Positions 1 through 29,365 of a stretch of 29,365 nucleotides of DNA are shown here, one piece after another. Positions within the stretch are counted from its first letter, which is position 1. Every line of letters starts with the position of its first letter. The DNA comes from a virus. The position numbers were made by a program, and so were the translations under genes. The notes beneath the pieces are model-generated. The model worked only from the letters and a program-made list of their open reading frames with translations. It was not told where the DNA came from and made no database searches. The stretch is taken from the UHGV virus genome UHGV-0335882. The stretch is one strand, 5' to 3'.

Positions 1-407
1 ATCTCAATCCCCGCCAGATGATAAGCATCCCGGAACAGCGTGTAACAGTCCGTCACCCCGTGCTCAAAGCACCGCCCGGTAAGATGCGGCACACAGCGGA
101 ATTTATGAATCTCACCCCGGCAGACCAGCCACCACGGCAAATCGCTCTGCACCTGCAGCCGCCTGTCAGCCTCACTCAGCCAGGGCAGACCACCGGGGTG
201 GCTGTGGACCAGCGCCACAATCTCACCCTGCATCTCTGCCCGCAGCCAGTCCTCCGGCGACATCCGGAAATACGCCTCCGGCTCACCGGAGATATTCACG
301 CAGGGAAAATATCTTTCCCCCTTCGGCGTTCTCACCACGAAGCCACACGACTCCGCTGGCGCACATCGCCGGGCGTGCGCCAGAATCGCTGATTCTGTCT
401 GTGTCAT
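1..407 (-). CDS. K: Tail assembly protein K, partial (N-terminal ~135 codons; 3' end lies beyond window start)
   Basis: Manual minus-strand translation from ATG at 407..405 gives MTQTESAILAHARRCAPAES..., matching the lambda gpK N-terminus as recalled. Absent from the ORF track because no stop lies in the window. Sits 5 nt downstream of the L stop, as in lambda. Confidence 0.8.
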   Translation of the reverse strand, partial: MTQTESAILAHARRCAPAESCGFVVRTPKGERYFPCVNISGEPEAYFRMSPEDWLRAEMQGEIVALVHSHPGGLPWLSEADRRLQVQSDLPWWLVCRGEIHKFRCVPHLTGRCFEHGVTDCYTLFRDAYHLAGIE

Positions 408-411
408 GGGA

Positions 412-1110
412 TTACTGCGAAAGTTTGTTAATGGAAAGGAAGCCGCCAAAGTTGCCGACGTTATTGCGGAACTTACAACCGCTCAGGCATTTGCTGCATT
501 TATCCTTCGTGATATCGGACGTTGGCTGGTCATATTCATCCGCGACAGCCGGACCGCTATAACCGCACTCGTCACCGCGATAGGTCCAGGTGCAGGTGTT
601 GGCCAGCATGATACGTCCCGGAAAAACAGCGCCATCCGTTTCCGTCGGCGTGGACAGTACAAAGGAGGCACTCACCGCGCTCAGTTCGCTGCACTGCTCA
701 ATGCGCCAGCGGCTGATCACCTCCTGCTCCGGATCGGCATAACTGTTTCCGTTGACGAAGTTCACCGCATCCAGAAAACGGGCGTAAACCTTACGCCGGA
801 CCACCGTTCCGCCGACCAGACTCTGCAGATCTTCCGCCATCCCGGTGACCATACCGTACAGGTTAGAAACCGTCAGCGTGGGGCGCGTACTGGTGCCTTT
901 GCCATTCAGTTCAAAACCGCTCCCCTGAATGGGATACGGCTGATACTGTCGCCCCTGCCAGGTGACCGGCTCACCTTTTTCGTTCTGCTCATTACAGAAA
1001 AAATAACGTTCTCCACCGACCTCTGTCAGGTCGATTTCCCAGAGCACCACGCTGGCCGACTGCTCCGCACGGGTGCATTCATTCAGTGTTTCCTGCCGGA
1101 TATCCTGCAT
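412..1110 (-). CDS. L: Minor tail protein L
   Basis: 232-aa ORF (MQDIRQETLNECTRAEQSASVVLWEIDL...) essentially identical to lambda gpL as recalled; lambda gene order M-L-K preserved. Confidence 0.95.
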   Translation of the reverse strand: MQDIRQETLNECTRAEQSASVVLWEIDLTEVGGERYFFCNEQNEKGEPVTWQGRQYQPYPIQGSGFELNGKGTSTRPTLTVSNLYGMVTGMAEDLQSLVGGTVVRRKVYARFLDAVNFVNGNSYADPEQEVISRWRIEQCSELSAVSASFVLSTPTETDGAVFPGRIMLANTCTWTYRGDECGYSGPAVADEYDQPTSDITKDKCSKCLSGCKFRNNVGNFGGFLSINKLSQ

Positions 1111-1439
1111 CAGTTCACCACCTGTTCAAACTCTGCGCTGAACTCAACACGCAGCATACTGACCCGCGACGACCATTTTGCGCAGGTCACCTTTATCTGC
1201 TGCCACTCATAAGGCGGCGTCCACAGAAAGGATTTCCAGCCCCCGTGCTCTTCCAGAAACGACTCCAGTACCGTGGCCTCCTCACGGGGGACAGAAAGCG
1301 TCACGCTGTACGTTTTCAGGTTGGCATTCAGCCCGGCAGGCGCTCGCTGAGAATAGCCATCACCAAAGCGCACCTTTCTTACAGAAGGGACCGAAGCCAC
1401 ATCCATACCGGGTTTCACTTTCCAGCGGAAGGTCTTCAT
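1110..1439 (-). CDS. M: Minor tail protein M
   Basis: 109-aa ORF (MKTFRWKVKPGMDVASVPSVRKVRFGDGY...) matches lambda gpM; overlaps the H stop by 4 nt as in lambda. Confidence 0.95.
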   Translation of the reverse strand: MKTFRWKVKPGMDVASVPSVRKVRFGDGYSQRAPAGLNANLKTYSVTLSVPREEATVLESFLEEHGGWKSFLWTPPYEWQQIKVTCAKWSSRVSMLRVEFSAEFEQVVN

Positions 1440-3997
1440 CGTCCACCTCCGGAGAACAGGCCACCATCACGCATCTGTGTCTGAATTTCATCACGGGCAC
1501 CCTTGCGGGCCATGTCATACACCGCCTTCAGAGCAGCCGGACCTATCTGCCCGTTCGTGCCGTCGTTGTTAATCACCACATGGTTATTCTGCTCAAACGT
1601 CCCGGACGCCTGCGACCGGCTGTCTGCCATGCTGCCCGGTGTACCGACATAACCGCCGGTGGCATAGCCGCGCATCAGCCGGTAAAGATTCCCCACGCCA
1701 ATCCGGCTGGTTGCCTCCTTCGTGAAGACAAACTCACCACGGTGAACAATCCCCGCTGGCTCATATTTGCCGCCGGTTCCCGTAAATCCTCCGGTTGCAA
1801 AATGGAATTTCGCCGCAGCGGCCTGAATGGCTGTACCGCCTGACGCGGATGCGCCGCCACCAACAGCCCCGCCAATGGCGCTGCCGATACTCCCGACAAT
1901 CCCCACCATTGCCTGCTTAAGCAGAATTTCTGTCATCATGGACAGCACGGAACGGGTGAAGCTGCGCCAGTTCTGCTCACTGCCGGTCAGCATCGCCGCC
2001 ATATTCTGTGCAATACCATCAAAGGTCTGCGTGGCTGCACTTTTTACCTGCGACATACTGTCCGTGGCGCTCTCTTCCCACTCACTCCAGCCGGACTTCA
2101 GGCCTGCCATCCAGTTCCCGCGAAGCTGGTCTTCAGCCGCCCAGGTCTTTTTCTGCTCTGACATGACGTTATTCAGCGCCAGCGGATTATCGCCATACTG
2201 TTCCTTCAGGCGCTGTTCCGTGGCTTCCCGTTCTGCCTGCCGGTCAGTCAGCCCCCGGCTTTTCGCATCAATGGCGGCCCGTTTTGCCCGTTGCTGCTGT
2301 GCGAATTTATCCGCCTGCTGCGCCAGCGCGTTCAGGCGCTCCTGATACGTAACCTTGTCGCCAAGTGCAGCCAGCTGGCGTTTGTACTCCAGCGTCTCAT
2401 CTTTATGCGCCAGCAGGGATTTCTCCTGTACAGACAGCTGGCGACGTTGCGCCGCCTCCTCCAGTACCGCGAACTGACTCTCCGCCTTCCACAAATCCCG
2501 GCGCTGCTGGCTGATTTTCTCATTTGCTCCGGCATGCTTCTCCAGCGTCCGGAGTTCAGCCTGAAGCGTCAGCAGGGCAGCATGAGCACTGTCTTCCTGA
2601 CGATCGCCCGCAGACACCTTCACGCCGGACTGCTTCGGCTTTTTCAGTGTCGTTTCATAGTCCTTTTTCGCTGCCGCCATCAGCGTGTTGTAATCTGCCT
2701 GCAGGATTTTTCCGTCTTTCAGGGCCTTATTCAGTTCTTCCTGACGGGCGGCATATTTCTCCAGCGGCGTCTGCAGCCGTTCGTAAGCCTTCTGCGCCTC
2801 TTCGGTATATTTCAGCCGTGACGCTTCGGTATCGCTCTGCTGCTGCGCATTTTTGTCCTGTTGACTCTGCTGTTCAGCCTTCTTTCGGGCGGCTTCAAGC
2901 GCAAGACGGGCCTTTTCACGATCATCCCAGTAACGCGCCCGCGCTTCATCGTTAACAAAATAATCATCCTTGCGCAGATTCCAGATGTCGTCTGCTTTCT
3001 TAAACGCAGCCTCTGCCTTAATCAGCATCTCCTGCGCGGTATCAGGACGACCAATATCCAGCACCGCATCCCACATGGATTTGAATGCCCGCGCAGTCCT
3101 GTCTGCCCAGGTCTCCAGCGTGCCCATGTTCTCTTTCAGGCGGCGGGTCTGGTCATCAAACCCTTTCGTTGCGGCCTCGTTCGCCGCCTGCAATGCCCCG
3201 GCTTCATCGCCGGAACGCTGCAACTGAGCAACATACGCAATCTGCTCCGCCGTCACGTTATGGAACTGGCGTGCCATCGCCGTCAGCCCCGACGTCGGGT
3301 CTGTGGTCAGCTTCCCGAAGGCTTCAGCGACCTTGTCCACCTCCACGCCGGATGCAGAGGAGAAACGCGCCACACTCTGGCTGATGGACGCAATCTGAGC
3401 CTCACCGCTTACCCCCGCCTTAACCAGTGCGCTGAGTGACTCGCTGGTCTGGTTAAACGTCAGCCCTGCCGCCTGCCCGGCTCTGGACAGGACCAGCATA
3501 CGATCTGCCGTCAGACCCGCCTGATTGCCGGAAAGGACCAGCGTTTTGTTGAAATCGGACAGGGTTGAGTTGCCCTGATACCAGGCATACGCCAGCGCAC
3601 CGGTCGCCACCGCCAGCGAGGTGGCCCCCACCATCGGCAGGGTGATCGCACCGGCAAGCCCCCTGAACATGGGGATCATCCCGCCGAAGGAGTCCTTCAC
3701 CTGCCCCCCCTGTTGCAGCAGGATCAGCCACGGACTTTGCCCGCCTGCAAGCTGCGTGGCCACGTCGGTGAACTGTGCAGGCAGCATACGCATGGCGGCT
3801 TTATACTGCCCGACGGAAATCCCCGCTTTCTGTGCAGCCAGCGCCTGTCGGCTCAGCGACTGTTCAACGACTGCCGCTGTTTTTTTCGCATCACTTTCCG
3901 TACCGGAAAAATGACGCCTGACTCTGGCCATCTGCTCGTCAAATCTGGCCGCATCCAGACTCAAATCAACGACCAGATCGCCTACCGGTTCAGCCAT
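1436..3997 (-). CDS. H: Tail tape measure protein H
   Basis: 853-aa ORF, same length as lambda gpH and near-identical along its length (MAEPVGDLVVDLSLDAARFDEQMARV... ...MRDGGLFSGGGR). Confidence 0.95.
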   Translation of the reverse strand: MAEPVGDLVVDLSLDAARFDEQMARVRRHFSGTESDAKKTAAVVEQSLSRQALAAQKAGISVGQYKAAMRMLPAQFTDVATQLAGGQSPWLILLQQGGQVKDSFGGMIPMFRGLAGAITLPMVGATSLAVATGALAYAWYQGNSTLSDFNKTLVLSGNQAGLTADRMLVLSRAGQAAGLTFNQTSESLSALVKAGVSGEAQIASISQSVARFSSASGVEVDKVAEAFGKLTTDPTSGLTAMARQFHNVTAEQIAYVAQLQRSGDEAGALQAANEAATKGFDDQTRRLKENMGTLETWADRTARAFKSMWDAVLDIGRPDTAQEMLIKAEAAFKKADDIWNLRKDDYFVNDEARARYWDDREKARLALEAARKKAEQQSQQDKNAQQQSDTEASRLKYTEEAQKAYERLQTPLEKYAARQEELNKALKDGKILQADYNTLMAAAKKDYETTLKKPKQSGVKVSAGDRQEDSAHAALLTLQAELRTLEKHAGANEKISQQRRDLWKAESQFAVLEEAAQRRQLSVQEKSLLAHKDETLEYKRQLAALGDKVTYQERLNALAQQADKFAQQQRAKRAAIDAKSRGLTDRQAEREATEQRLKEQYGDNPLALNNVMSEQKKTWAAEDQLRGNWMAGLKSGWSEWEESATDSMSQVKSAATQTFDGIAQNMAAMLTGSEQNWRSFTRSVLSMMTEILLKQAMVGIVGSIGSAIGGAVGGGASASGGTAIQAAAAKFHFATGGFTGTGGKYEPAGIVHRGEFVFTKEATSRIGVGNLYRLMRGYATGGYVGTPGSMADSRSQASGTFEQNNHVVINNDGTNGQIGPAALKAVYDMARKGARDEIQTQMRDGGLFSGGGR

Positions 3998-4828
3998 ACC
4001 GGACTCCTCCTGCGATCCCTTCTGATACTGTCATCAGCATTACGTCATCCTCCGTCATGTCCGCCACATCCGGGGAAGCGGGGATAACTTCATTCCCGTC
4101 CGGGCCAAAGCGGACACCTCCGGCAAGCCCTGCCGCTTTCTGCATCAGCACATCATCTTCAGGCTCTTCGTCAGCCTCGCGCCGGTTCAGCAGACTGAAA
4201 TCCAGCGGATGCATATCCGGATCGCTGAAAAACAGGCTGAGCACGGTGTACGTCAGCCCGGAAAAGTGCATATCCAGCAGAACATCATGAAAATAATGGG
4301 TACTGTAAAAGCGGTGCCAGTCGGCATACTCCGTGGATGACATCCCGGCAAGCATGGCACGCCAGTCGGGTCGCCCCATCTCACGCGCCAGTTTCAGGGC
4401 AAAACTCAGCTCACCGTCGAACACTTTCCCGCAGAAACAGGCTCTGCAGGCCCGGCGTCCTCTGCCTGTTCGGGGGCATTATTCACCACAAACTCATACA
4501 TACCGGACAGCCGGTACACCACGTTTTCAGCATGAGAAATTGCCTCTGTGGGCCAGGTGGTAAGCACTTCCTGCTCAATCTGTTTAACGGCTTCATTCAT
4601 GGACGGCATCTGCGTCTTCTTCGGATGGTTATGCCACAGGGACATCGCCACCAGAAACGCGCCGGTTCTGATGACGTCTTCCACAGTAACCTGCCGGTTG
4701 CTGTCGGATCCCGCCGGTTCTGCCTGCCGTTTCATCAGGGCAAGATGCTCAATACGCTGCAGGGCTGACAGTTCAGAAAGCGTGACGGTCACGCCGTTAT
4801 ATTCAAATGATTCGGTTTTCAGGAACAT
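3990..4828 (-). CDS. T: Tail assembly chaperone G-T fusion made by -1 programmed ribosomal frameshift (G frame 4828..4424, then T frame 4430..3990)
   Basis: T-frame ORF (FDGELSFALKLAREMGRPDW...) matches lambda gpT and overlaps the 3' end of G in the -1 frame. Slippery heptamer G GGA AAG is present at the overlap. Confidence 0.85.
4406..4828 (-). CDS. G: Tail assembly chaperone G
   Basis: 140-aa ORF (MFLKTESFEYNGVTVTLSELSALQRIEHLALMKRQ...) matches lambda gpG. Confidence 0.93.
   Translation of the reverse strand: MFLKTESFEYNGVTVTLSELSALQRIEHLALMKRQAEPAGSDSNRQVTVEDVIRTGAFLVAMSLWHNHPKKTQMPSMNEAVKQIEQEVLTTWPTEAISHAENVVYRLSGMYEFVVNNAPEQAEDAGPAEPVSAGKCSTVS
4424..4430 (-). other. -1 programmed frameshift slippery site G GGA AAG (G to G-T)
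   Basis: Minus-strand heptamer GGGAAAG, with GGA and AAG as zero-frame codons of G (…S A G K C S T V S stop). The -1 frame continues into the T ORF. Confidence 0.8.
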
Positions 4829-4843
4829 CGCTGACTCTCCGGA

Positions 4844-5584
4844 TTAACTGGCGGTGACGGTGATTTCTGCAACCGCAGCAAACTCACCATTACCGGATAC
4901 AACCGGAATGTTGACCTTGCCTGCAGCAACGCCGTTCACGGTGATGGTCATACCGCTGACCGACACGGTGGCTTTTGTTTTATCCGCAGACACCGCACGG
5001 AAGCTCTTGTCGGTTGCGCCCTCCGGCTGGAATGCCACGGTCAGCGTAGTGCTCTGCCCTTTCACTACGGAAGCACTGGCGGGTGTCACCGTCATGCCGG
5101 TTGTCGCCGTCACCGTGCTGCGATCTTCTGCCATCGACGGACGTCCCACGTTGGTGACTTTCACCGTGCGGGTGATCACTTCCTTCGCCGTCACCGCCTT
5201 ACCGATACTGCTGACCCAGCCGCGGAACACATCGACCGTGCCGTTCGGGAAGCGGATTTTATAGGCACGGGTATCCCCTTCATTAAACCACGCCAGCAGC
5301 GCCTGCTGCCCCTGCTCTCCGGGCATCCACGCCAGCGTGAAGCTGGTATCTCCGGCAGATTTCTGCCCCTGCCCGGTCGCAGTCCAGTCCGCATCTTCAT
5401 CATCGAGATAGCTGTCGTCATAGGACTCAGCGCTCAGTTCGCCGGGCGTCAGGTCTTTAACTTTAGCCAGACGCGACCAGTCAACGTCTGAAAGCGGGTT
5501 CGCATAAGGGTCACCGTTCCCCTTATAAACCCACAGGGTGGTCCCGGCCCCTTTCACCGGCATTACTGGATTTGGTACAGGCAT
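4844..5584 (-). CDS. V: Major tail protein V
   Basis: ORF matches lambda gpV from [22 protein letters not shown]... Start set at the internal ATG (5584) that corresponds to the lambda V start and has a GAGGA Shine-Dalgarno upstream; the track ORF extends 10 codons further 5'. Confidence 0.92.
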
Positions 5585-5591
5585 ATCGTCC

Positions 5592-5987
5592 TCACATTTC
5601 ATAGGTAATGACATAAGTCAGATCGGCTGAACTCCACAGGCCCGCATCATCGTCGCGCCGGTAGTCATAGCCACTGGCCACCATACTGGTGATCAAATCT
5701 GACAGTGCCGGGACATCGCTCATCACCGGATAAATCCGGGACTCCATCCACGAATCCAGCTCTGAATCCGGCACCTGAGCAGGCAGGAAAACTTCAATAT
5801 GCAGCTCCGCCTGCCAGGTATCGCTGTCCAGCTCTTCGCCCGTGTATTCAGCGCCGGTGAGATAAACGGCAACTGCCGGAAAATCCTCCTCATCAAAAAC
5901 AGCGGGGCGACCATCAAAAAGCGTCGCCCCGGTGTCATGTTTTTCCAGTGCATCCAGTACGGCTGCACGGAGTTCTGTATGTTTCAT
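5592..5987 (-). CDS. U: Tail terminator protein U
   Basis: 131-aa ORF ([36 protein letters not shown]...) matches lambda gpU. Confidence 0.93.
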
Positions 5988-6562
5988 CGCTTTATTACCA
6001 TCCTCAGTTGATGCTGCAGCGCATAGCCCAGCTCTTTCGGAAGACGTTCACGCCGTATCCGCTCAATATTCTGTTTAAACGCCGTGGTCAGCGGCACTGC
6101 CATCGGGATTTTCACCACATCAATGGGGTAACGGTTTTTCCCGGCCACACGCTGCATGACATGCCATCGGCCATTTTTCAGTTGCTGAATAAACGCGCCG
6201 GGAATACGACGGTTTCCCACCACAAGCACGCTGTCGCCACCTTTCAGGGATGAACGCTGCCCCTTTTTACGACGCCTGCGTCGGGACAGGACAACCCGCG
6301 CGTTACCCAGCCTGATTACGGGCAAATCCCCCCGGTTAACCTTGATTCTGGCCTGCGGATTTTTGACCGTGGCCCTTTTCAGCCTGGCCCTTTCCTTTAC
6401 CAGTTTCCGGCGTACCTTTGTCTCACGGGCAACCTGTGACGCCGACTGCGATATCGCGGATGAAGCAACGCGGTTAATGGCCATTGCGGCGGCACCGGGC
6501 ACCGCCGTTCTGCTGATACGGCTGAGGTTTTCAACGGCCTGCTCAAGACCTTTTATGGCCAT
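5984..6562 (-). CDS. Z: Tail completion protein Z
   Basis: 192-aa ORF (MAIKGLEQAVENLSRISRTAVPGAAAMAINRV...) matches lambda gpZ; 4-nt overlap with U. Confidence 0.93.
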   Translation of the reverse strand: MAIKGLEQAVENLSRISRTAVPGAAAMAINRVASSAISQSASQVARETKVRRKLVKERARLKRATVKNPQARIKVNRGDLPVIRLGNARVVLSRRRRRKKGQRSSLKGGDSVLVVGNRRIPGAFIQQLKNGRWHVMQRVAGKNRYPIDVVKIPMAVPLTTAFKQNIERIRRERLPKELGYALQHQLRMVIKR

Positions 6563-6573
6563 ACATCCCCCCT

Positions 6574-6927
6574 TCAGCGACGACGGTTAACGGCAGGCGG
6601 CACGCCACGCCCAAGCCAGAGATGACAGCTTCCGCCATCATCCGTCGAAATCCGGTCTATCCAGAAGTTTTCCTCACCGATGGTCAGCGTGTCGCCGCGC
6701 CGCAGCTGCCGCACATCATCAGTCCGGACAAACAGGGACGGGCTGGAGCCTTCAACGCGCACGCCCTGTCCGGCATAGCTGATATTTTCAGGGTCATCAA
6801 AAACACCACGTATTACTGCGCCGGACTGCTCACCGGATGTCATGGTGGCTGACGTTCCCATGTACCCGCGTATCGTTTCATCGGCGCGGACAATGGCAGC
6901 ATCGAACAGGTTATCGAAATCAGCCAC
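6574..6927 (-). CDS. FII: Head-tail joining protein FII
   Basis: 117-aa ORF (MADFDNLFDAAIVRADETIRGYMGTSATMTSGEQ...) matches lambda gpFII. Confidence 0.93.
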   Translation of the reverse strand: MADFDNLFDAAIVRADETIRGYMGTSATMTSGEQSGAVIRGVFDDPENISYAGQGVRVEGSSPSLFVRTDDVRQLRRGDTLTIGEENFWIDRISTDDGGSCHLWLGRGVPPAVNRRR

Positions 6928-6938
6928 AGCGCCTCCCG

Positions 6939-7337
6939 TTATTGCATTCTGGCCAGGCCACGTTCTGTCATTTCGGCTGCCACACCGGCAGAGACACGGA
7001 ACGCCGTTCCCGGAAGCACAAATGCCACAGGTTCATCCCGCGTGGCGTGAAGTGCATCAGTATGCAGCGTCACCAGTGCCACGACCGTGACCAGTTCAGA
7101 CGTATCCAGAATCACGGTATCCGGCTGCGCTGATCCCACCTCATTTTCATGTCCGGTCAGCACATTTTCCCGGCTGAGAGGGGTGTCCTGACCGGCAGTT
7201 TCATCCGTGTCATCAAGCTCCTCTTCCAGCTCTGCCACACGGAGCGCCAGTTCTTCTTTCGTCCCCGTCAGGCTGACATCACGGTTCAGTTGTTCACCCA
7301 GCGAGCGGAGACGGGCAATCAGTTCATCTTTCGTCAT
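6939..7337 (-). CDS. FI: DNA packaging/head completion protein FI
   Basis: ORF matches lambda gpFI from MTKDELIARLRSLGEQLNRDVSLTGTKEELALRVAEL... Start set at the internal ATG (7337) preceded by GGAGG; the track ORF extends 13 codons 5'. Confidence 0.9.
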   Translation of the reverse strand: MTKDELIARLRSLGEQLNRDVSLTGTKEELALRVAELEEELDDTDETAGQDTPLSRENVLTGHENEVGSAQPDTVILDTSELVTVVALVTLHTDALHATRDEPVAFVLPGTAFRVSAGVAAEMTERGLARMQ

Positions 7338-7378
7338 GGACTCCTCCACAGAGAAACAATGGCCCCGAAGGGCCATGA

Positions 7379-8404
7379 TTACGCCAGTTGTACGGACACG
7401 AACTCATCAGGGTCAGCCAGCAGCATCAGCGGTGCTGACTGAATCATGGTGAACTCACGCGCCGGATCGCCGGTGGTCACCCAGTTTTTCGGGTAACGGG
7501 CAGAGGCGTTAATGCCTTCGAGCTGTGCGTCCGCATCCTGAATGCAGCCATAGGTGCGCAGACCGCGTGCCTGAGTGTTCCCCAGCACCATCGTGTTGTC
7601 CGGCAGGAAGTTCTTTTTGACGCCGTTTTCCACGTACTGTCCGGAATACACGACGATGGCCACATCGCCATACATCCCCTTATAGGACACCGCTTTACCC
7701 AGGTCTTTCACCGCTGTCTCCAGCTCGGAATTAGAACCACGACGGGTATCCAGCTTCTCCTTGACGGCTTTGAAGGAACGGAACAGCGCCCAGCCTTTCG
7801 GATCGAACACGATGATATTCACCACACCGCTGGCGTTCAGCGCGTAGGCTTCGATATCGTCGGTCGGGTCATACGTGGACTTGTCACGCTTGCTCCACTC
7901 CGTGCCGCCGGACTGCGTGATGTTATTCTCCTCACTGCGGCCCATATCCACCTCAACCGGATCGAAGGCTTCACCGGTCATGGTGTATTTGCCCTTAAGC
8001 ACGGCAGAAACTGCCTGCATCTCTTCGACCTGAGCAATGGCCAGCTCTTCGTCACGCATGTTCTGCATGATGATGCGACGGCGGCGGTAAGCCGGGTCCA
8101 CCAGATTCTGCGGATCTTCATCCGGCAGGCGACGCAGGGTCATCTGCGGATTCACTTCATGCTTCGGCTTGACATATCCCGGCGTAAATTCAGAGGTGGA
8201 GCCGCCACGGGAACGGATAACCTCACCGGAAACAATCGGCGAAACGTACAGCGCCATGTTTACCAGTCCCGGAATTTGTGAGAGATAGACTTTCTCCGTG
8301 GTGAAGGGATAGCTCTCACGGAAAAAGAGACGCAGAAACAGCGGATCAAACTTAAATTTCTGCTCATTTGCCGCCAGCAGCTGGGCGGTTGTGTACATCG
8401 ACAT
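7379..8404 (-). CDS. E: Major capsid protein E
   Basis: ORF matches lambda gpE (341 aa) from MSMYTTAQLLAANEQKFKFDPLFLRLFFRESYPF... Start set at the internal ATG (8404) corresponding to the lambda E start. Confidence 0.93.
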   Translation of the reverse strand: MSMYTTAQLLAANEQKFKFDPLFLRLFFRESYPFTTEKVYLSQIPGLVNMALYVSPIVSGEVIRSRGGSTSEFTPGYVKPKHEVNPQMTLRRLPDEDPQNLVDPAYRRRRIIMQNMRDEELAIAQVEEMQAVSAVLKGKYTMTGEAFDPVEVDMGRSEENNITQSGGTEWSKRDKSTYDPTDDIEAYALNASGVVNIIVFDPKGWALFRSFKAVKEKLDTRRGSNSELETAVKDLGKAVSYKGMYGDVAIVVYSGQYVENGVKKNFLPDNTMVLGNTQARGLRTYGCIQDADAQLEGINASARYPKNWVTTGDPAREFTMIQSAPLMLLADPDEFVSVQLA

Positions 8405-8413
8405 AAAAAAATC

Positions 8414-8438
8414 CCGTAAAAAAAGCCGCACAGGCGGC
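8414..8438 (-). terminator. Intrinsic-terminator-like hairpin between D and E (GCCGCCTGTGCGGC followed by T7 on the minus strand)
   Basis: GC-rich inverted repeat with a U-run on the coding (minus) strand in the D-E gap. Lies inside the late operon, so it would normally be read through under antitermination. Confidence 0.4.
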
Positions 8439-8459
8439 CTTTAGTGATGAAGGGTAAAG

Positions 8460-8792
8460 TTAAACGATGCTGATTGCCGTTCCGGCAAACGCGGTCCGTT
8501 TTTTCGTCTCGTCGCTGGCAGCCTCCGGCCAGAGCACATCCTCATAACGGAACGTGCCGGACTTGTAGAACGTCAGCGTGGTGCTGGTCTGGTCAGCAGC
8601 AACCGCAAGAATGCCAACGGCAGCACCGTCGGTGGTGCCATCCCACGCAACCAGCTTACGGCTGGAGGTGTCCAGCATCAGCGGGGTCATTGCAGGCGCT
8701 TTCGCACTCAATCCGCCGGGCGCGGTTGCGGTATGAGCCGGGTCACTGTTGCCCAGCGGCTGGTAATGGGTAAAGGTTTCTTTGCTCGTCAT
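8460..8792 (-). CDS. D: Capsid decoration protein D
   Basis: ORF matches lambda gpD ([40 protein letters not shown]...); start at the ATG corresponding to the lambda D start. Confidence 0.93.
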
Positions 8793-8801
8793 AAACATCC
8801 C

Positions 8802-9407
8802 TTACACTGGTGTGTTCAGCAAATCGTTAACGGCATCAGATGCCAGGTTACCTGCAGCCAGCGGTGCCGGTGCCCCCTGCATCAGACGATCCAGCGCAGT
8901 GTCACTGCGCGCCTGTGCACTCTGTGGTGCAACTGCCAGAATGCGGCGGGCCGTTTCCACGGTCATACCAGGGGTTTCGGCCAGCACGCGTGCCTGTTCT
9001 TCGCGTCCGTGAGCTTCCTCACAGTTGAGGATCCCCATAATGCGACTGTTTTCTGCCGCAACCGCTGCGGTGATCTGCGCGTTCACGTCCGGCTGCGCAG
9101 CGCTGGCGTTCTCGCCCTCCGTCGCTGGCACCACGCCAGTAACGTCAGCCTGCGAAGCAGTGGCTGAAACAGTTGTTGATTGAGTCTCTTTGGTCATTCG
9201 CCCTCCTGAGAGACGGGATTTACGTGCATCCAGTGCATCACGCATGACGGTGATCGCATCGGTACTGTTAACAAGTTCATCAGCCAGTCCGGCATCAATG
9301 GCCTCCTGACCGCTGTACACTGCAGCCTCGGTATCCAGCACAGCCTGCACGGACAGGCCGGTATATGCCGACACCTTCTGTGCAAACATCCGGCGGGTTG
9401 CATCCAT
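8802..9407 (-). CDS. Nu3: Scaffolding protein Nu3 (in-frame internal start within C)
   Basis: Internal ATG at 9407 gives a 201-aa product (MDATRRMFAQKVSAYTGLSVQ... to the C stop), the same length and arrangement as lambda Nu3 nested in the C frame. Confidence 0.75.
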   Translation of the reverse strand: MDATRRMFAQKVSAYTGLSVQAVLDTEAAVYSGQEAIDAGLADELVNSTDAITVMRDALDARKSRLSGGRMTKETQSTTVSATASQADVTGVVPATEGENASAAQPDVNAQITAAVAAENSRIMGILNCEEAHGREEQARVLAETPGMTVETARRILAVAPQSAQARSDTALDRLMQGAPAPLAAGNLASDAVNDLLNTPV

Positions 9408-10101
9408 CCGGGACTGCAGTGTTTCCCGGACATCATCCGGTAGATGGCTGTAGGGGTTGCCATCCACCTTATGGCTGCCGCTGTAAATCAGCGTGATTTC
9501 CACGCCCTGTTTCTCCAGCGCAGCACCGTAATTACTGTGAGCCATCATGACGCCGATGGAGCCTGTCCGGGCGGTCTGCGTGACCAGACGTCGGGAGGCG
9601 GCGCTGGCAAGCAACTGACCTGCACTGCAGTTCATGTCGTTGGCCAGCGCCCATACCGGCTTTATGTCACGCACACGGGCGATGATGTCAGCGCAGTCAA
9701 ATGCCCCTGCCACCATCCCGCCTGGCGTATCCATATCGAGCAGAATGCCGTCCACCATCGGGTCGCTGGCAGCCTGTTGCAGACGGGCGATAATGCCGTT
9801 GTAACCGGTCATCCCCGAATACGGCTGCAGCGCTCGCGTCCGACTGACCAGCGTGCCGGACACCGGCAGCACGGCGATGCCGTTCATGACCTGATAACTG
9901 CGGGCCTGTCGTGGTCCGTCATCATCAACGGATAACGCCAGCGCCGCGGGTGCCTCTCCGGCAGTCAGGCTGTCGCCGGATACCGCATCCGTCAGGCGGC
10001 TGATCCCAAGCTGGCCTGCAAGCGCACAAAAGAAAACCCGCGCATAGGCGGGTTCAAGCATCAGCGGCTCATTAAAGGCCATACTGGCAATATGCGGGAG
10101 A

Positions 10102-10121
<20 letters not shown>
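8802..10121 (-). CDS. C: Head protease/scaffold-processing protein C (GTG start)
   Basis: ORF matches lambda gpC (439 aa) from TAELRNLPHIASMAFNEPLMLEPAYARVFF... The position equivalent to the lambda start is GTG (10121..10119), preceded by AGGAGG, giving the same 20-nt B/C overlap as lambda. Confidence 0.85.
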
Positions 10122-13802
<3,681 letters not shown>

Positions 13803-13828
<26 letters not shown>

Positions 13829-14348
13829 TCAGCAACCCCGGTATCAGTTCATCCAGCGCGGCTGCTTTGTTCATGGCTTTGATGATATCCCGTTTCAGGA
13901 AATCAACATGTCGGTTTTCCAGTTCCGGAAAACGCCGCTGCACCGACAGGGGGATCCCGTCGAGAATACTGGCAATTTCACCTGCGATCCGCGACAGCAC
14001 GAAAGTACAGAATGCGGTTTCCACCACTTCAGCGGAGTCTCTGGCATTTTTCAGCTCCTGTGCGTCGGCCTGCGCACGCGTAAGTCGATGGCGTTCGTAC
14101 TCAATAGTCCCTGGCTGGAGATCTGTCTCGCTGGCCTGTCGCAGTTCTTCAACCTCCCGGCGCAGCTTTTCGTTCTCAATTTCAGCATCCCTTTCGGCAT
14201 ACCATTTTATGACGTCGGCAGAGTCATAAAGCACCTCATTACCCTTCCCACCGCCTCGCAGAACGGGCATTCCCTGCTCCTGCCAGTTCTGAATAGTACG
14301 GATACTCGCGCCGAAAATGTCAGCCAGCTGCTTTTTGTTGACTTCCAT
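13803..14348 (-). CDS. Nu1: Terminase small subunit Nu1
   Basis: 181-aa ORF (MEVNKKQLADIFGASIRTIQNWQEQGMPVLRGGGKGNEVLYDSADVIKWY...) matches lambda Nu1; overlaps the A start as in lambda. Confidence 0.95.
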
Positions 14349-14349
14349 T

Positions 14350-14525
14350 GTTCATTCCACGGACAAAAACAGAGAAAGGAAACGACAGAGGCCAAAAAGC
14401 CCGTTTTCAGCACCTGTCGTTTCCTTTCTTTTCAGGGAGTGTTTTAAATAAAAACATTAAGTTACGGCGAAGAAGAACGGAAACGCCTTAAACCGGAAAA
14501 TTTTCATAAATAGCGAAAACCCGCG
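14350..14525 (-). other. cosB, terminase (Nu1) binding region with R-type repeats
   Basis: Reverse complement reads GGGCGGCGACCTCGCGGGTTTTCGCTATTTATGAAAATTTTCCGGTTTAAGGCGTTTCCGTTCTTCTTCG..., near-identical to the lambda left end as recalled. Repeated CGTTTCC/GGAAACG cores at about 14388-14398, 14416-14426 and 14466-14483 resemble lambda R1-R3. Confidence 0.75.
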
Positions 14526-14537
14526 AGGTCGCCGCCC
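14526..14537 (-). other. cosN, 12-nt cohesive-end sequence (GGGCGGCGACCT on the minus strand)
   Basis: Exact lambda cohesive-end 12-mer read on the minus strand, immediately upstream of the cosB-Nu1 region. Confidence 0.85.
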
Positions 14538-14685
14538 CGTAACCTGTTGGATCGACGGAAAGGACCCGAAAACGAGAATAATTATCACTTACAGCAAGAA
14601 TCGAATCTGATCTATTATGGTGCTTGCTATTATGTGCCGGCACAAGTGCGTCGTTTACCGTCATTTCACACAGAGGCATCATCAA

Positions 14686-14937
14686 ATGAAAATCAGAAAT
14701 ATTCTCGCTATCTCCCTTGCGACATCATCCTTCAGTTGCCTGGCATTTAAATCCTCGCCCAATGTGCTACCAGGACCAACGAATCAACTAACTGCGGTAG
14801 AAAGTAAAATTATCGGACATTTTTATGCCCCACACAGTACATTACCCGGAACAACCATCACAGGGACATGTGACGCCTCCCCCGTCCCGGGATGCACCTG
14901 TCCGTTTTGTACTATGCTGCGTAGCCAAAACCGATAA
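14686..14937 (+). CDS. Small secreted protein of unknown function (83 aa, Cys-containing)
   Basis: ATG at 14686 with GAGG 9 nt upstream. N-terminus MKIRNILAISLATSSFSCLA has signal-peptide character; mature part contains a TGTCDASPVPGCTCPFC cysteine cluster. The track ORF (from 14617) extends further 5' without a ribosome-binding site. No recognised family. Confidence 0.5.
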   Translation: MKIRNILAISLATSSFSCLAFKSSPNVLPGPTNQLTAVESKIIGHFYAPHSTLPGTTITGTCDASPVPGCTCPFCTMLRSQNR

Positions 14938-14998
14938 CATCCGCATTTACCTGGTATTCCATGATGAGTTCACGCAGCGACTGATAGAGGAAGGAAAG

Positions 14999-15178
14999 AT
15001 GGTTAGTAAAAGCAAGGCGCATTGCCGCCGCATGCTGCAGGCATTGCAACAGACGAGAGCAGGTATTTTTGACCAGTTGGAAAACTGCCAGCATACTTTG
15101 CCCGAGTATATCGCCATCTCATCGGAAACCAGTGCAACTCTTATTCATCGGGTTCCACCAGAGAAAAAGAAGAAATGA
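14999..15178 (+). CDS. Small hypothetical protein (59 aa, basic C-terminus)
   Basis: ATG at 14999 preceded by a strong GAGGAAGGA Shine-Dalgarno; in frame with track ORF 14825..15178 but starting after the stop of the upstream gene. Function unknown. Confidence 0.35.
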   Translation: MVSKSKAHCRRMLQALQQTRAGIFDQLENCQHTLPEYIAISSETSATLIHRVPPEKKKK

Positions 15179-15184
15179 ACAGTG

Positions 15185-15209
15185 AGGCGTTGTGTGGCAT
15201 ACAACGCCT
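15185..15209. terminator. Hairpin between convergent genes (AGGCGTTGT / loop 7 nt / ACAACGCCT)
   Basis: 9-bp perfect inverted repeat located between the plus-strand ORF ending at 15178 and the minus-strand lipoprotein gene ending at 15301; followed by TCTTCC on the plus strand. Confidence 0.4.
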
Positions 15210-15300
15210 TCTTCCATCATTCCTCGTCAGCCATGACAAAAATATAACCGCTGGCTCTTTCATTTTTCTCCTGCTTCCAGCCCCTCTCTACCTGGAAGCA

Positions 15301-15627
15301 TCAAGGACGTGACGGCGTAAAGATAAATTGTCTCTTCACTCCCTGACAGGGGCGATTCTTTTCAAATCGCCATTTCGCCATGGCCTTCACCACTTCATCA
15401 CGAAACAAATTATGAGGCTCTGAGCGGAGAAAAACGATCCGTGTCACAGTCCCATCAGCACCAATATCGAACTTAACCTCAACCAGCCCCTTGATATAAT
15501 TTGCTGCAGCATATTCCGGATATCGTGGATACACCGTCACTAATTGCCGGGGCTCATCAGCTTTTTGCTGCGAGCATCCCACTGCCAGGACAGATAACAG
15601 AAAAAGTAGTAAAAGGCGTCTTTTCAT
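15301..15627 (-). CDS. Lipoprotein with TonB C-terminal-like domain (108 aa)
   Basis: Start at internal ATG (15627): MKRRLLLLFLLSVLAVGCSQQ is a lipoprotein signal with lipobox LAVGC. Remainder aligns with the E. coli TonB C-terminal domain as recalled (GLVEVKFDIGADGTV...LFRDEVVKAMAKWRFEKNRP vs GQVKVKFDVTPDGRV...MFEREVKNAMRRWRYEPGKP). Confidence 0.8.
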   Translation of the reverse strand: MKRRLLLLFLLSVLAVGCSQQKADEPRQLVTVYPRYPEYAAANYIKGLVEVKFDIGADGTVTRIVFLRSEPHNLFRDEVVKAMAKWRFEKNRPCQGVKRQFIFTPSRP

Positions 15628-16092
15628 TTTTATTCCTACGGGTCTTATTCTGACAATATATCCTGTGTTCCAGACTGCCACATCACCACATCCTGTGCCA
15701 TTATCTGACTCACATTACATACATCGCATCGGGATACAGTAGTAGCACTTTCTGTAATACAGCTTCCTGTTTCTTCCACCATCGCACCGGGATAAACCCG
15801 CGAATCATTAACGCGGTAAAAACCCGGTGTGCATCGTTTTTAATTATTCCCGCACACTCACGCAGAAGGAATTCCCCGTCGGGCTACGGTCATGGTTAAT
15901 GCGGGAATACGGCGACGATACAGCGCAGCTAAAAGGGTAATGGACGGATAGACCGGTTTATTTCATTCCACAGGATTCTGAGTGTCCCCAACTTCCTCCA
16001 ATAGTCTGAGCCCACCTGTGTAGTTTTAATTTTCATCAATCCATTTAACTATCGTTTAATTGTTGTCACATAGGATTCTGCCGTTTTTAACA

Positions 16093-16236
16093 ATGCAGGA
16101 TAATAAGATGAAAAAAATGTTGTTTTCTGCCGCTCTGAGTCTGTTGTCGGCATTCTGGCAATGCAATTTGGATAAAGCGGGGATTAAAAAGATAGAGGCG
16201 AGCCGGTCAGGTAGAAATGAATCAGGCTCAAAGTGA
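16093..16236 (+). pseudogene. 5' stump of a bor/iss-family lipoprotein gene (first ~15 codons conserved, then unrelated sequence to a stop)
   Basis: Translation MQDNKMKKMLFSAAL... matches the N-terminus of Iss/Bor-family proteins as recalled. The lipobox (LITGC) and the rest of the protein are missing; the frame runs into unrelated sequence and stops after 47 codons. Position and orientation match where bor sits relative to cos in lambda. Confidence 0.6.
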
Positions 16237-16528
16237 AGCGGAAAAGGTCTGTGGCACAAGCTGATGCAGCCATAATTACAGCCTGATGATTTGTGGAATG
16301 AAACATGTTGAACCTCCTTAATTGATGTTATTCGAGTGATGAAGGCATTCTGTCCTTCTATAGTGTCCAGTAAATCAAACAGGAAACTTGTCCAACGTGT
16401 TGGACAAGCCTCTCCATTAGTGAGTTGTATTGATCACAACTCTACAAAGAATTCATTACTGGGTAGATGAAAATAGTTTCACTATGAATGGAGGAGGCTA
16501 TGTCGGTGGCTTCTTCATTGGAGTACAT

Positions 16529-16879
16529 ATGCCCCCACGAATCCCACGCGCCTGCCGTAAGCGTGGATGTGCAGGTACAACCACAGACAGTTCTGGTTAC
16601 TGCGATAAACATCGTGGCGAAGGATGGGTACAGCATCAACGCGGACTGAGCCGCCACCAGCGTGGCTATGGCTCGAAATGGGATGCCATACGTGCGCGCA
16701 TACTGAAGCGTGATAATCATCTGTGTCAGAACTGCCTGCGCAATGGGAGAGCCGTTGAAGCCAGAACTGTGGACCACATCATTCCGAAAGCTCATGGTGG
16801 CACGGATGCAGACAGTAACCTGCAGAGTCTGTGCTGGCCCTGTCATAAAGCAAAAACAGCGCGCGAACGCATCAATTGA
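16529..16879 (+). CDS. HNH endonuclease (terminase-associated, 116 aa)
   Basis: C-terminal HNH motif (CQNCLRNGRAVEARTVDHIIPKAHGGTDADSNLQSLCWPCHKAKT) with Cys-rich N-terminal part. Start set at ATG 16529 with GGAG 5 nt upstream; the track ORF starts further 5' at a TTG. Sits directly upstream of the terminase genes, as in HK97-type cos phages. Confidence 0.85.
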   Translation: MPPRIPRACRKRGCAGTTTDSSGYCDKHRGEGWVQHQRGLSRHQRGYGSKWDAIRARILKRDNHLCQNCLRNGRAVEARTVDHIIPKAHGGTDADSNLQSLCWPCHKAKTARERIN

Positions 16880-17026
16880 TAACAGTTCCCATCTGTAGGG
16901 GAGGGGCAGGCCAAATCTCTGCAACCCTGGCTGCTCAGTACCGCCGCCTGACCTTTCCTCGCATCGCCGCAGGTTCGAAAACTTTTTTTTGGAATGTGAT
17001 TAAATGATTGATAGGTAAAACCGATT
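16880..17026 (+). other. Intergenic region between HNH and small terminase; candidate cos site of the HK97-type module
   Basis: 147-bp non-coding gap at the position where HK97-type phages carry cos. Contains GC-rich motifs (GGGGAGGGGCAGG; CCGCCGCCTGACC, the latter resembling the CGCCGCC core of lambda cosN). Exact cut site not determinable by eye. Confidence 0.35.
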
Positions 17027-17509
17027 ATGTCTGGACCCCCGAAAACCCCGCCACGCCTGCATTTGATACGAGGCAACCCCTCAAAGCGGCCAGTTAAAGA
17101 CCTCAAAAAAACCGCTAAAAAGGATGAAAAAGGTCTCCCTAAAATTCCGCAACATTTAGGGGCGCAGGGGAAGTACTGGTTCAGGCGAATGGCGGAAGAG
17201 CTGAATGCGGAAGGGATCATTTCTCAGCTTGATGCGCGTGCGCTTGAGCTACTGGTGGAAGCCTATACCGAATACCGGCATCACTGCGAAACACTCGATG
17301 TTGAGGGGTACACCTACCGCTCGAAAACGCAGAACGGTGATGTGCTGATTAAGGCACACCCGGCTGCTGCGATGAAAGCGGATGCCTGGAAGCGGATCCG
17401 GGCGATGCTTGCAGAATTTGGTATGTCACCGGCAAGCCGGGCAAAAGTAAATACCGCCGGACCGGATAATGTTGATCCGCTGGCAGAGCTTTTAAAAGCG
17501 AGAGACTGA
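17027..17509 (+). CDS. Terminase small subunit (P27 family)
   Basis: 160-aa ORF with basic N-terminus and the C-terminal FGMSPASRAKV motif typical of the P27 family; immediately upstream of and overlapping the large terminase. Confidence 0.9.
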   Translation: MSGPPKTPPRLHLIRGNPSKRPVKDLKKTAKKDEKGLPKIPQHLGAQGKYWFRRMAEELNAEGIISQLDARALELLVEAYTEYRHHCETLDVEGYTYRSKTQNGDVLIKAHPAAAMKADAWKRIRAMLAEFGMSPASRAKVNTAGPDNVDPLAELLKARD

Positions 17510-19266
17510 TGGCAAAAGTGGCTGACGGGATCCGCTACGCCGAACGTGTTGTTGCAGGAGAAATTGTTGCTGGCGAATTTGTCCGCCTGGCCTGCCAGCG
17601 TTTTCTTGATGATCTGAAGTACGGCGAAAAGCGGGGGATTTATTTCAGTGAACCCCGTGCGCAGCACATCCTGAATTTCTACAAATTTGTGCCTCATGTA
17701 AAAGGGGCACTGGCAGGCCAGCCCATTGAGTTGATGGACTGGCATGTATTTATCCTCATTAATATTTTTGGTTTTGTCATTCCGCTGGTCAATGAAGAAA
17801 CCGGGGAAGTTGTCATGCGCAGCGATGGCAGCGGACGTCCGGTGATGGTGCGCCGGTTCCGGACGGCGTACAACGAAGTCGCCCGTAAAAACGCAAAATC
17901 AACCCTGTCATCGGGTATCGGCCTGTATATGACGGGGGCAGATAGTGAAGGCGGAGCTGAGGTGTATTCAGCCGCAACCACGCGTGACCAGGCCAGAATC
18001 GTGTTTGAAGACGCCAAAAATATGGTCAGAAAAGCCCGGTCGACACTCGGGCGGTTGTTTGATTTCAACAAGCTGGCGATTTACCAGGAGCAGAGCGCAT
18101 CAAAATTTGAACCGCTTTCCTCGGATGCAAACAACCTGGACGGTCTGAACATCCACTGCGCCATTATTGATGAGCTGCATGCACATAAAACCCGCGACGT
18201 GTGGGACGTTCTGGAAACGGCAACCGGTGCCCGTCTGCAGTCCCTGTTATTTGGTATCACCACGGCTGGCTTTAACAAGGAAGGGATTTGTTACGAGCAG
18301 CGTGATTACGCCATCAAGGTATTGCGAGGCTATAACAGCGACGTGGAGGGCGCTGTAAAAGACGACTCTTACTTTGCGATCATTTACACGCTTGATGAGG
18401 GAGATGATCCGTTTGATGAAACGGTCTGGCAGAAAGCGAATCCTGGCCTGGGCATCTGTAAACGCTGGGATGATCTGCGTCGTCTGGCGAAAAAAGCGAA
18501 GGAGCAGGTCTCTGCGCGGGTGAATTTTTTTACCAAACACATGAATGTGTGGGTCACTGCCGAATCTGCCTGGATGGATATGATTAAGTGGGAGAAGTGC
18601 GAATACATTGCTCCACAACATGAGCTGAAAACATATCCCATGTGGGTCGGCGTCGACCTTGCTCATAAGATTGATATCTGTGCGGCGGCAAAACTCTGGC
18701 GAACCGATAACGGACATGTTCATGCTGATTTTAAATTCTGGCTTCCGGAAGGACGGCTGGAACGATGCTCGCGGCAGCAGGCAGAACTTTACCGGAAGTG
18801 GGCGGAGATGGATAAGCTCATCCTGACGGATGGTGATGTTATCGATCATGCTCAGATAAAAAGTGACTTACTGGAATGGATTGGCGGTGAAAACCTCAGG
18901 GAACTGGGATTTGACCCGTGGAGCGCAATGCAGTTCAGTCTGGCACTGGCTGAAGAAGGGATACCGCTGGTGGAGGTTCCGCAGACGGTCCGCAATCTGT
19001 CAGAGGCCATGAAGGAAACGGAATCACTGGTTTATGCCGGGCGTTTCCATCACAGCAATCATCCGGTCATGAACTGGATGATGTCTAACGTTACTGTAAA
19101 ACCGGACAAAAACGACAACATCTTCCCGAATAAATCCACGCCGGAAGCCAAAATCGACGGCCCTGTTGCGCTTTTTACAGCCATGAGCCGCTTTCTGGTA
19201 AATGGCGGGGGCGTGAATGACTTTCTGTCCACGCTTGATCCTGATGAGGACCTGTTAATTCTGTGA
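17509..19266 (+). CDS. Terminase large subunit
   Basis: 585-aa ORF; start overlaps the small-terminase stop (TGATG); size, position and sequence character consistent with HK97-type large terminase. Confidence 0.93.
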   Translation: MAKVADGIRYAERVVAGEIVAGEFVRLACQRFLDDLKYGEKRGIYFSEPRAQHILNFYKFVPHVKGALAGQPIELMDWHVFILINIFGFVIPLVNEETGEVVMRSDGSGRPVMVRRFRTAYNEVARKNAKSTLSSGIGLYMTGADSEGGAEVYSAATTRDQARIVFEDAKNMVRKARSTLGRLFDFNKLAIYQEQSASKFEPLSSDANNLDGLNIHCAIIDELHAHKTRDVWDVLETATGARLQSLLFGITTAGFNKEGICYEQRDYAIKVLRGYNSDVEGAVKDDSYFAIIYTLDEGDDPFDETVWQKANPGLGICKRWDDLRRLAKKAKEQVSARVNFFTKHMNVWVTAESAWMDMIKWEKCEYIAPQHELKTYPMWVGVDLAHKIDICAAAKLWRTDNGHVHADFKFWLPEGRLERCSRQQAELYRKWAEMDKLILTDGDVIDHAQIKSDLLEWIGGENLRELGFDPWSAMQFSLALAEEGIPLVEVPQTVRNLSEAMKETESLVYAGRFHHSNHPVMNWMMSNVTVKPDKNDNIFPNKSTPEAKIDGPVALFTAMSRFLVNGGGVNDFLSTLDPDEDLLIL

Positions 19267-19283
19267 AACAGCTTATTACTGAT

Positions 19284-19424
19284 ATGACCGGGCTGATCGG
19301 TTTCGGTCTGCTCACTGCTGGCGTTTATCTGTATGCAGGTCTGCCAGCGTCTCTGATGCTGTCTGGCTGTTTGTTGCTGCTTTATGCACTGGTGGTGTCC
19401 ATGAGGAGAAAACATGCTTCTTGA
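19284..19424 (+). CDS. Small hydrophobic ORF (46 aa) between terminase and portal
   Basis: MTGLIGFGLLTAGVYLYAGLPASLMLSGCLLLLYALVVSMRRKHAS, a single predicted transmembrane helix; no clear Shine-Dalgarno; overlaps the portal start. Speculative. Confidence 0.25.
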   Translation: MTGLIGFGLLTAGVYLYAGLPASLMLSGCLLLLYALVVSMRRKHAS

Positions 19425-20640
19425 TGCTCTGTTTCGCAGTGAGCCTCTGGAAAATCCCTCGGTTCCGGTAACCGGAGAGGCCGCAGAGACGGATAATATT
19501 TTTGCCCGGGATGTGTATGTCAGTCCGGAAACGTCCATGAGGCTGGCTGCTGTCTATGCCTGTATTTATGTTATTTCATCCAGTGTGGCTCAGATGCCCC
19601 TGCATGTGATGCGAAAAACGAATGAGCATGTTCAGCCGGCACGCGATCACCCGTTGTTCTGGCTCGTTCATGATGAACCGAATGCCTGGCAGACCAGCTA
19701 TAAGTGGCGGGAACTGAAGCAGCGTCATGTGCTGGGGTGGGGCAATGGTTATACGTGGGTGAAACGTAATCGTCGTGGCGAGGTTACCAGTCTTGAATGC
19801 TGTATGCCATGGGAAACCACGTTACTTAACACCGGAGGGCGTCATACCTACGGTGTGTATAACGAAGAGGGTGCATTTGCGGTAAGTCCGGACGACATGA
19901 TCCATATCAGGGCGCTGGGAAACAATCAGAAAATGGGACTGAGTCCGATCATGCAGCATGCTGAAACCATTGGTATGGGAATGAGTGGTCAGCAGTATAC
20001 CAGTGCTTTTTTTAACGGTAATGCCCGTCCTGCCGGGATTATTTCTGTGAAAAATGAACTGAACGAACAGAGTTGGAGCAGGCTCAAGAATATGTGGCAG
20101 CGGGCGGTGACAGCGCTTCGCAGCCAGGAAAATAAAACCATGTTGCTGCCTGCGCAACTGGATTACCGCGCTCTGACAGTTTCTCCGGTGGATGCTCAGA
20201 TCATTGATATGACCAAGCTGAACCGGTCGATGATTGCCGGGATTTTTAATGTCCCGGCGCACATGATTAATGACCTGGAAAAAGCCACATTTTCGAATAT
20301 TACGCAGCAGGCGATTCAGTTTGTTCGCTACACGATGATGCCCTGGGTTGCGAACTGGGAGCAGGAGCTTAACCGTCGCCTGTTTACCCGTACAGAACGG
20401 GCTGCCGGGTATTACGTTCGTTTCAACCTCACGGGGTTGCTCCGTGGGACCCCACAGGAGCGTGCGCAGTTCTATCACTTTGCCATTACAGATGGCTGGA
20501 TGAGTCGGAATGAAGCCAGGGCATTTGAGGATATGAACCCGGTTGACGGTCTGGATGAAATGCTGGTCAGCGTAAATGCAGCAAATCCGTTGAATAACTT
20601 TAAAGATACGAAAGGCAAAGAGGAAAAGAACGATGAATGA
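19414..20640 (+). CDS. Portal protein (HK97 family)
   Basis: 408-aa ORF following the large terminase, GAGGAG Shine-Dalgarno 5 nt upstream; length and position typical of HK97-family portal. Confidence 0.93.
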   Translation: MLLDALFRSEPLENPSVPVTGEAAETDNIFARDVYVSPETSMRLAAVYACIYVISSSVAQMPLHVMRKTNEHVQPARDHPLFWLVHDEPNAWQTSYKWRELKQRHVLGWGNGYTWVKRNRRGEVTSLECCMPWETTLLNTGGRHTYGVYNEEGAFAVSPDDMIHIRALGNNQKMGLSPIMQHAETIGMGMSGQQYTSAFFNGNARPAGIISVKNELNEQSWSRLKNMWQRAVTALRSQENKTMLLPAQLDYRALTVSPVDAQIIDMTKLNRSMIAGIFNVPAHMINDLEKATFSNITQQAIQFVRYTMMPWVANWEQELNRRLFTRTERAAGYYVRFNLTGLLRGTPQERAQFYHFAITDGWMSRNEARAFEDMNPVDGLDEMLVSVNAANPLNNFKDTKGKEEKNDE

Positions 20641-21232
20641 CCGTGAAACGCGCTGTTACAGCGGGGAGGTGCGGGCGGAACAATATGATAATGCCCCGAC
20701 CCACATTCTGGGCTATGGCTCGGTATTTAACAGTCGTTCAGAACCTCTGTGGGGATTTCGTGAAATCATCAAGCCGGGGGCTTTTGATGATGTACTGAAT
20801 GATGATGTACGTGGCTTGTTTAATCATGATCCTAATTTCATTCTCGGACGAAGTTCTGCCGGCACGTTGTCATTGTCGGTGGATGAACGCGGTTTACGTT
20901 ATGACATTGTTGCACCGGATACTCCGACTATTTGTGACCTGGTGCTATCTCCAATGTTGCGTGGTGACATTAATCAGTCCTCGTTCGCGTTTCGTGTCGC
21001 CCGTGACGGAGAGAGCTGGTATGAAGACGACGAGGGGATTGTTATCCGGGAAATCACGCGCATTTCTCGTCTGTATGACGTCAGCCCGGTGACATATCCG
21101 GCCTATCAGGACGCAGACTCTGGTGTCCGCTCAATGAAAGCCTGGCAGGAAGCGCGGGCGAGTGGTGCGCTGAAGAAAGCTGTTAACGAACGAATGGCGC
21201 GTGAGCGTCTTTTGACCCTTCTTAATGCATAA
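20633..21232 (+). CDS. Prohead maturation protease (HK97 family)
   Basis: 199-aa ORF overlapping the portal stop (ATGAATGA), located between portal and major capsid genes; size and position typical of HK97-family prohead protease. Confidence 0.9.
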   Translation: MNDRETRCYSGEVRAEQYDNAPTHILGYGSVFNSRSEPLWGFREIIKPGAFDDVLNDDVRGLFNHDPNFILGRSSAGTLSLSVDERGLRYDIVAPDTPTICDLVLSPMLRGDINQSSFAFRVARDGESWYEDDEGIVIREITRISRLYDVSPVTYPAYQDADSGVRSMKAWQEARASGALKKAVNERMARERLLTLLNA

Positions 21233-21246
21233 GGATACTACTGACG

Positions 21247-22464
21247 ATGAAACTTCATGAGATGAAGCAAAAACGAAACACCATTGCAAAGGATATGCGT
21301 GCACTGCATGAAAAAATTGGTGATAACGCATGGACTGATGAGCAACGGGCAGAGTGGAACAGGGCGAAAGCTGAGCTGGATGCGCTGGATGAGCAAATCG
21401 CCCGTGAAGAAGAGTTGCGCCGTCAGGATCAGGCATATGTGGATGAGTCCGGGCCGGAAGAGCGCCAGAATAATGAGGCGGAGAACGGGAAAAAGGCGGT
21501 GGAAGAGAAGCGCGCTGCGGCATTTAACCGTTTTCTGCGTGCCGGATTTGCAGAACTGAATGCTGAAGAGCGTAATCTGATGCGTGAACTGCGGGCTCAG
21601 AGTGTAACAACGGATTCTCAGGGCGGATATACGGTGCCCACGCAGATGCGTAACAAAATCATTGACACCATGAAGGCTTATGGCGGGATTGCCAGTGTGG
21701 CGCAACTTCTGACCACATCAACCGGGCAGGATATCACCTGGTCAACGTCTGATGGCACGACTGAAGAGGGCGAACTGCTGGCGGAAAATACAGCCGCAAC
21801 GGAACAGGATGTGACGTTCGGGACCGCTATTCTGGGGGCTAAAAAGCTGTCATCAAAAATAATTCGTGTGTCCAATGAGCTGCTCCAGGACAGTGGGGTG
21901 GATATTGAATCTTATCTGGCAAACCGTATTGCCCAGCGTATTGGTCGTGGAGAGGCAAAATATCTGGTTCAGGGGACCGGAACGGGATCACCGTTACAGC
22001 CAAAAGGGCTGGCAGCGTCGGTGACGGGAACCATCCAGACTGTAGCCTCTGCCGCTTTCACCTGGAAAGAAATGAATGCCCTGAAACATGCCATTGATCC
22101 GGCATATCGTGGTGGGCCGAAATACCGCTGGGCATTCAATGATGCCACATTGCAGACTATTGAAGAGATGGAGGATGGACAGAAACGCCCGTTATGGCTG
22201 CCGGATATTGCAGGCGGTACGCCGGCTACTGTGCTGGGGATCCCTTATGTTATTGATCAGGCTATTGACGGGATTGGTACCGGAAAAAAATTCATTTTCC
22301 TGGGGGATTTCAACCGCTTTATCATTCGCCGCGTTACTTATATGGAACTGAAACGTCTGGTTGAGCGTTATGCTGAGTTTGATCAGGTGGCATTTCTGGC
22401 TTTCCATCGTTTTGACTGTGTGCTGGAAGATGTGGCAGCCATCAAGGCGCTCACTGGCAAATAA
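21247..22464 (+). CDS. Major capsid protein (HK97 fold, with N-terminal delta/scaffold domain)
   Basis: 405-aa ORF; N-terminal ~100 aa is charged and coiled-coil-like (EQRAEWNRAKAELDALDEQIAREEELRRQ), typical of a delta domain removed by the adjacent protease; followed by an intrinsic terminator. Confidence 0.93.
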   Translation: MKLHEMKQKRNTIAKDMRALHEKIGDNAWTDEQRAEWNRAKAELDALDEQIAREEELRRQDQAYVDESGPEERQNNEAENGKKAVEEKRAAAFNRFLRAGFAELNAEERNLMRELRAQSVTTDSQGGYTVPTQMRNKIIDTMKAYGGIASVAQLLTTSTGQDITWSTSDGTTEEGELLAENTAATEQDVTFGTAILGAKKLSSKIIRVSNELLQDSGVDIESYLANRIAQRIGRGEAKYLVQGTGTGSPLQPKGLAASVTGTIQTVASAAFTWKEMNALKHAIDPAYRGGPKYRWAFNDATLQTIEEMEDGQKRPLWLPDIAGGTPATVLGIPYVIDQAIDGIGTGKKFIFLGDFNRFIIRRVTYMELKRLVERYAEFDQVAFLAFHRFDCVLEDVAAIKALTGK

Positions 22465-22485
22465 CCACTCGTTGTTCAGTTACAG

Positions 22486-22507
22486 ACCGCGCCGACGCGG
22501 TTTTTTT
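22486..22507 (+). terminator. Rho-independent terminator after the major capsid gene (ACCGCG-CCGA-CGCGGT followed by T7)
   Basis: 6-bp GC-rich stem, 4-nt loop and a 7-T run, 22 nt downstream of the capsid stop codon. Confidence 0.6.
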
Positions 22508-22540
22508 ATGCCCGCACAGTGTTGCGGGCAGGAGTTTCTG

Positions 22541-22858
22541 ATGGCAGCAATAGTGGAAAAACTCAGGGCGCAGTGCCGTATTGATACAGATGATGCAACT
22601 GATGATGAGTTACTGATGCTGTATTTCCGGGCTGCCTGCCGCAAGGCAGAAAATTTTATCAACCGTAAGCTTTATGAGGAGACGGTGCCGGAAGGTGATC
22701 CTGAAGGGGTGCTTATAGCTGATGATGTTTTGCTGGCGCTCATGTTGCTGGTCGGGCACTGGTACGAAAACCGGGAAAATTCCTCAGATGTCAGCAAGGC
22801 ACCAGTCCCGTTTGGTTTTTCTTCTCTGCTGGAGCCTTATCGTTTTATTCCTTTGTAG
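22541..22858 (+). CDS. Head-tail connector protein (gp6-like)
   Basis: Start at ATG 22541 with GGAG 6 nt upstream (track ORF extends 5' through the terminator). Product MAAIVEKLRAQCRIDTDDATDDELLMLYFRAACRKAENFINRKL... resembles the gp6-like connector family. Confidence 0.75.
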   Translation: MAAIVEKLRAQCRIDTDDATDDELLMLYFRAACRKAENFINRKLYEETVPEGDPEGVLIADDVLLALMLLVGHWYENRENSSDVSKAPVPFGFSSLLEPYRFIPL

Positions 22859-22866
22859 GAGGAGAC

Positions 22867-23205
22867 ATGCAGGCGGGCAGATTACGTGATCGCGTAATTA
22901 TTCTGAATGTCACCACCGCCCGCTCTCCGTCAGGGCATCCGGTGGAGACGGTGACGGAGGGAGCTACCGTATGGGCAGAAGTTAAGGGTATCAGCGGGAG
23001 GGAGATAATCTCAGGCGGAGCAGAAACCGCTCAGGCTACGGTCAGAGTCTGGATGAGATTCCGGCGCGATGTGACAGCGACTTCACGTCTGAAAGTGCTG
23101 ACCGGTGCATTTAAAGGGGCCATTCTGGGTATAGAAGGTCCACCAATACCGGATGCACGCGCTACCCGGCTTGAAATACTCTGCAGCCTGAAGGGGAATG
23201 TGTGA
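22867..23205 (+). CDS. Head closure / head-tail joining protein (gp7-like)
   Basis: 112-aa ORF (MQAGRLRDRVIIL...WAEVKGISGREI...VRVWMRFRRDV...) with the pattern typical of head closure proteins; position after the connector gene. Confidence 0.75.
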   Translation: MQAGRLRDRVIILNVTTARSPSGHPVETVTEGATVWAEVKGISGREIISGGAETAQATVRVWMRFRRDVTATSRLKVLTGAFKGAILGIEGPPIPDARATRLEILCSLKGNV

Positions 23206-23651
23206 TGGATTTCAGTCTTGATTTTTCCGGCCTGGCGGATATTGCACGGGATTTGGAGACGCTCAGCAGGGCAGAAAACAATAAGGTTCTGCGCGATGCC
23301 ACCCGTGCCGGTGCTGAAGTTATGCGGGATGCAGTTGTTGAACGTGCGCCGGAGCGAACCGGGAAACTGAAGAAAAATGTGGTTGTTCTCACTCAGCGTT
23401 CAAAGCGTCGGGGGGAAATTATCTCGGGTGTCCACATTCGCGGACGGAACCTGCGAACCGGAAACAGTGATAACAGCATGAAAGCCAGCGATCCCCGAAA
23501 TGCATTTTACTGGCGCTTTGTGGAGCTGGGAACGATAAACATGCCCGCGCATCCATTCATTCGCCCGGCTTTCGATACGACAGAGGAACTGGCAGCACGG
23601 ATTGCCATACAGCGAATGAATCAGGCTATTGATGAGGTCTTAAGTAAATGA
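23202..23651 (+). CDS. HK97 gp10-family neck/tail-completion protein
   Basis: 149-aa ORF containing RFVELGTINMPAHPFIRPAFD, the conserved motif of the HK97 gp10 family; 4-nt overlap with the upstream gene. Confidence 0.75.
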   Translation: MMDFSLDFSGLADIARDLETLSRAENNKVLRDATRAGAEVMRDAVVERAPERTGKLKKNVVVLTQRSKRRGEIISGVHIRGRNLRTGNSDNSMKASDPRNAFYWRFVELGTINMPAHPFIRPAFDTTEELAARIAIQRMNQAIDEVLSK

Positions 23652-23992
23652 GAGAGGCCACACTGTATTCCCTGTTGTCTCAGCTGGCCGGAGGACAGGT
23701 TTATCCTTATGTGGTCCCACTGACGGAGGGAAAGCCTGCGGTATCTCCGCCGTGGCTGGTGTTTTCTGTGGTGTCTGACACGGCATCTGATGTGCTTGAT
23801 GGGCAGGCTGAATCCAGAATTACCGTGCAGATCGATGTCTGGGCGACAGTACCTGATGACGCAGATAATATTCGTGAGCAGGCGCTTGATGCGGTAAGAA
23901 AACTGGCACCCTCCGTTATTTCTAAAACGCAGGGTTATGATCCTGACTCCCGTCTGAGCAGAGCCACGCTTGAATTTCAGGTAATAGCCTGA
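23648..23992 (+). CDS. Tail terminator/completion protein (gp11-like)
   Basis: 114-aa ORF directly upstream of the major tail gene with 4-nt overlap to the preceding gene; assigned by position and size. Confidence 0.65.
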   Translation: MREATLYSLLSQLAGGQVYPYVVPLTEGKPAVSPPWLVFSVVSDTASDVLDGQAESRITVQIDVWATVPDDADNIREQALDAVRKLAPSVISKTQGYDPDSRLSRATLEFQVIA

Positions 23993-24012
23993 GGTCATTA
24001 ATGATTTTACCC

Positions 24013-24036
24013 ACCCGCCGCTGGCGGGTTTTTTTA
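24013..24036 (+). terminator. Terminator-like hairpin before the major tail gene (ACCCGCC-GCT-GGCGGGT followed by T7)
   Basis: 7-bp GC stem with a 3-nt loop followed by a T-run, in the 60-nt gap before the major tail protein start codon. Confidence 0.5.
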
Positions 24037-24052
24037 TTTTCAGGAGACGAGT

Positions 24053-24757
24053 ATGTCCTCTAATTTTGAGCGTTCGCAACTGACGAAAATTATGATTTCG
24101 TCTGCACCGGTAACAGCAGAAACCCTGGATTCTGCCAGCTATCTTGGCCTGAGCTGTACAATCAAAGAGGTGCAGTTTACCGCAGGACAAAAGCAGGATA
24201 TTGATGTCACCACGCTGTGTTCTGTTGAGCAGGAAAATATTAACGGTCTTGGTGCCGCGTCAGAGATTTCCATGTCAGGCAACTTTTATCTGAATGCTGC
24301 CCAGAACGCGTTGCGCAGTGCCTATGACAATGACACCACGTATGGCTTTAAAGTTATTTTTCCGTCAGGCAACGGATTTACCTTTATGGCAGAGGTGCGT
24401 CAGCATACCTGGTCTGCAGGAACCAATGGTGTTGTGGCTGCAACGTTTTCCTTGCGCCTGAAAGGTAAACCTGTGCTGACGACAGAGCCGCTGAAAGTGA
24501 AGGCCGATTTAAAAAGCACGCTGCGGGTTGCTTCCGGAGCGAAACTTGAAATGGCGGTTGAGGCTGCGGGTGGTGTGCCGCCTTATTCTTATGTCTGGAA
24601 GAAAGGTGGTTCTCCTGTTTCCGGACAGACGGCGGCAACGTTCAGTAAGGCATCGGCAGTATCCGGTGATGCGGGTGCATATACCTGCGAGATTTCTGAT
24701 TCAGCAAGCCCGGTTAACAAAGTGACCTCCACTTCCTGCACTGTAACCGTCAGTTAA
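24053..24757 (+). CDS. Major tail protein with C-terminal Ig-like domain
   Basis: 234-aa ORF following the neck genes with a GGAG ribosome-binding site. C-terminal ~85 aa (…GGVPPYSYVWKKGGSPVSGQTAATFSKASAVSGDAGAYTCEISDSASPVNKVTSTSCTVTVS) has immunoglobulin-like sequence character. Confidence 0.8.
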   Translation: MSSNFERSQLTKIMISSAPVTAETLDSASYLGLSCTIKEVQFTAGQKQDIDVTTLCSVEQENINGLGAASEISMSGNFYLNAAQNALRSAYDNDTTYGFKVIFPSGNGFTFMAEVRQHTWSAGTNGVVAATFSLRLKGKPVLTTEPLKVKADLKSTLRVASGAKLEMAVEAAGGVPPYSYVWKKGGSPVSGQTAATFSKASAVSGDAGAYTCEISDSASPVNKVTSTSCTVTVS

Positions 24758-24771
24758 TGAGGATGGATGTG

Positions 24772-25143
24772 ATGACTAAAAATATCCGTAATCTGGCACT
24801 GGCAACGATGTCGGGGTTTCGCCATAAAACCGTTGATGTGCCTGAATGGGAGGGAGCAACGGTTGTGTTACGGGAACCTTCTGCAGAAGCCTGGTTGCGC
24901 TGGCAGGAGATCGTTAAAGCAAAAGATGATGAGACACCGTTATCCGTTGCGGAGCGCGCCCGCCGAAATCTGGAGGCAGATGTTGAACTGTTCATTGATG
25001 TTCTGTGTGATACCGGACTGCAACCCGTATTTTCAGAGGATGATCGTGAACAGGTGATTGCCGTGTATGGCCCGGTGCATGCGCGGCTTCTTCGGCAGTC
25101 TCTGGAACTGATCAGTGATGCCGGCGAGGTTAAAAAAAAGTAG
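24772..25143 (+). CDS. Tail assembly chaperone (gpG-like)
   Basis: ORF between major tail and tape measure genes, acidic, ending …DAGEVKKK. Start at ATG 24772 with GAGGA 8 nt upstream; an alternative ATG at 24757 overlaps the upstream stop. Confidence 0.75.
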   Translation: MTKNIRNLALATMSGFRHKTVDVPEWEGATVVLREPSAEAWLRWQEIVKAKDDETPLSVAERARRNLEADVELFIDVLCDTGLQPVFSEDDREQVIAVYGPVHARLLRQSLELISDAGEVKKK

Positions 25144-25445
25144 CGCTTCCGGGGATGCGTTTTCTGATGATGCTGGCGCTCAGGATGGGGCGCACATTGT
25201 CAGAGTTACGCCGGGAAATGTCCGCATCAGAAATCATGATGTGGGCAGAATTTGACAGGTTCAGCCCGCTGGGGGACGAACGGGCTGATATCCGGGCTGC
25301 CCAGATTGTTTCAGCTGTTTACGGTGCGCAGGGGGTCAAAGTGCCACTGAATGATGCGCTTCTTCAGTGGGAGAAGGAGCAGACAGAAGGCGTATCAGAT
25401 CCATTTGCCGGACTGGAAAACGCGCTTTTAATAGTGTCTCAGTGA
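24772..25445 (+). CDS. Predicted tail chaperone frameshift fusion (gpGT-like), -1 shift at A AAA AAG
   Basis: Downstream ORF (…MRFLMMLALRMGRTLSELRREMSASEIMMWAEF…) is in the -1 frame and has no separate ribosome-binding site; slippery heptamer A AAA AAG sits at the end of the upstream chaperone frame. Confidence 0.6.
25134..25140 (+). other. Putative -1 programmed frameshift slippery heptamer A AAA AAG
   Basis: AAA (25135-25137) and AAG (25138-25140) are the last two sense codons of the chaperone zero frame; the -1 frame continues open for 101 codons to the stop at 25443-25445. Confidence 0.6.
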
Positions 25446-25453
25446 GTCAACAT

Positions 25454-25476
25454 AACCGCTTCGGCGGTTTTTTTTC
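25454..25476 (+). terminator. Terminator-like hairpin before the tape measure gene (AACCGC-TTCG-GCGGTT followed by T8)
   Basis: 6-bp stem with a UUCG-type tetraloop followed by an 8-T run, between the chaperone-T stop and the tape measure start. Confidence 0.55.
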
Positions 25477-25485
25477 GTCCGGAGA

Positions 25486-28400
25486 ATGAGTGTGGCGACA
25501 TTACGTGAACTGATTATTAAAATCTCGGCAAATTCCCGGTCATTCCAGTCAGAGATCTCCCGGGCTTCGCGTATGGGGCAGGATTACTACCGTACCATGC
25601 AGAACGGAGGCCGGCAGTCCGCTGCTGCATCCCGTGAAATGCGGCGTGCACTGGCAGAAGTGACGGATCAGATAAATACAGCTAAATCTTCGGCACTGAA
25701 TATGGCGGGGGCATTTGCCGGGGCTTTTGCTACCGGTCATCTTATTTCTTTCGCCGATGAGTGGAATTCAGTAAATGCCCGTCTGAAGCAGGCCTCACAG
25801 TCCAGTGATGATTTTCAGGCATCACAGCGTGAATTAATGGCGATCAGCCAGAGAACGGGGACGGCGTTTTCTGATAACGCCAGCCTTTTTGCCCGTTCTG
25901 CAGCTTCCATGCGGGAGTATGGTTACAGTTCTGAGGAGGTACTGAAAGTCACCGAGGCGATCTCCACGGGCCTGAAATTATCCGGTGCCAGTACAGCAGA
26001 AGCCAGTTCGGTGATCACGCAGTTCAGTCAGGCACTGGCGCAGGGAGTGCTGCGCGGTGAAGAGTTTAACTCGGTGAATGAGAACGGCGATCGTGTTATT
26101 CGTGCGCTGGCTGCGGGAGTGGGGGTTGCCCGTAAGGATCTGAAGGCCATGGCGGATAACGGAAAGTTGACCGCCGATAAGGTTGTTCCTGCACTGATTA
26201 GTCAGCTTGGGGCATTACGTGATGAATATGCGGCAATGCCTGATACGGTTTCATCCTCTGCAACCAAAGTTGAAAACGCCTTTATGGCCTGGGTTGGTGG
26301 TGCGAACGAGGCAAGCGGAGTGACGAAGACGCTCTCCGGTGTGCTGAATGGTATTGCAGGCAATATTGACACTGTGGCAACCGCTGCCGGTGCTCTGGTT
26401 GCCGTCGGGGTAGCCCGATATTTTGGCAATATGGCGTCTTCTGCTGGATCTGCAACTGCCGGATTAATTACTGCAGCCAGAAACGAAGTGGCTCTTGCGG
26501 AAGCGCAGCTCCGGGGGACACAGATAGCAACAGCCAGGGCGCGTGCGGCGGTTTATCGTGCGCAACAGGCGGTTGTTGCTGCTCGCGGTACCGAAAGGCA
26601 GGCAGCCGCAGAAGCGAAACTGGCTGCTGCCCAGGCATCACTTACCCGTAATATTGCGGCCAGAACAGCAGCACAGACAACGCTGAATACTGTCACGTCA
26701 GTGGGAAGTCGTCTGTTAAGTGGAGCACTGGGACTGGTTGGTGGGGTGCCGGGGCTTGTCATGCTGGGGGCCGCGGCCTGGTACACGATGTATCAGAATC
26801 AGGAGCAGGCCAGAGAATCTGCACGCCAGTATGCCGCAAAAATCGACGAAATTCGCCAGAAAACGTCGGCAATGTCGCTTCCTGAAGCGTCAGATAATGA
26901 GGAAAAGACGCGGCAGGCACTTGATGAGCAAAACAGGTTAATTGACGAGCAGAAAAGTAAGATTAAATCCTTACAGGAAAAAATTGCTGGCTATCAGTAT
27001 GTGCTGGCAAACCCGGGCTGGACAACCGATAACGGTTTTATGATTAACCACATGACGTCGGTAAAAACAGTCACAGAAGGGCTTGCAGAAGCAACAAATC
27101 AACTGGCAGTTGAACAGTCCCGTCTCACACAAATGCAGGGCAAAGCGCAATCCATTCAGGATGTGCTTGCCGGGCTGGAGGAGCGGCGGGTTGCGTTGAT
27201 CCGTCAACAGGCGGCGGAACAAAACAAAGCGTATCAGTCCCTGTTGATCATGAATGGGCAGCATACCGAGTTTAATCGCCTTCTTGGGCTTGGTAATGAA
27301 TTACTTCAGCAGCGACAGGGGCTGGTGAATGTACCGTTACGGCTACCACAGGCAACCCTGGATGATAAACAGCAGACCGCACTGAATAACAGCAAGCGCG
27401 AACTGGCTCTGTCCCGCCTTAAGGGGGAAGCGCGTGAGCGTGCCCGACTGGGCTATGCTGCGGATGATCTCGGCTTTGTGGGAGAGGCGTATCAGACAGC
27501 CAGACAGAATTATATCAATAACTCACTGGATGCCTGGCGAAATAACCAGGCAAATAAACCCAAAGCGCATAAAAAGACCGAAGCGGAAAAAACAGAAGAT
27601 ATTTATAAACGGCTGATTAAACAGCAAAAAGAACAGATAGCACTGGCAGGGCAGAATACTGAACTGGCTAAGATGAAATATCAGGTCAGTCAGGGCGAAT
27701 TATCAACCCTGTCAGAAGCGCAGAAAAAAACGCTTTTGCAGAATGCAGCACTCATCGACCAGAAAAAGATTCGTGAGCAGCTTGCTGCGTATGAAAGCAG
27801 CCTGGCGGACAGTAATGCCAGTACCCGGGCGTCTAACGACGCGCAGTTACTGGGATATGGTGAAGGCTCACGGATGCGTGAACGACTCCAGGAAATGTGG
27901 AGTATCCGGCATGAGTTTGAGCAGAAAAATAACGAGCTGCTGAGACAGTATCAGGCCGGAGAAATTGAAGAAGCCCTGTGGAAACAGGAGAAAGAACTGA
28001 ATAAAAAATATCTGGAAGAGCGTCTCAGCGATCAGCAGGATTATTATGCAAAGGCCGATGCTTTACGTAATAACTGGAATGCAGGACTCCAGGAGGGGCT
28101 GACCAACTGGGCAGACAGTGCCACCGATTATGCTTCGCAGGCGGCAGATGCTGTCGTTTCCACTATGGACGGGCTGGTATCAAATATTTCCGATGCGCTG
28201 GCCGGAAATGTTGTGGACTGGAGAAACTGGGGGAGTTCAATTCTCCAGGAAGTTTCAAAAATTCTGATGAATGCGGCCATTGTTAACGGACTGAAGTCAC
28301 TCTCCGGTGCCGGAGGGTGGCTTGGTACGGTCGGCGGATGGATTTCGGGGGCGGTGGCAAACGCAAAAGGTGGTGTTTACACATCGGCAAATCTGAGTGC

Positions 28401-28719
28401 TTACAGTAACACTATTGTGGATACACCGACGTATTTTGCTTTTGCGAAAGGTGCCGGGCTGATGGGCGAGGCCGGGCCTGAAGCTATCATGCCACTGACA
28501 CGGGCAGCGGACGGCTCTCTTGGGGTCAGAGCCATTGGCAATGTGAATAGTGGCGGGGGGGTTGTTTATTCTCCCGTGTATCACATCAGCATTCAGAATC
28601 AAGGGAGCAATGGCGAGATAGATGCGCGCTCAGCCAGGGGACTGGTGGATCTGATCGACAGCAGGGTTGTGTCAATTATGCAGTCATCGCGTCGGGATGG
28701 AGGATTGTACAGTGCCTGA
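25486..28719 (+). CDS. Tail tape measure protein (1077 aa)
   Basis: Very long, Ala/Gln-rich, coiled-coil-like ORF after the chaperone pair. C-terminal region (NWNAGLQEGLTNWADSATDYASQ…GGLYSA) parallels the lambda gpH C-terminus (NWMAGLKSGWSEWEESATDSMSQ…GGLFSGGGR). Confidence 0.93.
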   Translation: MSVATLRELIIKISANSRSFQSEISRASRMGQDYYRTMQNGGRQSAAASREMRRALAEVTDQINTAKSSALNMAGAFAGAFATGHLISFADEWNSVNARLKQASQSSDDFQASQRELMAISQRTGTAFSDNASLFARSAASMREYGYSSEEVLKVTEAISTGLKLSGASTAEASSVITQFSQALAQGVLRGEEFNSVNENGDRVIRALAAGVGVARKDLKAMADNGKLTADKVVPALISQLGALRDEYAAMPDTVSSSATKVENAFMAWVGGANEASGVTKTLSGVLNGIAGNIDTVATAAGALVAVGVARYFGNMASSAGSATAGLITAARNEVALAEAQLRGTQIATARARAAVYRAQQAVVAARGTERQAAAEAKLAAAQASLTRNIAARTAAQTTLNTVTSVGSRLLSGALGLVGGVPGLVMLGAAAWYTMYQNQEQARESARQYAAKIDEIRQKTSAMSLPEASDNEEKTRQALDEQNRLIDEQKSKIKSLQEKIAGYQYVLANPGWTTDNGFMINHMTSVKTVTEGLAEATNQLAVEQSRLTQMQGKAQSIQDVLAGLEERRVALIRQQAAEQNKAYQSLLIMNGQHTEFNRLLGLGNELLQQRQGLVNVPLRLPQATLDDKQQTALNNSKRELALSRLKGEARERARLGYAADDLGFVGEAYQTARQNYINNSLDAWRNNQANKPKAHKKTEAEKTEDIYKRLIKQQKEQIALAGQNTELAKMKYQVSQGELSTLSEAQKKTLLQNAALIDQKKIREQLAAYESSLADSNASTRASNDAQLLGYGEGSRMRERLQEMWSIRHEFEQKNNELLRQYQAGEIEEALWKQEKELNKKYLEERLSDQQDYYAKADALRNNWNAGLQEGLTNWADSATDYASQAADAVVSTMDGLVSNISDALAGNVVDWRNWGSSILQEVSKILMNAAIVNGLKSLSGAGGWLGTVGGWISGAVANAKGGVYTSANLSAYSNTIVDTPTYFAFAKGAGLMGEAGPEAIMPLTRAADGSLGVRAIGNVNSGGGVVYSPVYHISIQNQGSNGEIDARSARGLVDLIDSRVVSIMQSSRRDGGLYSA

Positions 28720-29053
28720 GCCTGAAGTTTTTAACTGGATCCCCCGTGAGGGGATGGAGACGACACGAAAGCCATCAGTTATTACGGTAAAGTTTGGTGA
28801 CGGATATGAACAGAGACGGGCTGGTGGTCTGAATGCGGATCTGAAAACGTTTAAACCGGTATTTCGTGTCACAGATGAATATTCCCGTGCCGCGCTGGAC
28901 AGTTTTTTATCCCGTCATGCCGGGATTCGTGCTTTTTTGTGGCGTCCGCCAAAACACAACAGGACTGTCCGGGTTGTCTGCAGGGAGTGGAGCATTTCGG
29001 ATAATGCCATGTATACCGATTTTAACTGTACCTTTGAAGAGGTCACTCACTGA
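28712..29053 (+). CDS. Minor tail protein, gpM-like
   Basis: Shares the KFGDGYEQR…GLNADLKT… core with lambda gpM (VRFGDGYSQRAPAGLNANLKT) but is diverged overall. Start set at GTG 28712 with GGAGGA 7 nt upstream, overlapping the tape measure stop; alternative ATG at 28697. Confidence 0.8.
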   Translation: MPEPEVFNWIPREGMETTRKPSVITVKFGDGYEQRRAGGLNADLKTFKPVFRVTDEYSRAALDSFLSRHAGIRAFLWRPPKHNRTVRVVCREWSISDNAMYTDFNCTFEEVTH

Positions 29054-29365
29054 TGCAGGATATACAGCAGGAAACACTCAATGAGTGCACTAAAACGGAG
29101 CAATCCGCGCTGATCGTGCTCTGGGAAATTGATCTGACAGAGGTCGGCGGAGATCGTTATTTCTTCTGTAATGAGCAGAACGAAAAAGGTGAACCGGTCA
29201 CCTGGCAGGGGCGGCAGTATCAGGCATACCCCATTCAGGGGACGGGATTTGAACTGAACGGTAAGGGCAGTGCTGCCCGTCCGACACTGACGGTCTCTAA
29301 CCTGCACGGCATGGTCACCGGGATGGCGGAAGACCTGCAGAGTCTGGTCGGCGGAACGGTGGTCA
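29053..29365 (+). CDS. Minor tail protein, gpL-like, partial (N-terminal 104 codons; continues beyond window end)
   Basis: ATG at 29053 overlaps the M-like stop (TGATG). Translation MQDIQQETLNECTKTEQSALIVLWEIDLTEVGGDRYFFCNEQNEKGEPVTWQGRQYQAYPIQG… is about 88% identical to the gpL encoded at 412-1110 on the other strand. Confidence 0.9.
   Translation, partial: MQDIQQETLNECTKTEQSALIVLWEIDLTEVGGDRYFFCNEQNEKGEPVTWQGRQYQAYPIQGTGFELNGKGSAARPTLTVSNLHGMVTGMAEDLQSLVGGTVV

What the first reader, a model, noticed from the sequence alone, without database searches (positions are those of the whole stretch)
14686..15178. Pair of small accessory genes beside cos: a secreted Cys-cluster protein and a small basic protein
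Just beyond cosQ, on the strand opposite the late operon, lie an 83-aa protein with a clear signal peptide and a C-terminal cysteine cluster (TGTCDASPVPGCTCPFC), and a 59-aa protein with a strong ribosome-binding site and a lysine-rich tail. Neither resembles lambda proteins I can recall. Accessory genes at this position often encode lysogenic-conversion or exclusion functions. The two ORFs overlap an alternative reading frame, so the gene models are uncertain.
Basis: inference. Interest (0 to 1): 0.4.

Follow-up and report, generated by a model that had tools for sequence, protein, structure and literature searches.

The report
Missed secreted cysteine-motif gene beside cos
Of the two small genes proposed next to the phage packaging site, the 83-residue secreted four-cysteine protein is real, is missing from the reference annotations, and belongs to an unnamed bacterial family that elsewhere sits behind predicted zinc-starvation operators, while the 59-residue one shows no sign of being a gene.

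Summary
The window from 14538 to 16137 is 100% identical to the right end of phage 21. Both ORFs exist exactly as described.

ORF-A (14686-14937, +, 83 aa) is a real gene. It has 82-85-aa relatives at 25-77% identity in Escherichia, Salmonella, Citrobacter, Klebsiella plasmids, Buttiauxella, Serratia, Erwinia, Pantoea and Superficieibacter. dN/dS is 0.06-0.27 with saturated synonymous sites. The A20|F21 signal-peptidase site and C70 and C72 are invariant; C62 and C75 are in at least 90% of sequences. It matches no Pfam, NCBIfam, PHROG, PADLOC or PDB entry, and it is not annotated in phage 21 or RefSeq E. coli.

Outside phages, relatives lie behind Zur-box palindromes (TGTTATnnnATAACA) and beside zinc-starvation genes (pliG, folE2, dksA2, COG0523, pyrC2/hemB2, aztABCD). 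The phage copies lack that box. They carry a Fur-box-like site, candidate promoters and a strong downstream hairpin, which is the layout of a moron.

ORF-B (14999-15178, +) has no diverged homologues, 3 synonymous against 8 non-synonymous SNPs, and a frameshift in 8 of 142 copies. The antisense 60-aa ORF that RefSeq and the phage 21 record annotate has 0 synonymous, 9 non-synonymous, and a premature stop in 50 of 142 copies.

Zinc binding by ORF-A is inferred, not shown.

The parts
14526..14537 (.). cosN cohesive end (AGGTCGCCGCCC, the complement of GGGCGGCGACCT). It marks the end of the phage genome.
   Evidence: Read from the sequence. The linear phage 21 record ends at window 14538.
14561..14567 (-). 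cosQ (GGGTCCT on the - strand)
   Evidence: Annotated in phage 21 OL657228.1 at the identical sequence.
14568..14592 (.). Fur-box-like element (GAAAACGAGAATAATTATCACTTAC), made of overlapping hexamer-phased matches. It overlaps the -35 of candidate promoter P1.
   Evidence: These are the only matches with at most 5 of 19 mismatches to the Fur consensus in the whole 29-kb window. The 71%-identical phage copy (L028/L029) has a perfect TGATAATAATTATCA at the same place. Function was not tested.
14589..14633 (+). Candidate sigma-70 promoters for ORF-A. P1 is TTACAG (14589-14594), 18 nt, TATTAT (14613-14618). P2 is an extended -10, TGCTATTAT (14625-14633).
   Evidence: Read from the sequence. The simple scanner did not list them. 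P2 is nearly invariant in 70 copies, whereas the P1 -10 is changed in the EHEC lineage. Inference only.
14686..14937 (+). ORF-A, a real gene for an 83-aa pre-protein. Codons 1-20 (14686-14745) are the Sec signal peptide, with cleavage CLA|F. The mature protein is about 63 aa. The Cys4 motif C62-x7-C70-x-C72-P-F-C75 spans 14869-14910, followed by LR.
   Evidence: Homologues of 82-85 aa in nine genera. dN/dS is 0.06-0.27 with dS saturated. A20, F21, C70 and C72 are invariant in 54 sequences, and C62 and C75 are in at least 90%. Within 142 near-identical copies there are 5 synonymous and 4 non-synonymous SNPs.
14999..15178 (+). ORF-B, the 59-aa ORF with a strong Shine-Dalgarno sequence and KKKK tail. 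It is probably not a gene and most likely lies in the 3' untranslated region of the ORF-A transcript.
   Evidence: Only 4 near-identical or frameshifted hits among 5.8 billion proteins. No diverged DNA or protein homologue in any locus. 3 synonymous against 8 non-synonymous SNPs; a +1 insertion after 15013 in 8 of 142 copies; a further indel in 1.
14912..15094 (-). Antisense 60-aa ORF, annotated as a hypothetical protein in RefSeq (WP_000881610.1), phage 21 (CPT_21_75) and PHROG 3744. It is not a conserved gene.
   Evidence: 0 synonymous and 9 non-synonymous SNPs; a premature stop (E46*) in 50 of 142 copies; a frameshift in 8 of 142.
15184..15210 (.). Stem-loop of 12 bp (GAGGCGUUGUGU-GGC-AUACAACGCCUU) between the convergent ORF-A unit and the TonB_C gene. 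It is a candidate bidirectional terminator with a weak U tract.
   Evidence: For 15170-15240, dG is -23.2 kcal/mol and z is -3.5 against shuffles. The terminator scan did not list it because there is no T run.
15301..15627 (-). Neighbouring moron: a 108-aa lipoprotein (LAVGC lipobox) made of a TonB C-terminal domain.
   Evidence: Pfam TonB_C 7e-13 and TIGR01352. For SNPs seen in at least 2 copies, 6 synonymous against 4 non-synonymous; in the first sample, 8 against 4 with pN/pS 0.16. The same gene in LF82 prophage Perceval is transcribed 8-fold above prophage background (PMC9928086).
16108..16137 (+). The first 30 nt of bor/iss. Homology to phage 21 ends here.
   Evidence: Local blastn of phage 21 and RefSeq loci against the window; phage 21 annotation.

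Best explanation
ORF-A (14686-14937, +) is a genuine phage-carried accessory gene, a moron.

The product. It encodes an 83-aa precursor with a Sec signal peptide. Signal peptidase I would cut after Ala20 (CLA|F). That releases a roughly 63-aa periplasmic protein whose conserved core is FY(S)xH ... G-T-C-x7-C-x-C-P-F-C-x-x-L-R.

The family. It is an unnamed family of Enterobacterales. Its chromosomal and plasmid members are transcribed from promoters that carry Zur operators and sit inside zinc-starvation islands. The family's normal role is therefore in the cell envelope when zinc is scarce.

Most likely mechanism (inferred). The four-cysteine CPxC-type knuckle, perhaps with the nearby His, captures Zn(II) or another thiophilic metal in the periplasm. 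It then hands the metal to ZnuA/AztC-type binding proteins. Alternatively, the four Cys form two disulfides that brace a small binding peptide.

The phage copy. It has lost the Zur operator. It lies between cosQ and a strong hairpin, on the strand opposite the late operon. It has its own promoter candidates and a Fur-box-like site. It would therefore be expressed from the prophage independently of late transcription, possibly under iron control. Alongside it sit the other envelope and metal morons of this phage: the TonB_C lipoprotein and Bor/Iss.

The 59-aa ORF-B and the antisense 60-aa ORF annotated in RefSeq are most likely not genes. This stretch is the 3' untranslated part of the ORF-A transcript.

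Shown: the gene is real, selection acts on it, the motif is conserved, Zur boxes and zinc-island neighbours accompany relatives, the phage copy lacks the Zur box, and the other two ORFs show no constraint.

Inferred: export and the cleavage site, expression in lysogens, Fur control, and metal binding.
For: Gene reality:
- Relatives of 82-85 aa at 25-77% identity in nine genera.
- dN 0.16-0.6 with saturated dS, and dN/dS 0.06-0.27 where it can be computed.
- A20, F21, C70 and C72 invariant; C62, C75, G69, P66, L78 and R79 in at least 90% of 54 sequences.

Signal peptidase I rather than a lipobox:
- Cys18 is replaced by Ala, Val or Met in distant members, while A-x-A|F stays.

Zur link:
- In 154 kb of fetched loci, all 4 perfect TGTTATnnnATAACA cores lie at these promoters. 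Two are upstream of the homologue (L008 at -36, L019 at -107). Two are upstream of pliG, which directly precedes the homologue (L006, L007).
- 8 of the 11 two-mismatch hits also lie at these promoters.
- Further one-mismatch boxes are in L030 (about -40) and L096 (-116), and perfect ones before pliG in L099/L100.
- pliG is an experimentally shown Zur target in E. coli (PMC4219657).

Neighbours of relatives:
- pyrC2-hemB2 and aztABCD (L019).
- thrS2, pyrC2 and hemB2 (L027).
- folE2, COG0523 and a Fur-family repressor (L018).
- An aztD-like gene plus a ZnuA-family gene (L096).
- thrS2, gamma-CA, folE2, dksA2 | gene | COG0523, zur, cysS2 (L097/L098).
- A divergent SBP_bac_5 ABC importer (L022/L023).

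Moron layout in the phage:
- The position next to cos is the same in a second lambdoid prophage whose protein is only 71% identical (L028/L029).
- The gene is absent from lambda and most phages.
- The best Zur-core match upstream is 5 mismatches.
- A Fur-like site is unique in the window and perfect in L028.
- The hairpin has z = -3.5.
- The adjacent TonB_C gene is an expressed moron in LF82.

ORF-B and ORF60(-) not constrained.
Against: - There are no expression, export or metal-binding data for ORF-A or any relative.
- AlphaFold models are poor (pLDDT 46 and 56), so no metal site or disulfide pattern can be read.
- Cysteines in the oxidising periplasm are more often disulfide-bonded than metal ligands.
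- His50 is not invariant.
- Some family members have no Zur box and no zinc neighbours: the Salmonella 80-aa subfamily after traT and DUF1090 (L024-26), Klebsiella L020, and all cos-linked copies.
- The phage copy itself therefore cannot be placed in the Zur regulon.
- The Fur-like site lies about 95-118 nt upstream of the ATG. It overlaps only one of the two candidate promoters.
- Promoter calls were made by eye. The consensus scanner did not report them.
- The hairpin lacks a clear U tract.
- For ORF-B the SNP counts are small (3 against 8) and cannot exclude weak selection or a young lineage-specific protein. A 48-codon ORF survives in the frameshifted lineage.
Confidence: 0.6

Rival explanations
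1. ORF-A is real and exported, but its four cysteines form two disulfides in a small knotted peptide whose job has nothing to do with binding metal. It could be an inhibitor of a host or phage envelope enzyme (like the lysozyme inhibitor PliG that precedes it in Salmonella), a surface-exclusion factor, or a secreted signal. Under this reading, Zur control in relatives only reflects a general 'inside the host' cue.
For: Periplasmic Cys are usually oxidised by DsbA (established knowledge). In Salmonella subspecies the gene lies directly after pliG and before bor and pgtE. In another Salmonella subfamily it lies after the serum-resistance gene traT. In phages it is grouped with bor/iss and a TonB_C lipoprotein. 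All of these are envelope-defence genes rather than transporters. AlphaFold finds no defined fold.
Against: The neighbours in Pantoea, Superficieibacter, Erwinia and the Klebsiella plasmids are specifically zinc-sparing and zinc-uptake genes. The CPxC knuckle is a classic zinc-ligand pattern. There is no similarity to any known inhibitor or defence protein.
Confidence: 0.25
2. One reading: ORF-A and ORF-B are both genes and form a two-gene accessory operon ending at the hairpin at 15184-15210.
For: ORF-B has a strong Shine-Dalgarno sequence (GAGGAAGG), starts 61 nt after the ORF-A stop, and ends 6 nt before the hairpin. It is called as a gene in some records and forms PHROG 4843. No premature stop was seen in its frame among 142 copies.
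Against: ORF-B has no homologue beyond near-identical DNA. It never accompanies ORF-A in diverged loci, including the second phage lineage L028, where a DUF3950 gene follows instead. It has 3 synonymous against 8 non-synonymous SNPs, pN/pS about 0.7-0.8, and in the 48-codon core 0 against 5. A +1 frameshift after codon 5 occurs in a lineage seen in 483 collection blocks. SNP density of the segment (0.052 per nt) is higher than in ORF-A (0.024) or the TonB_C gene (0.037).
Confidence: 0.12
3. The RefSeq and phage 21 annotation is right. The real gene here is the 60-aa ORF on the late-operon strand (14912-15094, -), expressed from the Q-antiterminated late transcript, and the plus-strand ORFs are spurious.
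For: It is chosen by PGAP and by the phage 21 annotators, shares the orientation of the late operon, and is PHROG 3744.
Against: It has 0 synonymous and 9 non-synonymous SNPs, a premature stop at codon 46 in 50 of 142 copies, and a frameshift in 8 of 142. Its ribosome-binding site is weak, and no homologue was found in any diverged locus fetched here. It also cannot explain the deep conservation of ORF-A.
Confidence: 0.03

Closest known systems
Lambda Bor / Iss and other morons at the right end of lambdoid genomes
   Same: A small envelope-directed protein gene placed between the lysis genes and cos. It is transcribed against the late operon, has its own promoter and a hairpin after it, and is variable among related phages. 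In Salmonella the relative sits directly next to a bor homologue.
   Different: There is no sequence relationship. ORF-A is not a lipoprotein: Cys18 is not conserved in the family. Its expression in lysogens has not been shown.
Zur-regulated periplasmic zinc-handling proteins (ZinT, AztD, Neisseria Zcp)
   Same: Exported accessory proteins encoded behind Zur boxes and next to ZnuA/AztC-type importers and zinc-sparing paralogues. That is where ORF-A relatives lie.
   Different: Those proteins are much larger, use mainly His/Asp/Glu ligands and have known folds. ORF-A is about 63 aa mature with a Cys4 motif, has no detectable similarity to them, and no metal-binding data. The phage copy has no Zur box.
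Periplasmic cysteine-based metal binders (MerP GMTCxxC, CopG CxCC); comparison from my own knowledge
   Same: Small Sec-exported proteins that bind a thiophilic metal through closely spaced cysteines despite the oxidising periplasm.
   Different: No sequence or profile match. Their metals are Hg and Cu and they belong to resistance operons, not starvation regulons. The resemblance is only a lead.
PliG (YcgK), a periplasmic lysozyme inhibitor and Zur-regulon member
   Same: A small exported protein under Zur control with no obvious zinc role (PMC4219657). In four Salmonella subspecies the ORF-A relative follows pliG by about 95 nt on the same strand, behind the same perfect Zur box.
   Different: Unrelated sequence. 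PliG has a PPC-type fold, and no inhibitor activity is known for ORF-A.
RefSeq WP_000881610.1 / CPT_21_75 / PHROG 3744, and PHROG 4843
   Same: These database entries cover the same DNA (14912-15178) and are the current 'known' annotation of the locus.
   Different: They describe the antisense 60-aa ORF and ORF-B, which the population data do not support. The conserved gene ORF-A has no PHROG, Pfam or NCBIfam family.

Membership tests
Protein-coding gene under purifying selection (ORF-A) | The ORF, its length and its frame are conserved in diverged relatives, with dN/dS well below 1. | tested here: met
   Relatives of 82-85 aa at 25-77% identity. dN/dS 0.06-0.27 with dS saturated.
Protein-coding gene under purifying selection (ORF-B, 59 aa) | Diverged homologues, or an excess of synonymous change, with the frame kept intact. 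| tested here: not met
   No diverged homologue. 3 synonymous against 8 non-synonymous SNPs, and a frameshift in 8 of 142 copies. The counts are small, so weak selection is not excluded.
Protein-coding gene under purifying selection (antisense ORF60, RefSeq WP_000881610.1) | The frame is intact across copies, with an excess of synonymous change. | tested here: not met
   0 synonymous against 9 non-synonymous SNPs; stop E46* in 50 of 142 copies; frameshift in 8 of 142.
Sec / signal peptidase I exported protein | N-terminal basic residues, a hydrophobic core, and small residues at -3 and -1 before the cut. | tested here: met
   MK(I/V)(R/K) followed by a 13-15-residue hydrophobic stretch. A-x-A|F has A20 and F21 invariant in 54 sequences. 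This rests on pattern and conservation only. No SignalP-type predictor or experiment was used.
Bacterial lipoprotein (signal peptidase II) | A conserved lipobox [LVI][ASTVI][GAS]C with an invariant Cys. | tested here: not met
   SFSC18 is present only in the Escherichia, Salmonella, Citrobacter, Klebsiella and Buttiauxella members. Distant members have A, V or M at that position and keep ALA|F.
Phage moron (autonomous accessory transcription unit) | Not part of the conserved phage gene set and variably present among relatives. | tested here: met
   Found in 7 of 50,697 phage records, all phage 21-type. Absent from lambda. Present at the same site in a second lambdoid lineage. Relatives occur in non-phage loci.
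Phage moron (autonomous accessory transcription unit) | Own promoter and terminator, and transcription in the lysogen. | tested here: inconclusive
   Promoter-like hexamers at 14589-14633 were read by eye and were not reported by the scanner. A strong hairpin lies at 15184-15210 but without a U tract. Expression is not testable here. The adjacent TonB_C gene is expressed in LF82 lysogens.
Zur regulon (family level) | A Zur operator (TGTTATnnnATAACA-type palindrome) in the promoter. | tested here: met
   Boxes with 0-2 mismatches lie upstream of relatives in L008, L009, L010, L019, L022/23, L027, L030 and L096. Perfect boxes lie before pliG-linked copies. Four of 4 perfect and 8 of 11 two-mismatch hits in 154 kb are at these promoters. 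Zur binding itself was not tested.
Zur regulon (the copy in this window) | A Zur operator in the promoter. | tested here: not met
   The best match between cos and the ATG has 5 of 12 mismatches. The same holds for the other cos-linked copies L005, L018 and L028.
Fur regulon (the copy in this window) | A Fur box overlapping the promoter, and iron-dependent repression. | tested here: inconclusive
   A 15 of 19 match at 14568-14586 with hexamer-phased neighbours. It is the only such site in 29 kb. A perfect 7-1-7 box lies at the same place in L028/29. Regulation is not testable here.
Zinc-binding Cys4 knuckle protein | Four conserved Cys including a CPxC knuckle, and bound Zn(II). | not testable with these tools
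   The motif C-x7-C-x-C-P-x-C is conserved. Models are too poor to show a site (pLDDT 46 and 56). No PDB relative by sequence or fold.
Any curated protein family (Pfam, NCBIfam, PHROGs, PADLOC) | A significant profile match. | tested here: not met
   No hit at E <= 1 for ORF-A or for the distant members tested.

The most novel reading that the evidence does not exclude
ORF-A and its relatives form a new class of very small periplasmic zinc-capture proteins, about 63 aa with a Cys4 knuckle, that belong to the Zur regulon of Enterobacterales. Lambdoid phages have captured one, removed it from Zur control and placed it behind a Fur-type operator. As a result, about a quarter of E. coli genomes (1232 of 5426 complete genomes) carry a prophage-supplied factor against host metal withholding, next to Bor/Iss and a TonB-domain lipoprotein.
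Probability: 0.2. Interest if true: 0.7.

Novelty: new member of a known kind. Interest (0 to 1): 0.48.

Why it matters
This is a conserved gene in one of the classic lambdoid phages. It is present in 1232 of 5426 complete E. coli genomes and, as a 63%-identical relative, on at least 64 Klebsiella plasmids (most of the 73 matching plasmid records are typed conjugative). Yet it is missing from the reference phage 21 and RefSeq annotations, which instead list an antisense ORF that carries a premature stop in a third of copies.

The family has no name or profile in Pfam, NCBIfam or PHROGs. I found no description of it in the zinc-regulon papers I read. Even so, comparative genomics places it firmly among zinc-starvation genes.

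If the protein does handle zinc, it adds a new very small component to bacterial defence against host metal withholding. It would also show a phage rewiring a host metal-stress gene as cargo.

Practically, the result corrects the gene model of this locus. It also gives a short, testable list of experiments.

Tried and rejected
- Lipoprotein reading of SFSC18. Rejected because Cys18 is not conserved in distant members.
- Profile searches of ORF-A, ORF-B, ORF60(-) and distant relatives against Pfam, PHROGs, NCBIfam and PADLOC. Nothing was found for ORF-A. PHROGs 4843 and 3744 merely mirror near-identical annotations of the two overlapping ORFs and cannot decide between them.
- PDB sequence profile search and Foldseek with the model: no matches.
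- Two AlphaFold runs (15 and 54 sequences): pLDDT 46 and 56, too poor to interpret.
- Rfam on 14300-16300: only chance-level microRNA and sRNA hits inside cosB.
- Search for diverged ORF-B or ORF60 copies by protein search, tblastn and blastn on all loci: none. One apparent 62% hit (P0026/L011) is a frameshift-ridden assembly.
- The metagenome scan for diverse relatives returned only 99-100% copies among the 80 kept. I used these to enlarge the SNP sample.
- A Zur box in the window copy: absent.
- Literature: no paper holds the peptide strings. The supplements of the EHEC Sakai ribosome-profiling small-gene study do not contain either peptide. The Zur reviews and regulon papers I read list no such protein.
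- Pseudomonas PA5534 was considered as a possible analogue, but no sequence comparison could be made.
- The 106-aa (start 14617) and 117-aa (14825-15178) models were rejected. The N-terminal extension and the alternative frame are not conserved in relatives.
Full report
**Where the finding sits**

The window carries a lambda-type late operon on the minus strand. It ends with Nu1 at 13803-14348. Then come cos (cohesive end 14526-14537) and cosQ (14561-14567). From 14538 to 16137 the window is 100% identical to the right end of Escherichia phage 21 (OL657228.1). It is 99.8-100% identical to phages ev017, Perceval and PhiR47_2, PhiR57_1 and PhiR63_2. The same 700 bases occur in 1232 of 5426 complete E. 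coli genomes, nearly always at 99% identity or more.

**The observation**

- ORF-A runs from ATG 14686 to the stop at 14935-14937. It has 83 codons, with GAGG nine bases upstream.
- ORF-B runs from ATG 14999 to the stop at 15176-15178. It has 59 codons, is preceded by GAGGAAGGAAAG and ends in KKKK.

- The phage 21 record and RefSeq/PGAP annotate a 60-aa ORF on the opposite strand (14912-15094; CPT_21_75, WP_000881610.1). The phage 21 record adds a 40-aa ORF (15141-15263, -).
- PhiR47_2 annotates 14634-14750(+) and a 117-aa ORF at 14825-15178(+).
- None of them annotates ORF-A.
- PHROGs contains a family for ORF-B (4843) and one for the antisense ORF (3744). Both are built from near-identical sequences, so they cannot decide between the two.

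**ORF-A is a real gene**

A protein search found 82-84-aa relatives at 55-77% identity in E. coli, Citrobacter, Klebsiella and Salmonella. A profile search of 1.84 billion representatives and a second profile search extended the family. Members of 79-85 aa, at 25-50% identity, occur in Serratia, Erwinia, Pantoea and Superficieibacter, and Buttiauxella copies (52-57%) came from the genome scan.

Codon alignments of nine loci give dN of 0.16-0.64 with synonymous sites saturated. Where dN/dS can be computed it is 0.06-0.27.

Across 54 sequences A20, F21, C70 and C72 are invariant. K2, L11, F46, Y47, G60, C62, P66, G69, C75, L78 and R79 are present in at least 90%. The family signature is MK(I/V)-hydrophobic-A-x-A|F(K/Q) ... 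FY(S)xH ... G-T-C-x7-C-x-C-(P/A)-x-C-x-x-L-R.

Cys18 (SFSC) looks like a lipobox in the Escherichia, Salmonella, Citrobacter, Klebsiella and Buttiauxella members. In distant members it is A, V or M, while the ALA|F site is kept. Signal peptidase I cleavage after residue 20 is therefore the better reading. That leaves a 63-aa mature protein with exactly four cysteines.

The 106-aa model (start at 14617) and the overlapping 117-aa frame are not conserved in relatives.

ORF-A matches nothing in Pfam, NCBIfam, PHROGs, PADLOC or PDB sequences. Two AlphaFold runs gave only pLDDT 46 and 56, and Foldseek found nothing.

**ORF-B and the antisense ORF are not supported**

ORF-B returned four hits in 5.8 billion proteins. 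All are near-identical or frameshifted versions. No fetched locus with a diverged ORF-A has anything like ORF-B, ORF60(-) or ORF40(-) next to it. A blastn search with 14938-15300 finds only near-identical DNA.

I therefore used polymorphism. I collected 142 full-length copies (43 haplotypes) from IMG/VR, metagenomes and genomes.

| ORF | Synonymous : non-synonymous SNPs | Other lesions |
|---|---|---|
| ORF60(-) | 0 : 9 | Premature stop E46* in 50 of 142 copies; frameshift in 8 of 142 |
| ORF40(-) | 3 : 8 | Premature stop in 8 of 142 copies |
| ORF-B | 3 : 8 (pN/pS about 0.7-0.8; 48-codon core 0 : 5 in the first sample) | +1 insertion after 15013 in 8 of 142; second indel in one copy |
| ORF-A | 5 : 4 (pN/pS about 0.27) | none |
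| TonB_C gene | 8 : 4 in the first sample (pN/pS 0.16) | none among variants seen in at least 2 copies |

The ORF-B insertion separates its start codon and ribosome-binding site from the rest. It marks a lineage seen in 483 collection blocks.

SNP density in 14938-15300 is 0.052 per nt. That exceeds ORF-A (0.024) and TonB_C (0.037). The counts are small, so a young, weakly selected ORF-B cannot be excluded. Still, nothing supports it, and the RefSeq gene is clearly untenable.

A 12-bp stem-loop at 15184-15210 (dG -23.2 kcal/mol for 15170-15240, z = -3.5) lies six bases after the ORF-B stop. It sits between the convergent ORF-A and TonB_C units. The simplest reading is that 14938-15183 is the 3' untranslated region of the ORF-A transcript.

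**What the family is associated with**

Outside phages, the neighbours are strikingly consistent.

- **Klebsiella plasmid pBio30:** pyrC2 and hemB2 paralogues, then an oxidoreductase, then the gene, then aztDCBA.
- **Superficieibacter:** thrS paralogue, pyrC2, hemB2, then the gene.
- **Pantoea:** thrS paralogue, gamma-carbonic-anhydrase-like, folE2, dksA2 | gene | COG0523, a Fur-family regulator, cysS paralogue.
- **Erwinia:** the gene next to an aztD-like gene and a ZnuA-family gene.
- **Klebsiella IncF plasmids (64 records, 100% identical):** the gene beside folE2, COG0523 and a Fur-family repressor.
- **Serratia:** the gene divergent from an SBP_bac_5 ABC importer.
- **Four Salmonella subspecies:** pliG, the gene, bor, pgtE.

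I scanned all fetched loci for the enterobacterial Zur-box core TGTTATnnnATAACA.

- In 154 kb, all four perfect matches lie at these promoters. They are at -36 in Buttiauxella noackiae, at -107 in pBio30, and before pliG in the two Salmonella loci.
- Eight of the eleven two-mismatch matches are also there. They are in Citrobacter sp. at -36, B. warmboldiae at -38, Serratia at -43/-38 and Superficieibacter at -109/-104.
- Later loci added one-mismatch boxes in C. koseri (about -40) and Erwinia (-116). They also added perfect boxes before pliG in S. salamae, and a three-mismatch site in the Pantoea dksA2 intergenic region.

pliG is an experimentally proven Zur target in E. coli (PMC4219657). The family is thus, by comparative genomics, a member of the zinc-starvation regulon. 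I found no description of such a protein in the Zur papers I read.

**The phage copies are different**

The window, its EHEC variant, the degraded E. coli copy L005, the Klebsiella IncF copy L018 and a second lambdoid prophage lineage (L028/L029, protein 71% identical) all have the gene immediately after cos or a recognisable cos remnant. It is oriented against the late operon in the intact prophages.

None of them has a Zur box. The best match in the window has 5 mismatches.

Instead, the only Fur-consensus matches in the whole 29-kb window (15 of 19, hexamer-phased) are at 14568-14592, between cosQ and ORF-A. L028/L029 has a perfect TGATAATAATTATCA at the same place. A clearly homologous element precedes bor in Salmonella.

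Promoter-like hexamers follow: TTACAG, 18 nt, TATTAT at 14589-14618, and an extended -10, TGCTATTAT, at 14625-14633. These were read by eye. The extended -10 is almost invariant in the population sample.

Promoter, gene and hairpin in an otherwise late region, with variable presence among related phages, is the classic moron layout. The adjacent TonB_C lipoprotein gene is transcribed 8-fold above prophage background in LF82 lysogens. ORF-A was not annotated in that study and so was not scored (PMC9928086).

**Mechanism**

Shown:
- A conserved, selected gene.
- A conserved signal-peptide pattern and Cys4 motif.
- Zur boxes and zinc-island context for relatives.
- Loss of that box in the phage copies.

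Inferred:
- Export and cleavage.
- Expression from the prophage.
- Possible iron (Fur) control.
- The biochemical role.

I favour periplasmic capture or hand-off of zinc through the C-x7-C-x-C-P-x-C knuckle. Two things point that way: the neighbours are zinc importers and zinc-sparing paralogues, and CPxC is a typical zinc ligand pattern.

The main rival is a disulfide-braced peptide with a non-metal envelope role. In favour of that rival, periplasmic cysteines are usually oxidised. Several copies also sit among serum-resistance and lysozyme-inhibitor genes (bor, traT, pliG). No tool here can separate the two.

**Novelty and verdict**

A small moron beside cos is an ordinary kind of thing, and the pair as proposed does not hold. 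The result is nonetheless useful in three ways.

- It recovers a real gene that the reference annotations miss.
- It shows that the annotated antisense gene is spurious.
- It links an unnamed family of small secreted proteins to zinc starvation, with a phage-borne, differently wired copy in about a quarter of E. coli genomes.

I score it as a new member of a known kind, of moderate interest.

Noticed in passing
window 16108-16138 and 16138-29365: Identity to phage 21 stops at 16137, 30 nt into bor/iss. From 16138 the window is a different prophage module (HNH endonuclease, P27-family small terminase, large terminase, portal through tape measure) on the + strand. That module is 100% identical to ST131 genomes. 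None of 5426 complete E. coli genomes covers the junction; the best coverage is 82%.
   Followed up: partly
window 15301-15627 (-): A 108-aa lipoprotein consisting of a TonB C-terminal domain (Pfam 7e-13). PHROG 1267 labels it 'Rz-like spanin', which looks wrong. It is under purifying selection and is an expressed moron in LF82 prophage Perceval. A lipid-anchored TonB domain could interfere with TonB-dependent uptake of phages or colicins. That idea comes from my own knowledge and was not tested.
   Followed up: partly
window 14568-14592; L028 3866-3880; L006 4341-4355: A Fur-box-like element next to cosQ, and the only such site in the window. It is perfect in a second phage lineage. A homologous copy (AAATGATAAAAATTATCATTT, followed by TATAAT) lies about 110 nt upstream of the bor homologue in Salmonella. 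This suggests that iron control of bor-type morons moved together with this element.
   Followed up: partly
L018 4830-5001 (Klebsiella pneumoniae IncF plasmid NZ_CP047635.1): The plasmid copy of the gene still has a recognisable cos remnant upstream (…TTTTTCATAAACAGCGAAAACCCACATGGTCACCGCCCC…). It nevertheless lies beside folE2, COG0523 and a Fur-family repressor. So a phage-derived copy has landed in, or been kept next to, a zinc-starvation island. It is unannotated in 64 plasmid records.
   Followed up: partly
P0108, P0110 (627 and 611 aa, metagenomic proteins): Long asparagine-rich, eukaryote-like proteins carry 4-5 repeats of P(I/L)PGCNCPKCT(N/E)LR(N/K). This closely resembles the C-terminal PVPGCxCPFCTMLR of ORF-A. 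No Pfam domain covers the repeat.
   Followed up: no
L030 (Citrobacter koseri) 4046-4300: A relative with a one-mismatch Zur box lies directly next to icd, the attachment site used by phage 21 and e14. It may be a leftover of a phage 21-like prophage, or the kind of place from which a phage picked the gene up.
   Followed up: no
L008 1645-1860 and L010 4379-4633 (Buttiauxella): A conserved 71-84-aa two-helix membrane protein (…RRI(I/V)WIVVAIAGVVSLSVADSTIDANNIVHDSALMP…) follows the ORF-A relative in both Buttiauxella species. It is a possible partner gene.
   Followed up: no
window 15645-15782 (-) and 15141-15263 (-): Two more tiny ORFs are annotated in phage 21 (CPT_21_72, 45 aa; CPT_21_74, 40 aa). 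The 40-aa one has a premature stop in 8 of 142 copies. The 45-aa one was not examined.
   Followed up: partly

What the first reader, a model, noticed from the sequence alone, without database searches (positions are those of the whole stretch)
15301..15627. Prophage-encoded lipoprotein consisting of a free-standing TonB C-terminal-like domain
The ORF encodes a lipoprotein signal peptide (MKRRLLLLFLLSVLAVGC, Ser at +2, so probably outer-membrane sorted) followed by ~85 aa that align with the C-terminal domain of TonB (VKFD…DG.V…LFRDEV..AM..WRFE motif block). It lacks TonB's membrane anchor and proline-rich spacer. It lies in the accessory island next to cos, a classic moron location. Hypothesis: a lipid-anchored TonB C-domain decoy could bind TonB boxes of outer-membrane transporters such as FhuA or BtuB and block TonB-dependent phage or colicin entry (superinfection exclusion), or modulate siderophore uptake.
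Basis: partly seen in the sequence, partly recalled or inferred. Interest (0 to 1): 0.7.

Follow-up and report, generated by a model that had tools for sequence, protein, structure and literature searches.

The report
Prophage lipoprotein made of TonB's C-domain
A small prophage gene found in roughly a quarter of complete E. coli genomes encodes just the transporter-docking end of the TonB energy protein, predicted to be tethered to the outer membrane by a lipid, and it most likely jams TonB-dependent uptake, although nobody appears to have tested this.

Summary
Window 15301-15627 (minus strand) encodes a 108-aa protein with a lipoprotein signal peptide (lipobox LAVGC, Ser at +2). Residues 24-103 align without gaps to E. 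coli TonB 150-230. Evidence: Pfam TonB_C E=7e-13, PDB TonB chains E~1e-14, and an AlphaFold model 0.9-1.0 Å from TonB in its FhuA and BtuB complexes. All seven functionally important TonB C-domain residues are kept.

The gene is not a decayed fragment: dN/dS is 0.12 against a 72%-identical allele. It is already annotated ("TonB C-terminal domain protein" in phage 21, "TonB family protein" in RefSeq). It lies in a 1.2-kb cassette beside cosQ, present in about 1,220 of 5,426 complete E. coli genomes.

It is not a recent capture of host tonB. It belongs to a family of ~110-aa lipoproteins that are chromosomal in Raoultella and Erwinia and prophage-borne in Klebsiella. Most of these carry a Fur box just upstream; the E. 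coli phage copies do not.

The decoy idea is plausible, since engineered periplasmic TonB fragments inhibit TonB-dependent uptake. It remains untested, and Fur co-regulation leaves an iron-uptake role open. I found no functional study.

The parts
15301..15627 (-). CDS of the 108-aa TonB_C lipoprotein (type A allele; identical to phage 21 CPT_21_73 and RefSeq WP_000830178.1)
15574..15627 (-). Codons 1-18: lipoprotein signal peptide MKRRLLLLFLLSVLAVGC, with lipobox LAVG|C and Cys18 as the predicted lipidated residue. The next residue is Ser, which predicts Lol sorting to the outer membrane.
   Evidence: Lipobox rule check. The lipobox is kept in alleles and homologues of 35-85% identity. dN/dS of this segment is 0.14.
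15529..15573 (-). Codons 19-33: short tether SQQKADEPRQLVTVY between the lipid anchor and the globular domain. It corresponds to TonB ~146-160, including the substituted Q160 position (Y33).
15319..15528 (-). Codons 34-103: core of the TonB C-terminal domain. It starts at the YP motif (Y36-P37, equivalent to TonB Y163-P164) and runs through beta1, beta2 and helix 2 to beta3 (res 94-103, equivalent to the TonB-box-pairing strand of TonB).
15634..15637 (-). Ribosome-binding site AGGA, 6 nt upstream of the ATG
   Evidence: Sequence; annotated as the RBS in phage 21
15647..15655 (-). Candidate extended -10 element TGTCAGAAT (TGTTAGAAT in type B). It is the only conserved block within an otherwise diverged upstream stretch. 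This is an inferred promoter, not a demonstrated one.
   Evidence: no hit under the stricter consensus scan
15185..15300 (-). 3' region with two stable hairpins (15272-15300 and 15185-15209). The second could be a bidirectional terminator between the convergent genes. Neither has a clean U-tract on the minus strand.
   Evidence: MFE -47.3 kcal/mol, z=-3.0; sequences
14569..15788 (.). 1.2-kb accessory ('moron') cassette, absent from phage 4A7, which has 95 bp in its place. It travels as a unit at 99-100% identity among lambdoid prophages with different flanks.
14686..14937 (+). Second cargo gene of the cassette, convergent with the TonB_C gene. It encodes an 83-aa exported Cys-rich protein (signal peptide with lipobox-like SFSC; four Cys, three invariant and C62 nearly so). 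It is not annotated in phage 21 or RefSeq.
   Evidence: full-length homologues of 54-78% identity, nearly all 82-84 aa, in Salmonella, Citrobacter and Klebsiella
14573..14587 (.). Fur-box-like palindrome CGAGAATAATTATCA (12/14 of the 7-1-7 consensus). The overlapping 19-mer at 14568-14586 scores 15/19, the best match in the whole window. It lies about 100 nt upstream of the 83-aa gene, at the cassette edge next to cosQ.
   Evidence: the same position holds a perfect 14/14 box in the diverged copy L177
14561..14567 (-). cosQ subsite, by coordinate transfer from the phage 21 record

Best explanation
[quoted passage not shown] After a tether of about 8-15 residues, the protein is nothing but a folded TonB C-terminal domain.

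That position is where TonB-dependent transporters (FhuA, BtuB, FepA, Cir and others) expose their TonB boxes. The protein keeps the beta3 edge strand and the residues TonB needs to recognise transporters. It most likely binds TonB boxes by the same beta-strand pairing as TonB.

It has no transmembrane helix and no Pro-rich spacer, so it cannot be energised by ExbB-ExbD. The expected result is an unproductive complex that competes with the scarce real TonB. This would lower TonB-dependent entry of phages (T1 and phi80 type), group B colicins and microcins, at some cost in siderophore and B12 uptake.

Shown here: the ORF, the lipobox, domain homology, fold prediction, purifying selection, the cassette structure and the distribution. 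Inferred: lipidation, outer-membrane location, TonB-box binding, antagonism and the exclusion phenotype.
For: - Domain and fold: Pfam, NCBIfam and PDB matches. The high-confidence model lies 0.9-1.0 Å from TonB as bound to FhuA and BtuB.
- Key residues: the seven TonB CTD residues whose substitution impairs function (Y163, F180, G186, F202, W213, Y215, F230; PMC3005593) appear as Y36, F53, G59, F75, W86, F88 and F103 in both alleles.
- Lipobox: conserved across homologues of 35-85% identity, never with Asp at +2.
- Selection: dN/dS is 0.12 between type A and type B, signal peptide included.
- Precedent for antagonism: overexpressed periplasmic TonB domain inhibits TBDT iron import (PMC9841981 citing Howard et al. 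2001). My own recollection of Howard et al. is that phi80 and colicin M sensitivity also fell.
- Precedent for the site of action: T5 Llp is a small outer-membrane lipoprotein that binds the periplasmic face of FhuA to exclude phage (PMC9586334).
- Genomic setting: the gene lies in a mobile accessory cassette next to iss/bor, between the lysis genes and cos or terminase, in three diverged phage lineages.
Against: - No binding or phenotype data exist, and I found no paper.
- The E. coli copies lie on the late-gene strand without a consensus promoter, so expression in lysogens is unproven.
- The positions equivalent to TonB R158, Q160 and R166 are T/K, Y/L and Y. My recollection is that these contact TonB boxes or plugs.
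- Non-phage relatives sit behind strong Fur boxes, so they would be made together with TonB and its transporters. That is odd for a pure antagonist.
- A strong constitutive TonB block would be costly, yet the gene is in about 22% of complete genomes, including the siderophore-rich strain Nissle 1917.
- PADLOC has no model matching it.
Confidence: 0.45

Rival explanations
1. It is an iron-uptake accessory rather than an antagonist. An outer-membrane-tethered TonB C-domain could act as a scaffold or regulator of the TonB system. It might hold periplasmic binding proteins (FhuD and BtuF have been reported to bind TonB; my recollection) or TonB itself near the transporters. It might instead cap idle TonB boxes so that scarce TonB is directed to loaded transporters. 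On this reading the prophage copy is an iron-acquisition moron.
For: - Fur-box palindromes lie 14-35 nt upstream of the start codon in at least five independent clades of the family. Examples: TGAGAATTATTATCA 13/14, TGATAATCTTTATCA 13/14 (17/19), TGATAATGTTGATCA 12/14. The chance of 12/14 or better in a random 125-nt window is 0.009.
- Many members are chromosomal with no phage context.
- Phage 21 also carries sitBCD iron/manganese transporter genes.
- The same cassette holds a Fur-box-preceded gene.
Against: - No energy coupling is possible, and no such scaffold role is established for any TonB_C protein.
- The E. coli phage alleles lack a convincing Fur box: type A 10/19, type B 13/19.
- Isolated periplasmic TonB domains are inhibitory when overproduced.
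Confidence: 0.2
2. It has a lytic-cycle function. The gene would be transcribed with the late operon and act during or after lysis. One possibility is blocking TonB-energised irreversible adsorption, so that progeny or competitors are not wasted on the dying cell. Another is assisting envelope disruption as a spanin-like or peptidoglycan/outer-membrane tether.
For: - The gene has the same strand as, and sits just downstream of, the holin-endolysin-spanin genes in E. coli type A, E. coli type B and the Klebsiella prophages.
- No consensus promoter of its own was found.
- PHROG 1267, which it matches at 5e-43, is labelled 'Rz-like spanin'.
Against: - Phage 21 has its own annotated i-spanin and o-spanin and JLK-2012 its own Rz.
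- The protein is a globular TonB_C domain, not a short Pro-rich o-spanin, and the gene is not nested in or next to Rz.
- Phage 4A7, which has the same conserved segments and its own holin, endolysin and spanin genes, lacks the gene.
- Chromosomal relatives have no lysis genes nearby.
- The PHROG label is most likely positional mis-annotation.
Confidence: 0.12
3. It is a non-functional leftover of a tonB gene picked up by a phage, as some database names imply ('TonB fragment', 'partial tonB-like', 'truncated').
For: Annotations in ev017, Perceval and some E. coli records use such names. The protein lacks two thirds of TonB.
Against: - dN/dS is 0.12 over 108 gapless codons between alleles with dS of about 1.5.
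- A complete, conserved lipoprotein signal peptide has replaced the missing part.
- The full-length architecture is conserved across genera.
- It clusters apart from enterobacterial TonB.
Confidence: 0.02

Closest known systems
TonB (E. coli P02929), C-terminal domain residues ~150-239
   Same: - Same fold: model to 2gsk_B and 2grx_C, TM 0.92, rmsd 0.9-1.0 Å.
- 38% identity with no gaps.
- The YP motif and all seven functionally important residues are kept.
- It should be able to pair its beta3 strand with a TonB box.
   Different: - No N-terminal transmembrane helix (His20), no Pro-rich spacer and no link to ExbB-ExbD.
- Predicted anchoring to the outer rather than the inner membrane, through a lipid.
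- The R158, Q160 and R166 positions are substituted.
- It ends 5 residues after beta3.
- It scores far below the NCBIfam TonB equivalog cutoffs: 69 bits against 315.
Engineered periplasmic TonB fragments (Howard, Herrmann, Stratilo and Braun 2001, J Bacteriol 183:5885; seen here only through PMC9841981)
   Same: Both are an uncoupled TonB C-domain placed in the periplasm. The engineered version is reported to inhibit TBDT-mediated iron import. This is the functional model for what the natural protein would do.
   Different: Those fragments were artificial, soluble, signal-peptide fusions that were overproduced. This one is a natural gene with a lipid anchor, its own diverged sequence, and unknown expression level.
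Phage superinfection-exclusion lipoproteins Llp (T5) and Cor (phi80, T1, N15, HK022)
   Same: They are small phage-encoded outer-membrane lipoproteins that act from the periplasmic side on a TonB-dependent transporter (PMC9586334).
   Different: - No sequence or fold relation; only TonB_C is hit in Pfam.
- Llp binds a non-native plug conformation of FhuA, not the TonB box.
- Their genes lie next to the receptor-binding protein gene, whereas this one lies between the lysis genes and cos.
- They are specific to one receptor, whereas a TonB mimic would be generic.
Family of ~110-aa TonB_C lipoproteins of Enterobacterales (Raoultella, Klebsiella, Erwinia and metagenomic relatives); uncharacterised
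   Same: - Same architecture: lipobox, short tether and TonB_C.
- 35-50% identity and shared motifs (YPxYA, SEPxHLFD, KWRFE..KP).
- Sister clade in the tree.
- The Klebsiella prophage members sit in the same post-lysis position.
   Different: Many members are chromosomal and have a strong Fur box at the promoter. The E. coli phage alleles lack a convincing one.
Bor / Iss (lambda-type serum-resistance lipoprotein), the neighbouring moron
   Same: It is a small outer-membrane lipoprotein encoded in the same Rz-to-cos accessory region of lambdoid prophages.
   Different: It is an unrelated protein (PF06291) on the opposite strand, and is known to be expressed in lysogens.

Membership tests
TonB_C domain family (Pfam PF03544 / TIGR01352) | Profile match above the curated threshold | tested here: met
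   PF03544: 49.2 bits against a cutoff of 24.6, E=7.3e-13. TIGR01352: 47.4 bits against 27.1.
TonB_C domain family (Pfam PF03544 / TIGR01352) | alpha/beta fold of the TonB C-terminal domain (short helix, beta1-beta2 hairpin, helix 2, beta3) | tested here: met
   AF2 model with pLDDT 96-98 over the domain. The 11 best Foldseek hits, all at E<1e-5, are TonB, FusB or TonB-complex chains; rmsd to 2gsk_B and 2grx_C is 0.9-1.0 Å.
TonB_C domain family (Pfam PF03544 / TIGR01352) | Binding of a TonB box by beta-strand addition | not testable with these tools
   The fold and key residues are kept. No co-folding or binding assay was available.
TonB energy-transducer protein (NCBIfam PRK10819 equivalogs) | N-terminal transmembrane signal anchor with the conserved His, which couples to ExbB-ExbD | tested here: not met
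   The N-terminus is a cleavable lipoprotein signal peptide. The total length is 108 aa. Equivalog scores are 45-69 bits against cutoffs of 265-448.
TonB energy-transducer protein (NCBIfam PRK10819 equivalogs) | Proline-rich periplasm-spanning spacer | tested here: not met
   Only about 8-15 residues (SQQKADEPRQLVTVY) lie between Cys18 and the domain.
Bacterial lipoprotein (signal peptidase II substrate) | Positively charged n-region, hydrophobic h-region and a lipobox [LVI][ASTVI][GAS]C, with the Cys at position 15-35 | tested here: met
   MKRR-LLLLFLLSVLAVG-C18 passes the PROSITE-style rule, as do 18 of 20 short homologues that carry a Cys at this site. The pattern recurs in 32 of 35 metagenomic and genomic loci where a start codon could be assigned.
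Bacterial lipoprotein (signal peptidase II substrate) | Actual lipidation and outer-membrane sorting (no Asp at +2) | not testable with these tools
   The +2 residue is Ser, and S, T or A in all relatives. Localisation follows only from the E. coli +2 rule (established knowledge).
o-spanin / Rz1 (the label of PHROG 1267) | Small Pro-rich outer-membrane lipoprotein whose gene is embedded in or adjoins the i-spanin gene and which is needed for the last step of lysis | tested here: not met
   The match to phrog_1267 is strong (5e-43). However, the protein is a globular TonB_C domain. Phage 21 has separate i- and o-spanin genes 0.8 kb away across bor. Phage 4A7, which has its own lysis genes, lacks the gene.
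Cor / Llp superinfection-exclusion lipoproteins | Sequence or fold relation to Cor/Llp, and a gene next to the receptor-binding tail protein gene | tested here: not met
   No Pfam, PHROG or PADLOC hit other than TonB_C and phrog_1267. The gene lies between the lysis genes and cos.
Moron (independently acquired accessory unit in a lambdoid late region) | Presence/absence polymorphism between otherwise homologous phages, and lower GC than the flanks | tested here: met
   The 1,220-bp insert replaces 95 bp of phage 4A7. The cassette is 99-100% identical among varied flanks. GC is 44-48% against 54% in the flanks.
Moron (independently acquired accessory unit in a lambdoid late region) | Own promoter and terminator giving expression from the repressed prophage | tested here: inconclusive
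   No consensus promoter was found on the minus strand. There is only a conserved extended -10-like TGTyAGAAT. Hairpins lie downstream but without a clean U-tract.

The most novel reading that the evidence does not exclude
These ~110-aa outer-membrane lipoproteins would be the first natural anti-TonB proteins. They are Fur-regulated in Raoultella and Klebsiella and prophage-borne in about 30% of complete E. coli genomes (types A and B). On this reading they are generic, receptor-independent blockers. By occupying TonB boxes from the periplasmic side, they would give simultaneous tolerance to all TonB-dependent phages, group B colicins and siderophore-microcins. Phages would have spread one version as a lysogenic-conversion or exclusion gene. 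This would be a new class of exclusion factor, acting on the energy-coupling step rather than on a single receptor.
Probability: 0.3. Interest if true: 0.8.

Novelty: new variant of a known kind. Interest (0 to 1): 0.55.

Why it matters
TonB-dependent transporters are the entry route for many coliphages, for colicins and microcins, and for siderophore-antibiotic conjugates such as cefiderocol-type drugs. They also supply iron during infection.

A natural, mobile protein that mimics the docking end of TonB could change sensitivity to all of these at once. It is carried by about 1,220 (type A) plus 414 (type B) of 5,426 complete E. coli genomes, including ST131 strains, STEC and the probiotic Nissle 1917. 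This would matter for phage therapy, for bacteriocin-based competition in the gut and for Trojan-horse antibiotics.

It would also provide a natural tool for probing TonB-transporter recognition. Even if the decoy idea is wrong, a Fur-controlled family of outer-membrane-anchored TonB C-domains is an undescribed component of enterobacterial iron physiology.

Tried and rejected
- Literature: ten full-text searches found no study of this protein. Terms included the accession WP_000830178, 'TonB-like membrane protein', 'TonB family protein' with prophage, phage 21 with TonB, and TonB C-terminal with prophage. Howard et al. 2001 is not held, so it is cited second-hand.
- First AlphaFold run: with six near-identical sequences it gave pLDDT 61 and weak Foldseek hits. 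It was superseded by the 18-sequence run.
- Fur box upstream of the type A gene: none found, best 10/19. I therefore do not claim iron regulation of the window's own copy.
- Consensus promoter scan: nothing on the minus strand.
- Rfam: no RNA family anywhere in the window.
- PADLOC: no defence-system model matches.
- The 'Rz-like spanin' label of PHROG 1267 was considered and rejected (see the membership test).
- The idea that the 83-aa Cys-rich neighbour is a dedicated partner of the TonB_C protein, such as a toxin/immunity or microcin pair, was rejected. Its homologues occur without any TonB_C gene in other prophages, islands and a plasmid.
- The 45-aa ORF annotated upstream in phage 21 (15645-15782) is not conserved between types A and B and has no family. 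It is probably not a gene.
- The genome-contig scan with the 13-sequence alignment failed for lack of a conserved stretch. It was rerun with seven sequences.
Full report
**1. The observation**

The ORF exists as described, on the minus strand: ATG at 15627, stop ending at 15301, 108 aa. An in-frame GTG at 15681 would add 18 residues. However, the ATG is preceded by AGGA at 15634-15637 and is the start used in the phage 21 and RefSeq annotations.

The N-terminus MKRRLLLLFLLSVLAVGC satisfies the lipoprotein rule: a charged n-region, no charged residue in the six positions before the lipobox, the lipobox LAVG-C, and Cys at position 18. The residue after Cys is Ser. [quoted passage not shown]

The remainder matches TonB_C:
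- Pfam PF03544, E=7.3e-13, 49 bits against a cutoff of 24.6.
- TIGR01352, E=1.8e-12.
- E. coli TonB C-domain chains in the PDB at E~1e-14, with residues 24-103 aligned without a gap to TonB 150-230. Identity is 38% over 86 positions.

A first structure prediction from six close sequences was poor (pLDDT 61). With 18 diverse family members the model reached pLDDT 88 overall and 96-98 across residues 30-100. Its best matches in the PDB are E. coli TonB C-domains. They include the chains bound to BtuB (2gsk_B, TM 0.92, rmsd 1.0 Å) and FhuA (2grx_C, TM 0.92, rmsd 0.9 Å).

**2. Prior knowledge**

The DNA is 100% identical to phage 21 (OL657228, gene CPT_21_73, 'TonB C-terminal domain protein'). It is also identical to phages ev017, PhiR47_2 and others, and 99.9% identical to Perceval.

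In RefSeq the protein is WP_000830178.1, 'TonB family protein', for example in the icd-integrated prophage of Nissle 1917. Other records call it 'TonB fragment' or 'partial tonB-like membrane protein'.

The domain call is therefore already in the databases. Ten full-text searches found no paper on its function.

**3. Functional gene or fragment**

A second allele (type B, in Stx1a phages and phage JLK-2012) is 72% identical in protein and 73% in DNA over 108 gapless codons. dN is 0.18 and dS about 1.5, so dN/dS is 0.12. The signal peptide taken alone gives 0.14.

The lipobox is kept although the h-region has diverged (LLLLFLLSVLAVGC against LPLIILLSSLVMGC). This rules out a decaying tonB remnant.

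**4. Genomic setting**

Window 1-14348 carries lambda-type tail, head and terminase genes on the minus strand. Nu1 lies at 13803-14348. By coordinate transfer from phage 21, cosQ is at 14561-14567.

Compared with phage 4A7, which lacks the gene, the window has 1,220 bp (14569-15788) in place of 95 bp, flanked by conserved segments on both sides. Among 80 viral contigs this cassette stays 99-100% identical. Its flanks vary: lambda-type or 21-type small terminase, or different upstream sequence.

It is present in 1,221-1,223 of 5,426 complete E. coli genomes. Type B is present in 414. GC is 44-48% against 54% in the neighbouring terminase genes. This is the signature of a moron.

In three diverged lineages the gene lies after the holin-endolysin-spanin genes and before cos or terminase, on the late-gene strand. 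The lineages are type A with lambda/21-type terminase, type B with HNH plus a different terminase set (separate small and large subunits), and Klebsiella prophages.

A strict sigma-70 scan finds no promoter on that strand. The only conserved element in the otherwise diverged 130 bp upstream is TGTCAGAAT (type A) or TGTTAGAAT (type B). It resembles an extended -10 and lies about 20 nt before the RBS. Two stable hairpins follow the stop codon. Whether the gene is expressed in lysogens is therefore open.

**5. Origin and family**

An exhaustive profile search returned many short (~107-133 aa) proteins matching over their full length, signal peptide included. Most have a lipobox. A few instead have an ordinary signal peptide (P0098, P0100, P0153).

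In a neighbour-joining tree of the domain, the two E. coli phage alleles group with these small lipoproteins. They do not group with enterobacterial TonB. Identity is 44-53% to the lipoproteins against about 40% to TonB.

Contexts of the relatives:
- In Raoultella ornithinolytica, R. planticola and Erwinia, the loci are ordinary chromosomal neighbourhoods with lacZ, araBA and GGDEF/EAL genes.
- In Klebsiella, the gene follows a prophage holin-lysozyme pair.

So the phage did not recently clip its host's tonB. It carries a member of an older family of free-standing TonB_C lipoproteins.

**6. Fur boxes**

Immediately upstream (14-35 nt) of the start codon, the family members carry Fur-box palindromes:

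| Locus or clade | Sequence | Score |
|---|---|---|
| R. ornithinolytica clade | TGAGAATTATTATCA | 13/14 of the 7-1-7 consensus; unique best site in a 14-kb locus |
| L117 | TGATAATCTTTATCA | 13/14, and 17/19 of the 19-bp consensus |
| L096 | TGATAATGTTGATCA | 12/14 |
| L114 | TGATAAGCGTTATCA | 12/14 |
| Klebsiella prophages | GATAATGTTGATTATCATT | 14/19 |

In random 125-nt windows of the same loci, 12/14 or better occurs with frequency 0.009 and 13/14 or better with 0.0035. At least five independent clades are involved, so the family is very probably Fur-regulated, like tonB itself.

The E. coli phage alleles are the exception. Type B has a weak 13/19 half-palindrome. Type A lacks the corresponding 13 nt and scores 10/19.

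**7. Mechanism**

TonB acts by pairing its C-domain beta3 strand with the TonB box of a transporter. This is established knowledge from the 2GSK and 2GRX structures, which are also the best structural matches here.

Cys-scanning found seven functionally important residues in the C-domain: Y163, F180, G186, F202, W213, Y215 and F230 (PMC3005593). All seven are retained in both alleles: six are identical and Y215 is replaced by Phe. Several of these residues are poorly conserved across bacteria in general but conserved among enterics. The phage protein therefore looks tuned to enterobacterial transporters.

The tether from the lipid to the domain is only about 8-15 residues. If the protein is outer-membrane anchored, the domain would sit where TonB boxes emerge. 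With no transmembrane helix and no spacer it cannot transmit energy.

[quoted passage not shown] 2001). T5 Llp shows that small phage lipoproteins can disable FhuA from its periplasmic face (PMC9586334).

The best-supported mechanism is therefore a lipid-anchored, uncoupled TonB mimic that competes with TonB for TonB boxes. I give this 0.45.

Points against it:
- Residues at TonB positions 158, 160 and 166 are changed.
- Expression in lysogens is unproven.
- Fur co-regulation in the wider family suits a role within iron uptake at least as well. I give that rival 0.2.
- A late, lysis-linked role gets 0.12. It is suggested only by gene position and by the PHROG 1267 label 'Rz-like spanin'. That label fails the spanin criteria.

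**8. Comparison and novelty**

As a domain, the protein is a member of TonB_C. It is not a TonB protein, because the anchor and spacer were tested and are absent. It is unrelated to Cor/Llp and to Bor.

The architecture and annotation are known. The family-level picture appears undescribed in the literature I could search. That picture comprises a lipoprotein clade separate from TonB, Fur boxes, chromosomal plus prophage carriage, a mobile 1.2-kb cassette and its prevalence. I file the finding as a new variant of a known kind, with interest 0.55. The hypothesis is attractive, directly testable and medically relevant, but it still rests on inference.

**9. Other observations**

- The cassette's second gene (14686-14937, plus strand, 83 aa) is unannotated in phage 21 and RefSeq but clearly real. 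Full-length homologues of 54-78% identity, nearly all 82-84 aa, with three invariant Cys and a fourth nearly invariant, occur in Salmonella, Citrobacter and Klebsiella. It is preceded by the best Fur-box match in the window (12/14, 15/19). A diverged E. coli prophage copy has a perfect 14/14 box at the same place. It occurs elsewhere without the TonB_C gene, so the two are independent cargo genes.
- Homology to phage-21-type prophages stops at 16137, inside iss, after 15 codons. From 16138 the window is 100% identical to a different, HK97-like prophage of ST131 strains. That prophage lies about 0.9 Mb away in those genomes. None of the 5,426 complete genomes has this junction.

Noticed in passing
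window 14686-14937 (+), with Fur-like box at 14573-14587: An unannotated 83-aa gene lies convergent with the TonB_C gene. It encodes an exported Cys-rich protein with a lipobox-like SFSC at Cys18; Cys70, 72 and 75 are invariant and Cys62 nearly so. Full-length homologues of 54-78% identity occur in Salmonella, Citrobacter, Klebsiella and other E. coli prophages, next to bor, omptin, a Fur-family regulator with CobW, or icd. A strong Fur box lies about 100 nt upstream (12/14 here, 14/14 in L177). It may be an iron- or metal-regulated moron of unknown function.
   Followed up: partly
window 16093-16137 (+) and the junction at 16137/16138: The iss/bor gene is cut after 15 codons. From 16138 the sequence switches to an HK97-like prophage (HNH, P27-type small terminase, large terminase, portal, protease, capsid on the + strand). 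That prophage lies about 0.9 Mb away in ST131 genomes such as strain 4/0 and EC958. There is no shared sequence at the joint, and none of 5,426 complete E. coli genomes contains it. It is either a rearrangement between two prophages or an assembly chimera.
   Followed up: partly
L003 6971-6985, L004 6735-6749, L096-L123 (14-35 nt upstream of the homologues' ATG): Fur-box palindromes (up to 13/14 and 17/19) sit directly upstream of the TonB_C lipoprotein genes in at least five independent clades, including the Klebsiella prophage copies. They are missing or degenerate in E. coli phage types A and B. Type A lacks 13 nt that form half of the weak palindrome present in type B.
   Followed up: yes
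L003 7738-8301; L008 232-858; L097 and L099 1-436: A DUF1440 / YagU-like inner-membrane protein gene recurs near the TonB_C lipoprotein gene in two unrelated settings. It is immediately downstream in the Raoultella ornithinolytica chromosome, and just upstream of the lysis cassette in the Klebsiella prophages that carry the lipoprotein gene after it. This may indicate a functional link.
   Followed up: no
window 14912-15094 (-) and 15002-15178 (+): Two overlapping small ORFs on opposite strands each have their own PHROG family (phrog_3744 and phrog_4843). These probably arise from alternative gene calls on the same DNA. RefSeq annotates the minus-strand one (WP_000881610.1). The region is 99-100% identical in all copies, so which one is real could not be decided.
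   Followed up: partly
window 15301-15627 (-) against PHROG 1267: PHROG 1267, which this protein matches at 5e-43, is labelled 'Rz-like spanin' in the lysis category. The protein is a TonB_C domain, and the phages carrying it have separate spanins. The label looks like a positional mis-annotation that would propagate through phage annotation pipelines.
   Followed up: yes
P0141 (152 aa; from the representative search): This is a separate lipoprotein (ALAGC lipobox) whose C-domain is 66% identical to E. coli TonB and groups with true TonB proteins. It has a longer linker of about 50 residues. It suggests that lipid-anchored TonB C-domains arose more than once. Some relatives (P0098, P0100, P0153) have an ordinary signal peptide and would be soluble periplasmic TonB_C proteins.
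   Followed up: no
L090 (phage 21, OL657228 21967-24502): Phage 21 carries sitB, sitC and sitD (iron/manganese ABC transporter) as cargo next to its tail-fibre genes. This phage therefore holds several iron-related accessory genes. That part of the genome lies outside the window.
   Followed up: no
window 15645-15782 (-): The 45-aa ORF annotated in phage 21 as CPT_21_72, just upstream of the TonB_C gene, is not conserved between the type A and type B loci and has no family match. It is probably not a gene.
   Followed up: yes

What the first reader, a model, noticed from the sequence alone, without database searches (positions are those of the whole stretch)
16093..16236. Truncated bor/iss-family gene marks the junction between the two modules
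The plus-strand ORF begins MQDNKMKKMLFSAAL, the recalled N-terminus of Iss/Bor-family lipoproteins, with an AGGA ribosome-binding site. After about 15 codons the sequence departs from the family: no lipobox, and 32 unrelated codons before a stop. In lambda, bor sits about 1.7 kb from cos on the strand opposite the late genes, which matches this position and orientation relative to cosN at 14526-14537. The stump therefore looks like the right-arm edge of the lambda-type module, with a breakpoint near 16140-16165 where lysis genes would be expected and unrelated DNA leading to the HNH gene follows instead.
Basis: partly seen in the sequence, partly recalled or inferred. Interest (0 to 1): 0.55.

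Follow-up and report, generated by a model that had tools for sequence, protein, structure and literature searches.

The report
Truncated iss gene at prophage junction
A dead 5' stump of the phage serum-resistance gene iss/bor sits at a one-off blunt join between the late-gene arms of two well-known E. coli ST131 prophages; it is an ordinary gene remnant, and the only oddity is that this join appears nowhere else.

Summary
The ORF at 16093-16236 starts with the iss/bor upstream region, ribosome-binding site and first 15 codons. This stretch is 100% identical to phage 21 and to ST131 prophage "A". Identity stops at 16137|16138.

From 16138 the DNA is 100% identical to a second ST131 prophage, "B" (HK97/SfIV-type: HNH, small and large terminase). 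The 32 "unrelated" codons are the 3' relic of an SfIV-type LysC/Rz1 o-spanin gene, read in frame by chance. The 47-aa product has no Bor domain and no lipobox, so it is a pseudogene fusion.

- Native prophage B has its own intact iss on the opposite strand, 135 bp left of the breakpoint.
- The join is blunt, with no microhomology. It is absent from 5,426 complete E. coli genomes and from the phage, plasmid, IMG/VR, JGI metagenome and GTDB collections.
- In ten ST131 genomes A and B lie about 888 kb apart. Their orientation means one deletion or one inversion cannot make this join.

It is therefore not a natural mosaic boundary. It is either a private illegitimate rearrangement or a sequencing or assembly artefact, and reads are needed to decide. 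Low interest.

The parts
15991..16092 (+). iss/bor upstream (promoter-bearing) region of prophage A; part of the conserved iss moron
   Evidence: 100% identical to phage 21 and ST131 prophage A. Homology to the inverted iss module of prophage B starts at 15991. No sigma-70 consensus was found by the simple scan.
16097..16100 (+). AGGA ribosome-binding site serving ATG 16108
   Evidence: Corresponds to the annotated RBS of phage 21 bor, 7 nt before the CDS start.
16093..16137 (+). iss/bor 5' stump: 15 codons from ATG 16093, or 10 codons from the annotated ATG 16108
   Evidence: Identical to phage 21 and ST131 iss up to ...GCCGCTCTG; native genes continue GCAATGCTT.... No Lambda_Bor Pfam hit for the fusion, whereas intact iss of prophage A scores 1.2e-30.
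16021..16137 (.). 117-nt stretch identical, in inverted orientation, to prophage B's own iss 5' region (part of a 170-nt exact inverted repeat between A and B)
   Evidence: Exact-match analysis of A (L009) against B (L007).
16137..16138 (.). Blunt junction between prophage A DNA and prophage B DNA, with no microhomology
   Evidence: Megablast hits split at query positions 238/239. A reads ...CTCTG|GCAATG and B reads ...ATGTC|AGTCTG. No match to the junction in any collection.
16138..16236 (+). 3' relic of an SfIV-type LysC/Rz1 o-spanin gene (32 codons plus TGA), in frame with the stump by chance
   Evidence: The same 32 aa end the native 46-aa ORF called 'Rz1 lytic protein' (P0001, 669 contigs) and match the C-terminus of SfIV gp53. 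SfIV gp53 hits Pfam LysC at 3.3e-15; the fusion hits only at E = 0.11, below cutoff.
16155..16165 (+). 11-nt TCTGGCAATGC, identical to iss codons 14-18; lies 17 nt inside the prophage B side of the junction
   Evidence: Read directly from the sequences. A crossover here would give a different sequence from the one observed, so the match is unexplained.
16529..16879 (+). HNH endonuclease gene of prophage B
   Evidence: Pfam HNH 1.9e-16; RefSeq annotation.
17027..19266 (+). P27-family small terminase (17027-17509) and large terminase (17509-19266) of prophage B
   Evidence: 100% identical to annotated ST131 genes.
15301..15681 (-). TonB C-terminal-domain moron of prophage A, between cos and iss
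   Evidence: Pfam TonB_C 1.1e-12; annotated in phage 21 and ST131.
14526..14537 (-). lambda-type cosN (GGGCGGCGACCT) of prophage A
   Evidence: Sequence read, and agreement with the phage 21 right end.
11903..14348 (-). lambda-type terminase genes of prophage A: gpA 11903-13828 and Nu1/NohD 13803-14348
   Evidence: ORFs; RefSeq annotation of the identical DNA.

Best explanation
The ORF is an accidental, non-functional in-frame fusion. Its 5' part is the upstream region, RBS and first 15 codons of iss from the lambda/phage-21-type ST131 prophage A, which lies next to sitABCD. Its 3' part is the last 32 codons of a LysC/Rz1 o-spanin relic that precedes the HNH-terminase genes of the HK97/SfIV-type ST131 prophage B. 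If translated, the peptide would be a truncated signal sequence without a lipobox, followed by a charged tail. It has no Bor domain. One blunt, non-homologous join at 16137|16138 created the fusion. That join is recent (both sides 100% identical to ST131) and private to the source. It is not a natural phage-module boundary. My committed reading, at about 50%, is that the join physically existed in the sequenced DNA as an illegitimate recombination. The simplest viable form is a circular copy of prophage B, opened 135 bp upstream of its own iss and inserted into codon 15/16 of iss of prophage A. A tandem-duplication junction of about 888 kb is the alternative form. Shown: the anatomy, the parent sequences, the blunt breakpoint, its uniqueness and its topology. 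Inferred: that the join is physical, and how it arose.
For: Parent sequences: 1-16137 is 100% identical to prophage A and 16138-29365 is 100% identical to prophage B of ST131 genomes. Breakpoint and lack of microhomology. Spanin relic. No Bor domain or lipobox. Topology: in 10 ST131 genomes A and B are 887-890 kb apart and oriented so that the join is of head-to-tail (duplication, circle or insertion) type. Evidence that the join is physical rather than a concatenation of contigs: the left end of the window lies exactly 70 nt beyond the first A/B mismatch. The right end lies exactly 70 nt beyond a common C/T polymorphism of lambdoid L genes. This is what a k = 71 de Bruijn contig would show, and such an assembler cannot invent junction k-mers. 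In addition, none of 62 IMG/VR contigs carrying this part of prophage B starts at the breakpoint. Genuine draft contigs start inside the iss repeat instead, e.g. L066 and L070, and natural iss-module boundaries lie 10-20 nt away.
Against: The junction is absent from 5,426 complete E. coli genomes (at least 148 carry prophage B at 99% or better), and from the phage, plasmid, IMG/VR, JGI metagenome and GTDB representative collections. The fusion ORF and the antisense ORF across the junction are not on record among 153 billion gene positions. No fusion protein was found. The predicted reciprocal junction was not found. Blunt joins without microhomology are uncommon in vivo in E. coli. Both breakpoints lie within about 150 nt of the two inverted iss copies but out of register, which no standard mechanism predicts. 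The k = 71 argument for the right end needs a third prophage with the T-variant L gene. EC958 does not have one in Phi1, Phi2 or Phi4. It exists in other strains that carry prophage B, such as SCEC020023.
Confidence: 0.5

Rival explanations
1. The join is an artefact. Two ST131 assembly segments, the A late arm and the B late arm, each run from the tail-gene repeat to the iss repeat. They were concatenated or mis-joined without Ns, or a chimeric read or clone was assembled. The stump then has no biological existence as a fusion.
For: Each half spans exactly the unique DNA between two repeat families: tail genes L/K at the outer ends and the iss module at the inner ends. A documented precedent exists: the ST131 NA114 'complete' genome is a pseudo-molecule of concatenated Velvet contigs in which prophage fragments are junked together (PMC4134206). 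An IMG/VR 78-kb contig (genome 651053022) shows such a blunt join, a gpJ fragment abutting prophage B 38 nt inside the iss repeat. The window's junction is seen nowhere else. The topology would otherwise require a duplication or an insertion.
Against: The inner ends do not look like natural contig ends. The A part runs 117 nt into the 170-nt exact repeat, and the B part starts 47 nt outside it. No single k explains both. No IMG/VR contig starts at that position. No de Bruijn path, overlap merge or homologous chimera reproduces the sequence. A random ligation chimera would place both breakpoints this close to iss only about 1 time in 10,000, by my estimate.
Confidence: 0.38
2. The junction is an established natural mosaic boundary of a single hybrid phage or prophage lineage, with the lambda-type right arm fused to an HK97-type packaging module. 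This is the strong form of the first reader's view.
For: Lambdoid phages are mosaic. The iss module is itself a moron with recurrent boundaries. Prophage B already shows an older iss insertion that truncated a LysC/Rz1 gene.
Against: No other genome or contig has this junction. Both flanks are 100% identical to two separate resident ST131 prophages. The product has two divergent packaging and late arms, with no early or lysis genes between them, which is not a viable phage layout.
Confidence: 0.05
3. The 47-aa ORF is a genuine, selected small protein, for example a membrane peptide expressed from the iss promoter.
For: The upstream region and RBS are intact. The N-terminus MKKMLFSAALSLLSAFW is hydrophobic.
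Against: No homologue covers both halves among 5.8 billion protein clusters. There is no exact match in the gene-position index. Both halves are fragments of other genes.
Confidence: 0.02

Closest known systems
Bor/Iss outer-membrane lipoproteins (lambda Bor, phage 21 Bor, E. coli Iss; Pfam PF06291 Lambda_Bor)
   Same: The upstream region, RBS and first 15 (10 annotated) codons are identical. The position is the same as in phage 21, 1.57 kb from cos on the strand opposite the late genes.
   Different: Only the signal-peptide n-region and half of the h-region remain. The lipobox Cys and the whole Lambda_Bor domain (residues 24-100) are missing.
LysC/Rz1-type o-spanin of SfIV-like phages (Pfam PF23793), and the 46-aa 'Rz1 lytic protein' relic ORF of ST131 prophage B
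   Same: The last 32 codons and the stop are identical to the native relic ORF, and about 77-85% identical to the SfIV gp53 C-terminus in the same frame.
   Different: The N-terminal 14 aa of the native relic are replaced by Iss residues. Neither the relic nor the fusion has the lipobox or the proline-rich part of a working o-spanin.
Resident prophages of E. coli ST131 (EC958, JJ1886 and similar strains): the sitABCD-adjacent lambda-type defective prophage and the HK97-type HNH/P27-terminase prophage
   Same: Both halves of the window are 100% identical to them.
   Different: In complete genomes they are about 888 kb apart and each has an intact iss. Here their late arms abut back to back.
Concatenated-contig pseudo-molecules such as E. 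coli NA114 (Forde et al. 2014, PMC4134206)
   Same: These show blunt, homology-free abutment of ST131 prophage fragments that end at repeats. A real example is seen in IMG/VR contig 651053022_000004.
   Different: The window's inner ends do not sit where de Bruijn contig ends would. The window's outer ends look like true k = 71 contig ends.

Membership tests
Bor/Iss lipoprotein family (PF06291) | Nucleotide or protein homology to bor/iss | tested here: met
   238 nt are 100% identical to phage 21 across the upstream region and the first 45 coding nt. Homology covers the 5' end only.
Bor/Iss lipoprotein family (PF06291) | Lambda_Bor domain (the mature protein) | tested here: not met
   The fusion ORF has no PF06291 hit. 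Intact iss of prophage A hits at 1.2e-30 over residues 24-100.
Bor/Iss lipoprotein family (PF06291) | Lipoprotein signal peptide with a lipobox Cys | tested here: not met
   Native Iss reads ...AMLITGC. The fusion reads ...SLLSAFWQC, with no [LVI][ASTVI][GAS]C motif.
Bor/Iss lipoprotein family (PF06291) | Moron position between the lysis genes and cos, on the strand opposite the late genes | tested here: met
   ATG 16108 lies 1,570 nt from the cos end (14538), as in phage 21. The lysis-gene side is missing.
LysC/Rz1-like o-spanin (PF23793) | Profile match at or above the curated threshold | tested here: not met
   E = 0.11, 12.8 bits against a cutoff of 27; only profile positions 43-68 of 69 are matched.
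LysC/Rz1-like o-spanin (PF23793) | Gene embedded in or overlapping an Rz/i-spanin gene of a lysis cassette | tested here: not met
   No holin, endolysin or Rz gene lies upstream in the window. In native prophage B the relic is already cut off by the iss moron.
HK97-type HNH + terminase packaging module | HNH endonuclease gene immediately upstream of the small and large terminase genes | tested here: met
   HNH Pfam 1.9e-16 at 16529-16879, followed by P27-family TerS and TerL.
Natural lambdoid mosaic (module-exchange) boundary | The same junction recurs in independent genomes or phages | tested here: not met
   0 of 5,426 E. coli genomes, and none in the phage, plasmid, IMG/VR, JGI and GTDB collections. 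The native prophage B flank is present in 61-62 IMG/VR contigs, which serves as a positive control.
Homologous-recombination product between the two iss copies | Crossover in register within shared sequence, leaving an intact hybrid iss | tested here: not met
   The iss copies are inverted relative to the join. The breakpoint is 117 nt inside the exact repeat on the A side and 47 nt outside it on the B side.

The most novel reading that the evidence does not exclude
The join is a real in vivo event. An excised, circular copy of the HK97-type ST131 prophage re-entered the chromosome by integrase-independent, homology-independent recombination, inside the iss gene of a different, defective prophage and right next to an inverted copy of the same gene. 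Alternatively, an ~888-kb tandem duplication spanning the terminus formed at these points. Either would hint at an aberrant recombination outcome favoured by synapsis of inverted iss modules.
Probability: 0.4. Interest if true: 0.3.

Novelty: already known. Interest (0 to 1): 0.12.

Why it matters
It matters mainly as a caution. The window should not be read as one hybrid phage with two packaging systems, and the stump should not be annotated as Iss or as a virulence-gene hit. If the junction is physical, it is a private structural variant of an ST131 strain that inactivates one of its two iss copies and relocates or duplicates a prophage arm. That would be of modest interest for prophage-driven genome plasticity. 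If it is an artefact, it flags a mis-joined contig in a public assembly.

Tried and rejected
- **Homologous crossover between the two iss copies:** rejected. The copies are inverted relative to the join, and the product would keep an intact iss.
- **Crossover or inversion at the 11-nt repeat** (TCTGGCAATGC and its inverted copy GCATTGCCAGA), or at TCTG/CAGA: rejected. The predicted junction sequences differ from the observed one.
- **Single deletion or single inversion from the canonical ST131 layout:** rejected on topology in 10 genomes.
- **Breakpoint equals a natural iss-moron boundary:** rejected. Natural boundaries are at L007 3981-3991 and SfIV homology starts at L001 2980 (equivalent to L007 3980), not at L007 4001.
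- **The A-side end is a de Bruijn edge end with k = 117:** not supported. The B side would then have to start 164 nt earlier.
- **k = 31 (Logan-type) unitig:** rejected. A 30-nt internal inverted repeat lies inside the window.
- **Looking for the source contig:** exact look-ups of the fusion ORF (three start choices) and of the antisense 67-aa ORF found nothing.
- **Looking for the third L-gene copy** that would complete the k = 71 argument, in EC958 Phi1, Phi2 and Phi4: not found there.
- Several comparisons therefore had to be done with DNA alignment or by re-fetching loci.

Full report
**What is there.** The + strand ORF at 16093-16236 encodes MQDNKMKKMLFSAAL followed by SLLSAFWQCNLDKAGIKKIEASRSGRNESGSK and a stop. 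A 651-nt query across it splits cleanly in every database.
- Window 15900-16137 matches the bor/iss start region of lambdoid phages. It is 100% identical to phage 21 over 238 nt (E = 3e-121).
- Window 16138-16550 matches the DNA upstream of the HNH gene of an HK97/SfIV-type prophage. It is 100% identical in many E. coli genomes and 78-86% identical in Shigella phage SfIV.
- No record covers both parts.

In phage 21 the gene continues ...GCCGCTCTG|GCAATGCTT. In the native HK97-type prophage the sequence left of 16138 is ...GAATGTC|AGTCTGTTG. The join is therefore blunt, with no shared base on either side.

**Details of the stump.**
- AGGA at 16097-16100 is the annotated RBS for ATG 16108 (MKKML), the start used in phage 21 and in RefSeq iss. 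The stump keeps 10 annotated codons, or 15 counted from the upstream in-frame ATG.
- The fusion has no Lambda_Bor hit. Intact iss of the parent prophage scores 1.2e-30, with the domain on residues 24-100.
- The lipobox (LITGC) is lost.

**The "unrelated" 32 codons.** They are the C-terminus of a LysC/Rz1-type o-spanin.
- The same 32 residues end a 46-aa ORF, MDAQPIGGSQDLNVSLLSAFWQC...SGSK. This ORF is named 'Rz1 lytic protein' in NCBI records and occurs on 669 contigs.
- They align in frame with the end of SfIV gp53, which hits Pfam LysC at 3.3e-15.
- In the native prophage this ORF is already a relic. SfIV homology begins only at L001 2980, immediately after an inserted iss moron.

**The two parents.**
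- Window 1-16137 is 100% identical to the lambda/21-type defective prophage next to sitABCD in ST131 genomes, here called prophage A. It carries tail genes, head genes, gpA, Nu1, cos, a TonB_C moron and iss.
- Window 16138-29365 is 100% identical to a second ST131 prophage, here called prophage B. It carries HNH, a P27-family TerS, TerL, portal, HK97 protease and capsid, and tail genes.
- Native prophage B has its own intact iss on the opposite strand, with its ATG 135 bp left of the breakpoint.
- The iss modules of A and B are inverted repeats: 905 bp at 92.7% identity, including a 170-nt exact run. The junction lies 117 nt into that run on the A side and 47 nt outside it on the B side.

**Uniqueness.** The junction was not found in any collection searched.
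- It is absent from 5,426 complete E. coli genomes, INPHARED phages, PLSDB plasmids, IMG/VR, JGI metagenome contigs and GTDB representative genomes.
- As a positive control, the native prophage B flank is present in 61-62 IMG/VR contigs, all with the canonical left side.
- The fusion ORF, with three possible starts, and the antisense ORF across the junction are not on record.
- A protein search found only the native relic and Iss fragments.
- The predicted reciprocal junction was not found.

**Topology.** Ten ST131 complete genomes were compared: 4/0, JJ1886, JJ1887, JJ2434, Ecol_656, M24, M45, M70, OV24 and DP033. In all of them the two breakpoints are 887-890 kb apart. Both parts lie in the same orientation relative to the window, with the A end lying after the B start. 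The join is thus of head-to-tail type. It corresponds to a tandem-duplication junction, a circle junction, or one end of an inserted copy. One deletion or one inversion cannot produce it. Homologous exchange between the iss copies would give an intact hybrid iss and the opposite orientation of prophage B.

**Real or artefact?** I could not settle this.

Evidence for an artefact:
- The two halves are exactly the unique stretches between the tail-gene repeats and the iss repeat.
- There is a published precedent. The ST131 NA114 genome is a pseudo-molecule of concatenated Velvet contigs, with prophage fragments junked together (PMC4134206).
- I found such a blunt join in IMG/VR contig 651053022_000004, where a gpJ fragment abuts prophage B 38 nt inside the iss repeat.

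Evidence against an artefact:
- The inner ends are not where contig ends fall. Real draft contigs of prophage B start inside the repeat, and none of 62 starts at the breakpoint.
- The outer ends look like genuine k = 71 de Bruijn ends. The left end is 70 nt past the first A/B mismatch. The right end is 70 nt past a common C/T polymorphism of lambdoid L genes. A de Bruijn assembler cannot create junction k-mers that are not in the reads.
- The right-end argument needs a third L-gene copy. I could not show one in EC958. It does exist in other strains that carry prophage B.

A viable single-event biological model is insertion of a circular copy of prophage B, opened at L007 4000|4001, into codon 15/16 of iss of prophage A. 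I put a physical join at about 50%, an artefact at about 38%, and the remaining readings at about 7% together.

**Unexplained.** Both breakpoints lie within about 150 nt of the two inverted iss copies, yet out of register. An 11-nt match to iss codons 14-18 sits 17 nt inside the prophage B side, but it was not used as the crossover point.

**Verdict.** The feature is an ordinary pseudogene stump fused to a spanin relic. Both components are known sequences. Only the junction is new, and its biological reality is unproven. Interest is low.

Noticed in passing
window 16097-16110: The AGGA Shine-Dalgarno lies inside codons 2-3 of the MQDNK reading, 7 nt before ATG 16108. The 97-aa MKKML start used for phage 21 Bor and RefSeq Iss is therefore the likely true start, rather than the historical 102-aa MQDNK start.
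   Followed up: partly
L001 2980-3098 (native prophage B), equivalent to window 16138-16236 plus about 20 nt to the left: The widely annotated 46-aa 'Rz1 lytic protein' of this prophage (669 contigs) is itself a relic. It is the C-terminal ~35 aa of an SfIV-type LysC/Rz1 o-spanin, cut off by insertion of the iss moron. The prophage's working spanin (rzoD) lies further upstream.
   Followed up: partly
window 5571-5578 and about 5287: The window carries the empty 8-bp target site where strain DP033 has ISCro1 in the major tail protein gene. Strain B36 has a 39-bp tandem duplication in the same gene after window position ~5287. Many other ST131 genomes have ISEc23 or ISEc52 within this prophage.
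   Followed up: partly
window 16383-16412: A perfect 13-bp-stem palindrome (GAAACTTGTCCAAC GT GTTGGACAAGCCTC region) lies between the spanin relic and the HNH gene. The scan scored it as terminator-like on the - strand. It is conserved at 100% in native prophage B.
   Followed up: no
window 799-828 versus 29335-29364, and both window ends: A 30-nt exact inverted repeat comes from the two prophages' homologous tail gene L copies. The window starts 70 nt beyond the first A/B mismatch in gene K. It ends 70 nt beyond a common C/T polymorphism in gene L. This pattern is expected for a k = 71 de Bruijn contig.
   Followed up: partly
L035 760-790 and L081 1320-1340 (IMG/VR contig IMGVR_UViG_651053022_000004, 78 kb): This public 'viral contig' contains blunt abutments of ST131 prophage fragments: a gpJ fragment joined to the iss upstream region of prophage B, and an iss gene with about 80 nt missing internally. 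It looks like a concatenated-contig pseudo-molecule of the NA114 type.
   Followed up: partly
window 15301-15681 (- strand): A TonB C-terminal-domain protein gene (Pfam 1.1e-12) lies between cos and iss. It is a moron shared with phage 21, and its function in the lysogen is unknown.
   Followed up: no
L165 (E. coli SCEC020023, 3804287-3822476): A lambda-type prophage organised like prophage A carries a tail gene L that is almost identical to prophage B's L gene. This shows that tail-gene modules are exchanged between the two prophage types in other lineages.
   Followed up: no

What the first reader, a model, noticed from the sequence alone, without database searches (positions are those of the whole stretch)
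16880..17026. Candidate second cos site between HNH endonuclease and small terminase
HK97-type cos phages place cos between the HNH endonuclease gene and the small terminase gene, and the HNH protein assists terminase cleavage. This 147-bp gap is non-coding and has GC-rich motifs (GGGGAGGGGCAGG; CCGCCGCCTGACC, the latter sharing CGCCGCC with lambda cosN). If genuine, the window holds two different cos sites about 2.4 kb apart.
Basis: inference. Interest (0 to 1): 0.4.

Follow-up and report, generated by a model that had tools for sequence, protein, structure and literature searches.

The report
HK97/P27-type prophage cos site
The 147-bp gap between the HNH endonuclease and small terminase genes is very probably the DNA-packaging cut site (cos) of an HK97/phiP27-type E. 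coli prophage, an ordinary and widespread element that lies 2.4 kb from a lambda-type cos only because of an unusual, unexplained join between two prophages.

Summary
Observation confirmed; interpretation supported. Positions 16880-17026 are the non-coding gap between an HNH gene (16529-16879) and a P27-family small terminase gene (17027-17509), followed by an HK97-type large terminase.

The gap aligns colinearly with three mapped or annotated cos sites: the HK97 genome end, the SfI 10-nt run-off gap, and the cos feature in the phiP27 record. By this alignment the predicted cohesive end is a 10-nt 3' overhang, CGCCGCCTGA (16942-16951).

The site has three parts:
- **Left arm.** A conserved G-box (16898-16921) sits at an invariant 18-bp distance from the core, and this arm travels with the HNH type.
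- **Core.** It contains the predicted cut positions.
- **Right arm.** Positions 16952-16990 (CGCCGC ... CT8) co-vary with the TerS type, so this is the likely TerS site.

A true lambda cosN lies at 14526-14537, so two cos sites are indeed 2.4 kb apart and divergent. That depends on a junction at 16137/16138 which I found in no public sequence searched. Both halves are 100% identical to two ST131 prophages that lie about 885 kb apart.

This is a new member of a known kind, of low interest. Virion ends were not testable here.

The parts
16529..16879 (+). HNH endonuclease gene, the packaging accessory nuclease (116 aa from ATG 16529; the longest ORF starts at TTG 16430)
   Evidence: Pfam HNH E = 1.9e-16. 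90% aa identity to the phiP27 HNH and 37% to HK97 gp74 over 70 aa. The best match among solved structures is 5H0M, a chain named 'HNH endonuclease'.
16880..17026 (+). Non-coding HNH-TerS gap, the cos region
   Evidence: The same gap is present in 869 of 5426 complete E. coli genomes.
16898..16921 (+). G-box GGGGAGGGGCAGGCCAAATCTCTG, the conserved left-arm element. I infer it is a cosQ-like termination signal or an HNH/TerL docking site.
   Evidence: It is conserved in HK97, phiP27, SfV/SfI/SfIV, ST64B and Klebsiella and Morganella phages. Its distance to the core is 18 bp in 62 of 62 cases.
16922..16939 (+). Spacer of variable sequence and fixed length (18 nt)
   Evidence: The spacer sequence tracks the HNH type.
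16942..16951 (+). Predicted cohesive end: a 10-nt 3' overhang, CGCCGCCTGA. The bottom-strand nick would fall between 16941 and 16942 and the top-strand nick between 16951 and 16952.
   Evidence: Column-for-column alignment with the last 10 nt of the HK97 record, CGCCGCCAAA, the SfI run-off gap TGCCCGCCCC and the annotated phiP27 cos CGCCCGCCCC. HK97 ends are 10-nt 3' overhangs.
16952..16990 (+). Right arm, the inferred TerS recognition site: CGCCGC at 16965-16970 (+14..+19) and C+T8 at 16982-16990 (+31..+39)
   Evidence: It is conserved only among phages whose TerS is at least 52% identical to this one, and is replaced together with the TerS type. It overlaps the +15..+29 TerS site of HK97.
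17027..17509 (+). Small terminase, Terminase_4 / P27 family
17509..19266 (+). Large terminase, HK97 type
   Evidence: Pfam TerL_ATPase and TerL_nuclease. 28% identity to HK97 gp2, E = 6e-41. The only solved-structure hit is HK97 TerL 6Z6D, E = 1e-35.
14526..14537 (-). The other cos: lambda cosN 12-mer GGGCGGCGACCT, belonging to the lambda-like module (Nu1 13803-14348, gpA 11903-13828, minus strand)
16137..16138 (.). Junction between the two prophage segments: codon 10 of the iss/bor gene of the lambda-like prophage is fused to DNA that lies 135 nt upstream of the iss gene of the HK97-like prophage
   Evidence: each half is 100% identical to ST131 genomes but never contiguous. The junction is absent from every collection searched.

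Best explanation
The gap is the cohesive-end site of an HK97/phiP27-type temperate phage.

Inferred mechanism, by homology with HK97. On concatemeric phage DNA the P27-family TerS binds the right arm (about 16962-16990, a GC core plus an A/T tract) just inside the left genome end. The HK97-type TerL, helped by the adjacent HNH nuclease, makes two nicks 10 nt apart, between 16941/16942 on the bottom strand and 16951/16952 on the top strand. This leaves a 3' overhang CGCCGCCTGA. DNA is then packaged rightwards, starting with terS. The G-box (16898-16921), held exactly 18 bp from the core, lies in the last DNA to enter the head. It most likely positions TerL/HNH, or signals termination as lambda cosQ does.

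Shown here: gene context, colinearity with mapped sites, the fixed position of the motif, and the co-variation of each arm with its neighbouring gene.

Inferred only: the exact nicks, the roles of the right arm and the G-box, and whether the site is active in this strain.
For: Context: an HNH gene, a 147-bp gap, a Terminase_4 TerS, then TerL, portal, protease and capsid genes, all intact and on one strand. TerL is of HK97 type.

Colinear alignment with HK97, phiP27, SfIV/SfI/SfV and ST64B places the window's CGCCGCCTGA on the mapped 10-mers. The SfI 10-nt gap comes from run-off sequencing of virion DNA. HK97 has 10-nt 3' overhangs.

Of 96 viral contigs that carry the composite motif and have enough flank, 93 have an HNH gene upstream and 93 a TerS gene downstream. 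Of 80 loci chosen only by HNH protein similarity, 61 carry the composite within 120 nt of the HNH end, always with an 18-nt spacer. There were 0 matches on the opposite strand in 259 kb.

Mosaicism: the same left arm occurs with window-type or SfV-type right arms, and the switch falls inside the 10-mer. The window's HNH is 90% identical to that of phiP27 and the left-arm DNA is about 84% identical. TerS is only 19% identical and the right-arm DNA is unrelated.

The HK97 TerS site at +15..+29 overlaps the conserved right-arm block.
Against: There are no virion-end data for this prophage or for any phage with the exact CGCCGCCTGA variant.

The closest 'phage' records (ON4706xx) are PHASTER predictions from assemblies, not virion DNA.

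In this window the module is cut off from its lysis and early genes at 16138, so the site may be inert here.

18 of the 80 HNH-selected loci show no composite within 1.5 kb downstream.
Confidence: 0.9

Rival explanations
1. The sequence is a cos site by descent but is functionally dead here. The prophage module is a truncated remnant, or an assembly artefact, separated from its lysis, replication and regulatory genes at 16138. The site is then never cut unless a related helper phage supplies terminase. This is compatible with the main explanation; it concerns activity only.
For: The junction at 16137/16138 removes the R-Rz-iss region that precedes HNH in the intact prophage. Each half is 100% identical to prophages that lie about 885 kb apart in ST131 genomes.
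Against: All packaging and head genes in the window are intact. The gap is 100% identical to that of the intact prophage in strain 4/0. The junction may not exist in the living strain.
Confidence: 0.3
2. The conserved sequences are the target or homing site of a selfish HNH homing endonuclease rather than a packaging signal. The mosaic breakpoint would then reflect recombination induced by the endonuclease.
For: Several records annotate the gene as 'homing endonuclease'. A recombination boundary falls in the core.
Against: Mapped virion ends of HK97 and SfI lie exactly at the homologous position. HK97 gp74 stimulates terminase cleavage of cos in vitro. The gene-order linkage to TerS/TerL is near universal.
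Confidence: 0.04
3. The gap is an ordinary regulatory intergenic region (a late-operon promoter, terminator or translation signals), and the true packaging site is elsewhere or the phage packages by headful.
For: The gap precedes the first gene of the structural operon and contains a T-run.
Against: No promoter-like or terminator-like site was found and no stable fold. TerL is of the HK97 cos type. The G-box-N18-core composite is specific to this position and strand.
Confidence: 0.03

Closest known systems
phiP27 cos site (Stx2e phage, NC_003356, annotated cos 21806-21815, CGCCCGCCCC)
   Same: The gene order is the same: HNH, cos, P27-family TerS, TerL. The HNH proteins are 90% identical. The left arm (G-box, spacer, GGAC) is about 84% identical in DNA, with the same spacing.
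   Different: The core is CGCCGCCTGA instead of CGCCCGCCCC. The right arm is unrelated and TerS is only 19% identical.
HK97 cos (10-nt 3' overhang; needs TerS gp1, TerL gp2 and HNH gp74)
   Same: The same G-box ... 18 nt ... ACCGCCGCC arrangement ends exactly at the HK97 genome end. TerL is homologous (E = 6e-41). The HNH is related. A GC core plus an A/T tract lies at a similar offset downstream.
   Different: HK97 TerS shows no sequence similarity and matched no Pfam family in my scan. In HK97 the HNH gene ends 319 nt before the genome end rather than 62 nt before the cut. The last three overhang bases differ (AAA against TGA).
Shigella phages SfI/SfV/SfIV and Salmonella ST64B cos (TGCCCGCCCC; mapped by run-off sequencing in SfI)
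   Same: HNH-cos-TerS order, G-box, spacing, and GGAC before the 10-mer.
   Different: The core variant, the right arm (TTTTTTTATACCCGCGAAAAATGAAATTT) and the TerS subtype differ (25-29% identity).
Lambda cos (cosQ-cosN-cosB, 12-nt 5' overhang), present in this window at 14526-14537
   Same: In concept it is also tripartite: a termination element, a nick site and a TerS-binding arm. It shares the heptamer CGCCGCC.
   Different: The terminase is different (Nu1/gpA), the overhang is 5' and 12 nt, and no HNH is involved. The heptamer is oriented the other way relative to the packaging direction and occurs at chance frequency.

Membership tests
HK97-type (HNH-assisted, 3'-overhang) cos site | Lies between an HNH endonuclease gene and the small terminase gene, on the same strand, at the head of the structural operon | tested here: met
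   The same arrangement is seen in 90 of 96 motif-bearing viral contigs.
HK97-type (HNH-assisted, 3'-overhang) cos site | The associated large terminase belongs to the HK97 cos TerL lineage | tested here: met
   BLASTP against HK97 gp2 gives E = 6e-41. The only solved-structure hit is 6Z6D, E = 1e-35. Pfam finds TerL_ATPase and TerL_nuclease.
HK97-type (HNH-assisted, 3'-overhang) cos site | The sequence is homologous and colinear with experimentally mapped cos cores | tested here: met
   Alignment with the HK97 ends, the SfI 10-nt gap and the annotated phiP27 cos.
HK97-type (HNH-assisted, 3'-overhang) cos site | Virion DNA carries fixed ends with a 10-nt 3' single-stranded extension at this site | not testable with these tools
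   No virion reads are available. The closest records are in-silico prophage predictions.
HK97-type (HNH-assisted, 3'-overhang) cos site | A specific TerS-binding site lies just downstream of the cut (+15..+29 in HK97) | tested here: inconclusive
HK97-type (HNH-assisted, 3'-overhang) cos site | Cleavage depends on, or is stimulated by, the HNH protein | not testable with these tools
   Known for HK97 gp74. Here there is only the gene linkage.
Lambda-type cos (cosQ/cosN/cosB) | A cosN 12-mer GGGCGGCGACCT (or a near variant) adjacent to Nu1/gpA | tested here: not met
   The only match is at 14526-14537, next to Nu1, and not in the gap. The gap shares only a chance-level heptamer.
pac (headful) packaging site | A TerL of a headful lineage, with the pac site usually inside or near terS | tested here: not met
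   TerL matches the HK97 cos TerL. Relatives have fixed ends.

The most novel reading that the evidence does not exclude
The G-box (GGGGAGGGGCRGGTCAAATCYCTG), held exactly 18 bp from the cut site, may be an undescribed cos subsite. It is shared by HK97, phiP27, SfV-like and many Klebsiella and Morganella phages whose TerS proteins are otherwise unrelated. It would act as a cosQ-like termination signal or as the docking site that positions HNH/TerL. The 10-nt cohesive end itself would be the joint at which HNH-linked left arms and TerS-linked right arms are exchanged between phages. I found no description of such an element in the HK97 papers I could read, but the original HK97, phiP27 and HNH papers were not available.
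Probability: 0.4. Interest if true: 0.4.

Novelty: new member of a known kind. Interest (0 to 1): 0.2.

Why it matters
The result pins down, to the base, the predicted genome ends of a prophage family carried by about one in six complete E. coli genomes, including ST131. That helps with prophage annotation, with orienting phage genomes and with interpreting transduction. The comparative by-products give testable hypotheses for HK97-type packaging termination and for how packaging modules are shuffled: an invariant 18-bp G-box spacing, and arms that co-vary with HNH and with TerS. The cos site itself is not surprising.

Tried and rejected
1. Sequence comparison of the window's TerS with HK97 TerS found nothing: BLASTP, Pfam, and a PDB phmmer search.

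3. I looked for the 16137/16138 junction in several places and found it in none:
- complete E. coli genomes;
- GTDB species genomes;
- IMG/VR;
- exact lookup of four ORFs that span it.
I did not scan the metagenome collection.

4. I searched IMG/VR for other phages with the inverted core seen in phage CharmingMan and found none.

5. The ON4706xx 'phage' records are PHASTER predictions, not virion sequences, so they give no evidence about ends.

6. The phiP27 paper (PMC127862) and Kala et al. 2014 (PMC4000778) are not held. Their content is cited only through other papers or through the GenBank feature.

7. A promoter, terminator or hairpin reading of the gap is rejected.

8. CGCCGCC as evidence of kinship with lambda cosN is rejected as chance level.

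Full report
**What is there.**
The window holds two phage structural modules pointing away from each other.
- Positions 1-14348 carry a lambda-like module on the minus strand: Nu1 at 13803-14348, Pfam Phage_Nu1 E = 2.9e-100, and gpA at 11903-13828.
- The exact lambda cosN 12-mer GGGCGGCGACCT is at 14526-14537 on the minus strand.
- From 16138 rightwards lies an HK97-like module on the plus strand: HNH (16529-16879), a 147-bp gap, a Terminase_4/P27-family TerS (17027-17509), TerL (17509-19266), then portal, protease and capsid genes.

The finding's coordinates and both quoted motifs are correct. The gap has no promoter-like or terminator-like site and no unusual fold. Close relatives differ by single-base changes in the length of the T-run, so the gap is not coding.

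**Comparison with mapped cos sites.**
BLAST of the region finds phiP27, whose record carries a 10-nt 'cos-site' feature between its HNH and TerS genes. Read out, that feature is CGCCCGCCCC.

For Shigella phage SfI, run-off sequencing of virion DNA showed a 10-nt gap, TGCCCGCCCC (PMC3636060). The SfI record ends with exactly these bases. A gap, rather than an overlap, is what 3' protruding ends produce; that last point is my inference.

The HK97 record starts at GTTTGAATTT and ends with ...AAATGAC CGCCGCCAAA. HK97 ends are 10-nt 3' overhangs (PMC9410871 figure legend; PMC11331095). PhageTerm places the two HK97 termini 11 positions apart and classes the phage as COS(3').

In a multiple alignment all of these are colinear with the window:
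- HK97: GAC|CGCCGCCAAA|G
- phiP27: GAC|CGCCCGCCCC|G
- SfI: GAC|TGCCCGCCCC|A
- window: TAC|CGCCGCCTGA|C

The predicted cohesive end is therefore CGCCGCCTGA at 16942-16951.

**Anatomy and evidence that it is more than chance.**
The alignment shows four blocks:
1. A G-box, GGGGAGGGGCRGGTCAAATCYCTG (window 16898-16921), conserved even in HK97.
2. A spacer of variable sequence.
3. The core, (G/T)ACCGCCGCC.
4. A right-arm block, ...CA(T/C)CGCCGCAGGTT.GAAAACTTTTTTTT..., found only in phages with the window's TerS type (mEp235, Fraca, CharmingMan, and Klebsiella and Morganella phages).

The composite pattern occurs once in the window and in none of 100 shuffles.

In IMG/VR the pattern hit at least 120 contigs. 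Of the 96 with enough flank, 93 have an HNH gene upstream on the same strand, 93 have a TerS gene downstream, and 90 have both.

To avoid circularity I also collected 80 loci by HNH protein similarity alone:
- 61 carry the composite within 120 nt of the HNH end.
- The spacer is 18 nt in all 62 matches.
- The opposite strands (259 kb) have no match.

The same gap is present in 869 of 5426 complete E. coli genomes.

**The arms travel with different genes.**
The window's HNH is 90% identical to that of phiP27, and the left-arm DNA is about 84% identical. TerS is 19% identical and the DNA similarity stops at the core.

Across the viral contigs, one and the same left arm (for example spacer ACGGCAAAGGCCCAAAGG, HNH 79% identical) is joined either to the window-type right arm with a 60-62% identical TerS, or to the SfV-type right arm with a 29% identical TerS. 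phiP27-type left arms also occur with window-type right arms. The switch falls within the 10-mer, after CGCC(C)GCC.

This is what is expected if the right arm is the TerS recognition site and the left arm serves HNH and/or TerL. For HK97, TerS binds +15..+29 downstream of the cut, reading a G and an adjacent A-tract (PMC11331095). In the window the invariant elements of the right arm are CGCCGC at +14..+19 and C+T8 at +31..+39.

**Proteins.**
- TerL's only solved-structure relative is HK97 TerL 6Z6D (E = 1e-35; 28% identity).
- The best solved-structure match of the HNH is 5H0M, a chain named 'HNH endonuclease'.
- TerS has no sequence link to HK97 TerS.

So the site works like the HK97 cos, and by sequence it is closest to the phiP27/SfV group.

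**The 'two cos sites 2.4 kb apart'.**
This is true in the window (14526-14537 and 16942-16951), and the two sites are divergent. It depends, however, on a join at 16137/16138.

Codon 10 of the iss/bor gene of the lambda-like prophage is fused to DNA that normally lies 135 nt upstream of the oppositely oriented iss of the HK97-like prophage.

Each half is 100% identical over its full length to ST131-lineage genomes. In no complete genome are the halves contiguous. In strain 4/0 the two intact prophages are about 885 kb apart, each with its own R-Rz-iss region.

The junction sequence is absent from GTDB species genomes and from IMG/VR. ORFs spanning it are not on record.

I cannot tell whether it is a strain-specific rearrangement or an assembly chimera. 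Either way the proximity has no evident function. Each cos directs packaging away from the other, and neither module is linked to its own early and lysis genes here.

The heptamer CGCCGCC shared with lambda occurs 13 times in the window against 6.5 expected. It also has the opposite orientation relative to the packaging direction. It is not evidence of relatedness.

**Verdict.**
This is the cos site of an HK97/phiP27-type prophage, a new, unmapped sequence variant of a well-known kind. The exact nick positions, the TerS site and the role of the G-box are inferences from homology and co-variation. Virion-end mapping would settle them. Interest is low, about 0.2. The invariant G-box spacing and the exchange of arms at the cohesive end are the only mildly new points.

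Noticed in passing
window 16137-16138: A head-to-head join of two different prophages inside iss/bor (codon 10). Both halves are 100% identical to ST131 prophages that lie about 885 kb apart. The junction is in no complete E. coli genome, GTDB species genome or IMG/VR contig, and ORFs spanning it are not on record. There is no microhomology at the join. The breakpoint on the HK97-like side coincides roughly with the end of the inverted iss-region homology shared by the two prophages.
   Followed up: partly
window 16898-16939 and loci L020-L224: The G-box is separated from the cos core by exactly 18 nt in 62 of 62 HNH-linked sites, although the spacer sequence varies. HK97 has the same spacing. 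This suggests a protein-binding element phased to the nick sites.
   Followed up: partly
loci L037/L079, L123/L065, L109, L179: Mosaic joints between HNH-linked left arms and TerS-linked right arms fall inside the 10-nt cohesive end, after CGCC(C)GCC. The last 2-3 overhang bases travel with the right arm.
   Followed up: partly
L017 (phage CharmingMan, PP925830), about 490-510 of the locus: The cos core appears inverted: CCTTAGGCGGCGGTCCTTT is the reverse complement of the usual AAAGGACCGCCGCCTAAGG. It is flanked by GCGCC...GGCGC, between a normal G-box and a normal right arm. No second example was found in IMG/VR. It may be an assembly artefact at the physical genome ends.
   Followed up: partly
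window 14360-14540: A complete lambda-type cos region next to Nu1: an exact cosN 12-mer at 14526-14537 on the minus strand, with the cosB side towards Nu1.
   Followed up: partly
window 14617-15681: A moron-like block sits between the lambda-type cos and iss: two overlapping plus-strand ORFs without any Pfam match (14617-14937, 14825-15178) and a minus-strand TonB_C-domain protein with a signal-peptide-like N-terminus (15301-15681, Pfam E = 1.1e-12).
   Followed up: no
L011 636-725, L013 612-749, L017 468-629, L009 549-701: Several phage records annotate small 'hypothetical protein' genes over the homologous cos gap. Given the single-base length changes of the T-run and the conserved DNA motifs, these are probably spurious gene calls.
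   Followed up: no
loci L190-L223 (18 of the 80 HNH-selected loci): HNH proteins about 80% identical to the window's have no G-box/core composite within 1.5 kb downstream. In many of them the HNH gene is followed directly by a Cys-rich coding sequence. This looks like a different gene context for the same HNH family.
   Followed up: no
L010 (phage Fraca, LR597645) 1-200: Fraca has the window-type right arm and TerS, but neither the G-box nor CCGCCGCC to the left of it. Its HNH homologue lies about 3 kb from the other end of the record. It has either a different left arm or an unusual linearisation of the record.
   Followed up: no

What the first reader, a model, noticed from the sequence alone, without database searches (positions are those of the whole stretch)
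25134..25140. Predicted -1 programmed frameshift (A AAA AAG) in the tail chaperone pair of the HK97-type module
The chaperone ORF ends …GEVKKK-stop. The heptamer A AAA AAG lies exactly at its 3' end, and the -1 frame continues for about 100 codons (through MRFLMMLALR… to 25445) with no ribosome-binding site of its own. This mirrors the conserved G/G-T frameshift upstream of tape measure genes and supports the gene calls. A UUCG-loop hairpin with a U-run follows immediately (25454-25476).
Basis: partly seen in the sequence, partly recalled or inferred. Interest (0 to 1): 0.45.

Follow-up and report, generated by a model that had tools for sequence, protein, structure and literature searches.

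The report
Tail chaperone G/GT -1 frameshift site
This is the well-known programmed -1 ribosomal frameshift that lets a tailed phage make two tail-assembly chaperones (G and the longer G-T fusion) from one gene pair; the instance here is real and conserved but ordinary, and public genome annotation mostly misses it.

Summary
A AAA AAG (25134-25140) is in X_XXY_YYZ phase as the last two codons of a 123-aa tail assembly chaperone (24772-25143, PF06222), followed directly by TAG. The -1 frame is closed by TAA at 25131-25133. It then runs 101 codons to 25445 and encodes a lambda gpT-family domain (PF06223). The two frames overlap by only 10 nt, which is the heptamer plus the stop.

The predicted 224-aa fusion matches a PHROG family of fused proteins in one unbroken stretch. 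Among 46 relatives at 43-70% identity, T is in the -1 frame in 43. All 43 keep a zero-frame A_AAG in the overlap (A_AAA_AAG in 30). In 13 relatives with no start codon before the invariant Met10 of T, the intervening codons still evolve as -1-frame coding sequence.

Phages HK544 and HK106 annotate the homologous pair as a programmed frameshift. Sakai ECs1801 (68% identical, same AAAAAAG-TAG junction) is listed as a true case by Sharma et al. 2014. No conserved stimulatory RNA structure was found. RefSeq annotates T as a separate gene in the E. coli records inspected (about 900 genomes carry the pair).

Verdict: an already known mechanism and family, of low interest apart from the annotation fix.

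The parts
24053..24757 (+). Major tail (tube) protein gene with an in-frame C-terminal Ig-like domain; upstream neighbour of the chaperone pair
   Evidence: phrog_158 major tail protein, E=1.9e-109. Pfam gives one Ig-domain hit above its cut-off (Ig_2) plus sub-threshold Ig and tail tube hits.
24772..25143 (+). G-type tail assembly chaperone gene (123 aa, 13.9 kDa), HK97-type family PF06222; the zero-frame product
   Evidence: PF06222 E=2.7e-58 with the match starting at the residue encoded at 24772. SD GAGGA, -7.9 kcal/mol. PGAP makes the same call, WP_000164661.1. Mass.
25131..25133 (+). TAA stop in the -1 (T) frame; it closes the T frame immediately upstream of the heptamer
25134..25140 (+). 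Slippery heptamer A AAA AAG in X_XXY_YYZ phase of G (part of an A8 run, 25132-25139)
   Evidence: Conserved as A_AAA_AAG in 31 of 44 family loci, and the A_AAG core in 44 of 44. AAG is used at the site in 41 of 41 distinct contexts, against a 32% AAG background.
25141..25143 (+). TAG stop of G, directly 3' of the heptamer (possible 'shifty stop' context)
   Evidence: A stop directly follows AAG in 31 of 44 family loci.
25140..25445 (+). T segment read in the -1 frame (101 codons plus stop). Predicted GT product = join(24772..25140, 25140..25445), 224 aa, 25.2 kDa
   Evidence: PF06223 E=4e-19. The fusion hits phrog_14766 over 1-220 of 224 positions in a single stretch, 309 bits. The -1-frame coding signature starts right after the heptamer. 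Mass.
25454..25475 (+). Terminator-like hairpin (AACCGC TTCG GCGGTT) plus T8 run, between T and the tape measure gene
   Evidence: HK544 and HK106 annotate a rho-independent terminator just upstream of the tape measure gene, there after an extra gp15-like gene. A hairpin plus T-run lies within 40 nt of the T stop in 8 of 44 family loci, counting the window itself.
25486..28719 (+). Tape measure protein gene (HK97 type); the start is either ATG 25486 or GTG 25492
   Evidence: PF06120 E=4e-92, PF20155 and PF09718. SD spacing favours GTG 25492, which is also the PGAP choice.

Best explanation
This is a programmed -1 ribosomal frameshift of the phage G/GT tail-assembly-chaperone type.

Most ribosomes translating the chaperone gene (24772-25143) terminate at UAG and release the 123-aa G protein. 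A small fraction, expected to be in the low-percent range, slip back one nucleotide on A_AAA_AAG. E. coli has a single tRNA-Lys, which pairs better with AAA than with AAG. It re-pairs from AAA-AAG to AAA-AAA, either as a P-site plus A-site tandem slip, or as a P-site slip on A_AAG while the UAG waits in the A site. Decoding then resumes at GUA (25140-25142). The ribosome continues for 101 codons in the -1 frame and produces a 224-aa G-T fusion, ...GEVKKK-VALPGMRF....

By homology with lambda, G and the G part of GT coat the tape measure protein. The T part recruits the major tail protein so that the tube polymerises to the correct length. Neither G nor GT ends up in the virion.

Shown here: the anatomy of the site, the protein families, gene order, conservation of the site and of the frame arrangement, and the -1-frame coding signature upstream of any start codon.

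Inferred: that slippage happens in this particular prophage, its efficiency, and the roles of the two proteins.
For: 1. Anatomy. The heptamer is in phase, and the overlap of the two frames is exactly 10 nt, bounded by TAA (T frame) and TAG (G frame).

2. Families and synteny. PF06222 chaperone, PF06223 gpT domain, flanked by the major tail protein gene and an HK97-type tape measure gene.

3. Fusion product. The predicted fusion is colinear with fused family phrog_14766 over 1-220 of 224 positions, 309 bits.

4. Conservation. Of 46 relatives at 43-70% identity from more than 20 genera, T is in the -1 frame in 43. All 44 loci with that arrangement (including the window) keep a zero-frame A_AAG in the overlap: A_AAA_AAG in 31, G_GAA_AAG in 6, R_GCA_AAG plus stop in 7. 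The site codon is AAG in 41 of 41 distinct contexts, whereas Lys codons elsewhere in these genes are 32% AAG.

5. Codon periodicity. It switches from the G frame to the -1 frame at the heptamer.

6. Translation without a start codon. In 13 distinct loci with no ATG, GTG or TTG in the T frame before the invariant Met10, linker codons 3-9 have third-position entropy 1.19 against 0.28 and 0.39. Differing codon pairs are 57% synonymous in the T frame, against 16% and 0% in the other frames. P4, T6, F7, F8 and L9 are invariant. That stretch can only be translated by ribosomes arriving from G.

7. No conserved SD for T. Mean -2.3 kcal/mol at Met10, against about -5 for G starts.

8. Comparison with lambda. 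Its experimentally established site G_GGA_AAG uses the same AAG codon. T decoding resumes at the G of AAG, and the conserved Phe of T lies 8 codons later in both phages. The review PMC5009743 summarises Levin 1993 and Xu 2004, 2013 and 2014.

9. Curated precedent. HK544 and HK106 join the homologous pair as a 'programmed frameshift'.

10. Literature precedent for this heptamer. ECs1801 is 68% identical with the same AAAAAAG-TAG junction. It represents cluster A_AAA_AAG_25, 'tail assembly chaperone [true]', in Sharma et al. 2014.

11. Intrinsic efficiency. A_AAA_AAG and G_GGA_AAG shift almost equally in E. coli reporters: 0.29, 4.3 and 39% against 0.28, 3.8 and 43%.
Against: There is no experimental observation for this prophage.

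The window has ATG codons in the T frame at 25155 and 25167/25170. ATG 25167 is invariant in the family and is the PGAP start. It is preceded in this window by a weak GGGGA (-5.7 kcal/mol, 11 nt), so some free T made by initiation or reinitiation cannot be excluded.

No conserved 3' stimulatory structure or well-spaced 5' SD was found. The bare heptamer gave only about 0.3% shifting in one reporter context, so the real efficiency is unknown.

The A8 run could also allow some RNA polymerase slippage, which would yield the same protein.

The comparative counts are not phylogenetically independent.
Confidence: 0.88

Rival explanations
1. T is an independent gene, as RefSeq annotates it. It would be translated from its own start (ATG 25155 or 25167), either by de novo initiation or by termination-reinitiation after the G stop codon, and no fusion protein would be needed.
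For: PGAP calls T separately from ATG 25167 in every E. coli record inspected, out of about 900 genomes that carry the pair. Met10 (ATG 25167) is invariant in 37 of 37 aligned relatives. The window has a weak GGGGA 11 nt upstream of it. ATG 25155 lies only 11 nt after the G stop, a distance compatible with reinitiation. In one clade the G stop overlaps Met10 as TGATG, a classic coupling arrangement (sequences).
Against: There is no conserved SD before Met10 (mean -2.3 kcal/mol, zero in several loci). ATG at linker position 6 is present in only 13 of 37 loci. Residues upstream of Met10 (P4, F8, L9) are conserved, with synonymous variation in the -1 frame, even in 13 loci that have no start codon there. 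The slip core A_AAG and the -1 phase would have no reason to be conserved in 44 of 44 loci under this model. The full-length fusion matches a family of fused proteins. In lambda, T is made only as GT (review PMC5009743).
Confidence: 0.06
2. The fusion is made mainly by transcriptional slippage. RNA polymerase stutters on the A8 run and adds one A to a fraction of mRNAs, and standard translation of those mRNAs gives the same G-T protein.
For: The site sits in a run of 8 A (25132-25139). An mRNA with one extra A would encode exactly ...GEVKKKVALPG... (my reading of the sequence). Efficient bacterial RNAP slippage is documented on runs of 9 A or T (PMC5009743). Homopolymer-length variants of this run appear in some raw assemblies (P0001, P0004).
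Against: The run is one base short of the 9 for which the review documents efficient slippage. Family members keep the same G/-1 T arrangement with runs of only 3 A (7 loci), 4 A (6 loci) or 7 A (19 loci), where polymerase slippage is not expected, and the final G of A_AAG is invariant. That G matters for tRNA-Lys re-pairing but not for polymerase stuttering. Lambda's proven site G_GGA_AAG has no long run.
Confidence: 0.05
3. The frame break is a mutation or sequencing error in a homopolymer: a pseudogenised, originally single G-T ORF with no recoding.
For: Homopolymers are error-prone. A few database entries show in-frame fusions (P0001 to P0003) or other frames (P0004). 3 of 46 relatives have aberrant frames (L094, L103, L126).
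Against: The A8-G-TAG junction is identical in all 83 independent close copies, and the locus is found in 902 complete E. coli genomes. The two-frame arrangement is conserved in 43 of 46 relatives down to 43% identity. Both halves remain under purifying selection.
Confidence: 0.01

Closest known systems
Phage lambda G / G-T tail assembly chaperones with programmed -1 frameshift at G_GGA_AAG (Levin, Hendrix and Casjens 1993; Xu, Hendrix and Duda 2004, 2013, 2014; as summarised in PMC5009743)
   Same: Same position between the major tail and tape measure genes. T domain of the same Pfam family, PF06223. Same -1 direction and the same A-site codon, AAG. T decoding resumes at the G of AAG, and the conserved Phe of T lies 8 codons after the shift in both. 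The two heptamers have nearly identical intrinsic efficiency in E. coli.
   Different: The G part belongs to a different Pfam family: PF06222 here, PF06894 in lambda. The first half of the heptamer is AAA rather than GGA. Here the G stop follows the heptamer directly, whereas in lambda it lies 5 codons downstream. A near-exact lambda-type pair is also present in this same window on the minus strand.
HK97-type G/GT pair as annotated in phages HK544 (NC_019767) and HK106 (JQ086369), 'programmed frameshift', similar to HK97 tail assembly chaperone and Gp14
   Same: Same G family, PF06222. 61.5% identity over the whole fusion. Fusion of 224 aa. Same neighbours, including the HK97-type tape measure gene and annotated rho-independent terminators before the major tail gene and before the tape measure gene.
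   Different: In those phages the in-phase slip sequence is G_GAA_AAG, five codons before the G stop. An extra small gene (gp15-like) lies between T and the tape measure gene.
E. coli O157:H7 Sakai prophage Sp9 ECs1801/ECs1802 and Stx-phage homologues; cluster A_AAA_AAG_25 'tail assembly chaperone [true]' in Sharma et al. 2014 (PMC4066793)
   Same: 68% identical G. Identical junction, agA AAA AAG TAG, with the -1 frame continuing KKVARPEIRFLM. Same gene order.
   Different: A different prophage lineage, with about 32% amino-acid divergence in G. As here, the genome records still annotate two separate genes.
E. coli dnaX -1 frameshift at A_AAA_AAG
   Same: Identical heptamer and the same tRNA-Lys re-pairing logic (PMC5009743).
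   Different: By general knowledge, dnaX relies on an upstream SD-like element about 10 nt away and a strong hairpin about 6 nt downstream, shifts at about 50%, and yields a shorter product. Here no conserved flanking stimulator was found, the only SD-like GAGG is 4 nt upstream, and the shift yields a longer product.

Membership tests
Phage G/GT tail assembly chaperone pair with conserved programmed frameshift (Xu, Hendrix and Duda 2004) | Two overlapping ORFs located between the major tail protein gene and the tape measure protein gene | tested here: met
   Major tail 24053-24757, G 24772-25143, T 25140-25445, tape measure 25486-28719.
Phage G/GT tail assembly chaperone pair with conserved programmed frameshift (Xu, Hendrix and Duda 2004) | Downstream ORF in the -1 frame, overlapping the 3' end of the upstream ORF, with a slippery sequence in the overlap | tested here: met
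   10-nt overlap containing an in-phase A_AAA_AAG. Same arrangement in 43 of 46 relatives.
Phage G/GT tail assembly chaperone pair with conserved programmed frameshift (Xu, Hendrix and Duda 2004) | Downstream ORF lacks its own translation initiation signals | tested here: inconclusive
   There is no conserved SD in the family, and 13 loci have no start codon before Met10. However, this window has ATGs at 25155 and 25167 and a weak GGGGA.
Phage G/GT tail assembly chaperone pair with conserved programmed frameshift (Xu, Hendrix and Duda 2004) | Both G and a G-T fusion are produced at a fixed ratio (about 30:1 in lambda), are required for tail assembly, and are absent from virions | not testable with these tools
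   Needs protein analysis of induced lysogens. The ratio and roles are taken from PMC5009743.
Pfam PF06223 Phage_tail_T (lambda gpT family) | Sequence match above the Pfam gathering threshold | tested here: met
   69.2 bits against a cut-off of 25.9. Lambda T itself scores 54.1 bits.
Pfam PF06894 Phage_TAC_2 (lambda gpG family) | Sequence match above the Pfam gathering threshold | tested here: not met
   The window's G matches only PF06222 Phage_TAC_1 (195.7 bits). Lambda G matches PF06894 and HK544 G matches PF06222. So the G half is HK97-type, not lambda-type.
dnaX-type stimulated A_AAA_AAG frameshift cassette | Conserved 3' stem-loop a few nucleotides after the heptamer and a 5' SD-like element about 10 nt upstream | tested here: not met
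   RNAalifold predicts no consensus pairs on 36 sequences. The window's own hairpin lies 21 nt downstream, and its outer helix is only 56% paired in relatives, with no covariation beyond controls. The upstream GAGG is 4 nt from the heptamer and is not conserved (alignment).
Transcriptional slippage sites | Homopolymer run of about 9 or more A/T that is conserved as a run | tested here: not met
   The run is A8 here. Relatives have A3, A4, A6, A7, A8 or A9 with the same frame arrangement. The threshold is taken from PMC5009743.

The most novel reading that the evidence does not exclude
The stop codon placed directly after the heptamer (A_AAA_AAG_UAG), which is found in 31 of 44 family loci but not in lambda or HK544, may be a functional part of the signal, a 'shifty stop'. 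In that case the shift would occur with tRNA-Lys in the P site while the slowly decoded stop occupies the A site. The G:GT ratio would then be set by competition between release factor (RF1 for UAG) and slippage, which would replace the missing RNA stimulators. Polymerase slippage on the A8 run might add a further contribution.
Probability: 0.2. Interest if true: 0.35.

Novelty: already known. Interest (0 to 1): 0.13.

Why it matters
The value is mainly practical. The pair occurs in about 900 of 5,426 complete E. coli genomes, including the ST131 strains EC958 and JJ1886. In every RefSeq record inspected, T is annotated as a separate 92-aa gene ('phage tail assembly protein T' or 'DUF4035'), and one phage record splits it into fragments. 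The most likely product is instead a 224-aa G-T fusion made by recoding.

Correct annotation matters for prophage proteomics, for predicting whether a prophage can build tails, and for gene-finder benchmarks.

Biologically the finding adds nothing new in principle. It does give a clean comparative data set showing that the invariant core of this family's signal is A_AAG in the -1 configuration, with three interchangeable heptamer variants and no conserved RNA stimulator.

Tried and rejected
1. 3' stimulator. The window folds into a hairpin at 25162-25205 (z = -3.0 for the 161-nt context), but it lies 21 nt from the heptamer. RNAalifold finds no consensus structure in 36 relatives. Pair counting shows no covariation beyond controls; the inner helix simply tracks the conserved ALRMGR codons. 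Rejected.

2. 5' SD stimulator. GAGG at 25126-25129 is only 4 nt upstream and is not conserved (alignment). Rejected.

3. Viral-contig scan with the G protein. It returned 80 loci that were all 100% identical at protein level. These were useless for conservation analysis and served only as a control for run length.

4. First entropy script. It had an indexing bug that left an empty subset. Its entropy output is void, and its A-run lengths are one too low. It was redone. The Lys-codon counts are valid.

5. Enrichment of AAAAAAG in the window as such. Not significant: 7 against 4.1 expected. The argument rests on phase, position and conservation, not on count.

6. Paper search with a term starting with '-' failed and was rerun.

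7. Structure prediction and fold search were judged unnecessary, because the sequence-family assignments were unambiguous.

Full report
**Observation**

The window reads ...GCC GGC GAG GTT AAA AAA AAG TAG CGC TTC CGG GGA TGC.... The upstream ORF ends GEVKKK followed by TAG at 25141-25143. The heptamer A AAA AAG at 25134-25140 is in X_XXY_YYZ phase.

The -1 frame is closed by a TAA at 25131-25133. It is open from 25134 to the stop at 25443-25445. From the G of AAG (25140) it reads VALPGMRFLMMLALRMGRTL... for 101 codons. The two frames therefore overlap by only 10 nt, which is the heptamer plus the G stop. This heptamer is the only in-phase X_XXY_YYZ motif in the whole chaperone gene.

AAAAAAG is not over-represented in the window: 7 copies against 4.1 expected. 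However, of the four plus-strand copies only this one is in phase inside an ORF. The A8-G-TAG junction is identical in all 83 independent close copies fetched, so the frame break is not a homopolymer error.

The UUCG-loop hairpin (25454-25469) followed by eight T is also there.

There are two small corrections.
- The chaperone probably starts at ATG 24772, which has a good SD, is where the Pfam match begins, and is the PGAP call. ATG 24757 is less likely.
- The T frame is not wholly devoid of initiation signals. It has ATGs at 25155 and 25167/25170 and a weak GGGGA 11 nt before ATG 25167.

**What the genes are**

- The upstream ORF is a tail assembly chaperone (PF06222 Phage_TAC_1, E=2.7e-58).
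- The -1-frame ORF carries PF06223 Phage_tail_T, the family of lambda gpT (E=4e-19).
- They lie between a major tail protein gene with an Ig-like C-terminal domain and a tape measure gene of the HK97 type (PF06120).
- Upstream are an HK97-family capsid, a head completion protein, an HK97-gp10-like protein and a gp17-like tail completion protein.

The predicted fusion (123 + 101 = 224 aa, 25.2 kDa) aligns to phrog_14766, a family of annotated fused proteins. The alignment is a single stretch covering 1-220 of 224 profile positions, at 309 bits.

**Where it comes from**

The DNA is an E. coli prophage. It is found at 95% identity or better in about 875 of 5,426 complete genomes, and in 902 at any identity. 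It is 100% identical in the ST131 strains EC958 and JJ1886, in IHE3034 and in others. It is also present in 11 GenBank phage records.

None of the records inspected annotates a slippage join. PGAP calls T as a separate 92-aa protein from ATG 25167. Phage Evi calls it from ATG 25155. One record splits it into two fragments.

**Comparative test**

Using an alignment of diverged G proteins, I fetched 46 loci at 43-70% identity. They come from Enterobacter, Kosakonia, Serratia, Pectobacterium, Morganella, Proteus, Providencia, Pantoea, Yersinia, Orbus and other genera.

T is in the -1 frame in 43 of them. The three exceptions (L094, L103, L126) look like indels.

All 44 loci with this arrangement (43 relatives plus the window) have a zero-frame A_AAG inside the overlap:
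- A_AAA_AAG in 31
- G_GAA_AAG in 6
- R_GCA_AAG followed by a stop in 7

A stop codon follows AAG directly in 31 of the 44. The site codon is AAG in 41 of 41 distinct contexts, although only 32% of the other Lys codons in these genes are AAG.

Codon-position variability switches at the heptamer:
- In the G body, the zero-frame third position is the most variable: entropy 1.56, against 0.67 and 0.76.
- Directly after the site, the -1-frame third position is the most variable: 1.48, against 0.83 and 0.84.
- The same holds in the T body.

The sharpest test uses 13 distinct loci in which the G stop follows AAG and the T frame has no ATG, GTG or TTG before the invariant Met10:
- Linker codons 3-9 show third-position entropy of 1.19, against 0.28 and 0.39.
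- 57% of differing codon pairs are synonymous in the T frame, against 16% and 0% in the other two frames.
- P4, T6, F7, F8 and L9 are invariant.

That stretch is being translated in the -1 frame, and only ribosomes coming from G can do so. The invariant Met10 has no conserved SD: mean -2.3 kcal/mol, against about -5 for G starts.

These counts are not phylogenetically independent, but the pattern holds across clades with different heptamer variants.

**Comparison with known cases**

*Lambda.* Lambda's own G and T (NC_001416) were read directly. The proven site G_GGA_AAG uses the same AAG codon. T resumes at the G of AAG (GTG in lambda, GTA here). The conserved Phe of T lies 8 codons after the shift in both. 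Lambda T is in PF06223 like this T, but lambda G is in PF06894, not PF06222. The T half is therefore shared and the G half is HK97-type.

*HK544 and HK106.* The Hendrix-lab records for HK544 and HK106 are 61.5% identical over the fusion. They annotate the homologous pair as a two-piece CDS labelled 'programmed frameshift', 'similar to HK97 tail assembly chaperone / Gp14'. Their in-phase slip sequence is G_GAA_AAG.

*Sakai ECs1801.* Sakai prophage Sp9 gene ECs_1801 is 68% identical to this G and has the identical junction, agA AAA AAG TAG. ECs1801 represents cluster A_AAA_AAG_25, 'tail assembly chaperone; [true]', in Supplementary Table S4 of Sharma et al. 2014 (PMC4066793). Stx-converting phages share the same junction.

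*Background from the recoding review.* PMC5009743 summarises the biology: lambda gpG and gpGT at a ratio of about 30:1, G binding the tape measure, T binding the major tail protein, and neither present in virions. It also notes that A_AAA_AAG is among the most shift-prone heptamers in E. coli, because the single tRNA-Lys pairs more strongly with AAA than with AAG, and that A_AAG alone can support -1 shifting.

**Mechanistic details**

Sharma's Table S3 gives these -1 frameshifting rates in E. coli reporters:

| Heptamer | No stimulator | IS911 stimulators | IS3 pseudoknot |
|---|---|---|---|
| A_AAA_AAG | 0.29% | 4.3% | 39% |
| G_GGA_AAG | 0.28% | 3.8% | 43% |

The two heptamers are functionally equivalent.

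I found no conserved stimulator. RNAalifold predicts no consensus pairs 3' of the site in 36 sequences. The window's own hairpin (25162-25205) is 21 nt away and is not maintained in relatives. The SD-like GAGG is 4 nt upstream and not conserved.

The one recurrent context feature is the stop codon directly after AAG, in 31 of 44 loci. It may help by leaving the A site slow to be decoded. That idea is untested.

**Rival explanations**

*Independent initiation or reinitiation of T.* This is the RefSeq model. It cannot be excluded as a minor route in this window, which has ATGs and a weak GGGGA. It does not explain the conserved slip core, the conserved -1 phase, or the coding signature upstream of any start codon.

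*Transcriptional slippage on the A8 run.* This would give the same protein. However, the run is one base short of the 9 for which the review documents efficient slippage. Relatives keep the arrangement with runs of only 3, 4 or 7 A, and always with the terminal G.

*Pseudogene or sequencing error.* This is excluded.

**Verdict**

It is an instance of a textbook, already catalogued recoding event, so interest is low. The useful outcome is an annotation correction: join(24772..25140, 25140..25445) in addition to G. A second outcome is a family-level description of the signal: an invariant A_AAG, three heptamer variants, a frequent adjacent stop, and no conserved RNA stimulator.

Noticed in passing
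window 3993-4828 (minus strand); slip site 4424-4430 (minus strand): A second G/T pair of the true lambda type lies on the minus strand: G in PF06894 (140 aa), T in PF06223 (144 aa), followed by an 853-aa tape measure gene. It carries the canonical G GGA AAG. The 81 nt around the site differ from phage lambda by one base. The window therefore holds both the experimentally proven site and the HK97-type site.
   Followed up: partly
window about 14400-16400; the match to genomes breaks at about 16137: The lambda-type module (minus strand, Nu1 ending at 14348) and the HK97-type module (plus strand, terminase from about 17027) are head to head. No complete E. coli genome in the collection contains 13600-17300 in one piece; the best matches stop at about 16137. 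In strain 4/0 the two modules are about 0.88 Mb apart. The window may span a rearrangement, an assembly join or a composite.
   Followed up: partly
window 24013-24035 and 25454-25475: Two terminator-like hairpins bracket the major-tail/G/T block: ACCCGCC-GCT-GGCGGGT plus a T run before the major tail gene, and AACCGC-TTCG-GCGGTT plus T8 before the tape measure gene. HK544 annotates rho-independent terminators at both corresponding positions, and the HK106 stretch fetched shows the one before the tape measure gene. A hairpin plus T-run lies within 40 nt of the T stop in 8 of 44 family loci, counting the window itself. Their role inside a late operon (attenuation of tape-measure expression, or mRNA stabilisation) is unexplained.
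   Followed up: partly
window 25486 vs 25492: The tape measure start is ambiguous. ATG 25486 has its SD (GGAG) only 0-2 nt away, whereas GTG 25492 has 6-8 nt spacing. PGAP uses GTG 25492 and phage Evi uses ATG 25486.
   Followed up: no
L084-L086, L095, L098, L102, L130 (HK544), and L096, L099, L107, L110, L111, L113, L114: Family members use non-canonical in-phase slip sequences. G_GAA_AAG (P-site tRNA-Glu would re-pair to GGA) is found in the HK97/HK544 clade. R_GCA_AAG directly followed by TAA leaves only the A_AAG tetramer slippery. This suggests that single-tRNA-Lys slippage is the conserved core of the signal.
   Followed up: partly
L097, L106, L112, L115, L121, L123: In one clade G continues 8 codons past A_AAA_AAG, and its TGA stop overlaps the invariant Met10 ATG of T as TGATG, a classic translational-coupling arrangement. 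That clade could in principle make free T as well as GT.
   Followed up: no
proteins P0001-P0004: A few metagenome and Logan assemblies encode in-frame G-T fusions or other-frame read-throughs. P0001 lacks one Lys (an A7 run). P0004 continues in the third reading frame (neither G's nor T's). P0002 has a deletion (about 11 nt) that removes the stop. P0003 is fused through an out-of-frame stretch. These are most likely homopolymer or assembly errors or rare mutants. No read-level data were available.
   Followed up: no
RefSeq and GenBank records: There is a systematic annotation gap. T is called as a separate gene ('phage tail assembly protein T' or 'DUF4035 domain-containing protein') in every RefSeq E. 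coli record inspected, out of about 900 genomes that carry the pair. The same is true in the Stx-phage and Sakai records. In phage vB_EcoM-606R7, T is split into two overlapping 'tail assembly chaperone' fragments.
   Followed up: yes

What the first reader, a model, noticed from the sequence alone, without database searches (positions are those of the whole stretch)
29053..29365. Inverted, highly similar L genes bracket the window; mosaic joint at the M/L boundary of the HK97-type module
The partial L-like gene at the right end (plus strand) and lambda L at 799-1110 (minus strand) encode N-termini that are about 88% identical, with identical DNA runs of 20-30 nt (e.g. TTCTGTAATGAGCAGAACGAAAAAGGTGA; CTGCAGAGTCTGGTCGGCGGAACGGTGGT). 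The adjacent M genes are much more diverged (shared core only). So the HK97-type module switches abruptly from low to high similarity with the lambda-type module at the M/L boundary, a classic lambdoid mosaic joint. The two L copies also form inverted repeats about 28 kb apart, a substrate for homologous recombination that would invert the intervening segment.
Basis: seen in the sequence. Interest (0 to 1): 0.5.

Follow-up and report, generated by a model that had tools for sequence, protein, structure and literature searches.

The report
Ordinary prophage mosaic joint; doubtful adjacency
Two different E. coli ST131 prophages share a lambda-type tail-tip gene block that starts exactly at the M/L gene boundary, a textbook case of phage mosaicism. 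Their apparent placement 28 kb apart rests on a join found in no other genome searched.

Summary
The partial L gene at 29053-29365 (+) and lambda-type L at 1110-412 (-) are 88.5% identical in protein and 85% in DNA. The adjacent M genes are about 40% identical in protein and barely align as DNA. Similarity rises within about 20 nt of the M stop/L start.

Extending the right-hand prophage in a reference genome shows this is the left edge of a 4.56-kb block (L-K-I and about 2.5 kb of J) at 92.4% identity. Synonymous divergence drops from saturated in M (2.15) to 0.58, 0.28 and 0.09 across L and K. Phage HK97's own L is only 37-38% identical to these L proteins. More than 100 phage records lose similarity at the same nucleotide. 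So this is a real recombination boundary and a well-known kind.

The inversion idea is not supported as stated. The window is two pieces, each 100% identical to E. coli ST131, from prophages about 0.87-0.89 Mb apart in strains 4/0 and EC958. They are joined at 16137|16138 inside a truncated iss gene, with no homology at the join. That join is absent from 5,426 complete E. coli genomes and from the phage, plasmid, viral, metagenome and GTDB collections. No hybrid showing an actual inversion was found. Interest is low.

The parts
29053..29365 (+). First 313 nt (104 codons) of gene L (minor tail / hub protein L) of the HK97-like-shaft prophage ('B'). It is a lambda-type allele and is cut off by the window end.
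   Evidence: Pfam PF05100, E 7e-33. 88.5% aa and 85% nt identity to the other L. 100% identical to strain 4/0 NZ_CP023849.1, where the full 232-aa gene is annotated as phage minor tail protein L.
412..1110 (-). Complete gene L of the lambda/phage-21-type prophage ('A').
   Evidence: Pfam PF05100, E 3e-101. 99% aa identity to lambda gpL.
1..407 (-). 5' part of gene K of prophage A. It belongs to the shared tip block and runs off the left end of the window.
   Evidence: RefSeq annotation of the identical locus in strain 4/0 calls it a C40 family peptidase. Window 1-1114 matches B's L-K at 92.4% over 1117 nt.
1110..1439 (-). Gene M (distal tail protein) of prophage A.
   Evidence: Pfam PF05939, E 1e-39. 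99% aa identity to lambda gpM.
28697..29053 (+). Gene M of prophage B. It is a third M type: about 40% aa identity to both lambda M and HK97 M, and 63% to phage JLK-2012 M.
   Evidence: Pfam PF05939, E 1e-31. Identity tables.
29033..29055 (+). Joint zone in B, from the last ~20 nt of M through the overlapping stop/start (TGATG). Similarity to lambda-type phages begins here. The counterpart in A is 1130-1108 (-).
   Evidence: The inverted-repeat arm starts at 29033. About 115 of 128 phage records match only from window 29049/29050 onward. Boundary alignment.
25492..28719 (+). Tape measure gene of prophage B, on the divergent side of the joint. It is 59% aa identical to HK97 gp16 and about 31% to lambda H.
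1436..3997 (-). Tape measure gene H of prophage A, 99% identical to lambda H, on the divergent side of the joint.
16137..16138 (.). Join between two ST131 loci that are not contiguous in reference genomes. The left side is codon 10 of iss/bor of prophage A. The right side is intergenic DNA upstream of the HNH gene of prophage B. There is no microhomology.
   Evidence: Window 1-16137 = reverse complement of NZ_CP023849.1 1271701-1287837, and 16138-29365 = reverse complement of 2146099-2159326, both 100%. Junction sequences. The join was not found.

Best explanation
The M/L boundary at the right end of the window is a real lambdoid mosaic boundary of a familiar kind.

Prophage B combines three parts. 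Its head genes are HK97-fold and its tail shaft (V, tape measure) is HK97-like. Its M gene is of its own type. Its tail tip (L, K, I and the N-terminal two-thirds of J) is lambda-type. Prophage A is essentially lambda/phage 21 in its late genes. The two therefore share the tip block and nothing upstream of it.

How it most likely arose (inferred). An ancestor of the HK97-like-shaft lineage was joined to a lambda-type tip at or next to the M/L gene boundary. After that, tip alleles were exchanged repeatedly by homologous or homeologous recombination within the shared L-K-I-J DNA, for example by phage Red-type recombinases. Homology ends at M, so the left crossover of every later exchange is confined to the 5' end of L. 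That would leave the observed gradient of divergence across L and K.

Why the joint sits there (inferred from the published lambda tail structure). gpM forms the hexameric distal tail ring. It docks onto the tube on one face and stacks electrostatically on the trimeric gpL/gpJ ring on the other. The gene boundary therefore coincides with a boundary between structural modules.

The window's back-to-back arrangement of the two prophages is not corroborated. It most probably comes from mis-assembly or concatenation and is not a stable genome structure.
For: Shown here:
- One 4,557-nt alignment at 92.4% identity starts 20 nt before L. It runs through L, K, I and about 2.5 kb of J. V, G, H and M upstream do not align as DNA.
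- Nei-Gojobori dS is 2.2 in H and 2.15 in M (both saturated). It is 0.58 in L codons 1-104, 0.28 in L codons 105-232, 0.088 in K, 0.52 in I and 0.40 in J.
- L is not intrinsically invariant. HK97 L is 37-38% identical to lambda, A and B L, while B L is 93% identical to lambda L.
- In 128 phage records matching window 28000-29365, only 8 span M. About 115, including lambda, HK629, mEp460 and DE3, match only from window 29049/29050.
- Phage JLK-2012 has B's shaft type. B vs JLK shows no step (V 72, H 77, M 63, L 76, K 85). A vs JLK shows the same step at M/L (V 27, H 27, M 44, L 77, K 87).
- 227 phage records carry at least 80% of the tip block. 85 complete E. coli genomes link a lambda-type shaft to B-type distal tail genes.

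From the literature:
- gpM is a hexameric ring between the gpV tube and the gpL/gpJ trimer ring (PMC10721106).
- Red recombines DNA that is 22% diverged, and 'shoulders' of intermediate identity flank exchanged patches (PMC2327257).
- Tail genes co-transfer as modules in lambdoid phages (PMC9836094).
- Prophage A in EC958 carries exo, bet and gam.

For the doubtful adjacency.
Against: - The order and number of exchange events is inferred from only four or five genomes. No formal breakpoint or phylogenetic-incongruence test was run.
- The 5' third of L is not closer to JLK-2012 than to lambda. The gradient may therefore partly reflect locally variable codons (aa 57-75 differ in all three lineages) and not only a recombination shoulder.
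- The structural rationale for the joint position is an argument from lambda's structure. It was not tested for B's M.
- I cannot see reads, so a real, private rearrangement at 16137|16138 is not excluded.
Confidence: 0.85

Rival explanations
1. There was no exchange. M and L diverged together from one ancestor, and L is simply under much stronger purifying selection than M.
For: dN/dS is low in L (0.036/0.40) and most mismatches are synonymous. gpL sits in a tightly packed hub and carries an Fe-S cluster (PMC10721106).
Against: Constraint on the protein does not protect synonymous sites, yet dS falls from saturated (2.15) in M to 0.58, 0.28 and 0.09 across L and K. HK97 L performs the same role at only 37% identity to lambda L. 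The high identity runs for 4.5 kb across four genes and an intergenic gap.
Confidence: 0.03
2. The similarity comes from recent gene conversion between the two prophages while they were resident in the same ST131 chromosome.
For: Both prophages sit in one chromosome in inverted orientation. Exact runs reach 113 nt, and K is 96.5% identical. Prophage A encodes Red functions.
Against: B's tip block is closer to free phages (cdtI 95.6%, mEp460 94.8%, 434 and lambda-like 94%) than to co-resident A (92.4%). No long identical tract shared only by A and B was seen.
Confidence: 0.05
3. The window is a true genome structure. The two L-K(-I-J) copies are inverted repeats about 28 kb apart, and they flip the segment between them.
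For: The inverted arms are real. With sequence beyond the window ends they would be about 4.5 kb at 92% identity, with exact runs of 50-113 nt. That is long enough for RecA- or Red-mediated exchange (PMC2327257).
Against: The two halves are 100% identical to loci 0.87-0.89 Mb apart in strains 4/0 and EC958. The join at 16137|16138 truncates iss after 10 codons and has no homology. On the reference strand it reads as the end of an 888-kb segment joined to its own start. That is the signature of a duplication or circle junction, not of an inversion or a deletion. It occurs in 0 of 5,426 complete E. coli genomes and in no phage, plasmid, viral, metagenome or GTDB contig. The fusion ORF is not on record. 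No near-100% hybrid between A's shaft genes and B's distal tail genes exists in complete genomes; the best is 98%.
Confidence: 0.1

Closest known systems
Lambdoid phage mosaicism with joints at gene boundaries. This is the modular genome picture drawn from lambda, HK97, HK022 and phage 21 comparisons (my recollection of Juhala et al. 2000, which I did not read here). It was analysed quantitatively in PMC2327257 and PMC9836094.
   Same: There is an abrupt switch from unalignable to more than 90% identical DNA, placed at a gene boundary. A multi-gene structural module (L-K-I-J) is shared between phages whose other genes are unrelated. A zone of intermediate identity sits next to the more similar core.
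   Different: Nothing essential differs. The specific instance (ST131 prophage at icd versus the ST131 HK97-like-shaft prophage) may not have been described individually.
Bacteriophage lambda tail tip complex: gpM, gpL, gpK, gpI, gpJ (structure in PMC10721106).
   Same: A's proteins are 96-99% identical to lambda M, L and K. B's L, K, I and J are 81-95% identical to lambda's. The Cys173/182/205/212 positions of the gpL Fe-S site are present in both L proteins.
   Different: B pairs this tip with an M that is only 40% identical to lambda M, and with an HK97-like tube and tape measure. The M-to-L/J contact must therefore tolerate, or have adapted to, a heterologous M.
Phage HK97 (NC_002167).
   Same: B shares with HK97 an HNH endonuclease next to the terminase small subunit, an HK97-family prohead protease, an HK97-fold capsid, and V and H at 72% and 59% identity.
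   Different: Terminase and capsid are only 29% and 23% identical. HK97's own L, K, I and J are 34-38% identical to B's. B is therefore not an HK97 relative in its tail tip.
Large chromosomal inversions by recombination between inverted prophages or other repeats in E. coli. This is known from my own knowledge for O157:H7 prophages. ST131 examples via rRNA operons are in bioRxiv 10.1101/2022.05.07.487787.
   Same: In native ST131 genomes A and B are inverted relative to each other and share 4.5 kb at 92% identity.
   Different: No genome carrying the predicted recombinant was found. The ST131 inversions reported in that preprint involve rRNA operons, not these prophages.

Membership tests
Phage minor tail protein L (Pfam PF05100; lambda gpL) | Sequence match to the family profile above the curated cut-off | tested here: met
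   Window 29053-29364: 114 bits against a cut-off of 25. Full B gene from the reference: 330 bits. A gene: 337 bits.
Phage minor tail protein L (Pfam PF05100; lambda gpL) | C-terminal four-cysteine Fe-S site (lambda Cys173, 182, 205, 212) | tested here: met
   Cysteines occupy those positions in both A and B full-length L. For B this part lies outside the window and was read from the 100%-identical reference locus.
Phage minor tail protein M / distal tail protein (Pfam PF05939) | Sequence match to the family profile above the curated cut-off, with the gene placed between the tape measure and L | tested here: met
   136 bits (A) and 110 bits (B) against a cut-off of 39. Gene order H-M-L holds in both.
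Recombination (mosaic) joint between phage modules | Abrupt change in nucleotide identity within a few tens of bases | tested here: met
   100-nt windows go 0.42, 0.74, 0.91. 30-nt windows go 0.4-0.5, 0.77, 0.87.
Recombination (mosaic) joint between phage modules | Different evolutionary depth on the two sides, shown by synonymous divergence and not just protein constraint | tested here: met
   dS is 2.15 in M against 0.58, 0.28 and 0.088 in L 5', L 3' and K.
Recombination (mosaic) joint between phage modules | The same modules found in other combinations in independent genomes | tested here: met
   About 115 phage records share only the L side. 227 records carry the tip block. JLK-2012 shows the same step against A.
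Recombination (mosaic) joint between phage modules | Statistically supported breakpoint or tree incongruence (GARD/RDP-type test) | not tested
   No formal test was run. The inference rests on pairwise profiles.
Invertible segment bounded by inverted repeats | Both repeat copies lie on one contiguous molecule at the stated spacing | tested here: not met
   The contiguity depends on the join 16137|16138. That join is absent from every collection searched, and the halves map 0.87-0.89 Mb apart in strains 4/0 and EC958.
Invertible segment bounded by inverted repeats | Both orientations, or recombinant junctions, observed in a population | tested here: not met
   A composite query for the A-shaft/B-distal-tail junction found 85 genomes, but at 98% identity or less. 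None was the near-100% hybrid an ST131 inversion would give. Read-level heterogeneity cannot be tested with these tools.

The most novel reading that the evidence does not exclude
The join at 16137|16138 is a real, private rearrangement in the source strain. It would be an illegitimate junction placing the packaging ends of two different prophages back to back. The two 4.5-kb lambda-type tip modules would then become inverted repeats flanking about 28 kb. Recombination between them would swap which receptor-binding end (J C-terminus, lom, side fibres) follows which tail shaft.
Probability: 0.08. Interest if true: 0.4.

Novelty: already known. Interest (0 to 1): 0.12.

Why it matters
It matters little beyond being a clean worked example. 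It shows that the lambda-type tail-tip block L-K-I-J travels between E. coli prophages with unrelated heads and shafts. It also shows that the exchange boundary coincides with the gpM ring / gpL-gpJ ring interface in the virion. The practical point is a caution. The window joins two ST131 prophages that are normally about 0.9 Mb apart. Any inference that relies on their adjacency, including the proposed 28-kb inversion, first needs read-level confirmation.

Tried and rejected
- I looked for the 16137|16138 join in many places. These were a 5-kb and a 201-nt query against 5,426 complete E. coli genomes, phage records, plasmids, and an exact 40-mer in viral, metagenome and GTDB contigs. I also tried the fusion ORF with two start codons in the gene-position index and the neighbourhoods of the HNH gene in 10 places. 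Nothing was found. The HNH look-up read only 24 of 9,224 blocks, so it is weak evidence.
- I looked for microhomology or an IS element at the join and found none. Homologous recombination between the two iss copies would not give this topology. It would produce lysis-A/heads-B and lysis-B/heads-A hybrids, not heads-A next to heads-B.
- I tested whether the window ends coincide with repeat edges, as de Bruijn contig ends would. The right end stops one base before a 56-nt exact repeat. The left end lies inside an 85-nt repeat after passing the same 56-nt repeat. The pattern is not consistent, so this was dropped.
- I tested whether the 5' part of B's L is a remnant of a JLK-2012-like allele. It is not closer to JLK than to lambda.
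- I considered recent gene conversion between the co-resident prophages and rejected it.
- The ST131 wound-isolate preprint mentions large inversions, but these are rRNA-mediated and unrelated to these prophages. The EC958 paper describes invertase-driven tail-fibre switching in other prophages, not this locus.

Full report
**What is in the window.** The window holds two phage late-gene arrays that diverge from the middle.

- Positions 1-14348 (minus strand) read K(partial)-L-M-H-T-G-V-U-Z-FII-FI-E-D-C-B-W-A-Nu1. These proteins are 97-99% identical to phage lambda from the terminase through L.
- To the right of that array lie a lambda/phage-21-type cos, a TonB-like fragment and the start of iss/bor.
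- Positions 16529-29365 (plus strand) read HNH endonuclease, P27-family small terminase, large terminase, portal, HK97-family protease, capsid, connectors, tube, chaperones, a 1075-aa tape measure, M and the first 104 codons of L.

I call these prophage A and prophage B.

**Check of the observation.**

- The ORF at 29053 starts with an ATG that overlaps the M stop codon (TGATG). The same arrangement occurs at 1112-1108 on the other strand.
- Pfam places both L sequences in PF05100 and both M sequences in PF05939.
- The visible L N-termini share 92 of 104 residues (88.5%) and 266 of 313 nt (85%), without gaps. 32 of the 47 differences are at third codon positions.
Runs of that length are expected at 85% identity (P = 0.26 for a run of at least 30), so they are not independent evidence.
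- The M proteins are 39-40% identical, and their DNA is about 48% identical in a codon alignment.
- Sliding identity stays at 0.3-0.6 through the tape-measure end and M. It rises to 0.77-0.87 in the 30 nt around the M stop/L start, then to 0.9-0.97.
- The repeat finder independently reports inverted arms at 799-1130 and 29033-29364.

**Where the sequence comes from.**

- Window 1-16137 is 100% identical to the reverse complement of E. coli ST131 strain 4/0 (NZ_CP023849.1) 1271701-1287837.
- Window 16138-29365 is 100% identical to the reverse complement of 2146099-2159326 of the same chromosome.
- In that genome, and in the ST131 reference EC958, prophage A sits at icd on the plus strand and prophage B about 0.87-0.89 Mb away on the minus strand.

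**The internal join at 16137|16138.**

- It falls after codon 10 of A's iss gene. On the B side it falls in intergenic DNA upstream of the HNH gene.
- There is no shared sequence at the join and no insertion sequence.
- Read on the reference strand, the join connects position 2159326 to position 1271701. That is the topology of a tandem-duplication or circle junction of an 888-kb segment, not of an inversion or a deletion.
- Recombination between the two iss copies would give different products.
- The join is absent from all 5,426 complete E. coli genomes. It is also absent from phage records, plasmids, and viral, metagenome and GTDB contigs. The fusion ORF is not on record.

I therefore treat the adjacency as uncorroborated and most likely an assembly or concatenation artefact. 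Without reads, a private rearrangement cannot be excluded.

**What the M/L step really is.**

- Because B's locus is identical to the reference, it can be read beyond the window end. A and B share one alignment of 4,557 nt at 92.4% identity. It starts 20 nt before the L start and runs through L, K, I and the first ~2.5 kb of J.
- Everything upstream (V, G, H, M) is unalignable as DNA. Downstream, identity becomes patchy.
- The 313 nt visible in the window are the least similar part of this block. Identity is 85% for L codons 1-104, 94% for codons 105-232 and 96.5% for K. Exact runs reach 113 nt.

**Recombination or constraint?** Three results argue for separate histories on the two sides of the boundary.

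1. Synonymous divergence is saturated in H (2.2) and M (2.15). It is 0.58, 0.28 and 0.088 in L 5', L 3' and K.
2. L is not an intrinsically frozen protein. HK97 L is only 37-38% identical to the L proteins of lambda, A and B, whereas B's L is 93% identical to lambda's.
3. The boundary recurs.
   - Of 128 phage records that match window 28000-29365, only 8 extend across M. About 115, including lambda itself, HK629, mEp460 and DE3, match only from window 29049/29050, four to five bases before the L start.
   - Phage JLK-2012 has B's shaft type and is uniformly moderately similar to B (V 72, H 77, M 63, L 76, K 85%). Against A it shows the same step at M/L (V 27, H 27, M 44, L 77, K 87%).

So M/L is the standing edge of homology between lambda-type and HK97-like-shaft lineages, and tip alleles have moved across it more than once.

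**Composition of prophage B.**

- Terminase and capsid are 29% and 23% identical to HK97.
- V and tape measure are 72% and 59% identical to HK97.
- M is about 40% identical to both lambda and HK97.
- L, K, I and J are 93, 95, 81 and 88% identical to lambda, and 34-38% to HK97.

'HK97-type' is fair for the fold and the shaft, but not for the tip.

**Is the similarity due to the two prophages living in one chromosome?** No. B's tip block is 93-95.6% identical to many free phages (cdtI, mEp460, 434, lambda-like isolates). 227 phage records cover at least 80% of it. That is more than its 92.4% identity to co-resident A.

**Likely mechanism (inferred).**

- A lambda-type tip was joined to an HK97-like shaft at or beside the M/L boundary.
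- Later exchanges used the shared L-K-I-J DNA. Homology stops at M, so left-hand crossovers pile up in the 5' end of L. This would leave a graded 'shoulder' of the kind described for lambdoid phages (PMC2327257).
- That paper also shows that lambda Red recombines DNA 22% diverged. Prophage A in EC958 carries exo, bet and gam.
- One caveat: B's L 5' part is not closer to JLK-2012 than to lambda, and one patch (aa 57-75) varies in all three lineages. Part of the gradient may therefore be local variability.
- The position of the joint makes structural sense. In the lambda virion, gpM is a hexameric ring that binds the tube on one face. Through its E-loops it stacks electrostatically on the trimeric gpL/gpJ ring (PMC10721106).
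- Tail genes are known to co-transfer as modules in lambdoid phages (PMC9836094).

**The inversion proposal.**

- The repeats are real. With the sequence beyond the window they are long enough to recombine.
- The 28-kb spacing, however, rests on the uncorroborated join.
- In native genomes an exchange between the two tip blocks would invert about 0.86 Mb and swap the distal tail genes between the prophages.
- I built a composite query of A's V-G-T-H-M followed by B's J 3' end-lom-IS200-side fibre. It found 85 genomes with that linkage, but at 98% identity or less and in other lineages. None was the near-100% hybrid that an ST131 inversion would create.
- That result again shows the tip and distal module travelling with both shaft types. 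It gives no evidence that the proposed inversion has happened.

**Verdict.** It is an ordinary, well-understood feature of lambdoid phages, seen here in known ST131 prophages. The inverted-repeat/inversion reading depends on an adjacency that is probably not real. Interest is low.

Noticed in passing
window 16108-16236 (join at 16137|16138): The iss/bor gene of the lambda-type prophage is cut after 10 codons and fused to unrelated intergenic DNA of the other prophage. This gives a 42-aa chimeric ORF. The window is a composite of two ST131 loci that lie about 0.87-0.89 Mb apart in strains 4/0 and EC958.
   Followed up: yes
window 15991-16137 vs L004 34343-34491: Both prophages natively carry an iss/bor gene. 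The 149 nt covering its promoter region and first 30 nt are 95% identical between them. In the native chromosome these form a second pair of inverted repeats between the two prophages.
   Followed up: partly
window 14373-14537: The cos region of the lambda/phage-21-type prophage. The reverse complement of the lambda cohesive-end sequence GGGCGGCGACCT lies at 14526-14537. A 26-nt inverted repeat at 14373-14429 lies between it and Nu1.
   Followed up: no
window 16529-17509: An HNH endonuclease gene lies immediately upstream of a P27-family small terminase and the large terminase. This is the arrangement known from HK97-like cos phages.
   Followed up: no
L018 4879-6643 (EC958 1259878-1261642, outside the window): The lambda-type prophage at icd in ST131 EC958 encodes exo, bet and gam. 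These form a Red-type system able to recombine diverged DNA.
   Followed up: no
L004 14642-15100 (strain 4/0, outside the window): An IS200C copy sits between lom and the side tail fibre gene of the HK97-like-shaft prophage. In the lambda-type prophage the side-fibre gene is split into two pseudogene fragments (L003 21316-23337).
   Followed up: no
window 29221-29280 (L codons ~57-75): A short patch of L differs in all three lineages compared (A/lambda, B, JLK-2012), at about 73% nt identity in every pair. It is flanked by segments at more than 90% identity. It may be a locally variable surface of the hub protein.
   Followed up: partly
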